DNA from: Myxococcales bacterium
GTDB lineage: Bacteria; Myxococcota_A; UBA9042; JABWCM01; BTVJ01
Assembly (NCBI GenBank): GCA_045863395.1
Contig: BTVJ01000033.1
Coordinates: 19,552-83,551, forward strand
Length of the DNA: 64,000 nt
Reading direction: 5' to 3'
Shown: piece by piece, positions 1-64,000 of the stretch
Numbering within the stretch: position 1 is the first letter of the stretch
Layout of the letters: every line of letters starts with the position of its first letter
Program-made: the position numbers and the translations under genes
Notes under the pieces: model-generated
What the model was told of the DNA's origin: nothing
Database searches by the model: none
What the model saw: only the letters and a program-made list of their open reading frames with translations

Positions 1-374
1 TCACCGGGTACGTCCCGCTGGCCCAGCTCCCGACGTGGTTCAACCTCTGCGACGTGTTCGTGAACGCGACCATCCGGCAGAACGGCTATGACCTGACCAT
101 GCTCGAGGCGATGGCCTGCGAGAAGGTCGTCGTGTCGTCCGACATCGGCAGCACCCCGACCTTGATCCGCGATGGGGTCGACGGGCTGCTGGTGCCCCCC
201 GGGGATGCCGTCGCGCTGGCCAGGCGCATCGCCGCGGCCCTCCGGTCCCGGGAGCAGCTCGCCGAGATGGGGCGCAGCGCCCGAGCCAAGGCCCTGTCGG
301 CCTTCGGGCTCGGCACCATGGTCGACGGCACCCTTGCAGTCTACGACTCCGTGAGGAGGGACCATGGACGCTAG
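1..374 (+). CDS. Glycosyltransferase family 4 (GT-B), C-terminal part, truncated by the window edge
   Basis: Open frame from the edge; motifs LEAMACEKVVVSSDIG and DGVDGLLVPPGD. Confidence 0.85.
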   Translation, partial: TGYVPLAQLPTWFNLCDVFVNATIRQNGYDLTMLEAMACEKVVVSSDIGSTPTLIRDGVDGLLVPPGDAVALARRIAAALRSREQLAEMGRSARAKALSAFGLGTMVDGTLAVYDSVRRDHGR

Positions 375-1353
375 CGCGGCCTACGAAGGCAGGAGCGTCC
401 TGATCACCGGCGGGCTCGGCTTCATCGGCAGCACCCTCGCGCATCGGCTCGTCGGGGCCGGCGCGCGGGTCTCTCTGCTCGACGCCGTGTTGGCCGGCAG
501 CGGCGCCAACCACCACAACATCGCGGCGATCCGGGGTGACGTCTCCGTCGTGGTGGGCGACGTGCGGGACACCGGCACCCTCGCGACGATGATCCCGGGC
601 GTGGACGTGGTGTTCAACCTGGCGGGCACGCTCAGCCACACCGACAGCATGACCGACCCGCTCACCGACCTCGACATCAACTGCCGCGCGCAGGTGGGGC
701 TGCTCGAGACCTGTCGCCGCCTGGCGCCGACGGCCCGAATCGTCTATGCCGGGACCCGCGGTCAGTATGGGCGACCCCGGTATCTGCCCGTCGACGAGGA
801 GCACCCCCTCCACGCCACGGACGCCAATGGAATCAACAAGACGGCGGGAGAGGCCTACCACCTCCTCTACCACCAGCACCATGGCCTCCAGACGACCTCG
901 CTGCGCATGAGCAACACCTACGGTCCCCGCCACCAGATGAAGCACGCGCGGCAGGGCGTGATCGGGTGGTTCGTGCGCCAGGCCCTCGATGACGCCGCAA
1001 TGCGCGTGTTCGGCGATGGGCGGCAGATGCGTGACGCCACGTATGTAGACGACGTCGTCGACGCGCTCTGCCTGGCCGGCGCCAGCGAGGCCGCGGTCGG
1101 CGAGGCGTTCAACCTCGGGTCTGCCCCGGTTCCCCTCGTCGAGCTCGCGCGGGCCATCGTGCGGGCGGCGGGACGCGGTCGGGTCGAGCTGGTGCCCTAT
1201 CCTGAGGCGTCTCGCCAGGTGGAGGTGGGGGACTACGTGGCCGACACGTCCAAGATTGAGCGGTTGCTTGGCTGGCGCGCCTCCGTGTCTCTCGAGGACG
1301 GTCTGGCTCGCACGGTGGAGTTCTACGAGCGCGAGAGAGCGCACTACTGGTAG
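364..1353 (+). CDS. NAD-dependent epimerase/dehydratase (extended SDR)
   Basis: ITGGLGFIGS Rossmann motif, NLAG, NTYGP, YVDDVV; AGGAGG RBS upstream. Confidence 0.9.
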   Translation: MDASAAYEGRSVLITGGLGFIGSTLAHRLVGAGARVSLLDAVLAGSGANHHNIAAIRGDVSVVVGDVRDTGTLATMIPGVDVVFNLAGTLSHTDSMTDPLTDLDINCRAQVGLLETCRRLAPTARIVYAGTRGQYGRPRYLPVDEEHPLHATDANGINKTAGEAYHLLYHQHHGLQTTSLRMSNTYGPRHQMKHARQGVIGWFVRQALDDAAMRVFGDGRQMRDATYVDDVVDALCLAGASEAAVGEAFNLGSAPVPLVELARAIVRAAGRGRVELVPYPEASRQVEVGDYVADTSKIERLLGWRASVSLEDGLARTVEFYERERAHYW

Positions 1354-1360
1354 GCACGAG

Positions 1361-2479
1361 ATGCAGATCCCCTTCATGTCACTGCGGGAGCAGTTCACCG
1401 AGCTGGCTGGCGACGTCCAGGCGGCCATCGACGACGTGTTTCGGCGGTCCCACTTCGTCCTGGGCGAGCACGGGCGCCTGTTCGAGCAGGAGCTCGCCAC
1501 GCACTGCGGTACCCCCCACGCCATTGGAGTCGGGTCGGGGACCGATGCGCTGCACCTGGCGCTCCGCGCGGTCGGGGTGCGGCCCGGCTCCGAGGTGATC
1601 ACCGTCGGCAACGTGTGGGTCCCCACGGCCTGTGCCATCGTCGCAGCCGGGGCCGTGCCCGTGCTCGTCGACGTGGAGCCGGACACCTGCAACATGGCGG
1701 TGGCGGCCGTCGCCGAGCGGATCACGGAGAGGACGGCGGCCATCGTCCCCGTGCACCTGTATGGGCAGGTCGTCGACATGGACCCGCTGCTCGACCTCGC
1801 CGGGTCCGCGCGGCTGCCCGTGGTGGAGGACGCCTGCCAGGCGTACGGCGCCGAGTACAAGGGGCGCCGCGCGGGCTCCCTCGGCGACGCGGGTTGCTTC
1901 AGCTTCTACCCGACGAAGAACCTGGGGGCCTATGGCGACGGGGGCGCCGTGGTGACCAGCGACGAGGGCGTGGCGCGGGCGGTCCGCATGCTCCGCAACT
2001 ATGGCGAGGGCGAGCGGCGATATCAGAGTGAGATGCCGGGCGTCAACAGCCGCCTCGACGAGCTCCAGGCAGCCATCCTGCGGGCGAAGCTCCCTCGGCT
2101 GGACGCGTGGAACGTCGCGCGCCGGCGCCATGCTGCGCTCTATCGCGAGCGCCTCGCCGGCGCAGGAGTCACCCTCCTCGCGGAGCGGGAGTGGGCGCTC
2201 CCCAACTACCACCTGTTCGTCGTCAGGACGCCGCACCGCGACCGCCTCGCCGCGTGGCTCGCACGGCACGGCATCGGGACCGCGGTCCACTATCCCGTGC
2301 CGGTGCACCTCCAGCCCGCCTTCGCCCACTTGGGCCTGGGGGAGGGAGCTCTGCCGGAGACTGAGCGCGCCTGCCGTGAGGTGCTGTCGCTCCCGATCTA
2401 CCCGGAGCTGCGGCCGGAGGAGATCGAGCGGGTCGCTGAGGCCCTGTCGGCCTTTCACCCCGATGTGGAGGCCCCATGA
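1361..2479 (+). CDS. DegT/DnrJ/EryC1/StrS family sugar aminotransferase
   Basis: [34 protein letters not shown] (PLP lysine); ATG at 1361. Confidence 0.92.
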
Positions 2480-3528
2480 CCACGGTGCTCGTGACGGGCG
2501 GCTGCGGCTTCATCGGCAGCGCGTTTCTGCGGATGGCAGTTCGGGAGAACCCGGAGTGGCGCTTCGTCAACCTGGACCTGCTCACCTACGCCGGCAATGT
2601 CGCCAACCTGGCGCCCATCGCAGGCGCAGCGCACTACACCTTCGTCCGGGGAGACATCTGCGACGAGGCAACGGTGAGAGGCGTGTTCGAGGAGCACCCG
2701 CCGGACATCGTCGTCCACTTCGCCGCCGAGAGCCACGTGGACCGGAGCATCGTGGGCCCGCGGCGCTTCCTGGAGACGAACGTGCTCGGGACCCTCTCGC
2801 TGCTCGAGGCCTGCCGGGCGGCGTGGAGGAGCTTCGACGGGCGGGTCTTCCTCCACGTCAGCACCGACGAGGTCTTTGGCTCTCTGGGTCCCACCGGGCG
2901 CTTCGACGAGCGCACGCCCTACAGCCCGAACAGCCCGTACTCCGCGTCCAAGGCGGGCAGCGACCACCTGGTCCGCGCCTACCACCACACCTACGGGCTC
3001 CCGGTGAAGATCACGAACTGCTCCAACAACTACGGCCCCTATCAGTTTCCCGAGAAGCTGATCCCCCTGATGATCCTGAACGCCTTCGAGGGGAAGGCGC
3101 TGCCCGTGTATGGGCGGGGCGACAACGTGCGCGACTGGCTGTACGTGGACGACCACTGCCGGGCCATCCAGCGCGTGCTCCGCGACGGGGCGCTCGGAGA
3201 GACCTACCTCGTGGGCGGCTCCTGCGAGCGGTCGAACCTGGAGGTCGTCACGACGATCTGCGCGCTGGTTGCGGAGGTCCGCGGGGTGCCGCCGGCGGAG
3301 ATCGAGCGCCTGATCACCTACGTCAAGGACCGGCCGGGTCACGACCACCGCTACGCCATCGACGCGTCTCGCCTGGCGGAGCTCGGCTGGCGGCCGGAGG
3401 AGACGTTCGAGACAGGGCTCCGCCGGACGGTGCGCTGGTACTGCGAGAATCAGGCGTGGGTGGACCAGGTGCGGACCGGCGAGTACCGGCGCTGGATGGA
3501 CACGAACTACGGAGGGAGAGACGCATGA
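2476..3528 (+). CDS. rfbB: dTDP-glucose 4,6-dehydratase
   Basis: [52 protein letters not shown]. Confidence 0.96.
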
Positions 3529-4403
3529 TCGGCAAGGGGATCATCCTGGCGGGCGGGAGCGGGACGCGCCTCCACCCGATCACGCTCGGTACGAGCAAGC
3601 AGCTCCTCCCCATCTACAACAAGCCTATGATCTACTACCCGCTGAGCGTGCTGATGCTCGCGCGGATCCGGGAGATCCTCGTGATCACGACGCCCCACGA
3701 GCAGGAAGGGTTCCGGCGCCTGCTCGGTGACGGCTCCCAGTGGGGCGTCCGCATCGAATATGCCGCGCAGCCGCACCCAGGTGGGCTCGCGCAGGCATTT
3801 CTGATCGGGCGCGACTTCCTGGCGGGTGACCCGGCCGCGCTGGTCCTCGGAGACAACATCTTCTACGCGGAGGGTCTGTCGGCGACGGTGCGGCGGGCGG
3901 CGGCGCTCGACCACGGCGCGTTGGTCTTCGCCTATCCCGTCGACCGCCCGCAGGAGTATGGCGTCGTCGAGTTCGACAGGGACAACCGGGTCGTGAGTCT
4001 CGAGGAGAAGCCTGTGCATCCCCGGTCCCGCTATGCGGTGACGGGGCTCTACTTCTACGACGGGACGGTCGCCGACAAGGCCGCGTCGCTGCGTCCCTCG
4101 GCGCGGGGCGAGCTGGAGATCACGGATCTCAACCGGCTCTATCTGGAGGAGGGGACACTCCAGGTCGAGAAGCTCGGGCGCGGCTTCGCGTGGCTCGACA
4201 CGGGGACCTACCGCACCATGCTCCAGGCGTCGGCCTTCGTGGAGACCATCGAGCAGCGCCAGGGCCTGATGATCGCCTGCCTCGAAGAGACCGCGTATCG
4301 GAGCGGCTGGATCTCCCGGGAGCAGTTGGAGGGGCTCGCCCAGCCGTTGGCGAAGACCGAGTATGGGCGGTATCTGCTCGGCCTGCTCCACGAGGAGCCG
4401 TGA
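3525..4403 (+). CDS. rfbA: Glucose-1-phosphate thymidylyltransferase
   Basis: [50 protein letters not shown] overlap with rfbB. Confidence 0.96.
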
Positions 4404-4409
4404 GACGCC

Positions 4410-5045
4410 GTGAGGGACAACCGCAGCTATGTCTGGGGGAAGGACGAGGTCAGCCGGCGGCCCGAGTATTCCGTGATCGAGGAGTGGGTAGCGCCGCGCT
4501 CCCGGGTGATCGATCTCGGCTGCGGTGACGGCACGCTGCTCCGGCGGCTCAAGGACACCCATGACATCGAGGAGCGCGGAATCGAGCTCGCGCCCAGCGG
4601 GGTCGAGGCGTGCCTCGCGAAGCAGCTCAGCGTGACTCAAGGCGCCATCGACGTCCCGCTGAACGACATCGGAGACGACTCCTTCGACTACGCGGTCTGC
4701 AACGTCACTCTCCAGATGGTGACGCGGCCCGAGGTCCTGCTTCGGGAGATGCGGCGCATCGCGACGAGGCAGATCGTCTCGTTCCCGAACTTCGCCTACG
4801 CGCCGAACCGCCTGGAGCTGCTGCTGCGTGGGCGGATGCCTCGCCGGCTCCTGTTCGGCTATCGGTGGTACGACACGGGGCACGTGCACCAGCTCTCCAT
4901 CGCAGACTTCCTGGAGACCTGTCGCGACCTGGGGCTCGTCGTGCAGCAAGCCCACTTCTTGGGCCCCGTGGGAGGGCTCGTCCGTCTGGCGCCGAACCTG
5001 CTCGCCTGGGAGGCAATCTATCTGCTGGGGCGGGCGCCGGCGTAG
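4410..5045 (+). CDS. Class I SAM-dependent methyltransferase, MetW-like
   Basis: RVIDLGCGDG SAM motif; IVSFPNF and WYDT motifs typical of MetW-domain proteins. Confidence 0.75.
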   Translation: MRDNRSYVWGKDEVSRRPEYSVIEEWVAPRSRVIDLGCGDGTLLRRLKDTHDIEERGIELAPSGVEACLAKQLSVTQGAIDVPLNDIGDDSFDYAVCNVTLQMVTRPEVLLREMRRIATRQIVSFPNFAYAPNRLELLLRGRMPRRLLFGYRWYDTGHVHQLSIADFLETCRDLGLVVQQAHFLGPVGGLVRLAPNLLAWEAIYLLGRAPA

Positions 5046-5097
5046 CTGAAGCGGCATCGCGGGACGCGCGGCAGGGCGAATTCCGCGCGCGCCCCGG

Positions 5098-6486
5098 TCA
5101 GGGAAACCGCAGCCCGAGCACCCAGGTCTCCCAGCGCCGCTGGAACGCGGCCATGTCGTCCTCTCCGAGCACGAGCTGGAGGGTGCGCCACCCGCTGGGG
5201 TCCTGGGCTCGCGCGGCCATGGCTCCTCGCACGAAGCGCTCGAGGAGGCCCTGCTCCTGGAGCCACAGCATGAGGTAGCGGGCCTGGGCGTAGTGCACTC
5301 CCGAGTCATCGCCGTAGAAGGAGCTGTCGCTCGTGGAGGTCAGACGCCGGAAGGTGGGGACGCCGCCGGCGCGGATCGCCCGCTGGAGGCCCGCCAGGCG
5401 CCAGTTCGTGAGGCCCACGATGCGGCCGTTCCGCTCGGCGCTCTGCTCGAACAGGGAGCCGAGCCCCTCGTTGATCCACGCCGGGCAGGACGGGTAGTTG
5501 GCGCGCATGTACGGGTGGACGATCTCGTGCACCAGCGTGCCGCCGCCGGTGCCGATGTTCATGACCAGGGCCCTGAGCCGCGGCGAGTAGTAGCCGTAGG
5601 GGGTGCCGGGCACGTCTCCCAGCAGCGTCCGGGCGTGGTGCTCGTAGCTCGCCGCGTCCTTGAAGAGCCAGACATTCAGGATCTCCGAGGGCTGCTTGTC
5701 GAAGAAGAGCGCCTCCAGCCGCTGCATGGCCCAGCCGACGGTCTTCTCCGCCCGCGACCGCACGGTGGCGGGGGCCTCGTCCCCGATGACCACGAACGGA
5801 GCCTGGACGACGACCGTGAAGCCGGGGGGCAGGCCCTCACGCAGGGCACGCACGTGCTGGGCGAGAGCGGCTGCCGTGGGCGCTGCCTCCTTGGGCGGGC
5901 GGCGCACGTCGATTGGATCGAGGCGCAGCCGCACCAGGGTCCAGGCGTCAGGGTCGTACTTCAGTGGCCACAGCGACAGGAACGTGGCGCGCTTCATGCG
6001 CAGGTACGCGCCCTTTCGGATGGCTGGGTCGTGGGTGATCACCTCGTCCGTCCGGTCGTCGTAGCCGGTCACCAGCCGGAAGTGCTCGGTGGTGTTCGGG
6101 CGGGCGTCGAAGCGCGTACACACGATGGAGGGCACCCCGCGCTCCAGGTCCGCTACCAGCGCGCCGAAGGCGGCGTCCAGGTCGCCGGGCTCCTCGGCGC
6201 GGACCGTGCTCCAGACGGGTCCAATGTCGAAGCCCAGTGCCTTCGCCGCGACGACCATCTCTCGCGTCCAGGCCCCGCGCCCGAGCGCCGGGTCCACGCC
6301 CGTCAGCCCGAAGATGGCGTCCTGGCTCACGTCGTGGCCGAGGCGCTTCATGGCCATGGACAGGCACGCCTCCCCGCAGAAGTCGGGGCGCTGCTCGACA
6401 TGAGGCATACCCTCGATGAGCACCGGCGCGGCGGTGGCCGTCACAGGGGCAAGTGCGAGGGCAAGGGCGACGACCAGGCGCTGCAT
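5098..6486 (-). CDS. Secreted protein with a C39-like cysteine peptidase domain and a HExxH (DUF1570-like) domain
   Basis: Signal peptide; QRPDFCGEAC...EHFRLVTGYD...HDP; TLVHEIVH...WINEGLG. Confidence 0.7.
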   Translation of the reverse strand: MQRLVVALALALAPVTATAAPVLIEGMPHVEQRPDFCGEACLSMAMKRLGHDVSQDAIFGLTGVDPALGRGAWTREMVVAAKALGFDIGPVWSTVRAEEPGDLDAAFGALVADLERGVPSIVCTRFDARPNTTEHFRLVTGYDDRTDEVITHDPAIRKGAYLRMKRATFLSLWPLKYDPDAWTLVRLRLDPIDVRRPPKEAAPTAAALAQHVRALREGLPPGFTVVVQAPFVVIGDEAPATVRSRAEKTVGWAMQRLEALFFDKQPSEILNVWLFKDAASYEHHARTLLGDVPGTPYGYYSPRLRALVMNIGTGGGTLVHEIVHPYMRANYPSCPAWINEGLGSLFEQSAERNGRIVGLTNWRLAGLQRAIRAGGVPTFRRLTSTSDSSFYGDDSGVHYAQARYLMLWLQEQGLLERFVRGAMAARAQDPSGWRTLQLVLGEDDMAAFQRRWETWVLGLRFP

Positions 6487-6552
6487 GGGCTCCTCCGGGG
6501 TGGGGTGGCGGCTCCGGCGGGTTGAGACGCGCGGGGGGCCCCCGGGGATCTG

Positions 6553-6933
6553 CTACCACATGGTGCGGACGAAGGGCAGCGGTCGGATCAGGGTGTCGCG
6601 GGTGCACAGCCGAGCACCATGCGCCATGGCCGTCGCGACGATGAAGCGATCACAGGGGTCGAGGTGCATTGCGAGGGACTCTGCGAGCAGCGCGATCTCC
6701 GCTGTGAGCGGAAGGGATCTCACCCGCGGGATGGACGTCACGGCCGCTGCCCACTCCGACACCGGGACCTTCAGCTCAAGTCGCCGCTTGCGAAGGAGCA
6801 GCGCAACCTCCCAGAAGCAGATGGCCGGGACGCCGATGACCTCCGCCTCCGCCAGCGCCTGCGTTGCCTGCGGGCTCAGGTGGGATGGGTCTGCGGTCCA
6901 CCAGATGGCCACGTGGGTGTCGAGGACGATCAC
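6553..6933 (-). CDS. vapC: PIN-domain toxin (VapC family)
   Basis: IVLDTH, FWEVA, HLDPCDRFIVATA, LCTRD; GTG start overlaps the antitoxin stop. Confidence 0.9.
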   Translation of the reverse strand: MIVLDTHVAIWWTADPSHLSPQATQALAEAEVIGVPAICFWEVALLLRKRRLELKVPVSEWAAAVTSIPRVRSLPLTAEIALLAESLAMHLDPCDRFIVATAMAHGARLCTRDTLIRPLPFVRTMW

Positions 6934-7205
6934 TTGGGCCCTGCTTCGGGGAGCAGCTCCCAGCCGGCGTCGTCGATGGGCTGGAGGAAGGCCTCGTCAT
7001 CGACGAGCAGGCGAGCACACCCCCTGAGCTTCGCGAGGATGGCCGCCTCCCGATCCTCCGGGCGCGTGATGGGGACGATGCGCGCGACGGGGCGGCCCCG
7101 CTTGGTGATGATCACCTCCACGCCCTGGGCGTCGACGTCATCCAGGACTGCGAGGCACTGCTGCTTGAACTGGCCGGCCGGCATGGTCTTTGTGTCCATG
7201 GACAT
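6930..7205 (-). CDS. Phd/YefM family antitoxin
   Basis: AGQFKQQCLAVLDDV...VIITKRGRPVARIVP; directly upstream of vapC; start 7205 or 7199. Confidence 0.88.
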   Translation of the reverse strand: MSMDTKTMPAGQFKQQCLAVLDDVDAQGVEVIITKRGRPVARIVPITRPEDREAAILAKLRGCARLLVDDEAFLQPIDDAGWELLPEAGPK

Positions 7206-7234
7206 GGTATATGGACATATCCTCTCGGCGTCAA
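7193..7234 (-). promoter_or_regulatory. Putative TA operon promoter/operator
   Basis: Minus strand TTGACG followed by TATACCAT just before the ATG; palindrome TGTCCATGGACA (7193-7204); repeated ATGTCCAT. Confidence 0.5.
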
Positions 7235-7251
7235 TGGGCAGTCTGTCCGGG

Positions 7252-8502
7252 TCAGACCAGGAGGGCCGCCCCTCCCACGACGCGCTCCACCACGGCCTTG
7301 AAGCGGGCGGGGACGCAGAGGCGCACCACCTCGTGGGCGGAGCGGCCGAGCAGGGCGACCAGCTCGCTCCGCGCCTCAATGGGCTGGAGGTGGCCCGACC
7401 GTGTGTGGATGTGGATGGGCTGGGCCTTGAGGCCCGCCTGGTACGGGGTGTAGGGGTGATCCCTTCCGTGGTCGACCAGCACGTGCCACTCGGGGTCGGC
7501 GCCGGCCCGCGCAGCCTCCTCCCGCGCCTCGGCGATCACCGCCGCGTGGCCGCGGGGGTCGTCGGGCGGCAGCTCCACCGTCTTGAACAGGCCGCGCCCC
7601 AGGAGCCCGGCGGAGAGCTCCGCGAGGATGGGGTCCGCGTCATCTCGCCAGCGCTTGAGGAGGCCCCACAGGTCGTCGTCGTCCAGGGCGACGATGTCCT
7701 CGGGCTTGAGGTCACGGCCGCTCGCCAGCCGCCCAAGCGGTCCGTCCAGCGCGGGGGCGACCAGGTGCGCCCGCGCGAAGGCCGCCTCGAGCATCTTCTC
7801 TGCGCTGCGGCTGGCCTTGTGGAGGTAGACCTGCTTGTACATGTGGAAGCGGGCGATGAGGTAGCCCTCCACAGCCTCGATGGCTCGCTCGTTGACCGCG
7901 ACCCGGGCGTCGACCACCTGGAGCATGCCCAGGATGCGCGCCAGGTCGAAGGCGCCGATCTTGACCCCCGTGCACAAGGCGTCCCGCAGGATGTAGTCGA
8001 GCCGGTCCGCGTCGAGCTGGCTCGACACCAGGTCCCCCGCGGGACCGCCCCCTTTGGAGAGCAGGCCCACCACGCGCGCGGGCAGGTGCGGGTCTACGGC
8101 CGCAAGGATCCGGTGCGCCGCGCGGCCCGGATCCAGCAGTACGGCCGCCGTCGTGGTCTCGTGGTGGATCCCGGTCACCCGCTCGACGACGTGGCTGAGC
8201 GGGCCGTGCCCCACGTCGTGGAGCAGGGCGGCCGCTGCCACTGCCAGCCGCTGCTCTGCGTCCCCGCGCGGCCAGAGCTGGTCATACATGCGCCTCGCCA
8301 GGTGGCAGACGCCCATGGAGTGGGTGAAGCGCGAGTGCTCCGCCCCGTGGAACACGAGGAAGGTCATGCCGAGCTGGCGCACGCGGCGCAGTCGCTGGAC
8401 CTCGGGGGCATCGACCAGCGCCAGCAGGGTGGCCTCGACGGGGTCGTCCTGGTCGTAGGCGATGATGTCGTGGACGGGGTCGCGGAAGAGCTTGGGTCTC
8501 AC
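7252..8502 (-). CDS. HD-domain phosphohydrolase (SAMHD1/dNTPase-like)
   Basis: RDPVH, QRLRRVRQLG, HSRFTHSMG, LLHDVGHGPLSH, DADRLDY, MYKQVYLH. Confidence 0.88.
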   Translation of the reverse strand: MRPKLFRDPVHDIIAYDQDDPVEATLLALVDAPEVQRLRRVRQLGMTFLVFHGAEHSRFTHSMGVCHLARRMYDQLWPRGDAEQRLAVAAAALLHDVGHGPLSHVVERVTGIHHETTTAAVLLDPGRAAHRILAAVDPHLPARVVGLLSKGGGPAGDLVSSQLDADRLDYILRDALCTGVKIGAFDLARILGMLQVVDARVAVNERAIEAVEGYLIARFHMYKQVYLHKASRSAEKMLEAAFARAHLVAPALDGPLGRLASGRDLKPEDIVALDDDDLWGLLKRWRDDADPILAELSAGLLGRGLFKTVELPPDDPRGHAAVIAEAREEAARAGADPEWHVLVDHGRDHPYTPYQAGLKAQPIHIHTRSGHLQPIEARSELVALLGRSAHEVVRLCVPARFKAVVERVVGGAALLV

Positions 8503-9905
8503 GGGGCGAGGACCTCCTCGAGGATCGCCGCCTCGGCGCGAGGGCGATCGGTCAGCTCGGCGGCGACCGGGCCGGCGCAGTAGACGCGGATCTTCTTCAC
8601 CACCTGCACGAAGTCCGTCTGGACGCCCGCCACGATGCCCGACAGCTCGTGGAGGGCGTACTGGGCGCGGCCTCGCACGGACGGGAAGCGCACGGGGATG
8701 GTCTCCAGGCGGTCCTTGTCACGGGGCGGGATGTCGATGAGCACCGCGGAGGGGTGGATCGGGTGGCCGACGAGGCGCTCCAGGCGAGCGCGGACGCGGG
8801 CGACCATCGAGTCAGCGGCGGCGGCGTCCATGCCGTACAGCACGTCGTAGGCGCGGCGCTTGTCCTCCTCGGCGTAGATGCGGCTGAAGGTGGCGATGCG
8901 CTTGTGCAGCCGCCGCCTGTCCCCCGTGAGCCCGGCGAGGAGGTGCGCCGCCGTGCTCCCAAGCGGGGCCGCCCCGCGCAGGGAGTCGAGCAGCGCGTCG
9001 TCCCCGAAGGCGAGGAGATCGGTGGTGAGCGCTTGGCGGTCCGGTTGCACACGGGCCACGTGATCGGCCAGCGCGGCCTCCACCATGGCGGAGGCCGCGC
9101 GCACCGTGTGGTGCCAGTAGGCCTCGCTGAACATGGTGTAGCGGCAGAACACGAACACCTCGGCGCTGACCTTTCCCTTGGCCCAGATGGCGAGGCGCTC
9201 CTCGTCCTCGGCCAGGGTCAGGGAGCCGAGCAGGCGGTCCCGGTCGTAGTTCTTGCCGTAGGGCACGCCGAGGTGCGTGCTGTCCCGCTCCAGGTAGTCC
9301 ATCTTGTCGGCGTCGATGGCGCCGCTGATCACGCTCTGGAGCACCCGGTCCACGGGGCGCAGGTCGGCGCGCTTGTGCGTGAGCAGCCGGACCACCCGAG
9401 CCGGGTCGATGCCCCAGCTCCACGAGAGCACGTCCGCGATGGGGCGCACGCGGTGGGGCTGGCCCACCTCCCCGAACAGGATGGGCGCCGCCAGGTCCTC
9501 GTGGCGCGGCGTGTCCCGCCCCTTGGCGTGGAGCGCCTCCAGGGAGTGGGCGAAGGGGTAGTGCCCGATGTCGTGGAGCAGGCCGGCGGCGAGCACGACG
9601 AGGATGTCCGCCTCGGAGACGGAGTCGGCGAAGGCCGGCGTGCGGAGCAGGGAGCGCACGAAGGCGCGCACGTTGCCGTAGACCCCGATGCTGTGTTCGA
9701 AGCGGGTGTGGACGGCGCCGGGGTACACGAGGTGGGTGGGCCCGAGCTGGCGCACCCGGCGCAGGCGCTGGAAGGACGGGTGATCGATGACCTCGGCGAC
9801 CCGGGAGGTCAGCGGAACGTCCCGGTTCTCTCCGACGCGGATCACCCCAGCCGGGGCGACGGGGTCGGAGAGCTCGGGGATGCGGCTCGCGAGGTCGCTG
9901 GACAT
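8499..9905 (-). CDS. HD-domain phosphohydrolase (SAMHD1/dNTPase-like), second copy
   Basis: FQRLRRVRQLG, HTRFEHSIG, LLHDIGHYPFAH, DADKMDYLERD; stop overlaps the next start (GTGA). Confidence 0.88.
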   Translation of the reverse strand: MSSDLASRIPELSDPVAPAGVIRVGENRDVPLTSRVAEVIDHPSFQRLRRVRQLGPTHLVYPGAVHTRFEHSIGVYGNVRAFVRSLLRTPAFADSVSEADILVVLAAGLLHDIGHYPFAHSLEALHAKGRDTPRHEDLAAPILFGEVGQPHRVRPIADVLSWSWGIDPARVVRLLTHKRADLRPVDRVLQSVISGAIDADKMDYLERDSTHLGVPYGKNYDRDRLLGSLTLAEDEERLAIWAKGKVSAEVFVFCRYTMFSEAYWHHTVRAASAMVEAALADHVARVQPDRQALTTDLLAFGDDALLDSLRGAAPLGSTAAHLLAGLTGDRRRLHKRIATFSRIYAEEDKRRAYDVLYGMDAAAADSMVARVRARLERLVGHPIHPSAVLIDIPPRDKDRLETIPVRFPSVRGRAQYALHELSGIVAGVQTDFVQVVKKIRVYCAGPVAAELTDRPRAEAAILEEVLAP

Positions 9906-9964
9906 GGCGCGAGGATAGCCCGGCGGGGGAGGGAAGGCCAGGGGGCGGGCACCGGGAGCTGGGG

Positions 9965-11452
9965 TCAGCGCGGCCCCGTGGGGCGGAAGGGCTCCGGGGT
10001 GAGCACGATGTCCTTGAAGCTGGCGCGGGCGTGGTAAAGGTAGAGGCCGAACAGGGAGTACCGATCCCGGTCCTCTGGCACGTCGAGCACCTGGCGGCCG
10101 TCCACGCTGACCTGGAGGCGGTCGGCGGTCACGCGCACGGTCACGTCCACCCACTCGCCGAGGCGGATGCGCTCGGGGGCCGAGCGGACCACGTCGATGT
10201 GCGTGGCCGAGAAGCTGCGGCGCACGGCGACGCGGTTCGCGGCGAAGTCCACCAGGTAGTAGTAGGGGTACTCCCCGTGGAAGTTGTTGCCCAAGATGAG
10301 CCCCGCGGTGCCCTTCTCGAGCCGCAGGCGCAGCTTGACCGTGAACAGGCGGTGAGGCAGCTCACTGCGGATGAGGTAGTTGTAGCTGCTCGTCCCCTCC
10401 GCGCGGATGGCTCCGTCCTCGACGCGCCAGCCGCCCCCCTCGTGGATGGTCCACTCCTCGATGCCGCGCCCGTCGAACAGGGCGACGGGACCAGGCACGG
10501 GCAGGGACTGGCGCCCGACCCAGGCGCGCCACTCGGCGTCCAGGGTGTCCAGGTCTGGCCCGAACAGCTCGCTGAAGGCGTCCATGCCGTCGTGGCCGCT
10601 CCGCAGGCGCATCAGGTAGAGGGGGAGCCGCTCGGCGTGGGTGGGGTGGTGGGCCAGGAAGCTGACCAGCCCCCATGATGCCGCGTAGTAGATGTTCATG
10701 GAGTCGCCGCTGTACCGGTCCGGCGGGCTCCGCAGGAGCGCGCGGAGGCCCACGAAGGTGCCGGTCTCCAGGGCGTTGACCAGGTAGGCGAGCTTGCCGG
10801 AGTTGGTCGTTCCGATGCGCAGGGCGTCGCCCTCGATCTGGAACGAGCCGAAGTACTCGGCGAGGCCCTCGTCGAACCAGATGGGCCAGTTCGGGCGCGT
10901 GTAGCGGTAGAAGAAGGGATCTTCAAAGACCTCGCCCATCACCGCGTGGATGATCTCGTGAAAGTAGAGCTGCATGGAGTTGTTGTAGCGGTACGTCACG
11001 ATGGTCTTGGTGCCGCCGTCGTAGTAGCCGCCGTTGTTGGTGAGCTGCGGGGCGTTCTGGTTCGCGTAGTGCTGGTAGTCCTCCTGCCGCTCGAACAGCA
11101 CGATGGCCGTGCGGGGAATCTTGAAGGACGCGCGGAACGTGTCGCTGAGGCCCTCGACCAGGCGGTCGTGGTACTGGTCGAGGCGACGGGCCAGCTCCCG
11201 GGCGTAGGTGGGGTCGGCGTCGGTGCGCAGCAGGAAGTGCTTCGCTTCGTAGACGTTGAGGCGCGCGGCCCACGGCGTCGGGTCCGCCGCACGGGCGACC
11301 GGCGCCGGCGGGCCCTGCTCCCGGGCCGTGGCCGCCCGCTCCGGCGGCGCCTGGGCCGCGGCGACGGACGGCAGGAGCAGGCTCAGCAAGGTGAGCGCGG
11401 CTCTCGTCAACGACTGGTCCGCGCGCCTGCCCTGCAAGAGGCCTCCGACCAT
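9965..11452 (-). CDS. Secreted DUF1570-like HExxH protein with a C-terminal DUF1080/lectin-like beta domain
   Basis: Hydrophobic signal; FHEIIH...WFDEGLAEYF; C-terminal LFDGRGIEEW...WRVEDG; start uncertain. Confidence 0.65.
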   Translation of the reverse strand: MVGGLLQGRRADQSLTRAALTLLSLLLPSVAAAQAPPERAATAREQGPPAPVARAADPTPWAARLNVYEAKHFLLRTDADPTYARELARRLDQYHDRLVEGLSDTFRASFKIPRTAIVLFERQEDYQHYANQNAPQLTNNGGYYDGGTKTIVTYRYNNSMQLYFHEIIHAVMGEVFEDPFFYRYTRPNWPIWFDEGLAEYFGSFQIEGDALRIGTTNSGKLAYLVNALETGTFVGLRALLRSPPDRYSGDSMNIYYAASWGLVSFLAHHPTHAERLPLYLMRLRSGHDGMDAFSELFGPDLDTLDAEWRAWVGRQSLPVPGPVALFDGRGIEEWTIHEGGGWRVEDGAIRAEGTSSYNYLIRSELPHRLFTVKLRLRLEKGTAGLILGNNFHGEYPYYYLVDFAANRVAVRRSFSATHIDVVRSAPERIRLGEWVDVTVRVTADRLQVSVDGRQVLDVPEDRDRYSLFGLYLYHARASFKDIVLTPEPFRPTGPR

Positions 11453-11554
11453 CTGCGTCCGGGGAACGACCACAGAGCACGATACCGGGGCTCCGTGGGG
11501 CTGTAAAGCTCTGCACAGTGGCGCTCGCGGGCGACCTGTGCCACCATCGCGGCC

Positions 11555-12799
11555 ATGCGACGTGGGCTTGTCCTCGCCATGGTCCTCTGGAGCGGCGGCA
11601 CTTGGGCATCGGGGCCCTCGGTCTGGGTGAAGTGGGCCGTGGACGCCCCGCCGGCCGTGCGCGCAGAGATTGGCGACCTCTACGGGCGGGCGGTGATCGC
11701 CGGCCTCGCGCCCTCCACACAGCCGCCGTCCATCACGCCCGTGGCGCCGGCGAGCGCTGCCGAGGTCGCCGCGCTGCTCCGTGACGGCGAGGACGCCTTC
11801 TTTGCCATCGAGCTCGACAAGGCGCGCTCGGCTCTGTCGGCTGCCTGGGAACGGCTCCGCAAGAACCCGGCGCTCCTCGCCGATCCGGCCGTGGGGCCCG
11901 CTCGCGCCGCGTCGGGGCTCCTGACCCTGGTCCGTGCGCACCTGCACGAGGGGAGGGGCGCCGATGCCGAGGCCGTGCTGCGGTGGCTCCTCGGTGTGCA
12001 CCCGGACGCGGAGATCTCCGCCGCCACCCAGCCCGCCAACGTGGTGGAGCTGGCGCGGACGGTGCGCTCGTCGCTGGTGACGGGACGCATCACGTGGGAG
12101 GTCCTCGGGCCGTCCGCCGGGTGTCGCGTGTTCGTGCACGGCATGGATCGGGGTGCGCAGTCCCCGGTGGAGGTCGCGGCGGGGGAGCATCTGCTGTGGG
12201 TGCGGTGCGGCGACGCCGCCGGGTGGTCGTGGCGCGTGGACGTGCCCGCGGGAGGACAGGTGACGCTACGCACGGCCCCCGCGACCGAGGCGACGCTGCG
12301 CTGGGAGAACGGGGCGCTGGTCCCCTCGGGTGAGCTGGAGGCCGGGGCCCCGCTCGTGATCGCTCGCGCCCTGGGCGTCTCCGTGGTGGCGCCGCTCGGG
12401 GAGGCTGGGGCCATGTCGCTGATCGAGGCGCGCCCCGATGGCACGACCCGCGTCGTGGTGGTGCCGCCCTCGGAGGCGCCGGCGATTGTCGAGTCGGTGG
12501 AGGCTGAGGCGTCTGGGGCGCTCAGCGGCTGGGGTTGGGCGACGCTCGGGCTCGGCGCTGCGCTGGTCGCTGGAGGGGGCGCGCTGCACGGTGTCCACGA
12601 TGGGCGCGTAGGGTCTGGCGGGGCGACCTCGAGCGACATGGACGATGCCCGCACGCTCCGCGGGGCCTCCATCGGACTCTATGCGGCGGGCGGCGCGGCG
12701 CTCGCGACGGGCATCGTCCTGCTGATCGTGGACGCGGCCGATGCGCCGGTGGCGGTCGGCGCTGGTCCGGGCGGAGTGGCGCTGCTCGGGCGCTTCTGA
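11555..12799 (+). CDS. Secreted/membrane PEGA-like domain protein
   Basis: Signal peptide; CRVFVHGMDRG...PVEVAAGEH; hydrophobic C-terminus ending GRF, typical of myxobacterial PEGA proteins. Confidence 0.6.
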   Translation: MRRGLVLAMVLWSGGTWASGPSVWVKWAVDAPPAVRAEIGDLYGRAVIAGLAPSTQPPSITPVAPASAAEVAALLRDGEDAFFAIELDKARSALSAAWERLRKNPALLADPAVGPARAASGLLTLVRAHLHEGRGADAEAVLRWLLGVHPDAEISAATQPANVVELARTVRSSLVTGRITWEVLGPSAGCRVFVHGMDRGAQSPVEVAAGEHLLWVRCGDAAGWSWRVDVPAGGQVTLRTAPATEATLRWENGALVPSGELEAGAPLVIARALGVSVVAPLGEAGAMSLIEARPDGTTRVVVVPPSEAPAIVESVEAEASGALSGWGWATLGLGAALVAGGGALHGVHDGRVGSGGATSSDMDDARTLRGASIGLYAAGGAALATGIVLLIVDAADAPVAVGAGPGGVALLGRF

Positions 12800-12864
12800 G
12801 AGGGGCGCGTTGCGGGGCTCGCGGGGGGCTTCTATACTCCCGCCATCTCAAGACGGAGGACACC

Positions 12865-13722
12865 ATGCGGTTCGAGCGGCTCGTGATCATAGGGTGTGGC
12901 ACGGTGGGGAGCGCGTTTGCGGCGGCGGCGCGCGAGAAGGAGCTGGCCGGCCGCATCGTGGCCGTGGACACGGCGGCCATGGCGCTTGCGAAGCTGCTGG
13001 AGGACGGGACGGCCGACGAGGCGATGTTCGATGCCCGGCCGGCGGTCGCCAAGGCCGACGCGGTGATCCTCTGCGTCCCGGCGTCCGCGGTCGTCCAGGT
13101 GCTCTACACCATCATCGACGACATCGCGCCCGGCACGCTGGTCATGGACACGGCAGCGGCCAAGTCGCGCATCGTGCGCGAGACGGACGAGTTCGTGCCC
13201 CTGACGGTCCACTACATCAGCACCCACCCCATCTTCACGAAGGGCGGCGGCGACAAGACGGGCGCGGCGCGCTTCGACGGGGGCATCTGCGTGATGACCC
13301 CGTCCGAGAGCACGAAGCCCGAGGCCATGGAGAAGGCGCTCGACCTGTACAAGGACCTCGGGATGCGGGTCATCCAGATGGACCCGAACGACCACGACGT
13401 GGCGCTGGCCGCGCTGGAGCAGCTCCCCAGCGTGATCTCCATCGCGACGCTGGTCACGCTCGACTCGTCGGCGAAGGAGCTCGGCCACTTCGTGGAGCTG
13501 GGCGCCGACCGCCTGAAGGACCTGGTGCGCCACGCGCCGCGGGCGTCGTCGGGGTGGGCGGACAAGGCGCTCGACAACCGGGAGCAGGTCGCCTTCCTGC
13601 TCGAGCGTCTGGAGGGAGTAGTCCACACACTGCGAGACGCCCTGGAGAAGGGCAACGGGCCCGCGATTCAAGGGATTCTTCAGAGGGTGGACGCCCTGCT
13701 GGGGCGGACGCCGCAGGCGTAG
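12865..13722 (+). CDS. tyrA: Prephenate/arogenate dehydrogenase
   Basis: IIGCGTVG Rossmann motif, DTAAAK, YISTHPI, HD; GGAGG RBS before ATG 12865. Confidence 0.8.
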   Translation: MRFERLVIIGCGTVGSAFAAAAREKELAGRIVAVDTAAMALAKLLEDGTADEAMFDARPAVAKADAVILCVPASAVVQVLYTIIDDIAPGTLVMDTAAAKSRIVRETDEFVPLTVHYISTHPIFTKGGGDKTGAARFDGGICVMTPSESTKPEAMEKALDLYKDLGMRVIQMDPNDHDVALAALEQLPSVISIATLVTLDSSAKELGHFVELGADRLKDLVRHAPRASSGWADKALDNREQVAFLLERLEGVVHTLRDALEKGNGPAIQGILQRVDALLGRTPQA

Positions 13723-13725
13723 GGG

Positions 13726-16137
13726 TCAGGCCCGCAGCGTCGCGCCTTCGGTGGCAAGGGCTGCGACCACCGCGTCGATGCGAGCCTGCACCTCATCGGC
13801 GTGCAGCGTGCGCTGGGGCTCCTGGAAGGTCAGGCTGATCGCCAGGCTGACCGTCCCCTCCGGGATGCCCGCCCCCTCGTAGCGGTCGAAGAGGTGGAGG
13901 CCCGTGAGGAGCGGGCCCGCCGCGGCGCTCGCCGCGGCGAGCAGGCGCTCGGCGGGGACGTCGCGGGGGACGATCACGGCGATGTCACGGTAGACCGCCG
14001 GCTGGGAGGGCAGGGGTCGGAAGACCACCGTGCGCTGGGAGGCTTCGAGCAGCGCGTCAAGGTGCAGCTCCGCCACGAGGGCGGGGCGGTCCAGGTCGAT
14101 GGCGCGCAGCCACGGGGCGGCCACCTCCCCCAGGGCGCCGGCCACGCGGTCACCGAGCAGCAGGGACATGCTCTTGCCGGGCACCAGGTCGCCCGACGTG
14201 GGGACCCACCGGGCGTCGGTCACGCCCAGGCGCGAGAGCAGGGCGTCGATGAGGCCCTTGAGGTCGAAGAGGCTGAGCTGCGCGCCGAACGCTGCGGGGC
14301 ACCACGCCGGCAGGCGCCGCTCGCCGGTGGCGACCAGCGAGACCAGCGTGGGCTCCCAGGCAGCGCCGTCCAGCCGGAAGTAGGCGCGCCCCACCTCGAA
14401 CAGGTGCACGCCCGTCTGGTAGCGCAGGTTCTCGGCGGCGTTGCGCAGCAGCCCGGGGATGAGCGTCGTGCGCATGGCGTCGCGCTCGCTGGACTGGGGG
14501 TTTGCCAGGTGGATCGGGGTCGCGCTGTCCGGGAGCGTGAACGGGGAGGCGAAGGTGTTCCAGGCGCGAGAGACGATGCTGTAGTTGATCGCCTCGTGGA
14601 AGCCCGCGCCGCAGAGCAGGGCGGCGACCTCGCGCGTGGCGCGGAGCGTGGCTTCGCTGGCGTAGGGGCGCTGGTCCAGGTAGACCGGGACGGCGACGGA
14701 CGGCTCGATGCGGTTCATCCCCCAAGCGCGGGCGACCTCCTCGATCAGGTCCGCGGCGCAGGAGACATCCTTGCGGAAGCTCGGCGCGGTCACGTCGAGG
14801 CCGTCTGCCATCTGCTCCACGGTGAAGTCGAAGCCCCGCAGGATGTCTGCGATCTCCGGCTCTGGGATCGCGACGCCGAGGATGCGCTCGACCTCGCGCC
14901 CCGTCAGGTGGAGGCGGGTCGGGGTGGGGCGCACCGGGTAGACGTCCTGCCACCCCTCGAGGGTGGCGCCGGGGCAGGCGTCGAGCAGCAGACGGACCGC
15001 GCGGCGCATGGCCTCATGGGTCCACTCGGGGTCCACGTCCTTCAGGAAGCGCTCCGCCGCGTCGGTGCGCAGCTTGAGGCGCTGGGTGGTCCGCCGGATG
15101 GAGCGCAGGTCGAAGTGGGCGGCCTCGAGGAGGACGGCGGTGGTGTCGCCGTGGACGGCGCTGTCCTCGCCGCCGATCACGCCCGCGACGGCGACGGGGC
15201 CTGCGCCGTCGGCGATGATCAGCGTGTCCGGGTGGAGCGCATAGGTGGCGCCGTCGAGCGCCAGCATGGACTCGCCGGGCTGGGCGGTGCGCACGTCGAT
15301 GCGGGGTCCGCTCAGGTTGGCGAGGTCGAAGAAATGGAGCGGCTGGCCCATCTCCAGCATCACGTAGTTGGCGACGTCCACCACGTTGTTGATGGGGCGC
15401 ATGCCTCCCGACCGCAGGCGTGCCTGCAGCCAGGCCGGGGAGGGGCCGACGGTGACGCCCCGGATCACCGCGCCCAAGTAGCGGTGGCACAGGTCTGGGG
15501 CTGTGATCGTGATCGGGACGGAGCCCGTACCCGGGGCGCCCACGCTGGCGCGGGCGAGGGCGTCGGGCCGCACGGGGATGCGCAGGAGCGCCGCCATCTC
15601 GCGCGCCATGCCGTAGATGCTGAAGGTGCGGCCGAGGTCCGGCGTGAGGTCGATCTCGAGGATCGTGTCGCCGAGCACCGCGGAGAGGGGGGTGCCCGGT
15701 GCTGGGGCGCCGTCCAGGAACAGCACGCCGCTGTGGTCATCGGAGAGCCCCAGCTCCCGCTCGCTGCACAGGACCGTGGACGACGCGAAGCCGCGGACGG
15801 TCCGCTCGGCGACCGTGACGGGGCCGTCCGGGGTCTGGATCTGCCCGCCGGGGAGCGCGACGGCGACCAGGCGGCCGATGGTGGTCGCGTCCACGTTGGG
15901 GGCGCCGCACGCGCTGTCGTGACTGGAGCCGCCCACGTCGACGGTCACCCGCTGCACGTGGGCGCCCTCGATGGGGGCGACGGCGACAATCCGACCCACG
16001 ACCAGATGGTCCCACCCGGCGCCCACGTGCTCGACGTGTGCGACCTCCAGGCCCGCCAGGTTGCAGGTGTCGGTCAGGTGGTCGAGGCGGGCGGGGACGT
16101 CGATGAAGGTCTTGAGCCACGACAGCGGCACGCGCAT
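13726..16137 (-). CDS. pheT: Phenylalanyl-tRNA synthetase beta subunit
   Basis: MRVPLSWLK, CGAPN, CSERELG, INNVVDVANYVMLEMGQPLH, DLIEEVAR, C-terminal FDX-ACB domain. Confidence 0.97.
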   Translation of the reverse strand: MRVPLSWLKTFIDVPARLDHLTDTCNLAGLEVAHVEHVGAGWDHLVVGRIVAVAPIEGAHVQRVTVDVGGSSHDSACGAPNVDATTIGRLVAVALPGGQIQTPDGPVTVAERTVRGFASSTVLCSERELGLSDDHSGVLFLDGAPAPGTPLSAVLGDTILEIDLTPDLGRTFSIYGMAREMAALLRIPVRPDALARASVGAPGTGSVPITITAPDLCHRYLGAVIRGVTVGPSPAWLQARLRSGGMRPINNVVDVANYVMLEMGQPLHFFDLANLSGPRIDVRTAQPGESMLALDGATYALHPDTLIIADGAGPVAVAGVIGGEDSAVHGDTTAVLLEAAHFDLRSIRRTTQRLKLRTDAAERFLKDVDPEWTHEAMRRAVRLLLDACPGATLEGWQDVYPVRPTPTRLHLTGREVERILGVAIPEPEIADILRGFDFTVEQMADGLDVTAPSFRKDVSCAADLIEEVARAWGMNRIEPSVAVPVYLDQRPYASEATLRATREVAALLCGAGFHEAINYSIVSRAWNTFASPFTLPDSATPIHLANPQSSERDAMRTTLIPGLLRNAAENLRYQTGVHLFEVGRAYFRLDGAAWEPTLVSLVATGERRLPAWCPAAFGAQLSLFDLKGLIDALLSRLGVTDARWVPTSGDLVPGKSMSLLLGDRVAGALGEVAAPWLRAIDLDRPALVAELHLDALLEASQRTVVFRPLPSQPAVYRDIAVIVPRDVPAERLLAAASAAAGPLLTGLHLFDRYEGAGIPEGTVSLAISLTFQEPQRTLHADEVQARIDAVVAALATEGATLRA

Positions 16138-16170
16138 GGGGTCCTCCTGGTGTGCCTTGGGGGGCGGCGG

Positions 16171-17208
16171 CTAGAGCGCTCGGAACTGCCTCAGGAAGCG
16201 CACGTCGTTGCGGTAGAAGTGGCGGATGTCGTCGATGCGGTAGCGCAGCATGGCCATGCGCTCGACGCCCATGCCGAAGGCGTACCCGCTGACCTTGTCC
16301 GGGTCGTAGCCGCCGTTGCGCAGCACCGTCGGGTGGACCATGCCGGCGCCGAGGATCTCGATCCACCCGGTGCGCTTGCACAGGCCGCAGCCCTTGGACT
16401 CGCAGTTGAAGCAGTCCACGTCCACCTCCATGGAGGGCTCCGTGAACGGGAAGTAGGAGTTGCGCACGCGGATCTGCCGGCCCGGCCCGAAGATGCGCCG
16501 CGCCGCCCCCTGGAGCACGGCGAGCAGGTCGCGCATGGTCACGTTGGGCCCTACCTCGAGGCCCTCCACCTGGTGGAACATGAACTCGGTGCGCGCGGTG
16601 ACCTGCTCGTAGCGGTAGACCTTGCCCGGGCAGATCACCTTGACGGGCTCGGGGGCGCGCTCCCGCATGACGCGGATCTGCACCGGCGACGTGTGGGTGC
16701 GCAGCACGTCGCCCTCGCCCTCGGCGTAGAAGGTGTCCCACATGTCGCGGGCGGGGTGGTCCGCCGGCATGTTCAAGAGCTCGAAGTTGAGGACGTCGGA
16801 CTCCACCTCGGGGCCCTGCGCCTCCAGGAAGCCCATGCTGCGGAAGATGTCGCGCAGGTCCTCAAGCGTAGCCGCAATGGGGTGGCGGTTGCCGAGCGGG
16901 ACGTCCACGCCCGGCAGCGTCACGTCCACCCGCTCGCGCTCGAGGCGCGCCGCGAGCTCCTTGGCGTCGATGTCTGCCTTGCGCTCCTCGAGGGCGGCCT
17001 CGAGGCGCGAGCGCACCTCGTTGAGCACCTTGCCCGCGGCGGGCCGCTCCTCCTTCGGGAGCGCGCCGAGCCCCTTCATCAAGGCGGTCATGGCCCCGGA
17101 CTTGCCGAGGATGCGCACCCGCCAGTCCTCCAGGGCGGCGCTGGTGCCAAGGGCAGCCAGGTCCGCCAGCGCCTCGTCTGCCACCCTCTGTGCGTCGCTC
17201 TCGCCCAT
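16171..17208 (-). CDS. pheS: Phenylalanyl-tRNA synthetase alpha subunit
   Basis: HPARDMWDTF, LRTHTSPVQIR, FHQVEG, FPFTEPS, FGMGVER. Confidence 0.97.
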   Translation of the reverse strand: MGESDAQRVADEALADLAALGTSAALEDWRVRILGKSGAMTALMKGLGALPKEERPAAGKVLNEVRSRLEAALEERKADIDAKELAARLERERVDVTLPGVDVPLGNRHPIAATLEDLRDIFRSMGFLEAQGPEVESDVLNFELLNMPADHPARDMWDTFYAEGEGDVLRTHTSPVQIRVMRERAPEPVKVICPGKVYRYEQVTARTEFMFHQVEGLEVGPNVTMRDLLAVLQGAARRIFGPGRQIRVRNSYFPFTEPSMEVDVDCFNCESKGCGLCKRTGWIEILGAGMVHPTVLRNGGYDPDKVSGYAFGMGVERMAMLRYRIDDIRHFYRNDVRFLRQFRAL

Positions 17209-17331
17209 CGCTTCACCCTCGTGCTCGTCGCAAGGGGGCGCATTAGCACGCGATGGCGCGGTGTGTCAAACCGGCCGGCTCTCGACCCGCGGCGTGATGC
17301 GCGCTAGGTTTGGGTGCTGGAGGTGACTGCC

Positions 17332-18645
17332 ATGGCCCGCTGGATTATCCGCCCAGGGAAGTACGAGGCGACGCGAGCAGTGACGGTCCGGGTCCCCGGC
17401 GACAAGTCCATCGGCCACCGCGCCGTCATGCTCTCTGCCCTCGCCGACGGGGTGAGCCGCATCACGGGGCTCTCGGGGGGAGAAGACAACCGCTCGACGG
17501 TGGCCTGCCTCCGGGCGCTGGGGGTGGACATCGAAGAGGCTGGGGCAGGCGCCCTCCTGGTGCGCGGCGTGGGCCTCGGGGGGCTGCGATCACCGGCGGG
17601 AGACCTGGACTGCGGCAACTCGGGGACCACCATGCGGCTGATGGCCGGGGTGCTTGCCGGACAGGCGCTGCCGGCCCGGCTCGTCGGGGACGCCTCCCTG
17701 AGCCGTCGCCCCATGCGCCGCGTCATCGAGCCCCTGGAGGCCATGGGGGCCCGGGTCGTCGCGGAGGGCGAAGGGGGGCGCCCACCCCTGAGGGTGTGGG
17801 GAGGCGGCCTGCGGGGCATCGCGTGGATGAGCCCGGTGGCCAGCGCCCAGGTCAAGAGCGCCATCCTGCTGGCGGGGCTCCGCGCAGAGGGGGAGACGTC
17901 GGTGACCGAGCCAGCCCTGAGCCGCGACCACACGGAGCGAATGCTGCGGCGGCGCGGCGTGGACGTGCGGGTAGACGGGCTGCGCGTCTCGCTGGAGCCC
18001 GTCAAGCGCCTCGACGCCATGGACGTGGACGTCCCCGGCGACCCGTCGAGCGCCGCGTTTCCCCTGGCCATGGCGATCCTGACCGGGGCGGTCACGGTGG
18101 CGGGCGTCGGGGTCAACCCGACCCGCACCGGGTTTCTCGACGCCCTGCAGGCGATGGGAGCGGCCGTTGCCGTGAGCGAGGGCCCCGACGCCGGCGGGGA
18201 GCCCACCGCGGATCTCCGAGTGGAGAGAGTCTCCCTCCGTGGCGCAGTCATCGAGGGCGCTCTGATTCCCCGCCTCATCGACGAGGTCCCGATATTGGCG
18301 GTCCTGGCGACGCAGGCTCGTGGGGTCACCGAGATTCGCGACGCGGCGGAGCTCCGCGTGAAGGAGTCTGACCGCATCGCCGTGGTCGCGGCCCACCTCC
18401 GCGCATTGGGGGGCCATGTCGAGGAGCGCCCCGACGGGCTGATCGTCGAGGGCCCGACTCCGTTGCGGGGGGCGCGGCTGGAGAGCCATGGAGACCACCG
18501 AATCGCCATGGCAGGAGCGGTCGCTGGGCTGATTGCCAAAGGAGAGACGATCATCGAGGACGTCGCCTGCGTGGCGACGAGCTTCCCGGGATTCGTGGAG
18601 CTGCTGCGGCGCGTCGTGCCGGCCGCGGAGATTCTGGAGGAGTGA
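17332..18645 (+). CDS. aroA: 3-phosphoshikimate 1-carboxyvinyltransferase
   Basis: VPGDKSIGHR, DCGNSGTTMRL, SAQVKSA, RDHTERML, ELRVKESDR, DHRIAM. Confidence 0.96.
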   Translation: MARWIIRPGKYEATRAVTVRVPGDKSIGHRAVMLSALADGVSRITGLSGGEDNRSTVACLRALGVDIEEAGAGALLVRGVGLGGLRSPAGDLDCGNSGTTMRLMAGVLAGQALPARLVGDASLSRRPMRRVIEPLEAMGARVVAEGEGGRPPLRVWGGGLRGIAWMSPVASAQVKSAILLAGLRAEGETSVTEPALSRDHTERMLRRRGVDVRVDGLRVSLEPVKRLDAMDVDVPGDPSSAAFPLAMAILTGAVTVAGVGVNPTRTGFLDALQAMGAAVAVSEGPDAGGEPTADLRVERVSLRGAVIEGALIPRLIDEVPILAVLATQARGVTEIRDAAELRVKESDRIAVVAAHLRALGGHVEERPDGLIVEGPTPLRGARLESHGDHRIAMAGAVAGLIAKGETIIEDVACVATSFPGFVELLRRVVPAAEILEE

Positions 18646-18772
18646 GTCTCGCTGGAGGCCGGCACACGGCAGTGGGGTGGAAGTTTCTGGTTGCCAGGGC
18701 GCCTGTTCGATGCCACGATGGTCTCATCACGGCGGCGGGTCGTCCCGCGCTGGCACCGGGCGGAGGTCCACC

Positions 18773-21181
18773 ATGGCAGACGTGGAGCAACGGCAGCAGG
18801 GCGCGGCGGTGACGCCGCGGTCCGGCGGGCAGCAGAGCGGAGTGGGCGCGGCGAGCGCGCCGCTCCGCGCGGTCGGGTACGAGCAGGGCGCGGCGCTGGT
18901 GTCTCCGGGCAACGGCATGGGAGGCGACTGGATGGCGAACCTCCCGGGGCCGCTCGGACAGCTCGCGAAGAAGCCGGCGGCGCAGCCGGCGCCGAAGGCG
19001 TGCCTGCTGGAGCCGGCGGGGGCGAGCAAACCGGCGCCCGGGGGCGCGACCTCGGCTCCGCAGGCGACGGTCCCGCAGGGCGCCCAGAGCCAGGCGCCGC
19101 AGGCCCCGGCTCCCGGCGCCATGCCGTCCGACCCGAAGACGGGCTGGGGCGCGGTGCTGGGTGACGTCCACGGCGTCGAGGTGCGCCGGAACCTCGTGAG
19201 CGACCTGGCCGCCCTCAAGGCGAACGTTTCGGGTATCTCCACGGGCGACAAGGCCTACCTCACGACCCTCCGCACGACCTACGGCTACTCCTACCAGTGC
19301 GTCGAGCTCGTCAACCGGTACTTTGCGCAGGCGCTTGGGCACCAGAACATGATCGGCACGGGGAACGCGAAGGCCTACCTGGGTGAGGGAGATCGGGGCC
19401 TCGAGACCCACAAGTCCGGCGGGCCGGCGCGCCCTCAGCCGGGTGACCTGATGGTCGACCTGGACGGCGGTGGCGGCTTCGGCCACGTAGGCATCGCCAA
19501 GAGCGCCACGGACTCCGAGGTGGTCGTCGCGCAGCAGAACACGCCCAACGCCTTCGAGACCACGGCCATCACGAAGACCGACGCCGGCTGGAAGCTCGGC
19601 AAGTGGGACGGGTTCCGGCGGAAGCCCGGGGCGGCTCCGCCGGCCGCGCAGGGTCCCCTGGCCTCGGTCGAGACTCTTGCGCGCGCCTTCCTTGGCTGCG
19701 AGGTGGTGGACGCCGTCAAGGGGGCGGCGCAGTCCGTTCAGACTCCCCTCGTTCGGGGGGACAAGGGGCCGCGGGTGGACGGGCTCCAGCGGGCGCTGGT
19801 CGGCCATGGCTTCATGCTGGAGGCGGACCGGCTGACGGGCCCAGGCACCTTCGGCCCCAAGACGGAGGCGGCCGTGCGGACGTTTCAGGGGGCGGTCGGG
19901 CTCCCCGCGACCGGGATCGCCGACGCCAAGACGCTGATCGCGATGGCCACCTGGCGGACCCCGGAGCAGCGCGTGAAGGACGGCCTGGCGGCGGACGCGC
20001 GCACATCGGCGAGCCGCGAGAAGGCGGTACGGGACCTGGGCGACGTCGGCGGCTTCGGCGAGGGTCTCTACCGCAAGGCCGGAGCGGTCATCGACGCGCT
20101 GGTCCCGTCCCGGGGGGACGAGTCGCGCATGGAGCTGGCCGTGAATGCTCCGGTGGCCGCCGTGCCCGGGGCCCGGGTCGGGTTGCGCTTCGACGGCGAG
20201 GCAGAGCGGGAGGGCGGCGTGCGGCTCCGCGTGCAGCTCGGGGCGGCGGTCTCCGGCGAGGTGGACATGGTCATCGCCGAAGCCTTTGCCCAGGCCGAGC
20301 TGTTCGGGTGGATGGAGGCCTCTGGAGACGACGGCTACGAGGCCATGCGCCTGCTCTCGTTCGGTCTCGAAGACCGCGTCCGGTCGGTCAGCGGCAAGGC
20401 GGCCGACCTGGTCTGGGGCAAGGGCTTCGCCAAGGACGTGCGCTCCAACATGGACGACGACGACTATGTGGAGAGCGGCATCGGAGCGTCCGTGGAGGGC
20501 GGCATCGCCAGGAAGCAGAAGCAGCTCGGGGGGATGCCGGTGGCCGAGGCCAAGGGAGCGCTGGAGGCGACGACCGCTGACCGCCTGACGCGCGACGGGA
20601 AGGAGTCGGTCAGCTCCACGCGCATGGAGGGCTCCGTCGCGGTGGGATCGTGGTCCGGCAAGCTGTCTCTGGAGCAGACGAAGCGGGCCGGCGTCGTTGA
20701 GAACGAGCTGCACATCACGCCCCAGCGCGACGTGGACATCACGGACTTCGCCATGGAGATGGGCGACCCGGCGCGCTGCAAAGAGACCCTGCGCGGGTGG
20801 CTCTTCGAGGTGCTTGGAGTGGCGCACTCCGTGATCACGAAGCAGACGGGGTTGAAGGGCAACGGCGCGCAGACGGTCGGAGCCGTCTTCGACACCGTGC
20901 GCAGCATCGACCCAGCCGGGGACTTCCTCGCGGATCAAGCAGTGCTCCACATGGCCACCAAGATCAAGGCGCTGCAGGCGGTCAAGATGGGCCAGCGGCT
21001 GGACATCGACATCTCCTGGACGGAGCGAAAGAGTGGGTGGGACGCGAGCCTGCAAGTCGATCTGGACCAGGTCCGGTCCCTGGAGCTGGGTGAAGACGAG
21101 CGGTCTGCGCTCTACGCCAAGCTGGAGGACATCACGAACCTCTTGCGGGTCGGTCCCTTGAAGTTTGGACCGGGGGTCTGA
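18773..21181 (+). CDS. CHAP amidase plus peptidoglycan-binding domain protein with a long unassigned C-terminus
   Basis: YQCVELVNRY...GNA...PQPGDL...GHVGI...AQQN (CHAP); RGDKGPRVDGLQRAL...FGPKTEAAVRTFQ (PG_binding_1); GGAGG RBS. Confidence 0.75.
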   Translation: MADVEQRQQGAAVTPRSGGQQSGVGAASAPLRAVGYEQGAALVSPGNGMGGDWMANLPGPLGQLAKKPAAQPAPKACLLEPAGASKPAPGGATSAPQATVPQGAQSQAPQAPAPGAMPSDPKTGWGAVLGDVHGVEVRRNLVSDLAALKANVSGISTGDKAYLTTLRTTYGYSYQCVELVNRYFAQALGHQNMIGTGNAKAYLGEGDRGLETHKSGGPARPQPGDLMVDLDGGGGFGHVGIAKSATDSEVVVAQQNTPNAFETTAITKTDAGWKLGKWDGFRRKPGAAPPAAQGPLASVETLARAFLGCEVVDAVKGAAQSVQTPLVRGDKGPRVDGLQRALVGHGFMLEADRLTGPGTFGPKTEAAVRTFQGAVGLPATGIADAKTLIAMATWRTPEQRVKDGLAADARTSASREKAVRDLGDVGGFGEGLYRKAGAVIDALVPSRGDESRMELAVNAPVAAVPGARVGLRFDGEAEREGGVRLRVQLGAAVSGEVDMVIAEAFAQAELFGWMEASGDDGYEAMRLLSFGLEDRVRSVSGKAADLVWGKGFAKDVRSNMDDDDYVESGIGASVEGGIARKQKQLGGMPVAEAKGALEATTADRLTRDGKESVSSTRMEGSVAVGSWSGKLSLEQTKRAGVVENELHITPQRDVDITDFAMEMGDPARCKETLRGWLFEVLGVAHSVITKQTGLKGNGAQTVGAVFDTVRSIDPAGDFLADQAVLHMATKIKALQAVKMGQRLDIDISWTERKSGWDASLQVDLDQVRSLELGEDERSALYAKLEDITNLLRVGPLKFGPGV

Positions 21182-21195
21182 AGAGAGCGCCGCGG

Positions 21196-23046
21196 CTACT
21201 TCGGCCCGGTCTCCACCCGCAGCTTGGGGAGGGCCGGGGCGGTCTCGGTCCGGAGCTTGGGGAGCGCGAGCGCGGGAGTCTCTGCGCCACCCCCTCCATG
21301 CGGTGCCGGCGTGGTCTCCTTCGCCGAGACGACGGCCCGCGCCTTTGCCGCAGGGAGGGTCACGTCGCGGTCCACCGTGGCGCCGGGGCCGAGGTCGAGA
21401 TCCAGCGACACTGTCTCTCTGCCTCGTCGCGTGAGGGTGAGGCGTGAAGCGCCCGGTAGCGGGGAGAGAGATTCGTCGCAAGGTGTCTCGCAGATCCGCT
21501 GTCCGTTGCGCGTGACCAGCGCCCCTGGAGGCGCCGACCGGAGAATCAGCCGTGCCGGAAGGCCATGAGACTCCAGCGGGGCGGTCTCACCCAGCCGATT
21601 GGCCTCCGTCGCGGTCCCGATCTGTGGAGCTGCCGCGAGAGTCTCGGGCTCACGCTGTGGCTCCTCTGTCTCTTCTGACGCCACCTGTGCAGGCTTTGGC
21701 GGAATCTCGGCACCTGCGGTCTCTTCCGCCGGCCCCGGCGGAGTCTCGGCGCGTGCGGTCTCTTCCGCCGGCCCCGGCGGAGTCTCGGCGCGTGCAGTCT
21801 CTTCCGTCGTCTCTGCGGCAGGTGGGCTCGGAGCCTGTCCGCCCGGACGGACCACCTCGGGGCTCGCCGGCTCGCCCGCGCGGTCGGGAGCCTCCGGGGC
21901 CGAGGAGACGCCAGTGCCTCCGGGCTGCGCCCCGCCGCCTGCCAGCGACGCTGCGATCCAGGTCCCGGCGATGATCGTCACCGCCGCGACCGCCAGCCAG
22001 CTCCTGCGTTGCGGCGCCGGGGCGTCCATGGCCACGGTCTCCGACCCGGAGTCTGCCACCGGGACCGGCCCGAGCAGGGCGGCGATCTCGCGCTCCGTCT
22101 CCGGACGCGTGGCGGCGTCTCGCGAGCGCAGCTCCAGGTGCTCCAGCGCCGCCGCGACGCTGGAGGCGTTGCCCGGGCGGTCGTCCGACTTTTTGGAGAG
22201 CAGCTTGGCGACCAGCGCCGACCACGCAACCTCGACCTCGCCGGGCAGGCCGAGGCGCGGGAGCGGCGGCGTGGGCTCGTTCACGTGCTTCATGGCCGTG
22301 GCGATGGCGCTCTCGGCCAGAAACGGCGGGCGCCCGGTCAGCAGCTCGAAGAGGATGATCCCCACCGCGTAGAGGTCCGTCGCGGGCTTGATGGGCTCGC
22401 AGAGCGCCTGCTCCGGGGCCATGTAGCGGGGAGTCCCCACCGCGAGGCCGGTGCGGGTGACCGAGATCTGGTCGGTGTCCGGCTCGGACCAGCGGGCGAT
22501 GCCGTAGTCGACCACCTTGACCTGGTCTGGCTCGCCCCCGGCGTCGAGGAGGAAGATGTTGTCCGGCTTGAGGTCGCGGTGGACGATGCCCATGCCGTGA
22601 GCCTCGCCGAGCGCCTTGCACACCTGCCGCACGATGTGCGCAGCCCGCCACGGCGCGAGCCTTCCCTCGGCCTTGAGCAGCGCCTTGAGGGTTCGCCCCC
22701 GCAGCAGCTCCATGACCAGGTAGGGGCGGCCGTCGCCCACCTCGCCGTAGTCGTAGAGACGGATGGAGTTGTGGTGCTGGAGCTGGGAGGTCAGGTGGGC
22801 TTCCCGCTCGAAGCGCCGCTCCATGGCCAGCCGCTCCGTGGCGCCGATGCCCGGTGGCACCGCGAGCACCTTGACCGCCACCTCGCGGTTGACCGAGAGC
22901 TGGACCCCGCGGTAGACCGCCCCCATGGCGCCGCTGGCGATGTAGTCCACGATTCGGTACTTGCCCTGGAGCGTGGTGCCGAGGAGGGGGTCCTTCCCCT
23001 CGACGAGGATGCGGGTCGGTCCAAGCTCGGACGGCGGAGCACTCAT
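21196..23046 (-). CDS. Hanks-type Ser/Thr protein kinase with a TM segment and C-terminal PEGA-like domain
   Basis: ASGAMGAVY, VAVK, HRDLKPDN, DYG, GTPRYMAPEQ. Confidence 0.93.
   Translation of the reverse strand: MSAPPSELGPTRILVEGKDPLLGTTLQGKYRIVDYIASGAMGAVYRGVQLSVNREVAVKVLAVPPGIGATERLAMERRFEREAHLTSQLQHHNSIRLYDYGEVGDGRPYLVMELLRGRTLKALLKAEGRLAPWRAAHIVRQVCKALGEAHGMGIVHRDLKPDNIFLLDAGGEPDQVKVVDYGIARWSEPDTDQISVTRTGLAVGTPRYMAPEQALCEPIKPATDLYAVGIILFELLTGRPPFLAESAIATAMKHVNEPTPPLPRLGLPGEVEVAWSALVAKLLSKKSDDRPGNASSVAAALEHLELRSRDAATRPETEREIAALLGPVPVADSGSETVAMDAPAPQRRSWLAVAAVTIIAGTWIAASLAGGGAQPGGTGVSSAPEAPDRAGEPASPEVVRPGGQAPSPPAAETTEETARAETPPGPAEETARAETPPGPAEETAGAEIPPKPAQVASEETEEPQREPETLAAAPQIGTATEANRLGETAPLESHGLPARLILRSAPPGALVTRNGQRICETPCDESLSPLPGASRLTLTRRGRETVSLDLDLGPGATVDRDVTLPAAKARAVVSAKETTPAPHGGGGAETPALALPKLRTETAPALPKLRVETGPK
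21715..21806. repeat. 39-bp tandem repeat inside the kinase linker (2 full copies plus a partial)
   Basis: TGCGGTCTCTTCCGCCGGCCCCGGCGGAGTCTCGGCGCG twice, encoding EETARAETPPGPA. Confidence 0.85.
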
Positions 23047-23126
23047 GGGGCAGGATCCAACCGTGGTTCCCGGCCGGCGTCAAGCGGTTTCACGGAGGGA
23101 CTGCCCTGCACGGCCCGAGGCGGGGG

Positions 23127-24143
23127 TCAGAAGCAGCCCGACAGCACGAAACCAGCGCCCCCGGGCGTCGCGAGGGGCGCGACCGCGGTGTCGTCGTCGC
23201 CCGTCGCGAAGAACAGCGCCACCCCCGTGATCGCCGAGGCTGCCCCCACGCCGTAGAGCGCGTAGGCGGAGTACCCGTAGGCGCGCATGGACGAGTCGGC
23301 GTCCTCCCAGCGGGAGCGGCGCTCCTCGTCCGTCATTCCGGTGACGGGAGCTGCATACCGGCCGGCGTCCTCGCTCGCGTCGAGCGCGGCCACGTGCAGG
23401 CCGACGGCGGCGGCGATCATCGCTCCCCCGGCTCCGATGAGGGTCCACTCCAGGACCCGGGGTGAGGGCGGAGCGGGCTTCCCGGCGACGACCGGCGCGG
23501 GCCGCGGCTCCTGCGGGGCCTGCGCGAGCGCGATGAGCGTGGAGACCTCGGCCCCCGGCCGGGGAGTGACTCGCGTCGTCGATGGCGCGTGCCCGGGGGC
23601 CTCGGCGACGACCTCGATGGGCTCGGAGAGCGCGATGGTGCGAGGTGCGGTGAGGCGGTGTCCCCCGACGGTCAGCGTCGCCCCGGCAGGCGTGGTCTGG
23701 AGGCGCGCCCACCCGAGGGGAGGGACGGTGGCGGCGGCGCTCCGGCGGAGGTGCTCCTCGACGAGCGCCATCTCCTCGAAGGTCGGGTCCAGATCGGCGG
23801 CCTGGAGCGCCGCGGCGACCACCTCGGCGTGCCGCCCTTGGCCCGCCAGGATGGTCGCCCTGAGGAGCGCTGTGCTGGCGTTGGGCACAGCGGCCCAGGC
23901 CTCATCGGCGGCGGCCAGGGCGCCGGCCAGGTCGCCCGCACCGTGGTACTGCTCTACCCGCGCGTACGCGGCCTCTGCGAGCCCCACAGCCTCTGGGCTT
24001 GAGGGTCCCATCCGAGGGAGCTCAGGGACGATCAGCGTCGGCTCGGCGTCGGCTCGCAGCGGCAGGACCGCACAAACGACCCAGAGCGCGAGCGTAGGGG
24101 GAAGCGCTGTGCCTGGACTCCTCGACCCTGACCGGTTCCCCAT
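23127..24143 (-). CDS. Secreted TPR/PEGA-like protein
   Basis: Signal-like N-terminus, helical repeat region, LQTTPAGATLTVGG, hydrophobic C-terminus ending GCF; upstream of the kinase. Confidence 0.55.
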   Translation of the reverse strand: MGNRSGSRSPGTALPPTLALWVVCAVLPLRADAEPTLIVPELPRMGPSSPEAVGLAEAAYARVEQYHGAGDLAGALAAADEAWAAVPNASTALLRATILAGQGRHAEVVAAALQAADLDPTFEEMALVEEHLRRSAAATVPPLGWARLQTTPAGATLTVGGHRLTAPRTIALSEPIEVVAEAPGHAPSTTRVTPRPGAEVSTLIALAQAPQEPRPAPVVAGKPAPPSPRVLEWTLIGAGGAMIAAAVGLHVAALDASEDAGRYAAPVTGMTDEERRSRWEDADSSMRAYGYSAYALYGVGAASAITGVALFFATGDDDTAVAPLATPGGAGFVLSGCF

Positions 24144-24495
24144 GTTCGCTCCTCGTGCGCGCCTCAGCCGAGAGAAGGCCAGGGCCGAGCATAAACCCCG
24201 GCTTCCGTTCTGGTCAATCGGGGCGGAGGGGCGCCTGCCCTTCCGCGCCTGCACAGCGAAGACCTCGTCGGGAGTCGTCCTGTCAGGAGGTGTCTTCGTC
24301 GCGTGCGGCCAAGCGGCGACTCCCCGCCGGTGAGGCGGTGAAGCCGGTGGCCTCCGTCGGTCTGTCGCTGAAGCCGCTGAGGGCCTCGGGGAGGCTGCCA
24401 CGGTGCCTGGAGAGCCCGAGGTGAGTGGGAGGCCTGGCGTGATGCGGGGGGGCCGCCGGGGACACGGCCTGCTCGTCGCCCGCGGTGGGAGAGCG

Positions 24496-25479
24496 CTACT
24501 GTTCGGCGAAGATCTCGTCCAGGGTGGTCGCGTCGAGGACGCGGTCGACCCAGCGGTCGAGCTGCTCGCGGGTGGCGGCGGTCATGCGGTCGTCGGCCCA
24601 GGCGGGGAGGGGCCCGAAGCGTCGCTCAAGCAGCCGTCGGAGCACCGCGGCCTCGCCCAGCCCCCGCCCCTTCTCGATGCCCTTCTCGATGCCCTTCTCG
24701 ATGCCCGTCTGGATGCCCTTCTCGATGCCGATGCGCTCGATGCTGGTGATGTAAGGCATGTGTCTCTCCTGCTCGATTCTGTCGAGGGTGTCTCTGAACG
24801 TGAACTCCAGGTCTCGTGGAAGGACGAGTACCCAGTCGATGAAACGGAAGAGGTTGAGGACATCGTCCCTGGACGCGCCTCGGTCGTATAACAAGGTGGT
24901 CAGCTCGGTCTTCCATTGGAGGCGCAGGGCTGGGTCTCTGCGGGAGTCGATGGCGCGGAGATGCGCGAGTACGGCGATGGCGAACGGGTTGTCGCTCTTG
25001 GTGAGTGAATCGACGTCGCTGCGGAGGTCGAGGAGCTTCACGGCGGGAAACTGCATGGAGACGTGTGTGCCCCAGAGGCGCGAGTCGAAGCGGCTTGGGC
25101 GCCACGCGGGGCGGTCGTCGGCGAGGACGGCGAAGCTGGCGACGGAGGCGTCGTAACGGTCGAAGAGGCGGTAGTTGTAGACGAACATGCGCTTGGCGAA
25201 GAGGTGGTCGTCGGTGCCTTGGACCTCGATGTGTGCGAAGACCCAGGTCTCGTCGCCGGAGATCTTGAAGACCCGGACGAGCTTGTCGGCGTATTGTCGG
25301 CCGAGGTCTGCGTCCCTGGTGACCTGCTGTAGCTCGGTGTCGAGGAAGTCGTAGGGCCTCGCCCAGTCGATGTCGGCTGCTGCCTCGGGGAAGAAGAGCT
25401 CCATGAAGCGGGGGAAGTAGGCCTCGAGGATCTCCTTCCACGGGCTGTCGAAGTCTGACGAAGTGGGGTCGTCGGCCAC
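24496..25479 (-). CDS. Rpn family (recombination-promoting nuclease/Transposase_31-like) PD-(D/E)xK protein with DUF4351-like C-terminus
   Basis: FDSPWKEILEAYF, FLDTELQQ, ADKLVRV, HIEVQG, FAKRMFVYNYRLFD, FIDWVLVLP, MPYITSIERIG, GIEK repeats, RRFGPLP; GTG start inferred. Confidence 0.88.
   Translation of the reverse strand: MADDPTSSDFDSPWKEILEAYFPRFMELFFPEAAADIDWARPYDFLDTELQQVTRDADLGRQYADKLVRVFKISGDETWVFAHIEVQGTDDHLFAKRMFVYNYRLFDRYDASVASFAVLADDRPAWRPSRFDSRLWGTHVSMQFPAVKLLDLRSDVDSLTKSDNPFAIAVLAHLRAIDSRRDPALRLQWKTELTTLLYDRGASRDDVLNLFRFIDWVLVLPRDLEFTFRDTLDRIEQERHMPYITSIERIGIEKGIQTGIEKGIEKGIEKGRGLGEAAVLRRLLERRFGPLPAWADDRMTAATREQLDRWVDRVLDATTLDEIFAEQ
24668..24729. repeat. 12-bp tandem repeat encoding GIEK/GIQT units in the Rpn C-terminus
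   Basis: CCCTTCTCGATG repeated, with one variant unit. Confidence 0.8.
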
Positions 25480-25603
25480 CTCAGTCTGGACGTTCCGGTC
25501 CCTCTGTGTCACGTCGGTCCTCGCTCTTGCGGTCTGCCCGCGCTCGGGCGGGGCCAGGCCAGCCCTGGCAGGGTAGGCGGAGGAGCGGGCGGAGATCAAG
25601 GCG

Positions 25604-25632
25604 TTGCCTGGTGATTGGGGACGTGCTACAGG
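25604..25632 (+). promoter_or_regulatory. Putative sigma70-type promoter of the DGR target gene
   Basis: TTGCCT-17 nt-TACAGG with upstream TG; same CGTTGC-N12-GACGTGCTACA pattern recurs at 33583-33611. Confidence 0.45.
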
Positions 25633-25729
25633 GCTGGGATGCGCGGGTTGGTCGGCGGGCGACGCGAGGTCGGTGCTTCGCGCCGTGCGGCGGGTGGGGT
25701 TGTACGTCGAGCACAGAGGAGGTCGAGCG

Positions 25730-28700
25730 ATGGGGAGCGATGGGACGGGGCTGCGTGGGGTGGTGGCGCGCGTGGCGCGGCTGGGTGGAGCGGCGGTGGT
25801 GGTCTGCACGCTGTGGGCGGCTGCGTTGGCGGAGGCGGCGCCCGGGGCGATCCCGTATCGAGGGGAGCTGACCTACGCGGACGGGACTCCCTTTGACGGG
25901 ACGGTGGAGGTGAAGGCTGCGCTGTATGCGTCGGAGACTGGAGGCACGGCGGTCTGGGGCCCTGCGACGTGGCCGTCGGTGTCGGTGAACGGCGGTACGC
26001 TGGAGGTGGTTCTCGGCGACGCGCCGAGCCCTGCGCTGGACGGGTCGGAGCTCCCTCCGGACGGGCTTTGGCTGGAGCTGTGGGTGGACGGGGTCAAGCT
26101 GGAGCCTCGGCAGCGTGTGCTCTCGACGGCGTACTCGCTGCGTTCGGGGGACGCGGAGCGCCTCGGCGGCGAGGAGGCGAGCGCGTATGCGACGCACGAG
26201 TCTGTCGAGGCCGCGGGCTATCTGCGGTCGAGCGATGTCTCCTCGGTGGCGCTGACGGGCGCCTATGGCGACCTGAGCGGGACGCCGAGCCTGAGCGTCT
26301 ACGCACAGAAGAGCGAGCTTGCAGCGGTGGCGACGAGCGGGGCGTATGCAGACCTGACGGGAGCGCCGAGCCTTGGGGCGTATGCGCTCGTTTCGGAGGT
26401 GGCGCCGGTGTGCTGGTCGGGGTCCTACGCGGACCTCGCCAACACGCCCGACCTGTCGGTGTTCGTTCTGGTGACGGACCTCCACCCCATTGCGCAGTCC
26501 GGCGCGTGGTCAGACCTGGAGGGGGCGCCTGACGCGGCGGCCTTCCTTCGCGCGGACGGGACGACGCCTCTCGGCGGCCCGTGGGACGCCGGGGGCCAGC
26601 CTGTGTCGAACCTGGTTGTGGGGAGCTCTGCGAGCCCGCCGTCGGGGGTGGCGGGTCAGCTCTGGTGGGACGGTGCGGCGGGGGTGCTGAAGATCCACGA
26701 CGGGTCGTCGTGGCTCCCCGTGAGCGGCGAGGCGGGGGGCGGTGGCGTTGCGACGGCGTTGCAGTGCAGCGGCTGCGTGGACGAGGTGGCGCTGTCGTTC
26801 GCGCTGAGCGCCGTGGCCAAGAGCGGGAGCTACGGGGACCTGAGCGGCGCGCCGGCGCTCGCCGCGGTGGCGACGAGCGGCCAGTACGCGGACCTGTCAG
26901 GCGCCCCGAGCCTCGACGCCTACGCCATGAAGTCGAGTCTGTCGGCGGTGGCGACGAGCGGGAAGTACGGGGACCTGTCGGGCGCGCCGAGCCTCGCGGA
27001 CTACGCCAAGAAGGCGGAGCTGTCCGCGGTGGCGAGCACGGGCGCCTACACGGACCTGTCCGGGACGCCGAACCTTGGGGGCTACGCGCTGATCTCTGAT
27101 GTGGCTCCGGTGTGCTGGTCCGGGTCCTACGCGGAGCTTTCGAACACTCCGGATCTGTCGTCGTTCGTGCACCTGGCGGACCTGCACCCCATCGCGCAGT
27201 CTGGCTCCTACGCAGATCTGGCGGGCAAGCCGGACCTCGGCGCGTATCTTCGCGCGGATGGGACGGTGAAGCCCGTGGCGCCGCTGGACCTGTCGCAGCA
27301 GCCCTTGTTGAACGTGGTGGTGCACAACGCGGCGGTTGCCCCCGGGTCTCCGAAGCCGGGTCAGCTCTGGTACGACACGACGTCGTCGTCGCTGCGTGTG
27401 TGGACGGGCCTGTCGTGGGTGGCGACGGGCGGCGCGGCGGTGCTCCCCGTCGATGGTCTCGACCAGGTGTCGAACGGGGTGTTGACGACGAAGTTCGAGT
27501 CGAGCGCGTGGTCGAGCGGGGTGCCGGCGGAGGTGAAGGACTACTGGCCGGCGGGGACGAGCGTGAGCCTGACGGTGAATGACCCGGGGGCGCTGCTGTG
27601 GCTCAAGGTCCATGTGAAGGTGACGCACCCGAGCGCGACGGATCTCCGGGTGGTGCTGACTCCTCCGAGCGGCGGGCCCATCGTGCTGCACGACCGGACG
27701 GCGGGGCAGGCGGGTGGCCTCGACGGGGAGTGGCCGCCGCTGGTGCCAGCATCGGGTGACCTCACGAGCCTCCTCGGCACGGATCCGTCGGGCGTCTGGA
27801 GCGTGCACGTGGAGGACCAGGTGTTCAGCGGCGGGGTTGGCGGGACCATCGCGAAGCTCGGGGTGAGCTACGGGATCCTGCGGGGGACGCAGGTGGCGGT
27901 GAAGGGCGACCAGATCGTGGAGGGCGCGCTGACGGTGGGTGGGGTGGACGTGGGGGCGGAGCTCGCCTCTCTGAAGGCGGAGGTGTGGTGCCTGAAGGAG
28001 TGCGACGAGGCGAAGAAGGGGGACTGCCGGAAGTACGCGTGCGACGGGGCGTCGCAGGCGTGCCTGGACGCGGGCGGGCAGCCTGACGGGGCGGCGTGCT
28101 GGGGAGGAGCGGGGGTGTGCTTCGGCAGCGCGTGCTGCGTTCCGGGGACGTGCGCGACGCTCGGGGCAGGGTGCGGGCTCGTGGCGGACGGGTGCGGCGG
28201 AGTGATCGCGTGCGGGGAGTGCGTCGCGGGTCAGGTGTGCCACCAGAGCCAGTGCTGCGCGCCAGCGACGTGCGACGGGCTCGGGAAGGAGTGCGGGACG
28301 TGGGGGGATGGGTGTGGGGGCGTGGTGGAGTGCGGAGGATGCACGGGCGATTACGCCTGCGGTCCATCGGGGGCGTGCGACGCGTGGCTGGGCACCTGCG
28401 GCGGCGTCTCCTGCCCGTCGTTGAGCGGATACACGGCTACGTGCAACCCTCAGTCCCACTGCGAGTACGTCCGGAGCGCCCCGACGGCCCCCTGGCACAC
28501 GTGGGACGTGTGGATCTACGTGCCGCCGGGGAGCTTCCCGATGGGGTGTCCGGGCGGGAGCGAGACCTGCGGTGGCTCATCTGAGCAGCCGGTGCACACG
28601 GTGACCTTCGCGACGGGCTACCTCATCGCGAAGCACGAGATCGTGGTCACGCAGTACGAGGCGTGCCAGTCTGCGGGCACCTGCAGCGCAGCCTCCACGG

Positions 28701-29263
28701 CGGACTGGGACGGCAACGGCTGGGGCACGAACACGAGCGCGAACGGCCGGTCCTCGCACCCGCAGAACGGCCTCACCTGGCAGCAGTCGAAAGACTTCTG
28801 CGGGTGGGTCGCCTCGGGCGGTCGTCTGCCGAGCGAGGCGGAGTGGGAGTACGCGGCGACGGGGACGACGCACCGGAAGTACCCGTGGGGGAACGCGCCG
28901 GAGCCGACGTGCAGCAACGGGACGGCGGTGTTCAACGAGCTCGGCACAACGGCAGGTTACGGGTGCGGCACGGGCGGCACGTGGTCCGCAGGGAGCAAGA
29001 CGGCGGGCGCGTCCGCCCGAGGCGCCTTGGACATGGCGGGTAACCTCTGGGAGTGGGTGGAGGATTGCTGGCACGACAGCTACACTGGAGCGCCGACCAA
29101 CGGGAGCGCCTGGACGGACTCCTGCAGCGGCTCGTACCGCGTTGGTCGGGGCGGCGGCTTCAGCGACTCCGCCTCCAACCTGCGGGTCGCCCGGCGGAGC
29201 GACGTCACGCCGGGCTACCGCTACGCGAACCGGGGCGCCCGCTGCCTGAGGCCCTTCCCGTGA
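25730..29263 (+). CDS. DGR target protein (1177 aa): signal peptide, IPYRG N-domain, fibre-like VATSGxYxDLxGxP repeats, P-domain-like module, Cys-rich repeats, C-terminal FGE-sulfatase/C-type lectin domain containing the VR
   Basis: GAGGAGG RBS plus ATG 25730; GSFPMG, EQPVHTV, RLPSEAEWEYAA, DMAGNLWEWV, RGGGF...R...GARC; 3' end matches the TR. Confidence 0.9.
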   Translation: MGSDGTGLRGVVARVARLGGAAVVVCTLWAAALAEAAPGAIPYRGELTYADGTPFDGTVEVKAALYASETGGTAVWGPATWPSVSVNGGTLEVVLGDAPSPALDGSELPPDGLWLELWVDGVKLEPRQRVLSTAYSLRSGDAERLGGEEASAYATHESVEAAGYLRSSDVSSVALTGAYGDLSGTPSLSVYAQKSELAAVATSGAYADLTGAPSLGAYALVSEVAPVCWSGSYADLANTPDLSVFVLVTDLHPIAQSGAWSDLEGAPDAAAFLRADGTTPLGGPWDAGGQPVSNLVVGSSASPPSGVAGQLWWDGAAGVLKIHDGSSWLPVSGEAGGGGVATALQCSGCVDEVALSFALSAVAKSGSYGDLSGAPALAAVATSGQYADLSGAPSLDAYAMKSSLSAVATSGKYGDLSGAPSLADYAKKAELSAVASTGAYTDLSGTPNLGGYALISDVAPVCWSGSYAELSNTPDLSSFVHLADLHPIAQSGSYADLAGKPDLGAYLRADGTVKPVAPLDLSQQPLLNVVVHNAAVAPGSPKPGQLWYDTTSSSLRVWTGLSWVATGGAAVLPVDGLDQVSNGVLTTKFESSAWSSGVPAEVKDYWPAGTSVSLTVNDPGALLWLKVHVKVTHPSATDLRVVLTPPSGGPIVLHDRTAGQAGGLDGEWPPLVPASGDLTSLLGTDPSGVWSVHVEDQVFSGGVGGTIAKLGVSYGILRGTQVAVKGDQIVEGALTVGGVDVGAELASLKAEVWCLKECDEAKKGDCRKYACDGASQACLDAGGQPDGAACWGGAGVCFGSACCVPGTCATLGAGCGLVADGCGGVIACGECVAGQVCHQSQCCAPATCDGLGKECGTWGDGCGGVVECGGCTGDYACGPSGACDAWLGTCGGVSCPSLSGYTATCNPQSHCEYVRSAPTAPWHTWDVWIYVPPGSFPMGCPGGSETCGGSSEQPVHTVTFATGYLIAKHEIVVTQYEACQSAGTCSAASTADWDGNGWGTNTSANGRSSHPQNGLTWQQSKDFCGWVASGGRLPSEAEWEYAATGTTHRKYPWGNAPEPTCSNGTAVFNELGTTAGYGCGTGGTWSAGSKTAGASARGALDMAGNLWEWVEDCWHDSYTGAPTNGSAWTDSCSGSYRVGRGGGFSDSASNLRVARRSDVTPGYRYANRGARCLRPFP
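29121..29250 (+). repeat. DGR variable repeat (VR)
   Basis: Ungapped 130-bp match to 32989-33118 with 13 mismatches, all opposite TR adenines. Confidence 0.96.
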
Positions 29264-29331
29264 CCCCTTTTTCCTTTTCCCTCTTGCGCGAAGCGCCCAG
29301 ATATGCGAAGCGCGGACCTGCGACCCGAGGA

Positions 29332-29410
29332 GCCGGGGCAGGGTCGCGTCCAGGGGGCGCGAGGTGCGAGCGAAGCGAGCCGCGCCCCCAGGACGCGACC
29401 CTGCCCCGGC
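29332..29410. other. Long inverted repeat (hairpin/cruciform) downstream of the VR
   Basis: GCCGGGGCAGGGTCGCGTCC (29332-29351) is the perfect reverse complement of 29391-29410; an inner 9-bp stem follows an A/A mismatch; 19-nt loop. Confidence 0.8.
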
Positions 29411-29513
29411 CGTCGACGGAGCCACGGGCGCCCACCAGTCGAGCGGGCGGGCCCGCGAGTCTGGTGGGGCGCGGATATATGGCCATTTCCCGTGAGCGGG
29501 GAGCAGGCGCCCG

Positions 29514-30212
29514 ATGACGGAGGTGACCATCCTGACCCTCCCGTTCGATCCGCTTCTCGACGGGTTCCCGTCGGAGCGGATCCGGGACTACCTGCACGGG
29601 CGCGAGGTGGTGCACCTGAGCACCTTCCCGTTCGTCCACGAGGGGCGCCCCTACTGGTCGCTGTGCCTGTCGACGCGGCGGCACGTGGACGCCCCCGCCG
29701 CGGACTCCGCGGCCCCCGACGACGCGGCGCCCGTCCCCGAGGCGGTGCGCAAGGCGCTGGCCAAGGAGCTGCTCTCGGGGCTGGGCGAGCACGAGCGGGC
29801 GCTCTACGACCGGCTGCGGGGCTGGCGCCGGGACGTGGCCGCGGTGACGGGCCTCGCGCGGTTCATGGTCGCCTCGGACGCCCTGCTCATCGAGCTGGTG
29901 CGCCGGCGCCCGACCACCAAGGCGGGGCTGGCAGACATCAAGGGCCTCGGAGAGAAGAAGATCGCCGAGTACGGCGACGCGCTGCTGGAGGTGCTGCATG
30001 GAGCCGCCCGGCCTGGACCGGCGGGACGACCGGTACCTGCCCATCGTGCTCCGGTGGATGGACCTCACGACGTGGCTGCTGGAGACGACCCAGCGCTTCC
30101 CCCGCCATTGGAGGCACAGCCTGGTGAGCCGCATCGACGACGAGGCGCTCCAGGTGCTGACCCTGCTGAACGAGGCGACGTACAGGAAGCGCAAGGCGGA
30201 GACCCTGCGTGA
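29514..30212 (+). CDS. HRDC-domain protein (DGR accessory)
   Basis: LYDRLRGWRRDVA...FMVASDALLIELVRRRPTTKAGLADIKGLGEKKIAEYGDALLEVL; tail overlaps avd. Confidence 0.82.
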   Translation: MTEVTILTLPFDPLLDGFPSERIRDYLHGREVVHLSTFPFVHEGRPYWSLCLSTRRHVDAPAADSAAPDDAAPVPEAVRKALAKELLSGLGEHERALYDRLRGWRRDVAAVTGLARFMVASDALLIELVRRRPTTKAGLADIKGLGEKKIAEYGDALLEVLHGAARPGPAGRPVPAHRAPVDGPHDVAAGDDPALPPPLEAQPGEPHRRRGAPGADPAERGDVQEAQGGDPA

Positions 30213-30441
30213 GGCGAACCACGCCCTGAACCGCATCCGCGTGCTGCTGGAGGTCGCGGTGCGCATCGCGGTCCTCCCGCGCAACGCCCACGCCCACGCC
30301 CTGGTGGCGCTGGACGAGGTGGGCCGCATGCTCGGCGGGTGGATCGCGCATGCCGCCGCGCGGGAGGGGCCACGCGGCCCCGCACGACCCCCGGGCGCCA
30401 TGGAGCCCCCCGATGCGCCCACCCCGACCCGGCGTCCGTGA
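29998..30441 (+). CDS. avd: DGR accessory variability determinant (Avd-like four-helix bundle)
   Basis: TQRFPRHWRHSLVSRI...LREAN...EVGRMLGGW; stop overlaps the RT start. Confidence 0.88.
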   Translation: MEPPGLDRRDDRYLPIVLRWMDLTTWLLETTQRFPRHWRHSLVSRIDDEALQVLTLLNEATYRKRKAETLREANHALNRIRVLLEVAVRIAVLPRNAHAHALVALDEVGRMLGGWIAHAAAREGPRGPARPPGAMEPPDAPTPTRRP

Positions 30442-31454
30442 CCGCGCCGCCGTCCCGCCCCATCCCGCCCACTCCACCCGTGGAGGTCGCCTTCGGCGTC
30501 GCGGCGCTGCACCGGGCGATGACCCGGGCCCTGCGGGGCCACCGGCGGGACGGGGAGGCCGCGCGGTTCGCGGTGGCGGCGGGCCCCGAGCTGTGCGCCC
30601 TCTCCCGCGATCTGCTCGCCGGCACCTGGACCCCCGGCCCGGCGCGGGCCTTCCCCGTGCGCGATCCGAAGCCGCGCACGGTGGTGGAGCTGCCCTTCCG
30701 GGACCGCGTGGTGCACCACGCGCTGCTCGCCGCCATCGAGCCGGCCCTGGACGCGCAGCTCGACCCCTGCTCCTACGCCTGCCGCCGCGGCATGGGCGTG
30801 CACCGCGCGGCGCGCTGCGTGCAGGAGCTGATGGGCGACCACAGCCACGCCCTGAGCCTCGATGTCCAGAAGTACTTCGAGACGCTGCCGCACCTCGCAG
30901 TCACCGCGATCCTCGAAGACCTCGGCGTCCCGCCCTCCTACCGCGCCCTCTGCGCGCGCATCCTCGGCGCGGGCAACGGCTCCGGCCGCGGGATGCACAT
31001 CGGCGCGCTGACGAGCCAGCTCTTCGGCAACCTGGGGCTCCACCCGGTGGAGGTCCTGCTCCGCCGCGACTTCCCCGACACGGATCACGCCAAGTACATG
31101 GACGACCTCGTGATCCTGGGTCCCGGCAAGCGCCGGCTCTGGGAGGCCCGGGACGCGGTGGCGACCGCGCTCGCGGGGCTCGGTCTGGCGCTGCGCCCCG
31201 AGGCGACGCGCCTGGTCCCGGTGAGCGAGGGGGTCTCCTTCGTGGGGCTGCGCATCCACCGGGAGGTCATCCGGGTCCCCGCCAGGGCCCGTGTGCGGCT
31301 CGGCCGCCGCATCCGGGCAACCGCAGCGGCGTGGGCCCGGGGCGCCACCACCACGGAGCAGGCGCGGGCGTCGGTGGCGGGCTGCGTCCAGGCCGCTCGC
31401 GGTGCCCGCCTGCCGGCGCTGGACCGCTTGCCCCGAGGGTTGGCCGAGACCTGA
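30438..31454 (+). CDS. DGR reverse transcriptase
   Basis: DPKPR, PFRDRVVHHAL, SYACRRGMGVH, LDVQKYF, GMHIGALTSQLFGN (DGR-type IG..SQ), YMDD, FVG; GTG 30438 overlaps the avd TGA. Confidence 0.93.
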   Translation: MTAPPSRPIPPTPPVEVAFGVAALHRAMTRALRGHRRDGEAARFAVAAGPELCALSRDLLAGTWTPGPARAFPVRDPKPRTVVELPFRDRVVHHALLAAIEPALDAQLDPCSYACRRGMGVHRAARCVQELMGDHSHALSLDVQKYFETLPHLAVTAILEDLGVPPSYRALCARILGAGNGSGRGMHIGALTSQLFGNLGLHPVEVLLRRDFPDTDHAKYMDDLVILGPGKRRLWEARDAVATALAGLGLALRPEATRLVPVSEGVSFVGLRIHREVIRVPARARVRLGRRIRATAAAWARGATTTEQARASVAGCVQAARGARLPALDRLPRGLAET

Positions 31455-31620
31455 GCGCGACCAGACGCCCGCCCACAGCAGAGAGCAAGGCCGCGTCGCT
31501 GGCCGGGGAGCCCACCCGGCCGCGCCCGCCGGCCCGATCGGGGGCGCTGCCCTGCGGCGCCGGGGGGGGCGGTCGCCCCGGGGCGGGTCGCGCCGCTCTG
31601 CACTCCCCCGGCCGAGCCGC

Positions 31621-32574
31621 TCAGTGCAGGAGCCGCCGCAGGCGCTCGATCTCCTCGGGCGACAGCCCCCGAATCCGGTCCTCGGGCGGGATCCCCGCGA
31701 GCCTGTCCTCGGGCGGGATTCCCGCGAGCCTCTCCTGGGGCGGGATCCCCGCGAGCCTCTCCTGGGGCGGGATCCCCGCGAGCCTCTCCTGGGGCGGGAT
31801 CCCCGCGAGCCTCTCCGCGGGTGGGATTCCCGCGAGCCTCTCCTCGACGGGGAGGCGCCGGAACAGCTCGAGCTGCTCCTCGTGGGTCATCTCCAGGATC
31901 ATCTCGCGGGCGTGCTGCCTTAGTCTCTCCATGATCTGGGCTTCGCGTTGGGTCATGGGTGCCTCCTCTGCGGGGCGCGAGAGCCCCCGGATGATGTCGA
32001 CAATGTAGCACATCAGCTCCGACTCGACGACGCGGCCTCCGCGAGGCGAGCGGTGCTTCAGGCGAAACAGGTCCATGAGCGGGTCCGTGTCGCCGAGGAC
32101 CTCGGTCTCGAAGACGAAGCAGGGGAAGGGGAGGCCGGCGACGCGGTGGACGCCGGGGCCCTCGGGAACAATGGCCCCCCCCATGCGCTGTACGTCGGTG
32201 CGAAACGCGTCCGTGAGGGCCGGCGCGCAGACATGCAGCCGCACGTCCTCGTGGGGCACGTCGGCCAGCTCCCCTCCGAGGGCGAGCACGGCGCAGCCGA
32301 CGAGGTGGTGCAGCTCTCCCAGGCCCAGGGAGTCGCCCGGGCCCTTGAGCTCGAAGAGGGTGCAGGGAGAGAGGCGCGAGAGCATCTCCGCGAAGTGAGG
32401 CGCCGGCCTGGTCGCGGGCGCGCCGCGTAGAATCACCGCGTCGATGCGCAGCGGGAGGTGACCGACGGCCACCTCGCGCCGCAGCTCTCCGTCGATGAGG
32501 TGGCCGAGGACCTCGTAGAAGAGGAAGTGCCACGGGGTTCGTCTCCGCCCCGCGCGTCGCCTTCGCCGTGCCAT
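31621..32574 (-). CDS. Rpn-like/PD-(D/E)xK-type protein with C-terminal LAGIPPxER repeats
   Basis: TPWH, REVAVGHLPLRIDAVIL, LFELKGPGD nuclease-like pattern; 9-aa tandem repeats; start uncertain. Confidence 0.65.
   Translation of the reverse strand: MARRRRRAGRRRTPWHFLFYEVLGHLIDGELRREVAVGHLPLRIDAVILRGAPATRPAPHFAEMLSRLSPCTLFELKGPGDSLGLGELHHLVGCAVLALGGELADVPHEDVRLHVCAPALTDAFRTDVQRMGGAIVPEGPGVHRVAGLPFPCFVFETEVLGDTDPLMDLFRLKHRSPRGGRVVESELMCYIVDIIRGLSRPAEEAPMTQREAQIMERLRQHAREMILEMTHEEQLELFRRLPVEERLAGIPPAERLAGIPPQERLAGIPPQERLAGIPPQERLAGIPPEDRLAGIPPEDRIRGLSPEEIERLRRLLH
31681..31842. repeat. 27-bp tandem repeat, 6 copies, coding (ERLAGIPPQ)
   Basis: CTGGGGCGGGATCCCCGCGAGCCTCTC-type units with no spacers. 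Confidence 0.9.
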
Positions 32575-32804
32575 GGGTGCTCCGTCATGTGGCTGGTCTT
32601 CGGGCGCCCGGTCGTGCGGCGGCCGGACGGCGCACCCCTTCGTCTTCTCGTGCCGCCGCGTTGCGCGGAGAGCGCGCGGCGGCGCAAGGCCGCGGCCACA
32701 CTGCGCTTCCCCTTGCGGAGGGCGCGCCGGACGCCCCGCGAGGCGACCCAAAGGTGGCCGCGCCGGACGCCATCCCCCGGCGCGCGCGTGCAGGATCCCG
32801 GCAT

Positions 32805-32922
32805 AGTCGCCGGGACCAAACTTCAGGCGTCGGACTACAGGCTTCAGGCACGTGCAAGGCTGCGATTTCCCGTAGCCTGAAGTTTGAAGCCCGTTGCCGG
32901 CTGAGGACTTTGTCCGGGGCCC
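32805..32922. repeat. ~118-bp hairpin-forming repeat, copy 1 (upstream of the TR)
   Basis: About 16 mismatches to 33446-33563; CAAACTTCAGGC (32817-32828) pairs with GCCTGAAGTTTG (32875-32886). Confidence 0.85.
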
Positions 32923-32988
32923 GGCGCGCGTGTGCCTCGGCCCTTCACGGGCACCGCGCCACGCGGTAGAGTCTCGGCCGGAGACGGG

Positions 32989-33118
32989 CCAGCAGCGGCT
33001 CGAACCGCGTTGATCGGGGCGGCAGCTTCAACAACTCCGCCTCCAACCTGCGGGTCGCCCAGCGGAACAACGACACGCCGGGCAACCGCAACGCGAACCA
33101 GGGCGCCCGCTGCCTGAG
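32989..33118 (+). ncRNA. DGR template repeat (TR)
   Basis: Adenine-rich copy of the VR; 27 A, 9 AAC codons in the VR frame; followed by GC-rich stem-loops. Confidence 0.93.
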
Positions 33119-33445
33119 CCCACGGGTTCCGCCCGCCGCCGTCCGGCCACGGCCGGCCGGCCCGCGCACAGGCCGTGGCCATGGGCCCGCGCTCCAGACC
33201 CCGGCGGCGGAGCGGCTCCGCCGCCGGGGCGAACCCCAGATGCGCAGGACACACCGGCCCCTGCCGAGAGTGAGTGGTCTCGGCGACCGCCCGCGGCCGG
33301 CCTCGACCCGGGCAATCAGGCACGTGCGCAGACACTCTGGGCGATGGCGGAGACGCACGGGCGGGCGTCCGTGGGGAGGTGGAGGGGCGGTCACGGCCCC
33401 ATCGGCGCGACCTCGGGGACCGTCGTCTCAGCCCTCCAGGGTCCC

Positions 33446-33563
33446 AGTCGCCGGGGCCAGACTTCAGGCGTCGGGCTACAGGCTTCAGGCACGTGCAAGG
33501 CGGCGGTCTCCCGGCGCCTGGAGTCTGGAGCCCGCAGCCGGCCGAGGACTTCGTCCGAGGCCC
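33446..33563. repeat. ~118-bp hairpin-forming repeat, copy 2 (downstream of the TR)
   Basis: Direct repeat of 32805-32922 at 641-bp offset; stem CAGACTTCAGGC/GCCTGGAGTCTG. Confidence 0.85.
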
Positions 33564-33649
33564 TGCTCAGCCCTCAGACAGCCGTTGCGCACTGCGCAGC
33601 GACGTGCTACACCGGAAGTCCACGGCTCTCGGCGAGCGGAGGTCGCGGA

Positions 33650-34204
33650 ATGGTCACGGTCGGGCGGGCATGGGCGCTGGCGTTCGCGCTGGCGGGGCAA
33701 GCGTGCGTCAGCAGCAGCGGGTTCCAGGCCGGGGAGTCGGACAGCGTCGAGGATGGGGCCGGCATCGACCCCGCCGACACCGGCCCGGGCAAGGACGTGG
33801 TGGTCTCTCCCGACGCCGCCGGAGACGCGGGCGCGACGCTGGACGGGGGTCCACTCATGGACGTCTGGGGCAAGGACGCCGGTGTCGACTCCTCGGTCGC
33901 GGACACCGGGCAGGACGCCGGCGGCGCACCCGTCGATGGGGCCAGCGACGGCCAGAGCACCGACGGCGGCGGCGAGGACGCTGGAAGCAAGGACATCGGG
34001 AGCACGGACGGCGCCGCGGACACCGGCGCCCCCGATGGGGGGGCCGACGCGGGCTCGGGCTCCGCCGCGGCGGTCGCGCTGACCCCCGTGACGGTCGTCG
34101 GAGAGTCCACCGGCGGTGGGTTCGTGCTGCGCGCTCGGACGAGCGCCCCCGGCGTCGTGGGCGAGTCCATGGGCGGCGGGCTCAGGCTCCGCGCGCGCCC
34201 ATGA
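33650..34204 (+). CDS. Putative lipoprotein with an Asp/Gly-rich linker and a duplicated C-terminal VVGESxGGGxxLRAR motif
   Basis: GGAGG RBS; hydrophobic leader ending LAGQAC; acidic low-complexity middle. Confidence 0.65.
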   Translation: MVTVGRAWALAFALAGQACVSSSGFQAGESDSVEDGAGIDPADTGPGKDVVVSPDAAGDAGATLDGGPLMDVWGKDAGVDSSVADTGQDAGGAPVDGASDGQSTDGGGEDAGSKDIGSTDGAADTGAPDGGADAGSGSAAAVALTPVTVVGESTGGGFVLRARTSAPGVVGESMGGGLRLRARP

Positions 34205-34281
34205 GGCTCCCCGGTCCCCTGGGCGCGGCGTGATGGCGCACCGCACGATCCCCGTCGGACTCGACAGGAGAGAGCACCTCC

Positions 34282-36693
34282 ATGAAGCAGAACACGAAGC
34301 AGGGAGCGAAGGCCGCCCAAAGCCCAAAGAACCTCGCCGGGTTGGGTATGCCGGCGTGGCTCCAGCCCCTCGCGTCGTCCTCCTTTGCACAGGGGCAGAC
34401 TCTCACCTGTCCGGCGGGGCCGACCGCGGGGGCTCCGCTGCTTCAGCCCGGGACGCAGGCGGGGTTCGCGGGGGGCGGGCTCGGCGGTGGGGGCGGCAAG
34501 GGTCTCGGGGGCGCGCCCAAGCCCGTCTCGCGGCCCGTGCTCTTGGAGCGCATGGCGCACACCTACGCCTACGAGAAGCAGGTGTCGACGGAGGACGCCG
34601 CCGCCCTCGCCGACGCCGGCTATGTGGCCTCGGCCCCTGAGCGCGGGTCCGCTGGGTTCGCGATGATGCGCTTCGTGCCGACGCGGCCGGACGCAGGGCC
34701 GCCCGTGCTGGCGCTGCGCGGCACTCACGTGACCGATGTGAAGGACATCCTTGCGGACACCTCGCCCGAGGGCGTGGGGATCTACGCGTTCTTCGCGAAC
34801 GAGGGGCTCATCGCGACCGCGTTGGCGGACCTCCAGGCACACGGTCGCCCGGAGGTCTGCGGCCACAGCTTGGGCGGGGCTCTGGCGCAGCTCACGGCGG
34901 CCCTGTATCCCGGGTACGTGTCGCACGTCACGACGTTCCAGTCGCCGGGGATTCCGCCCAAGTACCGGCAGATCCTCGAGACATGGAACAAGAAGACCGT
35001 GGCCTCGGGGGGCGCACCGGTGCTCTCCGACCACCACGTGGTGGCGGGGGACGCCGTCACGGGGAACGTCGGCGAGGCGCTCACGCCCGGCACGCTGCAC
35101 ACCTGGACCAAGAAGGAGCCGCAGAAGGGTCCGATGTCGCCTCTGCTCGCCCCGAGCATCACCGGGACGCTCATCGACGCTGTCGTGGACCCCGTCAAGC
35201 TGCACACGACTCACCCGGTGGAGGAGCACGCGACGGGGGGCGACTGGACCGAGACGCAGGCCGACTCGTCGAGCTGGAAGGGGTCGAGCGTCAAGGAGTT
35301 CACCCGCATTCTCGGGGGCAGCGTCTACCACCTCTTCGATCTGGACGAGGACGCCTACATGAGCGGGTACCCCCCGCTCCGAGACCGGCTCGTCCGGGGG
35401 GAGGCCCTCGACTCGGTGCTGAAGGACGTCCCGAGCCTCCTGGCGGACAAGGGGGTCGAGCAGCGTATCGCCGACAACCTGGCGGCCCTGTCGAAGGTCT
35501 TGAACAAGCCTGCCGGTCTGGCGGGCTCCTCGGGCCCACAGATGTGCTTGGCGCTGGACGTCACGACACGCGGTGGGTTCCTCGCGACCTTGAGCAAGCG
35601 CTACGGCCTGAAACAGGTCGCGAGCGAGTCTCCCGAGGCGGCCGTCAAGACTGCGAAGGCCGCCGGGCTGCTCCAGCAGGAGCGCCCGCACGACACCCTG
35701 ACCCGGGCGGAGTCCGCGGCGATCCTCACGCGCATCTTCGGCCTCGACTGGAGCGCCGCCGAGAAGCAGACCGCGTACTTTGCGGACCTGGTCGAGGGCA
35801 CCTGGCAGTTTGACGTGGCGCACGCCTGCCGCCGGTGGGGCATCTACCTCGGGACGAAAGAGAACCGCTTCGAGGCGGACAGGGCGATGACTCCTGGCGA
35901 GGCCGGGATCGTGCTGGACCGCATCGGAGCCCGCAAGAAGCTGACCTTCGCAGAGCAGAGCGCGCACCTCGCCGTGCCGGCGTTGCGCGAGCCCTCGAAG
36001 GTGGAGGCCATGTTGTCTGGCAAGGACCTGACTCCGGCGCAGATCGCGACGCTCCGCGAGCAGATCAAGAGCCTCCCGAAGGAGCAGCGCCCCGATGCCT
36101 ACCGGCGTCTGAACGCCCTTGTGGCGTACCGCAACCAGCGCAACAACGCGGGCGGGGTCACCATCCCCGACTGGATGTGCAACGTCACATCCCTCGCCAT
36201 GGTCCTTGAGGGCCTCGGAGTCGCGCAGGACGGCCCGGGCCAGCACGAGGACACCCTGGCGAACCGGCACCGCGACGCGGGCATGAAGGGGACCATCTTC
36301 GACGAGGCCGGGCAGAACGCCATCGCGAAGGACAAGGGGGTGACGGGCGAGCGCAAGAGCTACACGGGAGCCCGCACCGCGGCGGGAGCGAAGGCGTGGT
36401 TCCACGAGCACGTCCTGCCGCGCTTCGAGGAGGGCGCGCAGGCCACCATGTCCATCACCGCGTGGGGCGACGGTCATATCGTCCGGGTCCAGTGGGTGGA
36501 GGACCGCGGGGTGCTCGTGGACGACCCGTATGGGGGCGTGCAGAAGAGCAAGGCGGGAGGGTTCGACGGCTACGGCAAGACCGCCAACTCCACGTCCAAG
36601 GAGCGCGGCGACGGGACCTTCGGCGAGGACAACTTGTGGACGTGGGACTTCCTGGCGCGCGAGGTGAGGTACGTGCACTTCTTCACGAAGTGA
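34282..36693 (+). CDS. Multidomain protein: lipase class 3-like, SLH-like repeats, C39-like peptidase
   Basis: VLALRGT, CGHSLGGALAQ, TFQSPG; TLTRAESAAILTR and FADL...RFEADRAMT (SLH-like); CNVTSLAM...GHIVR...DDPYG. Confidence 0.7.
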   Translation: MKQNTKQGAKAAQSPKNLAGLGMPAWLQPLASSSFAQGQTLTCPAGPTAGAPLLQPGTQAGFAGGGLGGGGGKGLGGAPKPVSRPVLLERMAHTYAYEKQVSTEDAAALADAGYVASAPERGSAGFAMMRFVPTRPDAGPPVLALRGTHVTDVKDILADTSPEGVGIYAFFANEGLIATALADLQAHGRPEVCGHSLGGALAQLTAALYPGYVSHVTTFQSPGIPPKYRQILETWNKKTVASGGAPVLSDHHVVAGDAVTGNVGEALTPGTLHTWTKKEPQKGPMSPLLAPSITGTLIDAVVDPVKLHTTHPVEEHATGGDWTETQADSSSWKGSSVKEFTRILGGSVYHLFDLDEDAYMSGYPPLRDRLVRGEALDSVLKDVPSLLADKGVEQRIADNLAALSKVLNKPAGLAGSSGPQMCLALDVTTRGGFLATLSKRYGLKQVASESPEAAVKTAKAAGLLQQERPHDTLTRAESAAILTRIFGLDWSAAEKQTAYFADLVEGTWQFDVAHACRRWGIYLGTKENRFEADRAMTPGEAGIVLDRIGARKKLTFAEQSAHLAVPALREPSKVEAMLSGKDLTPAQIATLREQIKSLPKEQRPDAYRRLNALVAYRNQRNNAGGVTIPDWMCNVTSLAMVLEGLGVAQDGPGQHEDTLANRHRDAGMKGTIFDEAGQNAIAKDKGVTGERKSYTGARTAAGAKAWFHEHVLPRFEEGAQATMSITAWGDGHIVRVQWVEDRGVLVDDPYGGVQKSKAGGFDGYGKTANSTSKERGDGTFGEDNLWTWDFLAREVRYVHFFTK

Positions 36694-36871
36694 GGCGGGG
36701 CGCCACGGTTCTCTCGCCTCGCGGGGTCCGGCGGACGCGGCTCGCGGGTTTGGGCACCGGGGGCGACCTTCTCCCACCCGGTGAGGCATGAGGGCAGACT
36801 CCCGAAGTGGTCGCGGAGGTCGCCCGGAGGGGTCTGAGCAGCGAGTCGCGGCTCGACGAGGAGAAGACGCG

Positions 36872-39800
36872 ATGGCAGGCGTAACGCGAAGGTTGGTCTC
36901 AGTCGCCCTGGGAGCCGCACTGTCCTTGGCGGCGGCGTCCGGGCGAGCGGTGCCGACGCAGATCCCCTACCGCGGTGATCTGACCTACTCAGACGGGACT
37001 CCTTACGACGGCGAGGTCACCCTCTCGGTGGCGCTCTACGCGTCTGAGACCGGCGGAGCTCCGGTGTGGGGCCCGTCAGAGTATACGGAGGTGGAGGTGG
37101 AGAGCGGAGCGCTGGAGGTCGTGATGGGCGCTCCTCCCGGGCCGCCGCTGGACGCCTCGCTCCTGCCGCCCGGCGGTCTCTGGATCGAGCTGGCCGTCGA
37201 TGGGACCACGCTGGAGCCCAGACAGCGCGTGCTGTCCGCGGCCTACGCGCTGCTGGCCGGCGACGCCGAGCGCCTCGGTGGCGAGGACGCGAGCGCGTTC
37301 GCGACCCACGACGACGTCGCCGCCCAGGGCTTCCTGACGCCCGCGGCGGTGGGAGCCGTGGCCCTGAGCGGCGCCTACGCGGACCTGATGGATGCGCCCG
37401 ACCTGGGGGCCTACCTGAGGGCGGACGGCACCACCCCGCTGGCCGGGCCCTGGAGTCTGGGTGGACATTCGCTGAGCGGCGTCGTCATTGGCGGGGGCCC
37501 CGTCCCCCTGGGAGCCGCGGCGGGCCAGCTCTGGTGGGACTCCGGTGCGGCCGTCATGAAGATCTACAACGGCACGGCCTGGCTCCCCGTCAGCGGCGAG
37601 GCGGGCGGGGGCGGCATCGCCTCGGCGCTCCAGTGCTCCGGTTGTGTCGACGAGGGGGCCCTGTCCTTCGCCCTCGCGGCCGTGGCAAAGAGCGGCGCGT
37701 ACGCGGACCTGGCCGGCGCGCCGGTGCTCGCGTCCGTGGCGACGAGCGGCGCCTACGCGGACCTCTCCGGCGCGCCCAGCCTCGACGCCTACGCGACGAA
37801 GGCGAGCCTCGCGTCCGTGGCGACGAGCGGCGCCTACGCGGACCTCTCCGGCGCGCCCAGCCTCGACGCCTACGCGACGAAGGCGAGCCTCGCGTCCGTG
37901 GCGACGAGCGGCGCCTACGTGGACCTCTCCGGCGCCCCGGATCCCGCCGCCTTCGCGCTCGTCTCGGACGTGGCGCCGGTCTGCTGGTCGGGCAACTGGG
38001 CCGACCTGAGCGGAGCGCCAGACCTGGCCGCGTACCTCAGGGCCGACGGGAGCGTCGCGCTGACCGGGGACCTGGACGTGGCGGGCCATCGCCTCGTCGC
38101 CGCGGCGGTCGACTCGGGCCCTTCCCCGCCGCCTGGTCCCGCCAAGGGCCAGCTCTGGTACGACACGGGCACGAGCCGGCTCCGGGTGTGGTCAGGGGTC
38201 GCCTGGGGCTCGGCGGGCGGTGAGGGCGGGTCCACGGATCTACCTCCCGACGGGCTGGAGGCCGTCTCCAACGGCACGCTCTCGAACCTCATCGACCGCT
38301 CCTGGCCGGCGCCCGGGCTCCCGGCGCCCATCGGCGAGTCGGTGGAGGCGACCATCCTCGTCACCGACAAGGGCGTCCTGCGCGACATCACGCTCTTCGT
38401 CGCCGTCACGCACCCCTTCGTCCCGGAGCTCGAGGTCCGCCTCTTTCCCCCCGGAGGCTCGGACAGCTTCCTCCTGCTTCCTCCCAACGGCGCGATGGGC
38501 TCCTCCGTCAACCTCACGGTCACCCAGAGCACGCTGCTTCCCGGAGGCATGACCCTCGGTCTCCTCCTGGAGAGCGAGCAGCAGGGCCCATGGGTCGTCC
38601 GCGTCACGGACACCGTGATCAACGGCAACGAGGGCCCCGGCCAGCTCGTCTCCGCTTCATTGGCGCTCCGCTTTCTGTCGGACTCCGAGGTCGCCGTGCC
38701 GGGCAAGCTGGCGGTCTCCGGGACTGTGGGTGTCTCGGGGGCATTGGATGTGTCGGGCACCTTGATGGTGAACGCGGTCCGAGACTCCGCCTTCTGCGAC
38801 GGGACCAACAACGGCGCGCTCTGGATGGATCCCACGGACTGGACGCTGCACGCCTGTGTGGCAAAGGAGAAGGTGGCGATCTACTCCAGCGTGGCGACCC
38901 AACAGTGGGCACCGAACCGCAAGCACTATGTCTTCACGACCAGCGCGACGTACAGCGGCGACCTGGGTGGAGTGGCGGGCGCCGATGCCAAGTGCCAGCA
39001 GGCGGGCTCCGAGGGCTCGCTGAGCGCGTCCCTGGCCCCGGGCGCGTCGTGGAAGGCTCTGCTCTCCTCGAAGACGGAGGGAGTCAATGCCGCGGACCGG
39101 TTGGACATCGTCGAGAAGGTACTGACTCTGAAGGGCATCGCTGTAGCGAGCGGCAAGGCAGACCTGTTCGACGGCTCGATCAGCTCGAAGATTGCGGCGA
39201 GCACGGAGCTGGGCACTGACGTCTCGGGAGATGAGGTCTGGACCGGGTCGCAGACCGACGGCAAGCACCAGGGCACCGCCAACGACTGCGCCGGATGGAC
39301 CAGCGTGTCCACGTCCGCGGACGGGATGGTCGGGCTGACCAGCAGCACGAACAGCGCATGGATCGCCTACTCGAATACCACCGGGTCCTGTGCCAACCTG
39401 CGGCGGCTCTATTGCGTCTCCAGCCTCGTGGATGACTCCACGGACGCCCCAAAGGTGCACACGGGTGTGGCACCCCTCCAGGTGTGCCCGACGTCCGGGG
39501 CTGCGTGCCTTGGGAAGTATGTCTCGTCCGCGGGCACGACCAGGCAGGACGCAACCTTCTATTACGAAAAGACCACCGTGTCGACCGGCCTCGGCTCGGT
39601 CAAGGTGTACGGGACGTGCTCGAACACGCTCAAGCTCGCGACGACCACCGGGACATCCTATTACACCGGCTCAGACTGCCAGGGAAGCGAGTACACGAGC
39701 ACATCGACGAGCGCGTACGCCTACCGTGCGAGCGACGGCGTGATCTGCCACGCGACCAGCTCGACATCGATCTCGGTCGCGAGCACGAAGACCGGCGCCG

Positions 39801-39877
39801 GTTGCGTGAACACCACGACCAGCATGTCGGGCTACCTCGTGTCGGGCGACGTCAATCAGCTCTACGAGGTCCGCTGA
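36872..39877 (+). CDS. Paralogue of the DGR target (1001 aa): same N-domain, fibre repeats and P-domain-like module; DUF1554-like domain and Ser/Thr-rich tip
   Basis: IPYRGDLTYSDGTPYDG, LEPRQRVLS, WLPVSGEAGGGG, ALQCSGCVDE shared with 25730; VFTTSATYSGDLGGVAGADAKCQ...VWTGS...RRLYC. Confidence 0.8.
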   Translation: MAGVTRRLVSVALGAALSLAAASGRAVPTQIPYRGDLTYSDGTPYDGEVTLSVALYASETGGAPVWGPSEYTEVEVESGALEVVMGAPPGPPLDASLLPPGGLWIELAVDGTTLEPRQRVLSAAYALLAGDAERLGGEDASAFATHDDVAAQGFLTPAAVGAVALSGAYADLMDAPDLGAYLRADGTTPLAGPWSLGGHSLSGVVIGGGPVPLGAAAGQLWWDSGAAVMKIYNGTAWLPVSGEAGGGGIASALQCSGCVDEGALSFALAAVAKSGAYADLAGAPVLASVATSGAYADLSGAPSLDAYATKASLASVATSGAYADLSGAPSLDAYATKASLASVATSGAYVDLSGAPDPAAFALVSDVAPVCWSGNWADLSGAPDLAAYLRADGSVALTGDLDVAGHRLVAAAVDSGPSPPPGPAKGQLWYDTGTSRLRVWSGVAWGSAGGEGGSTDLPPDGLEAVSNGTLSNLIDRSWPAPGLPAPIGESVEATILVTDKGVLRDITLFVAVTHPFVPELEVRLFPPGGSDSFLLLPPNGAMGSSVNLTVTQSTLLPGGMTLGLLLESEQQGPWVVRVTDTVINGNEGPGQLVSASLALRFLSDSEVAVPGKLAVSGTVGVSGALDVSGTLMVNAVRDSAFCDGTNNGALWMDPTDWTLHACVAKEKVAIYSSVATQQWAPNRKHYVFTTSATYSGDLGGVAGADAKCQQAGSEGSLSASLAPGASWKALLSSKTEGVNAADRLDIVEKVLTLKGIAVASGKADLFDGSISSKIAASTELGTDVSGDEVWTGSQTDGKHQGTANDCAGWTSVSTSADGMVGLTSSTNSAWIAYSNTTGSCANLRRLYCVSSLVDDSTDAPKVHTGVAPLQVCPTSGAACLGKYVSSAGTTRQDATFYYEKTTVSTGLGSVKVYGTCSNTLKLATTTGTSYYTGSDCQGSEYTSTSTSAYAYRASDGVICHATSSTSISVASTKTGAGCVNTTTSMSGYLVSGDVNQLYEVR
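37727..37938. repeat. 81-bp tandem repeat (2 identical copies plus a partial third) encoding LASVATSGAYADLSGAPSLDAYATKAS
   Basis: Units start at 37727, 37808 and 37889. Confidence 0.88.
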
Positions 39878-39885
39878 CTGGCGCC

Positions 39886-40683
39886 CTACAGATCTCCGAT
39901 CCGCCGCTGCGCCCGCGCCAGCATCTCCGTCCCGATGAGCAACAGAGACGCCCGGATCGTGCGCGCCACTGGGAGCTGAGACTCTCTCTGCATGAGCGAG
40001 TGATCGATCACCAACGGAATCTCGAAGATCTTGGGCATCAAGGGCCGGAGCTTGAGGATCAGCTCCGGGACCGCCTCGAAGCCGCGGCGCGTGATGAGCC
40101 CCTCGGACCCATACCGATCAATCGCCCGCTGGAGAGTCCCGCCGCGCATCCCGCGGACCAGGTTCGTGTAGTCTCGCAGGGTGTGGATGCTGAACAGCCC
40201 AGAATACAGCACATTGGCCCCGCGGCTCAGCACCCTTCGATGGAGCGGCACCCCCCGGAAGCCCTCCTCGTCCGCCAGAGGCGTGGCCACAGCGAAGTCG
40301 TAGCCGCTCAGGATGGCCCTCACGAGCTCCGGCAGGACGCTCGCCGGCTGGGTGCCGTCGGACTCGGTGGTCAGGACCACGTCGTTCGCCCCGACCCTCT
40401 TCGCGGCGGCGACCAGCCCCGTGCGCAGCGCGCGCCCCAGGCCCTGGTTGCCGTCGTGGCGCTCCAAGACCACGGGAAGCTCCCCCATGACCGACTCGAC
40501 GATGGCGGCGGTGTTGTCATGGCTGCCGTCGTCGACGACCAGCAGCTCGTGGTCCAGGAAGCCGGCGCGGTCCAGCTCGTCGTGGACCTCGTGGAGCACC
40601 CGGGCGATGACGGCCGCCTCGTTGTAGGCGGGCAGGACGACGATGACGCGCGCAGTCTCTCTCGTGGCGGCCATGGGTGGCAC
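39886..40683 (-). CDS. Glycosyltransferase family 2 (polyprenol-phosphate mannosyltransferase-like)
   Basis: VVLPAYNE, VVDDGSHDNT, NQGLGRALRTG, RDYT. Confidence 0.88.
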   Translation of the reverse strand: MPPMAATRETARVIVVLPAYNEAAVIARVLHEVHDELDRAGFLDHELLVVDDGSHDNTAAIVESVMGELPVVLERHDGNQGLGRALRTGLVAAAKRVGANDVVLTTESDGTQPASVLPELVRAILSGYDFAVATPLADEEGFRGVPLHRRVLSRGANVLYSGLFSIHTLRDYTNLVRGMRGGTLQRAIDRYGSEGLITRRGFEAVPELILKLRPLMPKIFEIPLVIDHSLMQRESQLPVARTIRASLLLIGTEMLARAQRRIGDL

Positions 40684-40776
40684 CTCCTTGCGGCGCCGAT
40701 TCTACTCGGCGCCGAGGCGATTACCAGTGGCCACCAGAGGGCTTCCGCTCGACGGTTGCGTCGCGGTCCCTCCGTC

Positions 40777-43700
40777 TCACGCCTCCGCCACGTCGTCGGG
40801 GATCGCGATGCCCAGCGCCTTGCGCAGCGCGTGGTAGCGCGGCGCGATGGCGTAGCGCACGAGGTCGCGGGTCTTCTCTTTCACGGTGAGCTTCGACGGG
40901 GACCAGGGCTCGGCCTCCAGGCACTCGATGGCCACCTCGATGTCGTTGCACAACAGGAGGCCCGCGTGGTTGGCGGTCATCTCCACCTGGGCCTGCCAGG
41001 CCGCCACGTCGGGGCGCACTCCCGTCCGGAACAAGAGCTCCGCCTGGGGCCGCAGCGCCGCGCGGTCCGCCTCGCCCATGCTCCTCCCCAGGGCACGGAA
41101 CCAGTCCTGGACCGCCTCCGGCGCGTGAACGACCTGGTGCTCGTTGCCGGTGAGCAGCAGGTAGGCCGCCTCCAGCGCCGCCTGGAGCTGCGCCGGCGGC
41201 AGCGCCGTCGCCACCCGGTGCGGCAGGTGCAGGTACGCCATCGCCTTGCCCAGCGTGAAGCGCAGCCGCTTGCCCTTGAGGCCGTCGTGCACGTCCGGCC
41301 CCAACAGGTACGCCGGCGCCGGCATGTGCAGCCGCCGGATGCCCTTGGCCTGGGCCGCCAGGAAGAACTCGGGCTTCTCCACCCCCAGGATCTTGGGGAT
41401 GGTGCCCGCGAAGCTGCTGAAGGAGGTGCGCACCCGCAGATCCACGTGGTTGCGATCCGTCAGGCGCAGGTCGTCGAAGTTGTCCGTGTCGAAGCGCTCC
41501 GGGAGGGCCCGGTAGACCCCGAGCAGCAGCGCCCCGATGGTCGGGTCCTGGCCGTCCGCGTACAGGTGCCTGGGCCAGGTGTCCTCGGTCTTGATGACGT
41601 GGGCCACCTTGAGCGCCCCTTGCCGGTGGGCCTCGTAGTAGGCCTGCTCGTTCTCGTCCGCCTGACCGAACAGCGACAGCACGCCGCAGGCGCACCACGC
41701 CGCGTCCGCCGCCCGGGTCCGTGTATACAGGCGCCGAAGTGACCGGTACGCCTCCGCGCGCCCTCCGTCGATCTGAATGACCGTCTGGTACTCGGCGATG
41801 GCGTCGTCCACCATCGCGTCGTCCAGCTCCATGAGGCGCGCCAGGGCGAAGCGGGTGTCCGGGTCCGTCGGCTTCAGCGCGCGGGCACGCTCGAGCGCAT
41901 AGATGGCCGGCTCGATCTGCCGCACGCTCGTCAGGATCTCTGCCTGGTTGCGCAGCAGCCGGAAGGCCAGCGCCTCCTGCCCCGGGATCTCGCCGATGCG
42001 CTCCAACATGCGCTCGTAGCTCTCCGCCTGCTCCTCCCACGCCTTGCGGCGCACCAGGATGGCGTCCAGCGCCTCGAAGGCCTCGAGCCGCAGCGGGTCG
42101 TCGTCCAGGGTCTCGTTGAGGTACGCGACGGCCCGCCGGTCGTCGCGCAGGTGGTCACGGTAGATCAAGGCCAACGTGAGCCGGTGCGACCCCTTCTTCT
42201 TCGGGTCCTCCTCCAGCTCGATGAGCCGCCGCAGGGTCTCGATGGCCTCCTCGTACTCCTGGGCGTCCAGGTAGAGGCGCAGCAGGCGCGCCGCCGTCGC
42301 CTTGCTGCCCGGCAGCGCGTTCTGCGCCTGCCTGTAGGCCTCGATGGCGGCGCGGATGTCCTTCAGCGCGTCGTGGGCCAGGTCGCCCGCCTGCATGAGC
42401 ACGGCGCCGCGCTCCACCCGGTCCGGCACGAGCTTCGACAGCTCCATGCGGTAGCGCACCGACGCCGCCCAGTCCTGGAGGCGGTCGCAGGCTCCGATCA
42501 GGTCGCGGAGCACCTTCTCGTCCCCCGGAGACTGCACGTGGGCCCGCTCCAGCAGTGTCCGGGACTCCTCGGTGCTGCCCGTCTTCATGGCCAGCTCGCC
42601 CAGCGCCGTCTGGGCCCGGGAGCGCACGCCGTCGGGCAACGCCGGCAGGTCGAGGACGGCGGTCCACGCCGCGATGGCCGCGTCCACCTGCCCCGACACG
42701 GTCAGGGCCGCCGCCAGCCCCACCCGCGCGTCCACGTCGGAGGGCGTGATCGCCACCGCCCGCCCGTAGGCGTTGGCCGCCACGTCGTGCCGCAGGACCA
42801 GGTCCGCTGCCCTCCCCACGGCCGTCCACGCAGCCACCGCGCCCTCCGGGTCCGCCTCTGCGTCGACGTGGTTGGCCCACACCTGCACCAGCGGGAGCGC
42901 CCGCGCCCCCTGCGTCTGCTCCGTGTAGATGGCCGCCAGGTCCCGCGCCGCGACCGGGTGCGTCGGGTCGATCTCGAGCGCCGTCTCGTAGAGCGCGATG
43001 GCGCGCGCCTCGTCCTTCAGGTGCTGCGTCGCCACCTGCCCGGCCTCGACCAGCAGCTCCACCCGGCGCGCGTCCTCCGTGTGGCTGATGCCGTGGCTCT
43101 CCAGGAGCTGCGCCAGGCGAGACCACTGCTGACTCTCCCGGTAGGCCGAGATCAGCGCGTCCTGGACCACGGGGTCGCCGGGCTTGCGCTCCAGGGCCAC
43201 TTCGAGCACCCGCGACGCCCTCGCCGGCGCGCCGAGCTGGAGCTGAAGCACCCGCGCCTGCTCCATGAGCGCCGGGATCCCCTCCTCTCCGCCGAGCCTC
43301 TCCGCCCGTTCGCCGAGGAGGCCCACCACCTCATCCCACCGGCCGCCGTCGTGGGCCAGGTCGAGCAGCGCGTCCAGCAGCCCCGCGTCGTCCGCACCGA
43401 CTGCCCGCAGGCGCCGCAGCAGGCCCGCCCGCGCCTCCCCGTCCAGGCCCGCCTCGGCGCCCAGCTCCAGGGCGTGCGTGAGCGCCGCTCGCTCGCGGTC
43501 GGTCCCCCGAGACGCGGTGACCCTCCGCATCAGGGCGTCGCGCAGCAGCCCCGCGTCGCCGGTCGCCCGCGCCAGCTCCTCGAGGCCGTCCCACGCGGCG
43601 GTCACCTCGGGAGCCACCGTCAGCGCGTGCTCGAAGGCCGCTCGCGCCATGCCCGGCGAGCCCAGGTGAGCCGCCTGCAGCTCGCCGATGTGTACCCACA

Positions 43701-46134
43701 CCGCAGCCGCCTCCGCGGGCCCCAACATGGCCGCCCGGGCCTGGTGGTGCAGCACCGCCTCCGCCCACCCCGCCGCCGACTCCGCCGCACCGGCCGCCCG
43801 CGCGAGCACGTCCGCCTTCGCTGCCCCATCGAGCAGGCCCGCGACCCGGGTCAGCACCCGCGCCCCGTCCAGCCCGTGGCCCGCCGCGGCGAGCGCCTCC
43901 GCATACAGCTCCAGGGCCGGCAGGTGCTCGGGCGCCGCCTCGAGCGCCACGCGCAGGCGCTCCAGCGCCTCGTCGACCTTGCCCTCCTGCTCGAGCAGCA
44001 CCCGCGCCGCCTTGCACGCAAGGTCCGCGTCACCCGCGACGGACTCGCCCCGGAGCGCGTCGTAGGCGGAGACCAGGTCGTCCCACCGCCCCGTGGCCGC
44101 CGCCAGGCGCTCGATCTCGTCGAGGCGCCCGGTTCCCTTGTCGACGTCCAGGAGCCTGCGCAGCACGTAGAAGGCCGCGTCCACGTCGCCGAGGCGCTCC
44201 TCGAAGACGGGCCGCAGGCGCCGGAGCGCCTCCGCCCGGGCCTCGTCCTCCGTCGCCGCCTCGAAGCGATCGAGCAGCAGGCCGGAGAGGCGCTGCCAGT
44301 CCTCCCGGGCCTCTGCGTCCGCCTCCAGCCTCGCCGAGGCCTCACCACACGCCGGGTCCAACGTGAGCGCCGCCTCGAAGGTCGTCCGCGCCGCGATCGG
44401 GTCTCCGAGGGCGTCAGCGTACAGCGCCCCGGCCTTCAGCAGCGCCTCGACCCGCTCCGCGGGCGACCACGCCGCATCTGAGAGCTCCTCCCAGGCGAGG
44501 ACCGCCGCCTCCGCGTCGCCTGCCGCCATCGCCTCTGCCGCCCGTCGCGCACGCTCGCGCCGGGACCCGGGGCTCGCGGCCTGGAGCGCGGCGAGCCGAT
44601 CTCGCGCCCAGGTCGATGCCCCGTCCGCCGCCACCACCTCCCTACGTGCGCTGGCCCAGTCCCCCTGGTCGACCGCGATCCGAAGCCCGTCCGTCATGCC
44701 GCCGAGCAGCAGGTCCAGAGTCCCTGCCACCCCTGCGACCCCACCCGGGTCATCGCCGACCGGGAATGGCAGCAGGCGTGCGCGCCCGCCATCGTCCAGC
44801 AGCACGGATGACGGTCCGGTGTGCGGTGCCAGCTCCCCCACCGCCGCGACGGCGTCGATGATGTCGCGGGCGATGGTTGCCGCCGCCCCTGCGCCGAGCG
44901 ACCCGTCCGCGGCGAGCCGCCGCGCGAGGGTCGTGCCTGGCTCGGCCATGGCGGACAGCACGAAGCGCCCGATGGACGGCGCCCACCCGAAGTCCACCAC
45001 CGGCACGAGGCGATCCGACGGGGGCTCCCCGAGGCGCTGCGCCAGCTCCCAGGCGTGGCGCACGCGGCGCGCGTCGAGCGCCGCCTGGGGCTGCATGATC
45101 GCGAGCCAGAGCTGCTCCCAGGCATCGGGGTCACCGGCCAGCAGGACGTCGCGCTGATCGTCCACCCGGAGGAGCAGGGCCTCCGTGTAGATGGCGGGCA
45201 CCTCGGCGTGGCTCGGCAGGGTGCCGCAGGTGCTCCGTACCCGGGCTGGGGCGTCGGCGAGCAGCCCCGCGGACACCACCGAGGAGTAGAGCAGGCCCAG
45301 CACCCGGTCCAGGGTGAGGGCGGCGCCGTCCACCAGCAGGGGCGTCAGATCGCCGGTGGCCCCGTCTGAGCACAACAGCTCTCCGTCACTCGTTCCCGCG
45401 AGCACGGCAAAGCTCCCGCCCACGGACGAGACGAAGGGCCACAGCCCCAGCGCAGTGTCCGTGTCGGGGGCGAGCAGGATGGGGCGCCCGGCAGCGATCC
45501 CCCCCGACGGCCTCGTGTCGAAGGCCACCGCCTGCCCGGCCGCCCGCGCGCCGTGGAGCCGGCGTGCCAGGACCGTCTTGCGGTCGGGCCCGTCGAGGAC
45601 CTCCTGGGGCATGAGGAGGACGAGGCGGGAGAGGAACTCGAGCCCCCCGAGCAGGGTCGCCAACGCGGATCGCGCGTCGTCGCCGGTCACACGCGCCAGC
45701 CCCTCCTCCAGCCGGGTACGGTCCAGGCCCGGGTCCTCTCGCAGTGCGACAAGGCGGGCGACCGCGTCCCGCCAGGCCGCGGCCCCGTTGTCTTCGTCGC
45801 GCAGCAGGGCGTGGAGCTCGGGGAGGAACGGCTCCCCCTCGGCGGGGAACCCGCCCGCCGCGGCCTCCAGCAGCGCCCACCAGCGGGCAGGCCCCGGATC
45901 CTGCAACGCCACCCGGAACGCCTCCTCCAGCGCCTGGTGCCCCCCGCCCCGGCTCGCCTGGTCCGCCGTGGCCAGCAGGGCCAGCAGCCGCAGCGTCGAT
46001 TCCACGCAGTCGAACAGGTGCGCGGCCCGCGCCAGGTCGTCGCGCGCGTCCTCGTACCGCTGGGCGGGCAGGGCGATGGGCGTCGGCAGGCGGTGATGGA
46101 CGGCGCGAGACAGGGAGGGCTGGAATGCGGACAT
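40777..46134 (-). CDS. Large TPR-repeat protein (1785 aa), myxobacterial type
   Basis: Many helical A..AYE.AL..DP repeats; C-terminal ANHAGLLLCNDI motif seen in myxobacterial TPR proteins. Confidence 0.75.
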   Translation of the reverse strand: MSAFQPSLSRAVHHRLPTPIALPAQRYEDARDDLARAAHLFDCVESTLRLLALLATADQASRGGGHQALEEAFRVALQDPGPARWWALLEAAAGGFPAEGEPFLPELHALLRDEDNGAAAWRDAVARLVALREDPGLDRTRLEEGLARVTGDDARSALATLLGGLEFLSRLVLLMPQEVLDGPDRKTVLARRLHGARAAGQAVAFDTRPSGGIAAGRPILLAPDTDTALGLWPFVSSVGGSFAVLAGTSDGELLCSDGATGDLTPLLVDGAALTLDRVLGLLYSSVVSAGLLADAPARVRSTCGTLPSHAEVPAIYTEALLLRVDDQRDVLLAGDPDAWEQLWLAIMQPQAALDARRVRHAWELAQRLGEPPSDRLVPVVDFGWAPSIGRFVLSAMAEPGTTLARRLAADGSLGAGAAATIARDIIDAVAAVGELAPHTGPSSVLLDDGGRARLLPFPVGDDPGGVAGVAGTLDLLLGGMTDGLRIAVDQGDWASARREVVAADGASTWARDRLAALQAASPGSRRERARRAAEAMAAGDAEAAVLAWEELSDAAWSPAERVEALLKAGALYADALGDPIAARTTFEAALTLDPACGEASARLEADAEAREDWQRLSGLLLDRFEAATEDEARAEALRRLRPVFEERLGDVDAAFYVLRRLLDVDKGTGRLDEIERLAAATGRWDDLVSAYDALRGESVAGDADLACKAARVLLEQEGKVDEALERLRVALEAAPEHLPALELYAEALAAAGHGLDGARVLTRVAGLLDGAAKADVLARAAGAAESAAGWAEAVLHHQARAAMLGPAEAAAVWVHIGELQAAHLGSPGMARAAFEHALTVAPEVTAAWDGLEELARATGDAGLLRDALMRRVTASRGTDRERAALTHALELGAEAGLDGEARAGLLRRLRAVGADDAGLLDALLDLAHDGGRWDEVVGLLGERAERLGGEEGIPALMEQARVLQLQLGAPARASRVLEVALERKPGDPVVQDALISAYRESQQWSRLAQLLESHGISHTEDARRVELLVEAGQVATQHLKDEARAIALYETALEIDPTHPVAARDLAAIYTEQTQGARALPLVQVWANHVDAEADPEGAVAAWTAVGRAADLVLRHDVAANAYGRAVAITPSDVDARVGLAAALTVSGQVDAAIAAWTAVLDLPALPDGVRSRAQTALGELAMKTGSTEESRTLLERAHVQSPGDEKVLRDLIGACDRLQDWAASVRYRMELSKLVPDRVERGAVLMQAGDLAHDALKDIRAAIEAYRQAQNALPGSKATAARLLRLYLDAQEYEEAIETLRRLIELEEDPKKKGSHRLTLALIYRDHLRDDRRAVAYLNETLDDDPLRLEAFEALDAILVRRKAWEEQAESYERMLERIGEIPGQEALAFRLLRNQAEILTSVRQIEPAIYALERARALKPTDPDTRFALARLMELDDAMVDDAIAEYQTVIQIDGGRAEAYRSLRRLYTRTRAADAAWCACGVLSLFGQADENEQAYYEAHRQGALKVAHVIKTEDTWPRHLYADGQDPTIGALLLGVYRALPERFDTDNFDDLRLTDRNHVDLRVRTSFSSFAGTIPKILGVEKPEFFLAAQAKGIRRLHMPAPAYLLGPDVHDGLKGKRLRFTLGKAMAYLHLPHRVATALPPAQLQAALEAAYLLLTGNEHQVVHAPEAVQDWFRALGRSMGEADRAALRPQAELLFRTGVRPDVAAWQAQVEMTANHAGLLLCNDIEVAIECLEAEPWSPSKLTVKEKTRDLVRYAIAPRYHALRKALGIAIPDDVAEA

Positions 46135-46191
46135 GGGCTACCTCGTGGGGGCCGTGGGCGCGCCGATTCTGAATGGTTGCGGAACCCGCTG

Positions 46192-48378
46192 TCAACCCGC
46201 AGGTTTGTGCCTCGGGCGCCCCCTTCGTAGCCAGGCGAGGGCCACCCACAGCGCGACGGTCCCCCACGGGCTCCCCGGCCCACAGCCGCTCGCTGACGTG
46301 GCCTGGGCCTCTGCGCCCCCACCTGCTCCCCCACTGCCGGGCTCACCCCCCGTTCCCGGCGCCACGCAGGCTTCCCCGACGCAGGTGCGCCCGGGAAGGC
46401 AGGCCGTGTCCTTGCGGATCCGGCACCCGCTCGGGCCCGCCACGCAGGTCCAGAAGCCCGCTCCATCCATGGCGCACCCGCTGGACCCGGCCGCGCAGGC
46501 GTGGACGCAGGCCCCGGGGCAGGAGATGGGGTGCGCGCCGCTCGGGTCCTCCAGCAGAGCCTGCTCCTCAGGGACACACCCATAGAAGCCGCCCAGCGCG
46601 CTCCACCCACACGTCGCGCCCTCACACGGGGTCTCGAGGAGGCCGTCTGCCCCGCAGGCCACCGCCGTCGCGGCGTCGTTGCAGCAGCCCACCGCCCCAA
46701 TCCCGGCGCACCCGCGGCAGGCGCCGTCCATGCAGCCGCCTCCGTCGCACGACTCATAGATCCGGCGAGGGCACTCGGTGGTGTCGCAGGTCCACGTGAG
46801 ATCTCCGTCGCACCCCCTCTCCCCGTCGCCGCACGCTGGCAGGCAGCCGCACTCCGTCGCGCACTTCGCCAGGCCGTCGAAGGCGCAGCAGCCGTCACAC
46901 GGCGTGACCTGGATCGACCCGCCCACGCACGCGACCACCGCGGCTCCGACGCAGGTCCCTGCCGCGGGGATGTCTCCGCAGGGCGGCGCGCCGCAGCTCC
47001 CGTTGCAGACAGGGCACGGGCACTCCCACCGGGCGCCCTGGCAGTCGGCGGGGGTCTGGCATGCGCCGTCGTGGCCGTCGGGTGGACCAAGGCACAGGCC
47101 GTCCTTGCAGATGCCGGGCGCCACGATGGGCGCCACGGGGAACGCCGGCAGCGTTCGAGACACGCAGTGGATGGCCCCAGACAGCTCCGCCAGCCGATCC
47201 GACAGGATGGGGATGTGCTCCCAGTCGGGGAGCGCCTCCGCCCACACGGCGGCGGCTTGCGACTGGAGCGCCCCGCTGGCGCCGTCATCCTTATACACCG
47301 GCCACAGGTTCACTCCGTTGACCAGCGTCGCGTTCAGGAACGTGCGCGGCGTCTTGCCGGCCTTGGCCGGGAACGGCATGCGGAGGACCTGCATCCCGGG
47401 GAGCGCCCCCAACGAGGCCGCGTTCTTGTCCATGCGCTCGGCGTTCTTGGCATCGACGACCACGGCGCCGTCGAAGGCCCCCACGATGGCCAGGTCCCGC
47501 CGCGTCAGCTTGAAGAACATGTCGATGTGCCCCGTGGCGTCGTCGCTCAGGTCCTGGAGCACCACCACGCTCTGGCAGCCCACGTAGTCCCGCAGCACGC
47601 CCGCCAGCTCCCCCTGCGTCGCCCCCGTGTTCTGGAGCGCCCGGGTCGTGGTGTAGCAGCCGCCCTCGCCGTCGGCCTGGAGGTTCCCCCCCTCGAAGTC
47701 GAACGGTGCGCGCCAAACCGTCGCCGGCAGGGCGTGTCCGCTCGGGGAGGCGCCCGCCAGCGCGAGGCGCGACGGCAGGGCGTCGTCCAGGAGCCGGCTC
47801 TTGAAGTAGCGGAAGTCCACGAAGCCCGTGCGCCCCAGCGCCTCGTCCACCACGGGGAAGGGCCCGAAGTCGATGAACCACACCGAGTCGATGGGGACCT
47901 GCCAGATGGCGACCCGCGCGGCGACGTCGGCCTCCGAGAGCCCCCACGCGAGGAGCGCGCCGATCAAGTCCTGCGCGCCCGTATTGGTCTCGACCACCAC
48001 GCCGACGTCGGTCTCCGCCTTCACCGTGTGGCCCAGCATGGCGACGACCGTGTCCCGCGCTCCCTTGTCACCGCTGAGGTAGGAGGGCCACGCCGCCAGG
48101 ACCATGGACATGGGCTCCCACTCGCGCATGGCCCGCACGGGCTGGCTGGGCGGGACGGTCACGGCGAACCACTCGGGGTGAGCGAGGCGCCACGCGGCCA
48201 GGTCGTCGCCTTTGCCCGCCGAGAGGCGCTCCGCCTCGGTCCGGTGCGCGGGCAACAGCGCGGGCGAGGCCGCCTCCTCCTCCAGCCCCCCCTCCTCCGG
48301 CGCGCACGCGGCGAGCAGACACGCCACGGCCAGGAGGGTGAACCTCGAACACCTGCGCCACCGGTCGACGTCGTCCAC
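46192..48378 (-). CDS. Agmatine/peptidylarginine deiminase family lipoprotein with a Cys-rich region and MYXO-CTERM-like tail
   Basis: LLAAC lipobox; EWEP, DSVWFIDFGP, EGGN, TGHIDMF, GAIHCVS; GC...hydrophobic...RR tail; start uncertain. Confidence 0.78.
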   Translation of the reverse strand: MDDVDRWRRCSRFTLLAVACLLAACAPEEGGLEEEAASPALLPAHRTEAERLSAGKGDDLAAWRLAHPEWFAVTVPPSQPVRAMREWEPMSMVLAAWPSYLSGDKGARDTVVAMLGHTVKAETDVGVVVETNTGAQDLIGALLAWGLSEADVAARVAIWQVPIDSVWFIDFGPFPVVDEALGRTGFVDFRYFKSRLLDDALPSRLALAGASPSGHALPATVWRAPFDFEGGNLQADGEGGCYTTTRALQNTGATQGELAGVLRDYVGCQSVVVLQDLSDDATGHIDMFFKLTRRDLAIVGAFDGAVVVDAKNAERMDKNAASLGALPGMQVLRMPFPAKAGKTPRTFLNATLVNGVNLWPVYKDDGASGALQSQAAAVWAEALPDWEHIPILSDRLAELSGAIHCVSRTLPAFPVAPIVAPGICKDGLCLGPPDGHDGACQTPADCQGARWECPCPVCNGSCGAPPCGDIPAAGTCVGAAVVACVGGSIQVTPCDGCCAFDGLAKCATECGCLPACGDGERGCDGDLTWTCDTTECPRRIYESCDGGGCMDGACRGCAGIGAVGCCNDAATAVACGADGLLETPCEGATCGWSALGGFYGCVPEEQALLEDPSGAHPISCPGACVHACAAGSSGCAMDGAGFWTCVAGPSGCRIRKDTACLPGRTCVGEACVAPGTGGEPGSGGAGGGAEAQATSASGCGPGSPWGTVALWVALAWLRRGRPRHKPAG

Positions 48379-48511
48379 GACCGGGCATGGTAGCCCCGGA
48401 GACGCTCGCCGGCAATTCGCCTTGACCGCCGGGCGGGGATCGTCTAAAAAGCCCGACTCGCGCTGCTCCCCAGGGATGGGGATGCTCTGGCGCCACACGA
48501 CAGGAGACGCA

Positions 48512-48682
48512 ATGGCCGACACCAAGAAGTTCGAGTCCCGCACCATGCGCAAGGGCATCAAGCGGTCGCAGCGCCGGAAGTTCAAGGCGGTCTACGAGGC
48601 GCTGAGCCCCGACCAGCGCAAGAAGTTCAACCACTCGGAAGAGAAGGTCGGGCTCCGCCAGTTCCTCGCCGCCAGCAAGTAG
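48512..48682 (+). CDS. Small basic hypothetical protein (56 aa)
   Basis: AGGAG RBS; GC3-rich codons; MADTKKFESRTMRKGIKRSQRRKFK... Confidence 0.7.
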   Translation: MADTKKFESRTMRKGIKRSQRRKFKAVYEALSPDQRKKFNHSEEKVGLRQFLAASK

Positions 48683-48688
48683 GCCCCC

Positions 48689-49790
48689 ATGAGCTACGAC
48701 GATCTCCGCCAGCGCACCAAGGACCTGCGCGAGCGCCTCGTTGCGCTCCGGAGGCATCTTTGACGTCGATCAGGCCCGCGAGAGGGTAGCCGCCCTCGAC
48801 GAGCAGTCCGCCGTGCCCTCCTTCTGGGACGACCCCGCGAAGGCACAAGCGGTGCTCAAGGAGCGGAACGAGCTGGTCGAGCGCGTCGACACCTGGACCA
48901 CCCCCAACACGGCCCTCGAAGACGCAGTCCTGCTCATGGACATGGCGGAGGAGGAGTCGGACGACTCCCTGGAGGCCGAGCTTCGCCGGTCCCTGGACGA
49001 CGTCCGAGCTCAGGTGGAGGCGCTGGAGTTCCAGCGAATGCTCGGCACCGTCGAGGACAAGACGGGCGCCATCGTCGCCATCAACTCGGGCGCGGGGGGC
49101 ATCGAGAGCCAGGACTGGGCGGCGATGCTGCTGCGCATGTACCTGCGCTGGTGCGACTCCCACGGCTACAAGACCGTGATGCTCGACGAGCTGGAGGGCG
49201 ACGAGGCGGGCATCAAGAGCGCCACGTTCTCCGTCGAGGGCAACTACGCCTACGGCCACCTCAAGGCGGAGGCCGGCGTGCACCGCCTGGTGCGTATCTC
49301 GCCCTTCGACGCCAATGCGCGGCGCCACACCTCCTTCGCGAGCGTCTTCGTGTACCCGGACATCGAGGACGAGATCGAGATCGAGGTGAACGAGGCGGAC
49401 CTTCGGGTGGACACCTACCGGGCGAGCGGCGCCGGCGGCCAGCACGTCAACAAGACCGACAGCGCCGTCCGGCTGACGCACCTCCCGACGGGCATCGTCG
49501 TCGCCTGCCAGAACGAGCGCAGCCAGCACAAGAACCGCTCCACCGCCATGAAGATCCTCAAGGCGCGCCTCTACGAGCGCGAGATCCAGGAGCGTGAGAA
49601 GGAGCGGGACGCCGTCGAGGCCGCAAAGCGCCAGATCGACTTCGGCAGCCAGATCCGCTCCTACGTGCTCCAGCCCTACCGCCTCGTCAAGGACCACCGG
49701 ACCGGCTTCGAGATGGGCAACGCCGACGGCGTGCTCGACGGCGACCTGGACGGCTTCATCAAGGCGTATCTGCTCAGCGCGAGCGAGTGA
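48689..49790 (+). CDS. prfB: Peptide chain release factor 2 with programmed +1 frameshift
   Basis: 24 codons to CTT-TGA-C (48758-48764), then the +1 frame with SPF and GGQ motifs. Confidence 0.96.
48750..48764 (+). promoter_or_regulatory. prfB frameshift signal (internal SD plus slippery site)
   Basis: GGAGG-CAT-CTT-TGA-C. Confidence 0.93.
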
Positions 49791-50611
49791 TGGTGACGGT
49801 CCTCTCTGTGTCCGACGGCACTGCGCACACTGCGGAGCGTGTGGTCCGCTCGGCGCTGGTCCAGTTCGAGGGCGCGGACGTGGACATCGAGCGGCGCGCC
49901 GCCGTGCGCAGCGCTGCCGAGGTCGGCGCCGTCGTGCGGGAGGCCAGCGAGCGCCGCTGCCTGATCGTCCACACGCTGGTCTCCGACGAGCTGCGGCGGG
50001 TCATGGCGTCGGAGGCGCGCCTCCAGGGCGTCGACGCGCTGGACCTGATGGGTCCAGTGCTCGAGCGACTCGCCACCCAGCTCCACCTCTCCCCACTGCA
50101 GAAGCCCGGCCTCTTCGAGCAGATCGCCGAGGAGCGCAACCGCGCCATCGAGGCCGTGGACTTCGCGTTCCGGCACGACGACGGGCAGCGGGTCGACGAG
50201 ATCGAGCGGGCCGAGGTCGTCCTCGTCGGCGTCTCCCGGACCATGAAGACTCCTACCTGCCTCTACCTGGCCTACCGGGGCTGGTTCGCGGCGAACGTGC
50301 CGCTGGTCGAGGGGCTCAACCCGCCGCCCCCGCTTCTCGCCGTGCCCGCGTCGCGGGTGTTCTGCCTCGTGATGGGCGCGCAGCGCCTGGTCGAGCTGCG
50401 CCGGGTCCGTGCGGAGCACATGGGCGCCGGGCGCGCGACCTACGCGACCTCGGAGCAGGTCCGCCGCGAGCTCGCCCACGCCGCCTCCCTGTGCCGCCTC
50501 CGCGGCTGGACCCACCTGGACGTCACCGGAAAGTCCGTCGAGGAGGTGGCGCGCGAGATCGTCATGCTCCTCCCGGACAAGGACACGGCGGGCCGCTGGT
50601 ACGGAGGCTGA
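49787..50611 (+). CDS. PEP synthase/PPDK regulatory kinase-pyrophosphorylase (DUF299)
   Basis: VSDGT, AIEAVDFAFRHDDG, LVGVSRTMKTPTCLYLA, AANVPLV, DVTGKSVEE. Confidence 0.9.
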   Translation: MMVTVLSVSDGTAHTAERVVRSALVQFEGADVDIERRAAVRSAAEVGAVVREASERRCLIVHTLVSDELRRVMASEARLQGVDALDLMGPVLERLATQLHLSPLQKPGLFEQIAEERNRAIEAVDFAFRHDDGQRVDEIERAEVVLVGVSRTMKTPTCLYLAYRGWFAANVPLVEGLNPPPPLLAVPASRVFCLVMGAQRLVELRRVRAEHMGAGRATYATSEQVRRELAHAASLCRLRGWTHLDVTGKSVEEVAREIVMLLPDKDTAGRWYGG

Positions 50612-50717
50612 CCGTCCGGGGGCGCGGGCCGCGAGCGGGGAGCTCGACCAGCGTGGGATGCCAGGCCCCGACTGGATCCTGGACCCGCGGTCGGGATACG
50701 CTGCTCGTCTCCCACGA

Positions 50718-52163
50718 ATGCGGCACGCGAGGGACCCATTGCAGTTGACGACCGCCCAGGGCGCCTTGGCGCAGGAGGTCCGGTGCGACCGGCGCACGCG
50801 GACTGCGTATGCGCTCCCCGGCTTCGCCCTGGCCCTCGTCGGCATCCCCGTGTTCGTCTACCTGCCCAAGTTCTATACAGACGTCGTCGGCGTCAGCATG
50901 ACGGTCTTCGGCGCCATCTTCCTCATCGCCCGGGTCCTCGACGCCTTTGTCGACCCCTGGATCGGCGTGGTCTCGGACCGGACCCGCTCCCGGCTGGGGC
51001 GCCGGCGCCCCTACCTCGTGTGGGGGGCGCTCCCCCTGGCCCTGGCCGCCGTGTGGCTCTACGTGCCGCCGCTGCTCGGCGCCACCGGGTCGGCCATCTG
51101 GCTGGCCATCGGCGTCGCGGCATTCTTCTTCCTGTGGACCCTGGTGACCATCCCGTACCGCTCCCTCGGCCCCGAGCTGACCCCCGACTACGACGAGCGG
51201 ACCGTGCTCTTCGGGTGGCGGGACGCCGCGATCATCGGCGGCACCATGGTGGCTGCCGCCGCCGTGCCCGCGGTGGGGGACGCCTTCGGGCTCCCCGACA
51301 CGTCGAGCGGCGAGCGCCGGCGCTTCCTCATCTACGTGGCCATCGCCGCGCCCGTCCTGGTCTGGAGCTGCCTGCGCTGCGCCCAGGTGGTGCGGGAGCG
51401 TGTCGCCACCACGCCGGCCCACCCGACGGGGTTGTTGCGGGGGACGGCGGAGGCCCTGCGCAACCGCCCCTTCGCGGTCCTGCTGGCCGCCTACACGGTC
51501 AGCGCCTTCGGCAGCAACCTGCCCGCGTCGCTGATCCCCTACTACACGGAGCACGTGCTGCACGCAGACATCGTCGGGCCCATCTTCATCCTCTACTTCA
51601 CGGTGGGCATCTCGTTCATCCCGCTGTGGGTCCGCGCGGCGCGGCGCTACGGCAAGAAGGCCGCGTTCCTCGTAGCCACCGCCTGCAACACGGGCGCGTT
51701 CTCCTTCGTGTTCTTCCTCGGGGAGGGGGACGTGCTCGCCTACTTCGTGCTCGTGGGCCTCTCGGGAATCGGCGCCGGCGCGGTCATCGTCATGCCCAAC
51801 TCCATGCAGGCCGACGTCATCGACTACGACGAGCTGCGTACGGGGCGCCGCCGCGAGGGGCAGTTCGTGGGCCTCTGGTCCGTCGCCGAGAAGTTTGCCG
51901 CCGCGGTCGGAGTGGGCCTGGCGCTCCCCATCCTCGGGTTGGCGGGGTACAAGCCGAACCAGCAGCAGACCCCGGAGGTACTGCTCACCCTGCGCTGCCT
52001 CTACGTGCTGGTGCCGGTGGCGTGCAACCTGGCCGCCTTCGGGCTCACGCTGCTCTACCCCATTGATCGCAAGAGCCACGAGGCGATCCGCGCCGCCATC
52101 CAGCGGCGGGAGGGAGGGAGCGCGGTCGTCGACCCCTTGGACGAGACGCGGATCCTCCAGTGA
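50718..52163 (+). CDS. MFS transporter, GPH (MelB-like) family
   Basis: DAFVDPWIGVVSDRTRSRLGRRRPY, ELTPDYDERT, ADVIDYDE.RTG.RREG; start uncertain. Confidence 0.88.
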   Translation: MRHARDPLQLTTAQGALAQEVRCDRRTRTAYALPGFALALVGIPVFVYLPKFYTDVVGVSMTVFGAIFLIARVLDAFVDPWIGVVSDRTRSRLGRRRPYLVWGALPLALAAVWLYVPPLLGATGSAIWLAIGVAAFFFLWTLVTIPYRSLGPELTPDYDERTVLFGWRDAAIIGGTMVAAAAVPAVGDAFGLPDTSSGERRRFLIYVAIAAPVLVWSCLRCAQVVRERVATTPAHPTGLLRGTAEALRNRPFAVLLAAYTVSAFGSNLPASLIPYYTEHVLHADIVGPIFILYFTVGISFIPLWVRAARRYGKKAAFLVATACNTGAFSFVFFLGEGDVLAYFVLVGLSGIGAGAVIVMPNSMQADVIDYDELRTGRRREGQFVGLWSVAEKFAAAVGVGLALPILGLAGYKPNQQQTPEVLLTLRCLYVLVPVACNLAAFGLTLLYPIDRKSHEAIRAAIQRREGGSAVVDPLDETRILQ

Positions 52164-52164
52164 G

Positions 52165-53043
52165 TCAGTAGCCGCAGACCCCCATCGTGCACTTGCCCAG
52201 GGGGACGTCGGGGCACCCGCCCCCGCAGCCCCACCCGTCGGGCGGCGCGCAGTGGTCCAGGTACCACCCTTGGAGCGCTACGATGCCCGCGGCGTCGGCG
52301 CTCGCCGTGAGCACGGCCGGGCACTGGCAGAGCAGCCCCACGGGGACCTGCTGCGTACACTCCGCGCCCGCCACGCACGCCTTGCCTGCCGCCACCAGGT
52401 CTCCGTGGACCTGCTTGGCGGCGCCGCACTCCTTGACGCACTTGGGCGGGAGCTGGCAGCCCTTGGCGTCCTTGCCGCCGCCGAGGACGACGCCGCCCTC
52501 GCACCAACCCGGCGCCGGAGGGGCCCAGAAGGGGCAGTCGATGGGGCCACACAGGTCCGGGGGCACGCACGCGAAGAGCTTGCAGTCCGCGCAGTCCGGG
52601 CAGCTCGGCACGCACTGGCAGGTCGCGCCTCCGCCGCACGGGGAGCCGTCCTTCGGGCACAGCCAGGCGCCGGGCGCTGGGGCGCACGCCGCTGCCGGAC
52701 AGTCGTCGCAGAACGGGCAGCTCGGGATGCACTGGCAGGTCGCGCCCTCGCCGCACTGAGAGGGCGCAGGCGGCGCCGCGAATCCCCAGGAGTCACCGCA
52801 GGCGGGCCCCACGACGCACGCCGGCGGCGTGGCGCAGACCCACTCGCAGAGGGCCTCGTCGGTGCACGTCCAGGCGCCCTCGCAGGCGGCGTGGGCCATC
52901 CCCTCGCAGTCCGAGGGGCCGGCACACTCGATGCTCACGGGCACGGGCACGCAGCCCGGCTTCTTGCCGTCCGCAGCGAGGAGCGCCAGGGCGGCGAGCA
53001 TCCCCGCGGAGAGGAGCAGCGGCTTCATGTTCGGTCGGCTCAT
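52165..53043 (-). CDS. Secreted cysteine-rich protein
   Basis: Signal peptide; duplicated CG.GATCQC.PSCP.C.DC motif. Confidence 0.6.
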   Translation of the reverse strand: MSRPNMKPLLLSAGMLAALALLAADGKKPGCVPVPVSIECAGPSDCEGMAHAACEGAWTCTDEALCEWVCATPPACVVGPACGDSWGFAAPPAPSQCGEGATCQCIPSCPFCDDCPAAACAPAPGAWLCPKDGSPCGGGATCQCVPSCPDCADCKLFACVPPDLCGPIDCPFWAPPAPGWCEGGVVLGGGKDAKGCQLPPKCVKECGAAKQVHGDLVAAGKACVAGAECTQQVPVGLLCQCPAVLTASADAAGIVALQGWYLDHCAPPDGWGCGGGCPDVPLGKCTMGVCGY

Positions 53044-53314
53044 CGTCGTCCTCCGTCCACCCAGGCCCAGGGTACGCCGCCCCTCACTCCAGTACAACGT
53101 CGAATGCCGCGGGTGTCGGGCGTCGGTGTCGTGATGCGTGTGCCTGGGGGGCCGGGTGCGTCCCCGGAGCCGAAGGGGAGCATTTCTTCGCTCCCCGCGT
53201 GACTATCACTTTGGAGTTGGCGCGACTGCCGCTTGGTGCTACGGTTCGTCTGCCCCGTGTGAACTCAGTCGCAGAGGTCGAATTTCATCGACCTGACGCG
53301 ACAGGGAGGGTTCC

Positions 53315-54115
53315 ATGACTGGGACGGATGGGCGCTGGTGCATCGTGATGGCGCCGCCGGACGCGCGGCCGCGGCTCCTGTGGGAGAGCGAGACGCTGCG
53401 CGGTCTGGGGCGGGCGAGACTCTTCGCTGCATCGAAGCGGACGCTGGTGGCAGCGACGTGTGACACGGTGCGCGACCCCTGTTGGCCTCGGGCCGTGACC
53501 CTTGCGGAGGCGTCGCCCGTCTGGTCGACGGGGCCCCTGGCCCTCCTCGCGACCCTGGACATCCTGCGCATGGCGCCGGACGCCTCCGTCGTGCTGCTTG
53601 GGCCCGAGCACCCGCCTGCAGACACTCTGCACTTCATGTCGCTGTTTCGCCGGGATGCCCAGTGGGTCGAGGAGCACCCCGATCAGCTCGTGGTGGTTGC
53701 GCAGCTCCACGAAGGGGCCCGCGCTTGGAGCGCGGCGATGTCGGACGGCTACGTCCCGCCAACCCTGGAGGAGATGGCCGAGCGGAGCTTCACCACCCTC
53801 GGCGTGGTGTACACCGTGGCGACGCTCCGGCGGCTCCTCGAGGTGTTCGCGCCCGCTTGGTGGGAGACGGCCAGTGAGGCGACGCGGTCGGGCGGGAGTG
53901 TGGCTCGCTGCTGCTCAGACCTCGAGCCCTTCTCGCTGGTCGACGACGTGCTCGCCCACGCGGCTGCGCAGGTCAGGGTTCGCCCCGTCCCGCCCGCGTT
54001 GGTGGAGCACGCCCCCGAGTGGCGCCTCCCCTGGCTGTCGAGCGGGACTCCCCTGCGGGCGCGCCCGCAGGCGAGCGCGAGCGGCGCGCCCTGCCAGTGG
54101 CCCGTCAGAGCGTAG
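53315..54115 (+). CDS. Hypothetical protein, possibly a degenerate sugar-phosphate nucleotidyltransferase (ManC-like)
   Basis: GGGAGG RBS; WCIVMA and STGPLALL...[12 protein letters not shown] resemble ManC landmarks but the LAGG motif is missing. Confidence 0.4.
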
Positions 54116-54746
54116 TCGTGCCCGTGGGGCAGCTCACCCCCGTCCCTCCAAGGCCGCAATAGCCGCCCGGGTTCTTGTGGAGGTACTGCTGGTGGGTGGT
54201 CTCCGCGAAGTAGAAGGGGGGCGCCTCGGCGATCTCCGTCGTCACCGTGCCGTATCCTGCCGCCCGGAGGCGCACCTGGAAGGCGTCGCGGGAGGCGACG
54301 GCTTGCCGGAGCTGCTCCTCCGTGGTGCAGTAGATCGCGGAGCGATACTGGGTACCCACGTCGTTGCCCTGGCGCATCCCCTGGGTCGGGTCATGACCCT
54401 CCCAGAAGAGGCGGAGCAAGCGCTCGTAGCTGACCTTCGCCGGGTCGAAGGCGACGCGCACGGCCTCCGTGTGGCCGGTCATCCCCGTGCACACCTCCCG
54501 GTAGGTCGGGTTCGGCGTGGACCCGCCTGCGTAGCCCACGGCCGTGGACACGACACCCGGAGTGGTCCAGAACAGGCGCTCCGCCCCCCAGAAGCACCCC
54601 ATGCCGAACATGGCGACCTCCAGGCCGGGCCCGGCCGCGTCGAGGGGCGACCCCAGCACGGCGTGGGCCGGCGGCAGGGGCAGCGGGTTGGGGCGGCCCG
54701 GCACCGTGGAGGCGCCAGGCTGCGGGGGCTTGCTCGATGGCCACAT
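54105..54746 (-). CDS. msrA: Peptide-methionine (S)-S-oxide reductase
   Basis: [42 protein letters not shown]. Confidence 0.96.
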
Positions 54747-54861
54747 CTGGGACCTCCTTGGTGCGCATTCGGCGGAAACCTAGCGGCCTCTTGAAGCTGA
54801 TGCAAGCAGCGTTCTTGGGCGGGGCCGGCACACTCTGGTAGTCTCGCCGGGGAGGTGCCGC

Positions 54862-55176
54862 ATGGGTGAGCCGTTCGAAGACGCCGTGGACCCCGAGGAC
54901 GTCGCAGACGTGCTGGCGCTGATCGCTGAGCCGCCCAACCTGCGACAAGCCCCGAAGCCGTACGATCTCGCGGGCCCCTTCGACGAGTGGTTCGACGGCG
55001 GCGCCGTGCGTCACGGGGACGGCTACTCGGAGTTCGTGCTGGAGGACGGCGTCATCGCCACGGTCGAGGACACGGACGTGCTCAGCGTGATCATCCGCTT
55101 CGGCAGCCGCACGGTCCTCGTGCGCCAGGTCACCGACGAGGACCTCGTAGAGGACGACGAGGAGGACGAGGGCTGA
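54862..55176 (+). CDS. Small acidic hypothetical protein
   Basis: GGAGG RBS; GC3-rich codons. Confidence 0.55.
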   Translation: MGEPFEDAVDPEDVADVLALIAEPPNLRQAPKPYDLAGPFDEWFDGGAVRHGDGYSEFVLEDGVIATVEDTDVLSVIIRFGSRTVLVRQVTDEDLVEDDEEDEG

Positions 55177-55333
55177 CTCGGCGAGACTCCCAGGAGCCGC
55201 CGAGCGGTGATCATGGTCTCTGCGGCAGCGCAGGAAGGATTCTGCGGTAGACAAAGTGATGGAGGCGGGTTCATGCTGCCCCGCAGCTCGTGAGGACACC
55301 CAATTCGGAGCGCCCGGTGGGCGAGGAGGACAC

Positions 55334-56419
55334 ATGAAGGGATTGTTGCGCTTGTCTGGGATGCTCGGCCTGGCCGTCGGGCTCGTGGCGTGGGGGGCCG
55401 CTCCGGCAGCCGCGCTGGTGGCGCCGTGCGAGGTGGACGCGGACTGCCTCGACGGCGAGGAGTGCGTCGATGGCTACTGCATGCCTGCGGACATGACCTG
55501 CGAGTCCGATGCGGACTGCGGCGCTGACGGCTGGTGCCTCGAGGGCTACTGCACGGAGGCCGACCCCATAAGCTGCTCCACTGACGCGGACTGCGGTGAT
55601 GGCGGTACGTGCATGGAGGGCGGGTGGTGCTCCTACGAGGGCAACGAGTGCACTACGGACGCGGACTGCGGCGACGGCGAGTACTGCATGGAGGGGTGGT
55701 GCTACTGGGACACGATGGAGTGCACGACCGACGAGGACTGCCCCGACGGCTGGTGCGCCGAGGACGGCTACTGCGACTGGAAGTGGGAGGACGAGTGCGC
55801 CACCGACGCCGACTGCGGGGACGGCTGGTGCGGCGAGGACGGGTTCTGTGAGTACGGCGTGGAGTGCAGCTCCGACGCCGACTGCGAGGACGGCTCCACC
55901 TGCGGCGAGGACGGCTACTGCTGGTACGAGGATCTGCTGTGTACGGCGGACTCGGACTGCCCCGATGGCGGGACCTGCGGCGAGGATGGCTACTGCATGT
56001 GGGAGATCGGCGTCGAGCCGTGCACCGAAGATGCGGACTGCGGTGGGGACGGTACCTGCACGGACGGGGAGTGCACCTGGCCGGGCGGCGGCTCGGGCGG
56101 CGGTGACGGCGGCGGCTCGGGCGGCGGTGACGGCGGCGGCTCGGGCGGCGGCGGCTCCGGCGGTGAGGGCGGCGGCTCCGGCGGTGAGGGCGGCGGCTCC
56201 GGCGGTGAGGGCGGCGGTGAGGGCGGCGGCGACGGGAAGGGCGTCGGCGGCTCCGGCACGGGCGGCTCCGGCACGGGCGGCACCGGCAGCACCGACGGAA
56301 CCGACGACACCAAGGTGGCCTGCTCCGCCTCGGGCAGCTCCGTTCCCTCGGCTCCCCTGGCGCTTCTCTTCGTGGTGCTCGCTGCTCTCGTGACGCTGCG
56401 CAAGCGGACCCACGGCTGA
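55334..56419 (+). CDS. Secreted acidic Cys-repeat protein with a Gly-rich linker and MYXO-CTERM-like anchor
   Basis: GAGGAGG RBS; signal peptide; about 9 C..DADC...C..GYC repeats; ACS...hydrophobic...RKR tail. Confidence 0.8.
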   Translation: MKGLLRLSGMLGLAVGLVAWGAAPAAALVAPCEVDADCLDGEECVDGYCMPADMTCESDADCGADGWCLEGYCTEADPISCSTDADCGDGGTCMEGGWCSYEGNECTTDADCGDGEYCMEGWCYWDTMECTTDEDCPDGWCAEDGYCDWKWEDECATDADCGDGWCGEDGFCEYGVECSSDADCEDGSTCGEDGYCWYEDLLCTADSDCPDGGTCGEDGYCMWEIGVEPCTEDADCGGDGTCTDGECTWPGGGSGGGDGGGSGGGDGGGSGGGGSGGEGGGSGGEGGGSGGEGGGEGGGDGKGVGGSGTGGSGTGGTGSTDGTDDTKVACSASGSSVPSAPLALLFVVLAALVTLRKRTHG

Positions 56420-56428
56420 CAGCCTGCG

Positions 56429-56456
56429 CGGGCGCGGTCTTCCAGGGCCGCGCCCG
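56429..56456. terminator. GC-rich hairpin between convergent genes
   Basis: CGGGCGCGGT pairs with GCCGCGCCCG; no U-tract. Confidence 0.35.
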
Positions 56457-56505
56457 TACCCGCCTCCAGCCTCCCCGGTTTCCTCCCCCTGCTCCAGAGT
56501 CCGTG

Positions 56506-58884
56506 TCAGGCGGCGGGCGCGGCCCCCGGTCCCCGGTCGTCGACGACGGGCGCCGACCGCGGCCGAAGCCCCGGGATGGCCGACGCGAGCAGCTCCTCCA
56601 CGTTGTCGAAGGTCTCGAACGCGAGGGTCTGCTTGACCTCTGGGGGCAGGTCTTCCAGGTCCTTGGCGTTCTCCCGCGGCAGCAGCACCCGCTTCATGCC
56701 GGCGCGATGCGCAGCGAGGACCTTCTCTTTGATGCCCCCTACCGGCATGACGAGCCCCGTGAGCGTGATCTCTCCCGTCATGGCGGTGTCGCTCCGAGCG
56801 GTGAGGCCGGTCAGCAGCGACGTGATGGCCGTCACCATTGTCACACCGGCAGACGGACCGTCCTTTGGAGTGGCCCCCGCGGGCACGTGCAGGTGGATCC
56901 CTGTCGTGAGCCGCTTCGGATCCACGCCCAGCTCCGCGCACTGCGCCCAGACCCAGCTCCGTGCCGTCCTGGCCGACTCCTGCATGACGGTGCCCAGGTG
57001 CCCGGTCAGGGTCAGCTCCGTGCTGCCCGGCAGCAGCACGGCCTCCACGTAGATCACGTCGCCGCCTGCCTCGGTCCACGCCAGGCCGGGCGCCACGCCG
57101 GGCTGGAGGTTGCGCCGCGCCCCCTCCGCGAAGAACTTCTCGGCGCCCAGCAGCTCCCGCAGGTCCCCGGCCTCAACCGTCACCGGCTCCCGATCCCCCT
57201 CCGCGACCCGGATGGCCACCTTGCGAGCGATGCGCCCGAGCGCCCGCTCCAGCTCCCGGACCCCCGCCTCCCGCGTGTACCGCCTCACGATGCGGTCGAG
57301 CGCCGGGTCCTCCACGGCCAGGAGCTCCGGGCTGAGCCCCGCCTGCTCGATCTGCCTCGGGAGCAGGTAGCGGCGCGCGATGGCCTGCTTCTCCACGTCG
57401 GTGTACCCGGAGAGGTGCATGACCTCCATGCGGTCGAGCACCGGCCGGGGCACCGGATCCAGGCTGTTTGCGGTCGTGATGAAGAAGACGCGCGAGAGAT
57501 CGAAGGGCACGTCCAGGTAGTTGTCGTGAAACTCCACGTTCTGGGCCGGATCCAGGATCTCCATCAGGGCGCCCGCGGGATCGCCACGGAAGTCCCGCCC
57601 GAGCTTGTCGATCTCGTCGAGCATCAAGAGCGGGTTGTTCACCGCCGCTCGCCGCATGGCCCGGATGATGCGCCCCGGCATGGCGCCGATGTAGGTGCGC
57701 CGGTGCCCCCGCAGCTCGGACTCGTCGTGCATGCCGCCGAGGCTCATGCGCTCGAACTTGCGCCCCAGGGCCCGGGCGATGGACTGCCCGAGCGACGTCT
57801 TGCCCACCCCCGGCGGCCCCACGAAGCACAGGATGGGCGCCTTCGCCTTGGGGTTGAGCTTCATGACCGCCAGGTGCTCGATGATGCGCGACTTGATGTC
57901 GAGGAGGTCGTGGTGGTCCTCGTCCAGGATGCGCCGCGCCCGCGCCAGGTCGAGGTTGTCCTTGGTGCCCCGCGTCCACGGGAGCGCGACCACCAGCTCC
58001 ACCCACGTCCGCGCGACGTGGTGATCCGGCGAGGAGGAGGGCGTGCGCTCGAGCCGCGACAGCTCCCGGTCCACCTCGCTGCGCACCGCGTCGGGCAGGC
58101 CGGCGCGCCGCGCCTGCTCCCGCAGCTTGCCGAGGTCATCGCCCTCGTCGCTGGTCTTGCTGCCCAGCTCCTTCTGAATCGCCTTGAGCTGGTGGCGCAG
58201 CACGTGCTCGCGCTGCTCTCGGCCAATCTCGCTCTCCGCCTCCTTGGCGATCTTGGCGCGGATCTCCAGGATCTCCACCTCGTGCTTGAGCCGGTCGTGG
58301 ACCAGCCGCAGCGCCTCCCGCCGCGTGGGCATGGACAGGAGCTCCATCTCCTGCTCGGGCTCCATGGCCAGCAGCGAGGCCACGAGGTACGCCTGCTGCA
58401 GCGCCTCCCGCGGCTCGGCGAGCATCTGCTGGAGGTTCGCCTTGACCTGTGGCGGGACGAGATCGGCGAGGCGCTCCGCCAGCTCCGTGATGGAGCGGTG
58501 GACGGCCTCGGTCTCCACGTCGTGGTCCCGCGGCTCGGGGATGCGCACCACCCGCACCGCCAGGTAGGGGTGCTCGTGGACCACCTCGGCGATGCCCACC
58601 CGCTGGAGCCCCTGCACGACCACGTGCACCGTGTCCTCCAGGCGCGCCATGGTGCGGATGGTCGCCAGGGTGCCCACCTCGTACAGGTCGTCCACGCCAG
58701 GCTCCTCCAAGGAGGGGTCGCGCTGCGTGAACACGGCGATCAGCTTCTCGCCCGTCGCCAGCGCCACGTCGATGCCGGCGAGCGTCGCCGGGCGGCCGGC
58801 CAGGAGCGGCTTCATGAGGTGCGGGAAGAGCACCGCGTTCTTCAGCGGGAGCACCGGAACGACGGTGTTGTCGGGATCCATCAT
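56506..58884 (-). CDS. lon: ATP-dependent Lon protease
   Basis: LPLKNAVLFP, GPPGVGKTS, LDEIDK, PKDGPSAG, GGIKEK. Confidence 0.96.
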   Translation of the reverse strand: MMDPDNTVVPVLPLKNAVLFPHLMKPLLAGRPATLAGIDVALATGEKLIAVFTQRDPSLEEPGVDDLYEVGTLATIRTMARLEDTVHVVVQGLQRVGIAEVVHEHPYLAVRVVRIPEPRDHDVETEAVHRSITELAERLADLVPPQVKANLQQMLAEPREALQQAYLVASLLAMEPEQEMELLSMPTRREALRLVHDRLKHEVEILEIRAKIAKEAESEIGREQREHVLRHQLKAIQKELGSKTSDEGDDLGKLREQARRAGLPDAVRSEVDRELSRLERTPSSSPDHHVARTWVELVVALPWTRGTKDNLDLARARRILDEDHHDLLDIKSRIIEHLAVMKLNPKAKAPILCFVGPPGVGKTSLGQSIARALGRKFERMSLGGMHDESELRGHRRTYIGAMPGRIIRAMRRAAVNNPLLMLDEIDKLGRDFRGDPAGALMEILDPAQNVEFHDNYLDVPFDLSRVFFITTANSLDPVPRPVLDRMEVMHLSGYTDVEKQAIARRYLLPRQIEQAGLSPELLAVEDPALDRIVRRYTREAGVRELERALGRIARKVAIRVAEGDREPVTVEAGDLRELLGAEKFFAEGARRNLQPGVAPGLAWTEAGGDVIYVEAVLLPGSTELTLTGHLGTVMQESARTARSWVWAQCAELGVDPKRLTTGIHLHVPAGATPKDGPSAGVTMVTAITSLLTGLTARSDTAMTGEITLTGLVMPVGGIKEKVLAAHRAGMKRVLLPRENAKDLEDLPPEVKQTLAFETFDNVEELLASAIPGLRPRSAPVVDDRGPGAAPAA

Positions 58885-59005
58885 GCGGTCTGCCTCTCTC
58901 TCGGGGTTGCCCGCCGAGTCTCCCCCGGCGCAGGCGCCAGCCCTCATGATGGCCGCGGGCGGCCTCCGGCGCAAGCGTGGCGGTCCCCCCTGAGGTGTCG
59001 CGGTG

Positions 59006-60160
59006 TCAGGGGGCGAGGGCGCTCCGGAGGTCGTCGAGCAGGTCGTCCCTGTGCTCGATGCCCACGCTCAGCCGCACCAACCCGTCCACGATGCCCAGGG
59101 CCTCGCGCTGCTCGCGGGGGATGCTGGCGTGGGTCATGATCGCCGGGTGGTCCGCCAGGGACTCGACGCCGCCCAGAGACTCGGCGCACGCGAAGATGCG
59201 GAGCCGCTCCATGAAGCGCCGCGCCTCGGGCAGACCCGCAAGAACAAAGGTCACGATGCCCCCGAAGCCCCGCCCCTGGCGCCGCGCGAGGGCGTGCTGC
59301 GGGTGGGACTCCAGGCCCGGCCAGATGACCCGCTGCACGGCGGGGTGAGAGGCGAGGAGCTGTGCGACGGCGCGGGCGTTCTCCTCGTGGCGATCCATGC
59401 GCACGTGCAGCGTCTTGCAGCCGCGCAGCGTGAGGAAGCAGTCCATGGGCCCCGGCGTGGCGCCGACGGCGTTCTGCAGGTAGGCCAGCCGCTGGTGGAG
59501 CGCGGCGTCGTTCGTGATCACCGCGCCGCCGACCACGTCGCTGTGCCCTCCGAGGTACTTGGTCGTCGAGTGCACCACGAGATCGGCCCCCAGCTCCAGG
59601 GGGCGCTGGAGGTAGGGGGTCATGAAGGTGTTGTCCACGATGAGCATGAGGCCGCGGGCTCGGCACCGCTCGGCAATGGCGGCGATGTCCACCAGCTTGA
59701 GCAGAGGGTTGGTCGGAGACTCGATCCAGACCGCCTTCGTCGAAGGGGTGACCGCGCCATCGAGGGCCGCCGGGTCCACCAGGTCGACGAAGGAGTAGGT
59801 CAGCGCGTGCCGCGTGAAGACGTTGTTGAACAGGCGGTAGGTTCCCCCATACAGGTCGTCGCCGCACAGGATGTGATCGCCCGCGTCGAACAGGTGCATG
59901 ACCGTCGCCGCCGCCGCGCACCCGGAGGCGAAGGCGAGGCCGTGGGCCCCGCCCTCCAGGGAGGCCAGGCACCCCTCCAGCGCCGTGCGGGTCGGGTTGC
60001 CCGTCCGCGAGTACTCGTAGCCCTTGTGGACACCGGGGCTCTCCTGCACGTAGGTGCTCGTCAGGTAGACCGGGGTCATGATGGCGCCCGTCGACGGATC
60101 GGGCCGCTGGCCCCCGTGGATGGCGAGGGTCTCGATGTGGCTCGACTTGGGTGAGGTCAT
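59006..60160 (-). CDS. Cystathionine gamma-lyase/gamma-synthase (Cys/Met PLP enzyme)
   Basis: YEYSRTGNPTR, ESPTNP, DNTF, HSTTKYLGGHSD, AESLGGVESL, RLSVGIE. Confidence 0.93.
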   Translation of the reverse strand: MTSPKSSHIETLAIHGGQRPDPSTGAIMTPVYLTSTYVQESPGVHKGYEYSRTGNPTRTALEGCLASLEGGAHGLAFASGCAAAATVMHLFDAGDHILCGDDLYGGTYRLFNNVFTRHALTYSFVDLVDPAALDGAVTPSTKAVWIESPTNPLLKLVDIAAIAERCRARGLMLIVDNTFMTPYLQRPLELGADLVVHSTTKYLGGHSDVVGGAVITNDAALHQRLAYLQNAVGATPGPMDCFLTLRGCKTLHVRMDRHEENARAVAQLLASHPAVQRVIWPGLESHPQHALARRQGRGFGGIVTFVLAGLPEARRFMERLRIFACAESLGGVESLADHPAIMTHASIPREQREALGIVDGLVRLSVGIEHRDDLLDDLRSALAP

Positions 60161-60492
60161 CGGGGGGTCTCTCTCAGTTGGCGGCGCAGCTCAAGGTAGC
60201 TCTTGAGCAGCGCCTTGTCGCGGTCCGTCGGGTTGACGAACTTGATGCCCATGTCGCAGGGGTGATCGGCGTTGGCCCACACCACCTCACCCTCGATGTC
60301 GAGCGTGCGGTGCAGGTCCGGGAAGTTGATGGACAGGTTGATGCGCGTCCCCACCGGCTCCACGTTCGGCGACTGGATGCACATGCCGCCGAGGCTCAGG
60401 TTCTCGATGTGGTGGTAGAGCAGCACGTCGCTGGCGGCCACGTCCACCAGCGCGTCGGTCTCGATGCGTGGCTGGCGCCTCTCCTGGTCCAT
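60157..60492 (-). CDS. PilZ-domain protein
   Basis: ERRQPR (RxxxR) and NLSLGG; GEVVW; GGAGG RBS; ATGA overlap with the next gene. Confidence 0.88.
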   Translation of the reverse strand: MDQERRQPRIETDALVDVAASDVLLYHHIENLSLGGMCIQSPNVEPVGTRINLSINFPDLHRTLDIEGEVVWANADHPCDMGIKFVNPTDRDKALLKSYLELRRQLRETPR

Positions 60493-60577
60493 GTGGGTTC
60501 CTCCAGCGTCCGTTCGCGCGGGCAATGTCCGCTGCCACAGTTAGCACAGCGCCGCCTTGGGGCGCAACGGCGCGAGG

Positions 60578-62626
60578 TCACCGCAGCACCCTCGCCGTCC
60601 ACGTCGCGAGGACGTGCTGGAGCTCGGCCGACACCTCGGGCACGGCGTCGAACACGCTGACCCGCTCGCTCGGGTCTCGGGCGAGGTCGAACAGCTCGAA
60701 GGTGTGCATGGGCACGTAGTAGATGAGCTTCCAGGGCCAGATGAGCACCATGCGTTGGAGGCCCGTGTCCTCGTCGACCTCGGCGAAGACCGGTGGAGGG
60801 CGATCCCCGGCCAGAGGGGCGGCGACGAGGGCCGCGAAGGACGCCCCCTGGGAGTGGGCCGGGGGAGGAGCGCCCAGCAGGTCCGCCAGGGTGTCGGACA
60901 GGTCCTGGAGGCCGACGGGGGTCTCTCGGATCTGTGCGTGCGGTACTCCTGGGCCGGTGATGACCAGCGGCACGCGGAGCTGCTCGTCGTACAGCGCCGA
61001 CGCATGGTAGTGCAGCCCGTGGTCCCCGAAGGACTCGCCGTGGTCGCCGGTCAGCACGACGAGCGCCTCGTCGAGGGCGCCGCTCGACTCCAGGGCGTCG
61101 ATGAGGCGCCCGAGGTGGGCGTCGGTGAAGCGCACCTCGGCGTCGTAGCGCTGCTCCGTCCCGCCGGGCGCATCGGGTGGGAACTCCGGGTGCTCCAGGT
61201 AGGGCTCGTGCGGGTCGTAGAAGTGGGCCCAGAGGAACAGGGGGCCCTCTCTGGGGGCGCGGAGGAGCGCGATGGCTCTGTCCGCCGTCTGGTGCGCAGA
61301 CCGGGAGTGGACCACGACCTTCGGGTCGCCGCTCTCGGTCCAGACCCGGTGGAAGCCTCGGACCAGGCCGTGCTCGGGCGCGAAGATGTGGTGGAAGGCG
61401 AGGCCCTCGACGCGGTAGCCGCGCTCGCTCAGCATCTCCGCCAGGGTCTGGCTGCGGTCGGGGGTGGGCACGTCCCACTTGATCCAGCGCTCGGTGCGGA
61501 TGGCGGAGGGGGCCCGCCCGGTCATCGCCGCGAACCAGGACAGGATGGTGGAGGGGTAGGCCGCGTAGGTGCGGCGAAACGTCACCCCTCGGGCAGCGAG
61601 GCGGCGCACGGACTCCATGCGATGGCTCCGGTCCTCTCGCAGGGCGTCCACCGTGATCAGGATCAGGCTGCGACCCTGTGCCGGGCGGGCGCCGGGCGGG
61701 AGCGCCTGGCTTCGGCTGGAGGCGAGCGCGGCAATTGCAGCCTCGGTGGCGTCCCCGGCCACGCAGTCCTGGTCGATGCCGTCATCGGGGATGTCCGTCG
61801 CGCCCGGGTGGACACCCGCGTCCAGGTCGTCACAGTCCACGCCGAACAGGGACGAGGCGCCGTCCTGGTCCAGGTCGGCGATGACGCCGAGGACGTCGGC
61901 GGCGTGGGTCGTGGCGACGGTGCGACCGAGCAGGGCCAGCCGCACGCCCTGGCCGAGCTCGCCCCGAAGTACGATGAACGCTTCGAGCCACAGCAGCAGA
62001 GCGACGACCGTAGCGACCGCCGCGACGCGGGGTACGCGGGCGCTTGGGAGCAGGTGCGCGACCGCAGCGGCCGCCGCGGCGACGGACACGAGGGCCAGCG
62101 AGGCGTGCTGCGCCCGGTAGAGGCCCGGGAGGACGAGCAGGTTCGCCGTCCAGGTGGCCGCTGCTACGAGCGCGAGCCCTGCCGCGGCGACGCGCTCGGT
62201 GGACCTGCTCCACGGTCTGAGCGCCGTGGACGCCGCCCCTCCGAGGGTCGCGACGGTCAGCAGACCGAGCCCGCCCCAGTACAGGGAGGGGGAGGTGGCG
62301 CGCAGGCCGGCGTTCAGCGCCCAGAGCGGGGCGAGCAGCGCAGCGGCCGCCGTGGCCCGGGTGAGGGGCGGAGGAGCCCCGGAGCGGGTGGCGACGACCA
62401 TGAGCAAGCCGAGCGTAGCACCGGCGGCTCCGGCGAGAGCGGTCAGGACAGCGGACGCCCCGAGCCACAGCAGCAGGTCATCGGCCACGCTGAAGAGTGG
62501 GGCGGGCAGGGCCCCGCGCGCGACGAGAAGGTCCGCGACCCCATGGGCGAAGCCGGCGAGGAGGCCCGCCGCCCACCAGGTCCTCACCGTCTCGAACCCG
62601 GGCCTGCGCTCCACGTTGCCTCGCAT
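60578..62626 (-). CDS. Membrane-anchored sulfatase/alkaline-phosphatase superfamily protein with a putative metal-binding motif
   Basis: N-terminal TM helices; DCDDLDAGVHPGATDIPDDGIDQDC; ITVDALR, HFYDPHEPY, GDHGE, VPL. Confidence 0.8.
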   Translation of the reverse strand: MRGNVERRPGFETVRTWWAAGLLAGFAHGVADLLVARGALPAPLFSVADDLLLWLGASAVLTALAGAAGATLGLLMVVATRSGAPPPLTRATAAAALLAPLWALNAGLRATSPSLYWGGLGLLTVATLGGAASTALRPWSRSTERVAAAGLALVAAATWTANLLVLPGLYRAQHASLALVSVAAAAAAVAHLLPSARVPRVAAVATVVALLLWLEAFIVLRGELGQGVRLALLGRTVATTHAADVLGVIADLDQDGASSLFGVDCDDLDAGVHPGATDIPDDGIDQDCVAGDATEAAIAALASSRSQALPPGARPAQGRSLILITVDALREDRSHRMESVRRLAARGVTFRRTYAAYPSTILSWFAAMTGRAPSAIRTERWIKWDVPTPDRSQTLAEMLSERGYRVEGLAFHHIFAPEHGLVRGFHRVWTESGDPKVVVHSRSAHQTADRAIALLRAPREGPLFLWAHFYDPHEPYLEHPEFPPDAPGGTEQRYDAEVRFTDAHLGRLIDALESSGALDEALVVLTGDHGESFGDHGLHYHASALYDEQLRVPLVITGPGVPHAQIRETPVGLQDLSDTLADLLGAPPPAHSQGASFAALVAAPLAGDRPPPVFAEVDEDTGLQRMVLIWPWKLIYYVPMHTFELFDLARDPSERVSVFDAVPEVSAELQHVLATWTARVLR

Positions 62627-63287
62627 CGGTCGCGCATTATGCCGGGCGCTGCGGGGAGTCGGCAAGGGCCGCGTCGGGGCACAGCCGGCCCGTCGCAACG
62701 TCGCCGCCCATGGTCATCGTGGGGTACGACGCGATGGACACCTGCGTCACGCCGTCCCCGTGCCCGGCGGTCCCGTGGGCCATCACCACCGCCACGCTCA
62801 GGGTCGTGCTGCTCGAAGGGCGCCGCACGCGGACCGGGGCCCTGAGCGAGTGGTTCCGGCGATGTTCCACAAAGCGCCCGGGCGCGGTGTCGGGGGTGGG
62901 GCGCTCCTACTCCGCTCTCCCTGGACAGGCGGCCCCTCCGCTCAGACGCCGAGCCGTGGTTCGCACCGTCTCTCCGATGTTCTCACCTGGCAGCTCGGAG
63001 GCGCCAGGCCCTCTCCCGGCGTCCGCACCGCGGCCGATCACGCAGCTCTGCGGCCCTCGGAACCATTCCGTGGCCGAAACCCCGACCGAGGCCCCCTTGC
63101 GGCCGGGGGCCAGGGGCTCTCCGGGGGGGGCTCCAGGTTCCTGTGCTCGCTTCGACAGTTTTGACCCCGTCACTGGAGACTGCCTTGGACCAGACTGCCC
63201 CAGGGGCGCCAGCCTCGGAGGCAATCTGGGCGGAGGCAATCCGGGCGGGGGCCTTCGGCAGCATCGGGTGTCAGTACGAAGCGCGTG

Positions 63288-63695
63288 TCAGCCCCAAACT
63301 CGGTGCCTCGATTCGAGCGCGCCTTCAGACACGCGGCGAAAATGAGTCTTCCGCTGGTGGAACCACCGGAGCGCGGAACCTTCTAGACATGTCGCTGGGA
63401 GTGTACGCGCGCCACCCCTCCACAGATGAACGCCTCCGGTCACCTGAGTCGAAGAAGCGACCCACCCGTCCCAGGCAACTGAGCGGACCGAGAGCATGTC
63501 GTGCGCCTCGACGTGCCGAACGTCCTTCACGTTGAGGGTGAGGACCGCCGTTGTGCGTCCAGGCGCGAGGACGAGCTCCACCTCAAGATCATCGGGCTCG
63601 TACAGTTCAACAACGGCCCCAACGTCACCGCGACAAAGCCCGTCAGGGCTGATGTCGCGCTGCAACACAACAACATCGAGGATCTTGTAGTTCAT
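63288..63695 (-). CDS. DUF4926-like protein (about 75-aa domain; ORF runs on into probably non-homologous sequence)
   Basis: LDVVVLQRDI...GLCRGDVGAVVELY...EVE...GRT.AV.TL. Confidence 0.7.
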   Translation of the reverse strand: MNYKILDVVVLQRDISPDGLCRGDVGAVVELYEPDDLEVELVLAPGRTTAVLTLNVKDVRHVEAHDMLSVRSVAWDGWVASSTQVTGGVHLWRGGARTLPATCLEGSALRWFHQRKTHFRRVSEGALESRHRVWG

Positions 63696-63950
63696 GGCTC
63701 CGCTCCAGGGAACGCCGTCACGAACCGCGGCGCCTCCTCGTTGTTCCGGACGATCCAGATGGCAACCAAGGTCGCCTCCCTACCGCCCGGCCCTGTGATG
63801 GCACCCTCGACCCGGTACTTCTGTCCATAACCGGTCGACTGGTCCGGCACGGCGTCATGCTCTTGAAGGTGTGAAAGTATATCCTCCGCGAGAAGCGGCC
63901 AGTGCTCCTGGGTCTAGCCAAGGGCATGAAAGAACGCCGCTTTGAAGTGT
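63692..63950 (-). pseudogene. DUF6883-like gene remnant with an in-frame TAG
   Basis: FKAAFFHALG*TQEHW...YGQKYRVEGAITGPGG...WIV...PRFVTAFP; TAG at 63914-63916; stop overlaps the DUF4926 ATG; N-terminus not recognisable. Confidence 0.7.
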
Positions 63951-64000
63951 TGACGCGCATCGGAAACCGCGCAAATCACAGCACGCCGGAGGGGGACTGG

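What the first reader, a model, noticed from the sequence alone, without database searches (positions are those of the whole stretch)
25730..33240. Complete diversity-generating retroelement diversifying a secreted fibre-like lectin protein
Seen: VR 29121-29250 and TR 32989-33118 align without gaps over 130 bp. The 13 mismatches (TR 32991, 33003, 33013, 33024, 33031, 33033, 33061, 33067, 33069, 33073, 33084, 33090, 33100) are all TR adenines: 8 A>G, 5 A>T, out of 27 A. The TR reads SSGSNRVDRGGSFNNSASNLRVAQRNNDTPGNRNANQGARCL and the VR reads CSGSYRVGRGGGFSDSASNLRVARRSDVTPGYRYANRGARCL. An RT with IG..SQ and YMDD, an Avd and an HRDC gene lie between them. Established: this is the adenine-mutagenesis signature of DGRs (Bordetella BPP-1 paradigm), and FGE-type CLec domains are known targets. 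Inference: no non-A mismatch suggests recent activity, and the absence of recognisable phage genes suggests a cellular surface adhesin.
Basis: partly seen in the sequence, partly recalled or inferred. Interest (0 to 1): 0.92.

Follow-up and report, generated by a model that had tools for sequence, protein, structure and literature searches.

The report
Hypermutated tip on bacterial surface fibre
A myxobacterium-like microbe carries a known gene-scrambling device in its chromosome that rewrites the binding tip of a long secreted fibre resembling those that predatory bacteria use to grip prey.

Summary
Observation confirmed exactly: VR 29121-29250 and TR 32989-33118 differ at 13 of 130 positions, all TR adenines (P 7.7e-11). 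This is a chromosomal DGR of a known layout (target-HRDC-Avd-RT-TR). The RT nests among TR/VR-bearing RTs, and housekeeping genes flank it. DGRs are common in this class (Avd hit in 29 of 107 genomes). The less ordinary part is the target: a 1177-aa protein with a predicted signal peptide, an N-terminal module weakly like Bdellovibrio MAT fibres (below cut-off), a repeat stalk modelled as a homotrimer (0.81 vs control 0.00), and an FGE-type C-type-lectin tip. The genome has 63 ORFs with that module; only this one ends in an FGE tip. In a relative's orthologous fibre-DGR, 71 of 71 VR differences in five natural variants are reachable by A-to-N changes. Activity in this strain is not shown: no VR variant was seen in the likely source run, and a 1.5-kb insert separates RT from TR. 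Prey recognition is inference. Verdict: new variant of a known kind.

The parts
25730..29263 (+). DGR target gene, 1177 aa, predicted secreted fibre with FGE-type CLec tip
   Evidence: ORF; GAGGAGG 7 nt before the ATG; Pfam FGE-sulfatase aa 928-1174, E 1e-41
25730..25840 (+). Predicted Sec signal peptide (aa 1-37): basic N-region, hydrophobic stretch, A-E-A-type site
   Evidence: Read from the sequence; no signal-peptide predictor was available. The AF2 model gives a helix at aa 11-32 with low pLDDT. Homologues have the conserved module about 20-30 aa from their start
25841..26164 (+). Conserved beta-rich N-terminal module, weakly similar to Bdello_MAT_N
   Evidence: NF053851 E 0.0045, 16.8 bits, cut-off 60; 14 of 18 family members hit it, best E 2.8e-7; pLDDT 70-88; 63 ORFs in the genome
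26244..27247 (+). 27-aa (81-nt) repeat stalk with interspersed small beta modules
   Evidence: Repeat family D1; hits to PHROGs of unknown function; aa 36-330 x3 modelled as a homotrimer
27602..27823 (+). Proprotein-convertase P-domain (beta-sandwich)
   Evidence: PF01483 E 2.7e-8; Foldseek matches to furin and an Aeromonas serine protease
27962..28474 (+). Cys-rich linker (28 Cys in aa 745-915)
28511..29251 (+). FGE-type C-type-lectin domain; lacks the FGE catalytic Cys segment
   Evidence: TM to T. denticola TvpA 2Y3C 0.63
29121..29250 (+). Variable repeat (VR); about the last 18 nt (29233-29250) are the GC-rich IMH-like segment
29332..29410 (.). GC-rich inverted repeat (30-nt arms, 19-nt loop) downstream of the VR; candidate cruciform
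   Evidence: I13; DNA fold of 29245-29520 z -4.9; unique in the genome
29514..30212 (+). HRDC accessory gene; its frame runs 215 nt into avd
   Evidence: PF00570; a similar overlap occurs in relatives
29998..30441 (+). Avd accessory gene (pI 10.6)
   Evidence: NF033474 over cut-off; phrog_3206; pI
30438..31454 (+). DGR reverse transcriptase, 338 aa, IGALTSQ and YMDD intact
31621..32574 (-). Inserted ORF of an unnamed family with 9-aa C-terminal repeats, loosely Rpn-like; two paralogues elsewhere in the genome
   Evidence: No Pfam, NCBIfam or PHROG hit; tblastn; Atlas clusters unnamed
32805..32925 (.). 121-nt repeat, copy A (upstream of TR)
   Evidence: D11; only two copies in the genome
32980..33240 (+). 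TR-containing non-coding RNA region: TR 32989-33118 (IMH* at its 3' end) with short 5' and about 90-nt 3' flanks conserved in related DGRs
   Evidence: no Rfam family at its gathering score
33446..33566 (.). 121-nt repeat, copy B (downstream of TR)
   Evidence: D11
36872..39877 (+). Paralogous fibre with the same module, repeats and P-domain but a DUF1554/endostatin-like tip and no VR
   Evidence: 49-61% identity over the stalk, none over the tip

Best explanation
A chromosomal diversity-generating retroelement in a Myxococcota-type bacterium. Shown by sequence: TR, VR, RT, Avd, HRDC, IMH/IMH* and a downstream hairpin. Inferred from established DGR biology: the TR RNA is reverse-transcribed by RT-Avd with errors opposite adenines, and the cDNA replaces the VR. 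This can vary 17 codons (about 2.5e15 protein sequences) in the last 46 residues of the target. The target is most likely a secreted homotrimeric surface fibre (conserved cell-proximal module, repeat stalk, P-domain, Cys-rich linker, CLec tip) that works like a Bdellovibrio MAT adhesin. The DGR thus adds point hypermutation of one tip to a 63-member repertoire otherwise diversified by tip swapping. The ligand (a prey or partner cell surface) is inferred, not shown.
For: 13/13 mismatches at TR-A. 17 variable codons, 9 of them AAC. The RT sits in a 13-leaf clade (support 1.0) with L095 and L096, which both have TR/VR pairs, inside a 61-leaf clade with no viral contig. Flanks hold PheS/PheT, AroA, PrfB and Lon. 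Trimer model of aa 36-330: score 0.81, best of 3 controls 0.00, runs agree in at least 51% of contacts, pLDDT at least 76. That mark was reached by 20 of 30 solved homo-pairs and 1 of 23 single chains, counts that hold only roughly here. 63 genome ORFs carry the module, with varied C-termini. Of 80 homologues scanned, 4 carry S74, 9 collagen, 10 fibrinogen/COLFI, 6 beta-helix, 4 FGE, and 36 have no Pfam hit. The neighbouring paralogue has the same stalk and another tip. An orthologous fibre-HRDC-Avd-RT-TR locus exists in another genome (L272); five in-frame cluster members differ from its TR at 71 residues, all 71 reachable by A-to-N. A second cluster varies in 14 of 15 columns within the last 50 aa.
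Against: The MAT model is never reached at its cut-off (0 over cut-off in the genome; 16.8 of 60 bits for the target). No solved structure matches the module or stalk. The trimer job was given three copies, so it does not test stoichiometry. The VR was modelled at pLDDT below 50, so exposure of the variable residues was not tested. No VR variant appears in the likely source run's contigs. The RT-TR gap is atypical. One fibre cluster (2 members) shows no VR difference. No Flp/Tad pilin was found with PF04964, and predation by this organism is unshown. Only 2 of 34 class DGR loci examined have this stalk (many are cut by contig ends), and the close relative L095 targets a short non-fibre protein.
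Confidence: 0.72

Rival explanations
1. The same DGR, but switched off or broken in this strain: the 1.5-kb insert between RT and TR uncouples TR transcription, and the VR is a frozen past product. This is compatible with the best explanation's anatomy.
For: Gap of 1538 nt against -69 to 90 nt in 27 of 29 loci. The X1 contig spanning 25500-29338 has no other letters. A second DGR in the genome is visibly decayed.
Against: All ORFs are intact, there is no non-A mismatch, and the TR flanks are conserved. PMC5758913 section 22 reports nested ORFs and separately transcribed TR and RT. Contigs drop rare variants. RNA-run contigs identical to HRDC, avd and the RT 3' end exist in one study (DNA carry-over not excluded).
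Confidence: 0.35
2. The fibre is a secreted trimer, but its variable tip serves something other than prey capture: attachment to particles or biofilm, kin or partner recognition, or a decoy or receptor in conflict with phages.
For: No ligand data. PMC8144416 (passages) lists particle, cell and virus binding as options for cellular DGR targets. No predation marker was shown.
Against: Likeness to MAT fibres and a MAT-like mosaic family of 63. MAT homologues are listed for Myxococcales and Bradymonadaceae in PMC10769870 Supplementary Table.
Confidence: 0.4
3. A prophage or tailocin tail-fibre DGR, as in Bordetella BPP-1.
For: The stalk repeats hit PHROGs of unknown function. A CHAP/peptidoglycan-binding gene lies 4.5 kb upstream.
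Against: Predicted signal peptide. No capsid, terminase, tail or integrase among 29 + 12 ORFs scanned. G+C 0.67-0.76 across 18-42 kb against 0.71 for the genome. No viral contig in the 61-leaf RT clade; best viral RT identity 27-40%. The module occurs in 63 dispersed chromosomal ORFs.
Confidence: 0.04
4. The C-terminal domain is a formylglycine-generating or PvdO-like enzyme, and the repeat pair is an ordinary duplication.
For: The best structural matches are PvdO and FGE.
Against: The FGE catalytic Cys segment is absent (alignment; Cys roles recalled). Mismatches are confined to A (P 7.7e-11). RT, Avd and HRDC are adjacent.
Confidence: 0.01

Closest known systems
DGR Architecture C (HRDC-containing), target category 'b' (FGE-sulfatase CLec1), e.g. 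Treponema denticola TvpA (PMC5758913; PMC4891356; PDB 2Y3C)
   Same: Chromosomal, A-specific TR/VR, HRDC accessory gene, C-terminal FGE-type CLec target that is exported.
   Different: Order target-HRDC-Avd-RT-[insert]-TR, whereas Treponema has HRDC between TR and RT. The target is a 1177-aa predicted trimeric fibre, not a small lipoprotein. No such domain composition appears in the part of the section 14 text that I read.
Bordetella phage BPP-1 DGR (mtd-avd-TR-brt)
   Same: TR/VR, IMH/IMH*, GC-rich hairpin, Avd, RT; a CLec-fold tip on a fibre.
   Different: Cellular rather than phage; FGE subtype rather than Mtd; extra HRDC; TR lies after the RT.
Bdellovibrio MAT (mosaic adhesive trimer) fibres (PMC10769870; NF053851)
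   Same: Signal peptide, then a conserved beta-rich module of about 110-130 aa, a long trimeric stalk and swapped tips (S74 and CLec-type among them); a multi-gene family. The paper's supplement lists one Bdellovibrio homologue with an FGE tip, and Myxococcales and Bradymonadaceae homologues.
   Different: Similarity to NF053851 is below cut-off. The stalk is a 27-aa helical repeat, not a beta-helix. The host is Myxococcota-type with 63 members. The tip is a DGR target; no DGR link for MATs was found in the main text or the searchable supplement.

Membership tests
DGR | TR/VR pair differing at TR adenines | tested here: met
   13 of 13
DGR | RT of the DGR clade with an intact catalytic motif | tested here: met
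   IGALTSQ and YMDD. Groups with TR/VR-bearing RTs, apart from the genome's long group-II-like RTs used as root. No published reference RTs were in the tree.
DGR | Accessory gene (Avd and/or HRDC) | tested here: met
   NF033474 over cut-off; PF00570
DGR | IMH/IMH* and downstream GC-rich inverted repeat | tested here: met
   Invariant GC-rich 3' end that diverges after 29250; hairpin 29332-29410, about 80 nt downstream and longer than usual
DGR | VR at the C-terminus of a CLec or Ig fold | tested here: met
   FGE-type fold, Foldseek E 7e-15; TvpA TM 0.63
DGR | Variable residues surface-exposed around a binding site | tested here: inconclusive
   VR pLDDT below 50
DGR | Ongoing retrohoming in this population | tested here: inconclusive
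   Only contigs were available; no variant in X1; related contigs in X2-X4 differ mostly at TR-A
Bdellovibrio MAT fibres | Conserved N-terminal domain (NF053851 at cut-off 60) | tested here: not met
   16.8 bits; best in the genome 26.7 bits; 14 of 18 relatives hit weakly
Bdellovibrio MAT fibres | Signal peptide directly before the conserved domain | tested here: inconclusive
   Evident by eye in the target and paralogues; no predictor was run
Bdellovibrio MAT fibres | Homotrimeric fibre | tested here: inconclusive
   The model supports self-association with three copies given; not a measurement
Bdellovibrio MAT fibres | Mosaic family with diverse tips | tested here: met
Bdellovibrio MAT fibres | Surface display and prey binding | not testable with these tools
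   Needs a culture or heterologous expression

The most novel reading that the evidence does not exclude
A predatory myxobacterial lineage has put a phage-style tropism switch on its own prey-recognition apparatus. A DGR continuously re-randomises the tip of a MAT-like trimeric adhesin, giving a bacterial predator a BPP-1-like way to change prey range. It sits on top of a largely undescribed family of mosaic fibres: 63 per genome here, the module found in 84 of 107 class genomes, and 8475 clusters at 50% identity.
Probability: 0.3. Interest if true: 0.8.

Novelty: new variant of a known kind. Interest (0 to 1): 0.55.

Why it matters
How bacterial predators recognise many kinds of prey is an open question, and MAT fibres are the current answer for Bdellovibrio. 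A DGR-diversified fibre of similar design links that question to a well-understood mutagenesis machine and makes it testable: natural VR alleles of one fibre already exist (four distinct in-frame alleles in one cluster) and can be compared for binding. The locus also points to a large mosaic fibre family and to frequent cellular HRDC-Avd DGRs in a class of uncultured Myxococcota-type bacteria. The DGR machinery itself is ordinary.

Tried and rejected
Remote targets of this TR: none in the genome. The nearest candidates (C18, C32, C162) have 32-34 non-A mismatches. A template for those three VR-like genes was found neither in the genome nor in the loci held (best 10-13 non-A mismatches).

PheS homologue search for taxonomy was uninformative: the close hits are unnamed and the named hits, at about 60% identity, are mostly Chloroflexota. 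The Myxococcota reading rests on 18 MYXO-CTERM and 6 GC_trans_RRR hits over cut-off.

AF2 monomer of the full protein was poor (pLDDT 57, pTM 0.31); its viral fold matches have TMq 0.13 or less and are not used. The Atlas search of aa 30-330 gave leads only (best 0.90). No solved structure matches the module or stalk.

Rfam: nothing at gathering score. Promoter scan: no sigma-70 site. RNA fold of the TR 3' flank was not better than shuffles (z -0.97), and a 3-sequence consensus fold showed no net covariation.

The N-terminal module was found in 0 of 266 RT-centred loci (many truncated) and 1 of 20 further class loci. Gaps in contig cover in X2-X4 are not interpreted. Earlier-findings look-ups by place, RT sequence and words returned nothing.
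Full report
OBSERVATION. VR 29121-29250 and TR 32989-33118 align without gaps and differ at 13 of 130 positions, the 13 listed, all TR adenines (8 A>G, 5 A>T; 27 A in the TR); P = 7.7e-11. Similarity ends abruptly on both sides. The VR is the last 46 codons of a 1177-aa ORF (25730-29263). Seventeen codons contain a TR adenine, nine are AAC, and A-to-N changes give about 2.5e15 protein sequences.

CASSETTE. After the stop come a pyrimidine tract and a hairpin with 30-nt arms (29332-29410). Then follow HRDC (29514-30212), Avd (29998-30441; NF033474 91 bits, cut-off 80) and the RT (30438-31454; IGALTSQ, YMDD). An antisense ORF of an unnamed, loosely Rpn-like family (31621-32574) lies between RT and TR. 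The RT-stop-to-TR distance is therefore 1538 nt, against -69 to 90 nt in 27 of 29 HRDC-type loci with a TR; the other two are 570 nt and a TR upstream of the target. Ten duplicate loci were dropped before the count. The TR's 5' flank and about 90 nt of its 3' flank are conserved in three related DGRs, so the template RNA looks intact.

RT PLACEMENT AND SETTING. I built a FastTree of 119 RTs: all HRDC-type and class loci, every fourth other locus, 11 close proteins, rooted on two long non-DGR RTs of the genome. The window RT falls in a 13-leaf clade (support 1.0) with L095 and L096, both of which have TR/VR pairs. This sits inside a 61-leaf clade with 47 HRDC loci and none of the 20 viral contigs. 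No published reference RT was in the tree. The window holds PheS/PheT, AroA, PrfB, Lon and MsrA, and no phage structural gene was found among the ORFs scanned (29, 12). The genome is 8.77 Mb, 71% G+C and 97% complete. It has 18 MYXO-CTERM and 6 GC_trans_RRR hits over cut-off, which points to Myxococcota (abstract start of PMC11980579, seen only in the listing). A PheS search did not confirm this: its named hits at about 60% identity were mostly Chloroflexota. DGRs are frequent in the class. The Avd model hits 29 of 107 genomes, 17 over cut-off. A-biased TR/VR pairs were found in 12 of 14 and 10 of 20 class loci fetched.

THE TARGET. Its anatomy is a predicted signal peptide (read by eye), a beta-rich module (aa 38-145), 27-aa repeats, a P-domain, a Cys-rich linker and an FGE-type CLec domain. 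The tip's fold matches PvdO, FGE and T. denticola TvpA. It lacks the Cys segment of FGE (the catalytic role of those Cys is recalled). Three copies of aa 36-330 fold as a complex with score 0.81 against a best control of 0.00. The runs agree in at least 51% of contacts and pLDDT is at least 76. That mark was reached by 20 of 30 solved homo-pairs and 1 of 23 single chains, counts that hold only roughly for my own alignment and three copies. This supports self-association; it does not show it, and it does not fix the copy number.

THE FIBRE FAMILY. The N-terminal module occurs in 63 ORFs of this genome, mostly right after a signal-like segment, with unrelated C-termini; only this one ends in an FGE domain. 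It is found in 84 of 107 class genomes and in 8475 clusters at 50% identity. I scanned 80 of the 150 listed homologues, the best-ranked longer ones: 4 have S74, 9 collagen, 10 fibrinogen/COLFI, 6 beta-helix, 2 LamG, 4 FGE, and 36 have no Pfam hit. The paralogue at 36872-39877 shares the stalk but ends in a DUF1554/endostatin-like tip. This is the design of the Bdellovibrio MAT fibres (PMC10769870: passages, Discussion and supplement file 1 part 4 read; file 2 is a scan and could not be searched). The MAT N-terminal model is hit by 14 of 18 family members, best E 2.8e-7, but never at its cut-off. I therefore call the protein MAT-like in design, not a member.

EVIDENCE OF DIVERSIFICATION. In another class genome, L272 has the same fibre-HRDC-Avd-RT-TR order (RT 53.5% identical). 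Its target belongs to a six-member 90% cluster. The five in-frame members, four distinct VR alleles, differ from that TR at 14, 16, 16, 14 and 11 residues. All 71 differences are reachable by A-to-N alone, and all 16 variable columns are A-containing codons. The sixth member, the L272 copy itself, is frameshifted within the VR. A second cluster varies at 15 of 1024 columns, 14 of them in the last 50; a third, with two members, has no VR difference.

ACTIVITY IN THIS STRAIN. Only contigs could be laid. The likely source run X1 shows no other letter from 25500 to 29338. In X2-X4, 9 of the 11 VR rows shown are at TR-A positions and 2 are synonymous G>C. However, only 40 of 694 rows were displayed, those contigs are diverged relatives, and X3 and X4 are one study. 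RNA-run contigs identical to HRDC, avd and part of the RT exist, but DNA carry-over is not excluded. Current activity here is unproven.

MECHANISM. Shown: all cis and trans parts, the A-specific signature, and A-restricted variation in an orthologous fibre. Established for DGRs (PMC5758913, passages and sections 14 part 1 and 22 read): TR RNA is reverse-transcribed with A-to-N errors and homes to the VR at IMH. Inferred: the product is exported, trimerises, is anchored by the N-terminal module and presents a variable tip; the ligand may be a prey or partner surface.

COMPARISON AND NOVELTY. HRDC-containing DGRs (14 of 372, about half with avd), FGE targets (71 of 372) and nested ORFs are described in PMC5758913. 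Exported cellular targets with adhesion domains are the rule in PMC8144416 (passages). PMC4891356 and PMC11661182 were read as passages. An FGE-tipped MAT homologue and Myxococcales homologues are listed in the MAT supplement, with no occurrence of 'retroelement' in the searchable supplement. Searches for DGR with Myxococcota (0 papers), with predatory and myxobacteria (3), with Deltaproteobacteria, cellular and adhesin (0), with myxococc- (16) and with Bdellovibrio (2) showed, by listing, no paper describing a DGR-diversified MAT-like fibre. The library lacks most subscription papers. I did not see the supplements of the large DGR surveys, which may already list these loci.

VERDICT. A real, complete DGR of a known architecture, with a target type that appears undescribed. 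New variant of a known kind; interest 0.55.

Noticed in passing
G000 C18:150-2246(-), C32:93-2678(-), C162:4083-6299(+): Three FGE-CLec genes (two with N-terminal kinase-like domains, one caspase/PEGA-like, by eye) end in VR-like segments that differ almost only at codon positions 1-2 and share a downstream hairpin at contig ends. They look like remote targets of a second DGR whose TR is not in the assembly.
   Followed up: partly
G000 C68:63-938(+): Remnant ORF fusing a DGR RT N-terminal half (no YxDD) to the Avd C-terminus, directly behind the same hairpin: a deletion-decayed second DGR.
   Followed up: partly
window 29998-30212: The HRDC frame reads 215 nt into avd without a stop, and the avd ATG lies within the conserved EVLHG codons in several relatives. 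This may be translational coupling or a frameshift fusion, or simply stop scarcity at high G+C.
   Followed up: no
window 32805-32925 and 33446-33566: Two 121-nt direct repeats (86% identical, internally palindromic), present nowhere else in the genome, bracket the TR; they could mark how the TR was separated from the RT.
   Followed up: partly
window 24496-25809(-), 31621-32574(-); C68, C162, C2: Rpn/DUF4351-like ORFs recur beside the DGR, beside the decayed DGR and beside the orphan hairpin copies.
   Followed up: no
L272:6117-6247 (G044:C727): The orthologous fibre allele in this genome has a small insertion in the VR that shifts the frame of the last residues, possibly a retrohoming by-product.
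   Followed up: partly
L100 (G033:C27); L133: Tandemly duplicated HRDC DGR cassettes. G022 and G039 each carry several different DGR RTs.
   Followed up: no
window 18773-21181(+) and 34282-36693(+): A CHAP plus peptidoglycan-binding protein and a lipase-like protein flank the fibre genes; candidate prey-lytic enzymes.
   Followed up: no
G018:C2:31762-80569: A tandem array of at least 11 genes with the same N-terminal fibre module (ORFs of about 1200-1440 aa) in a class genome.
   Followed up: no
window 55256-56419(+): Secreted-looking protein with Cys-rich repeats and a long Gly/Ser tail.
   Followed up: no
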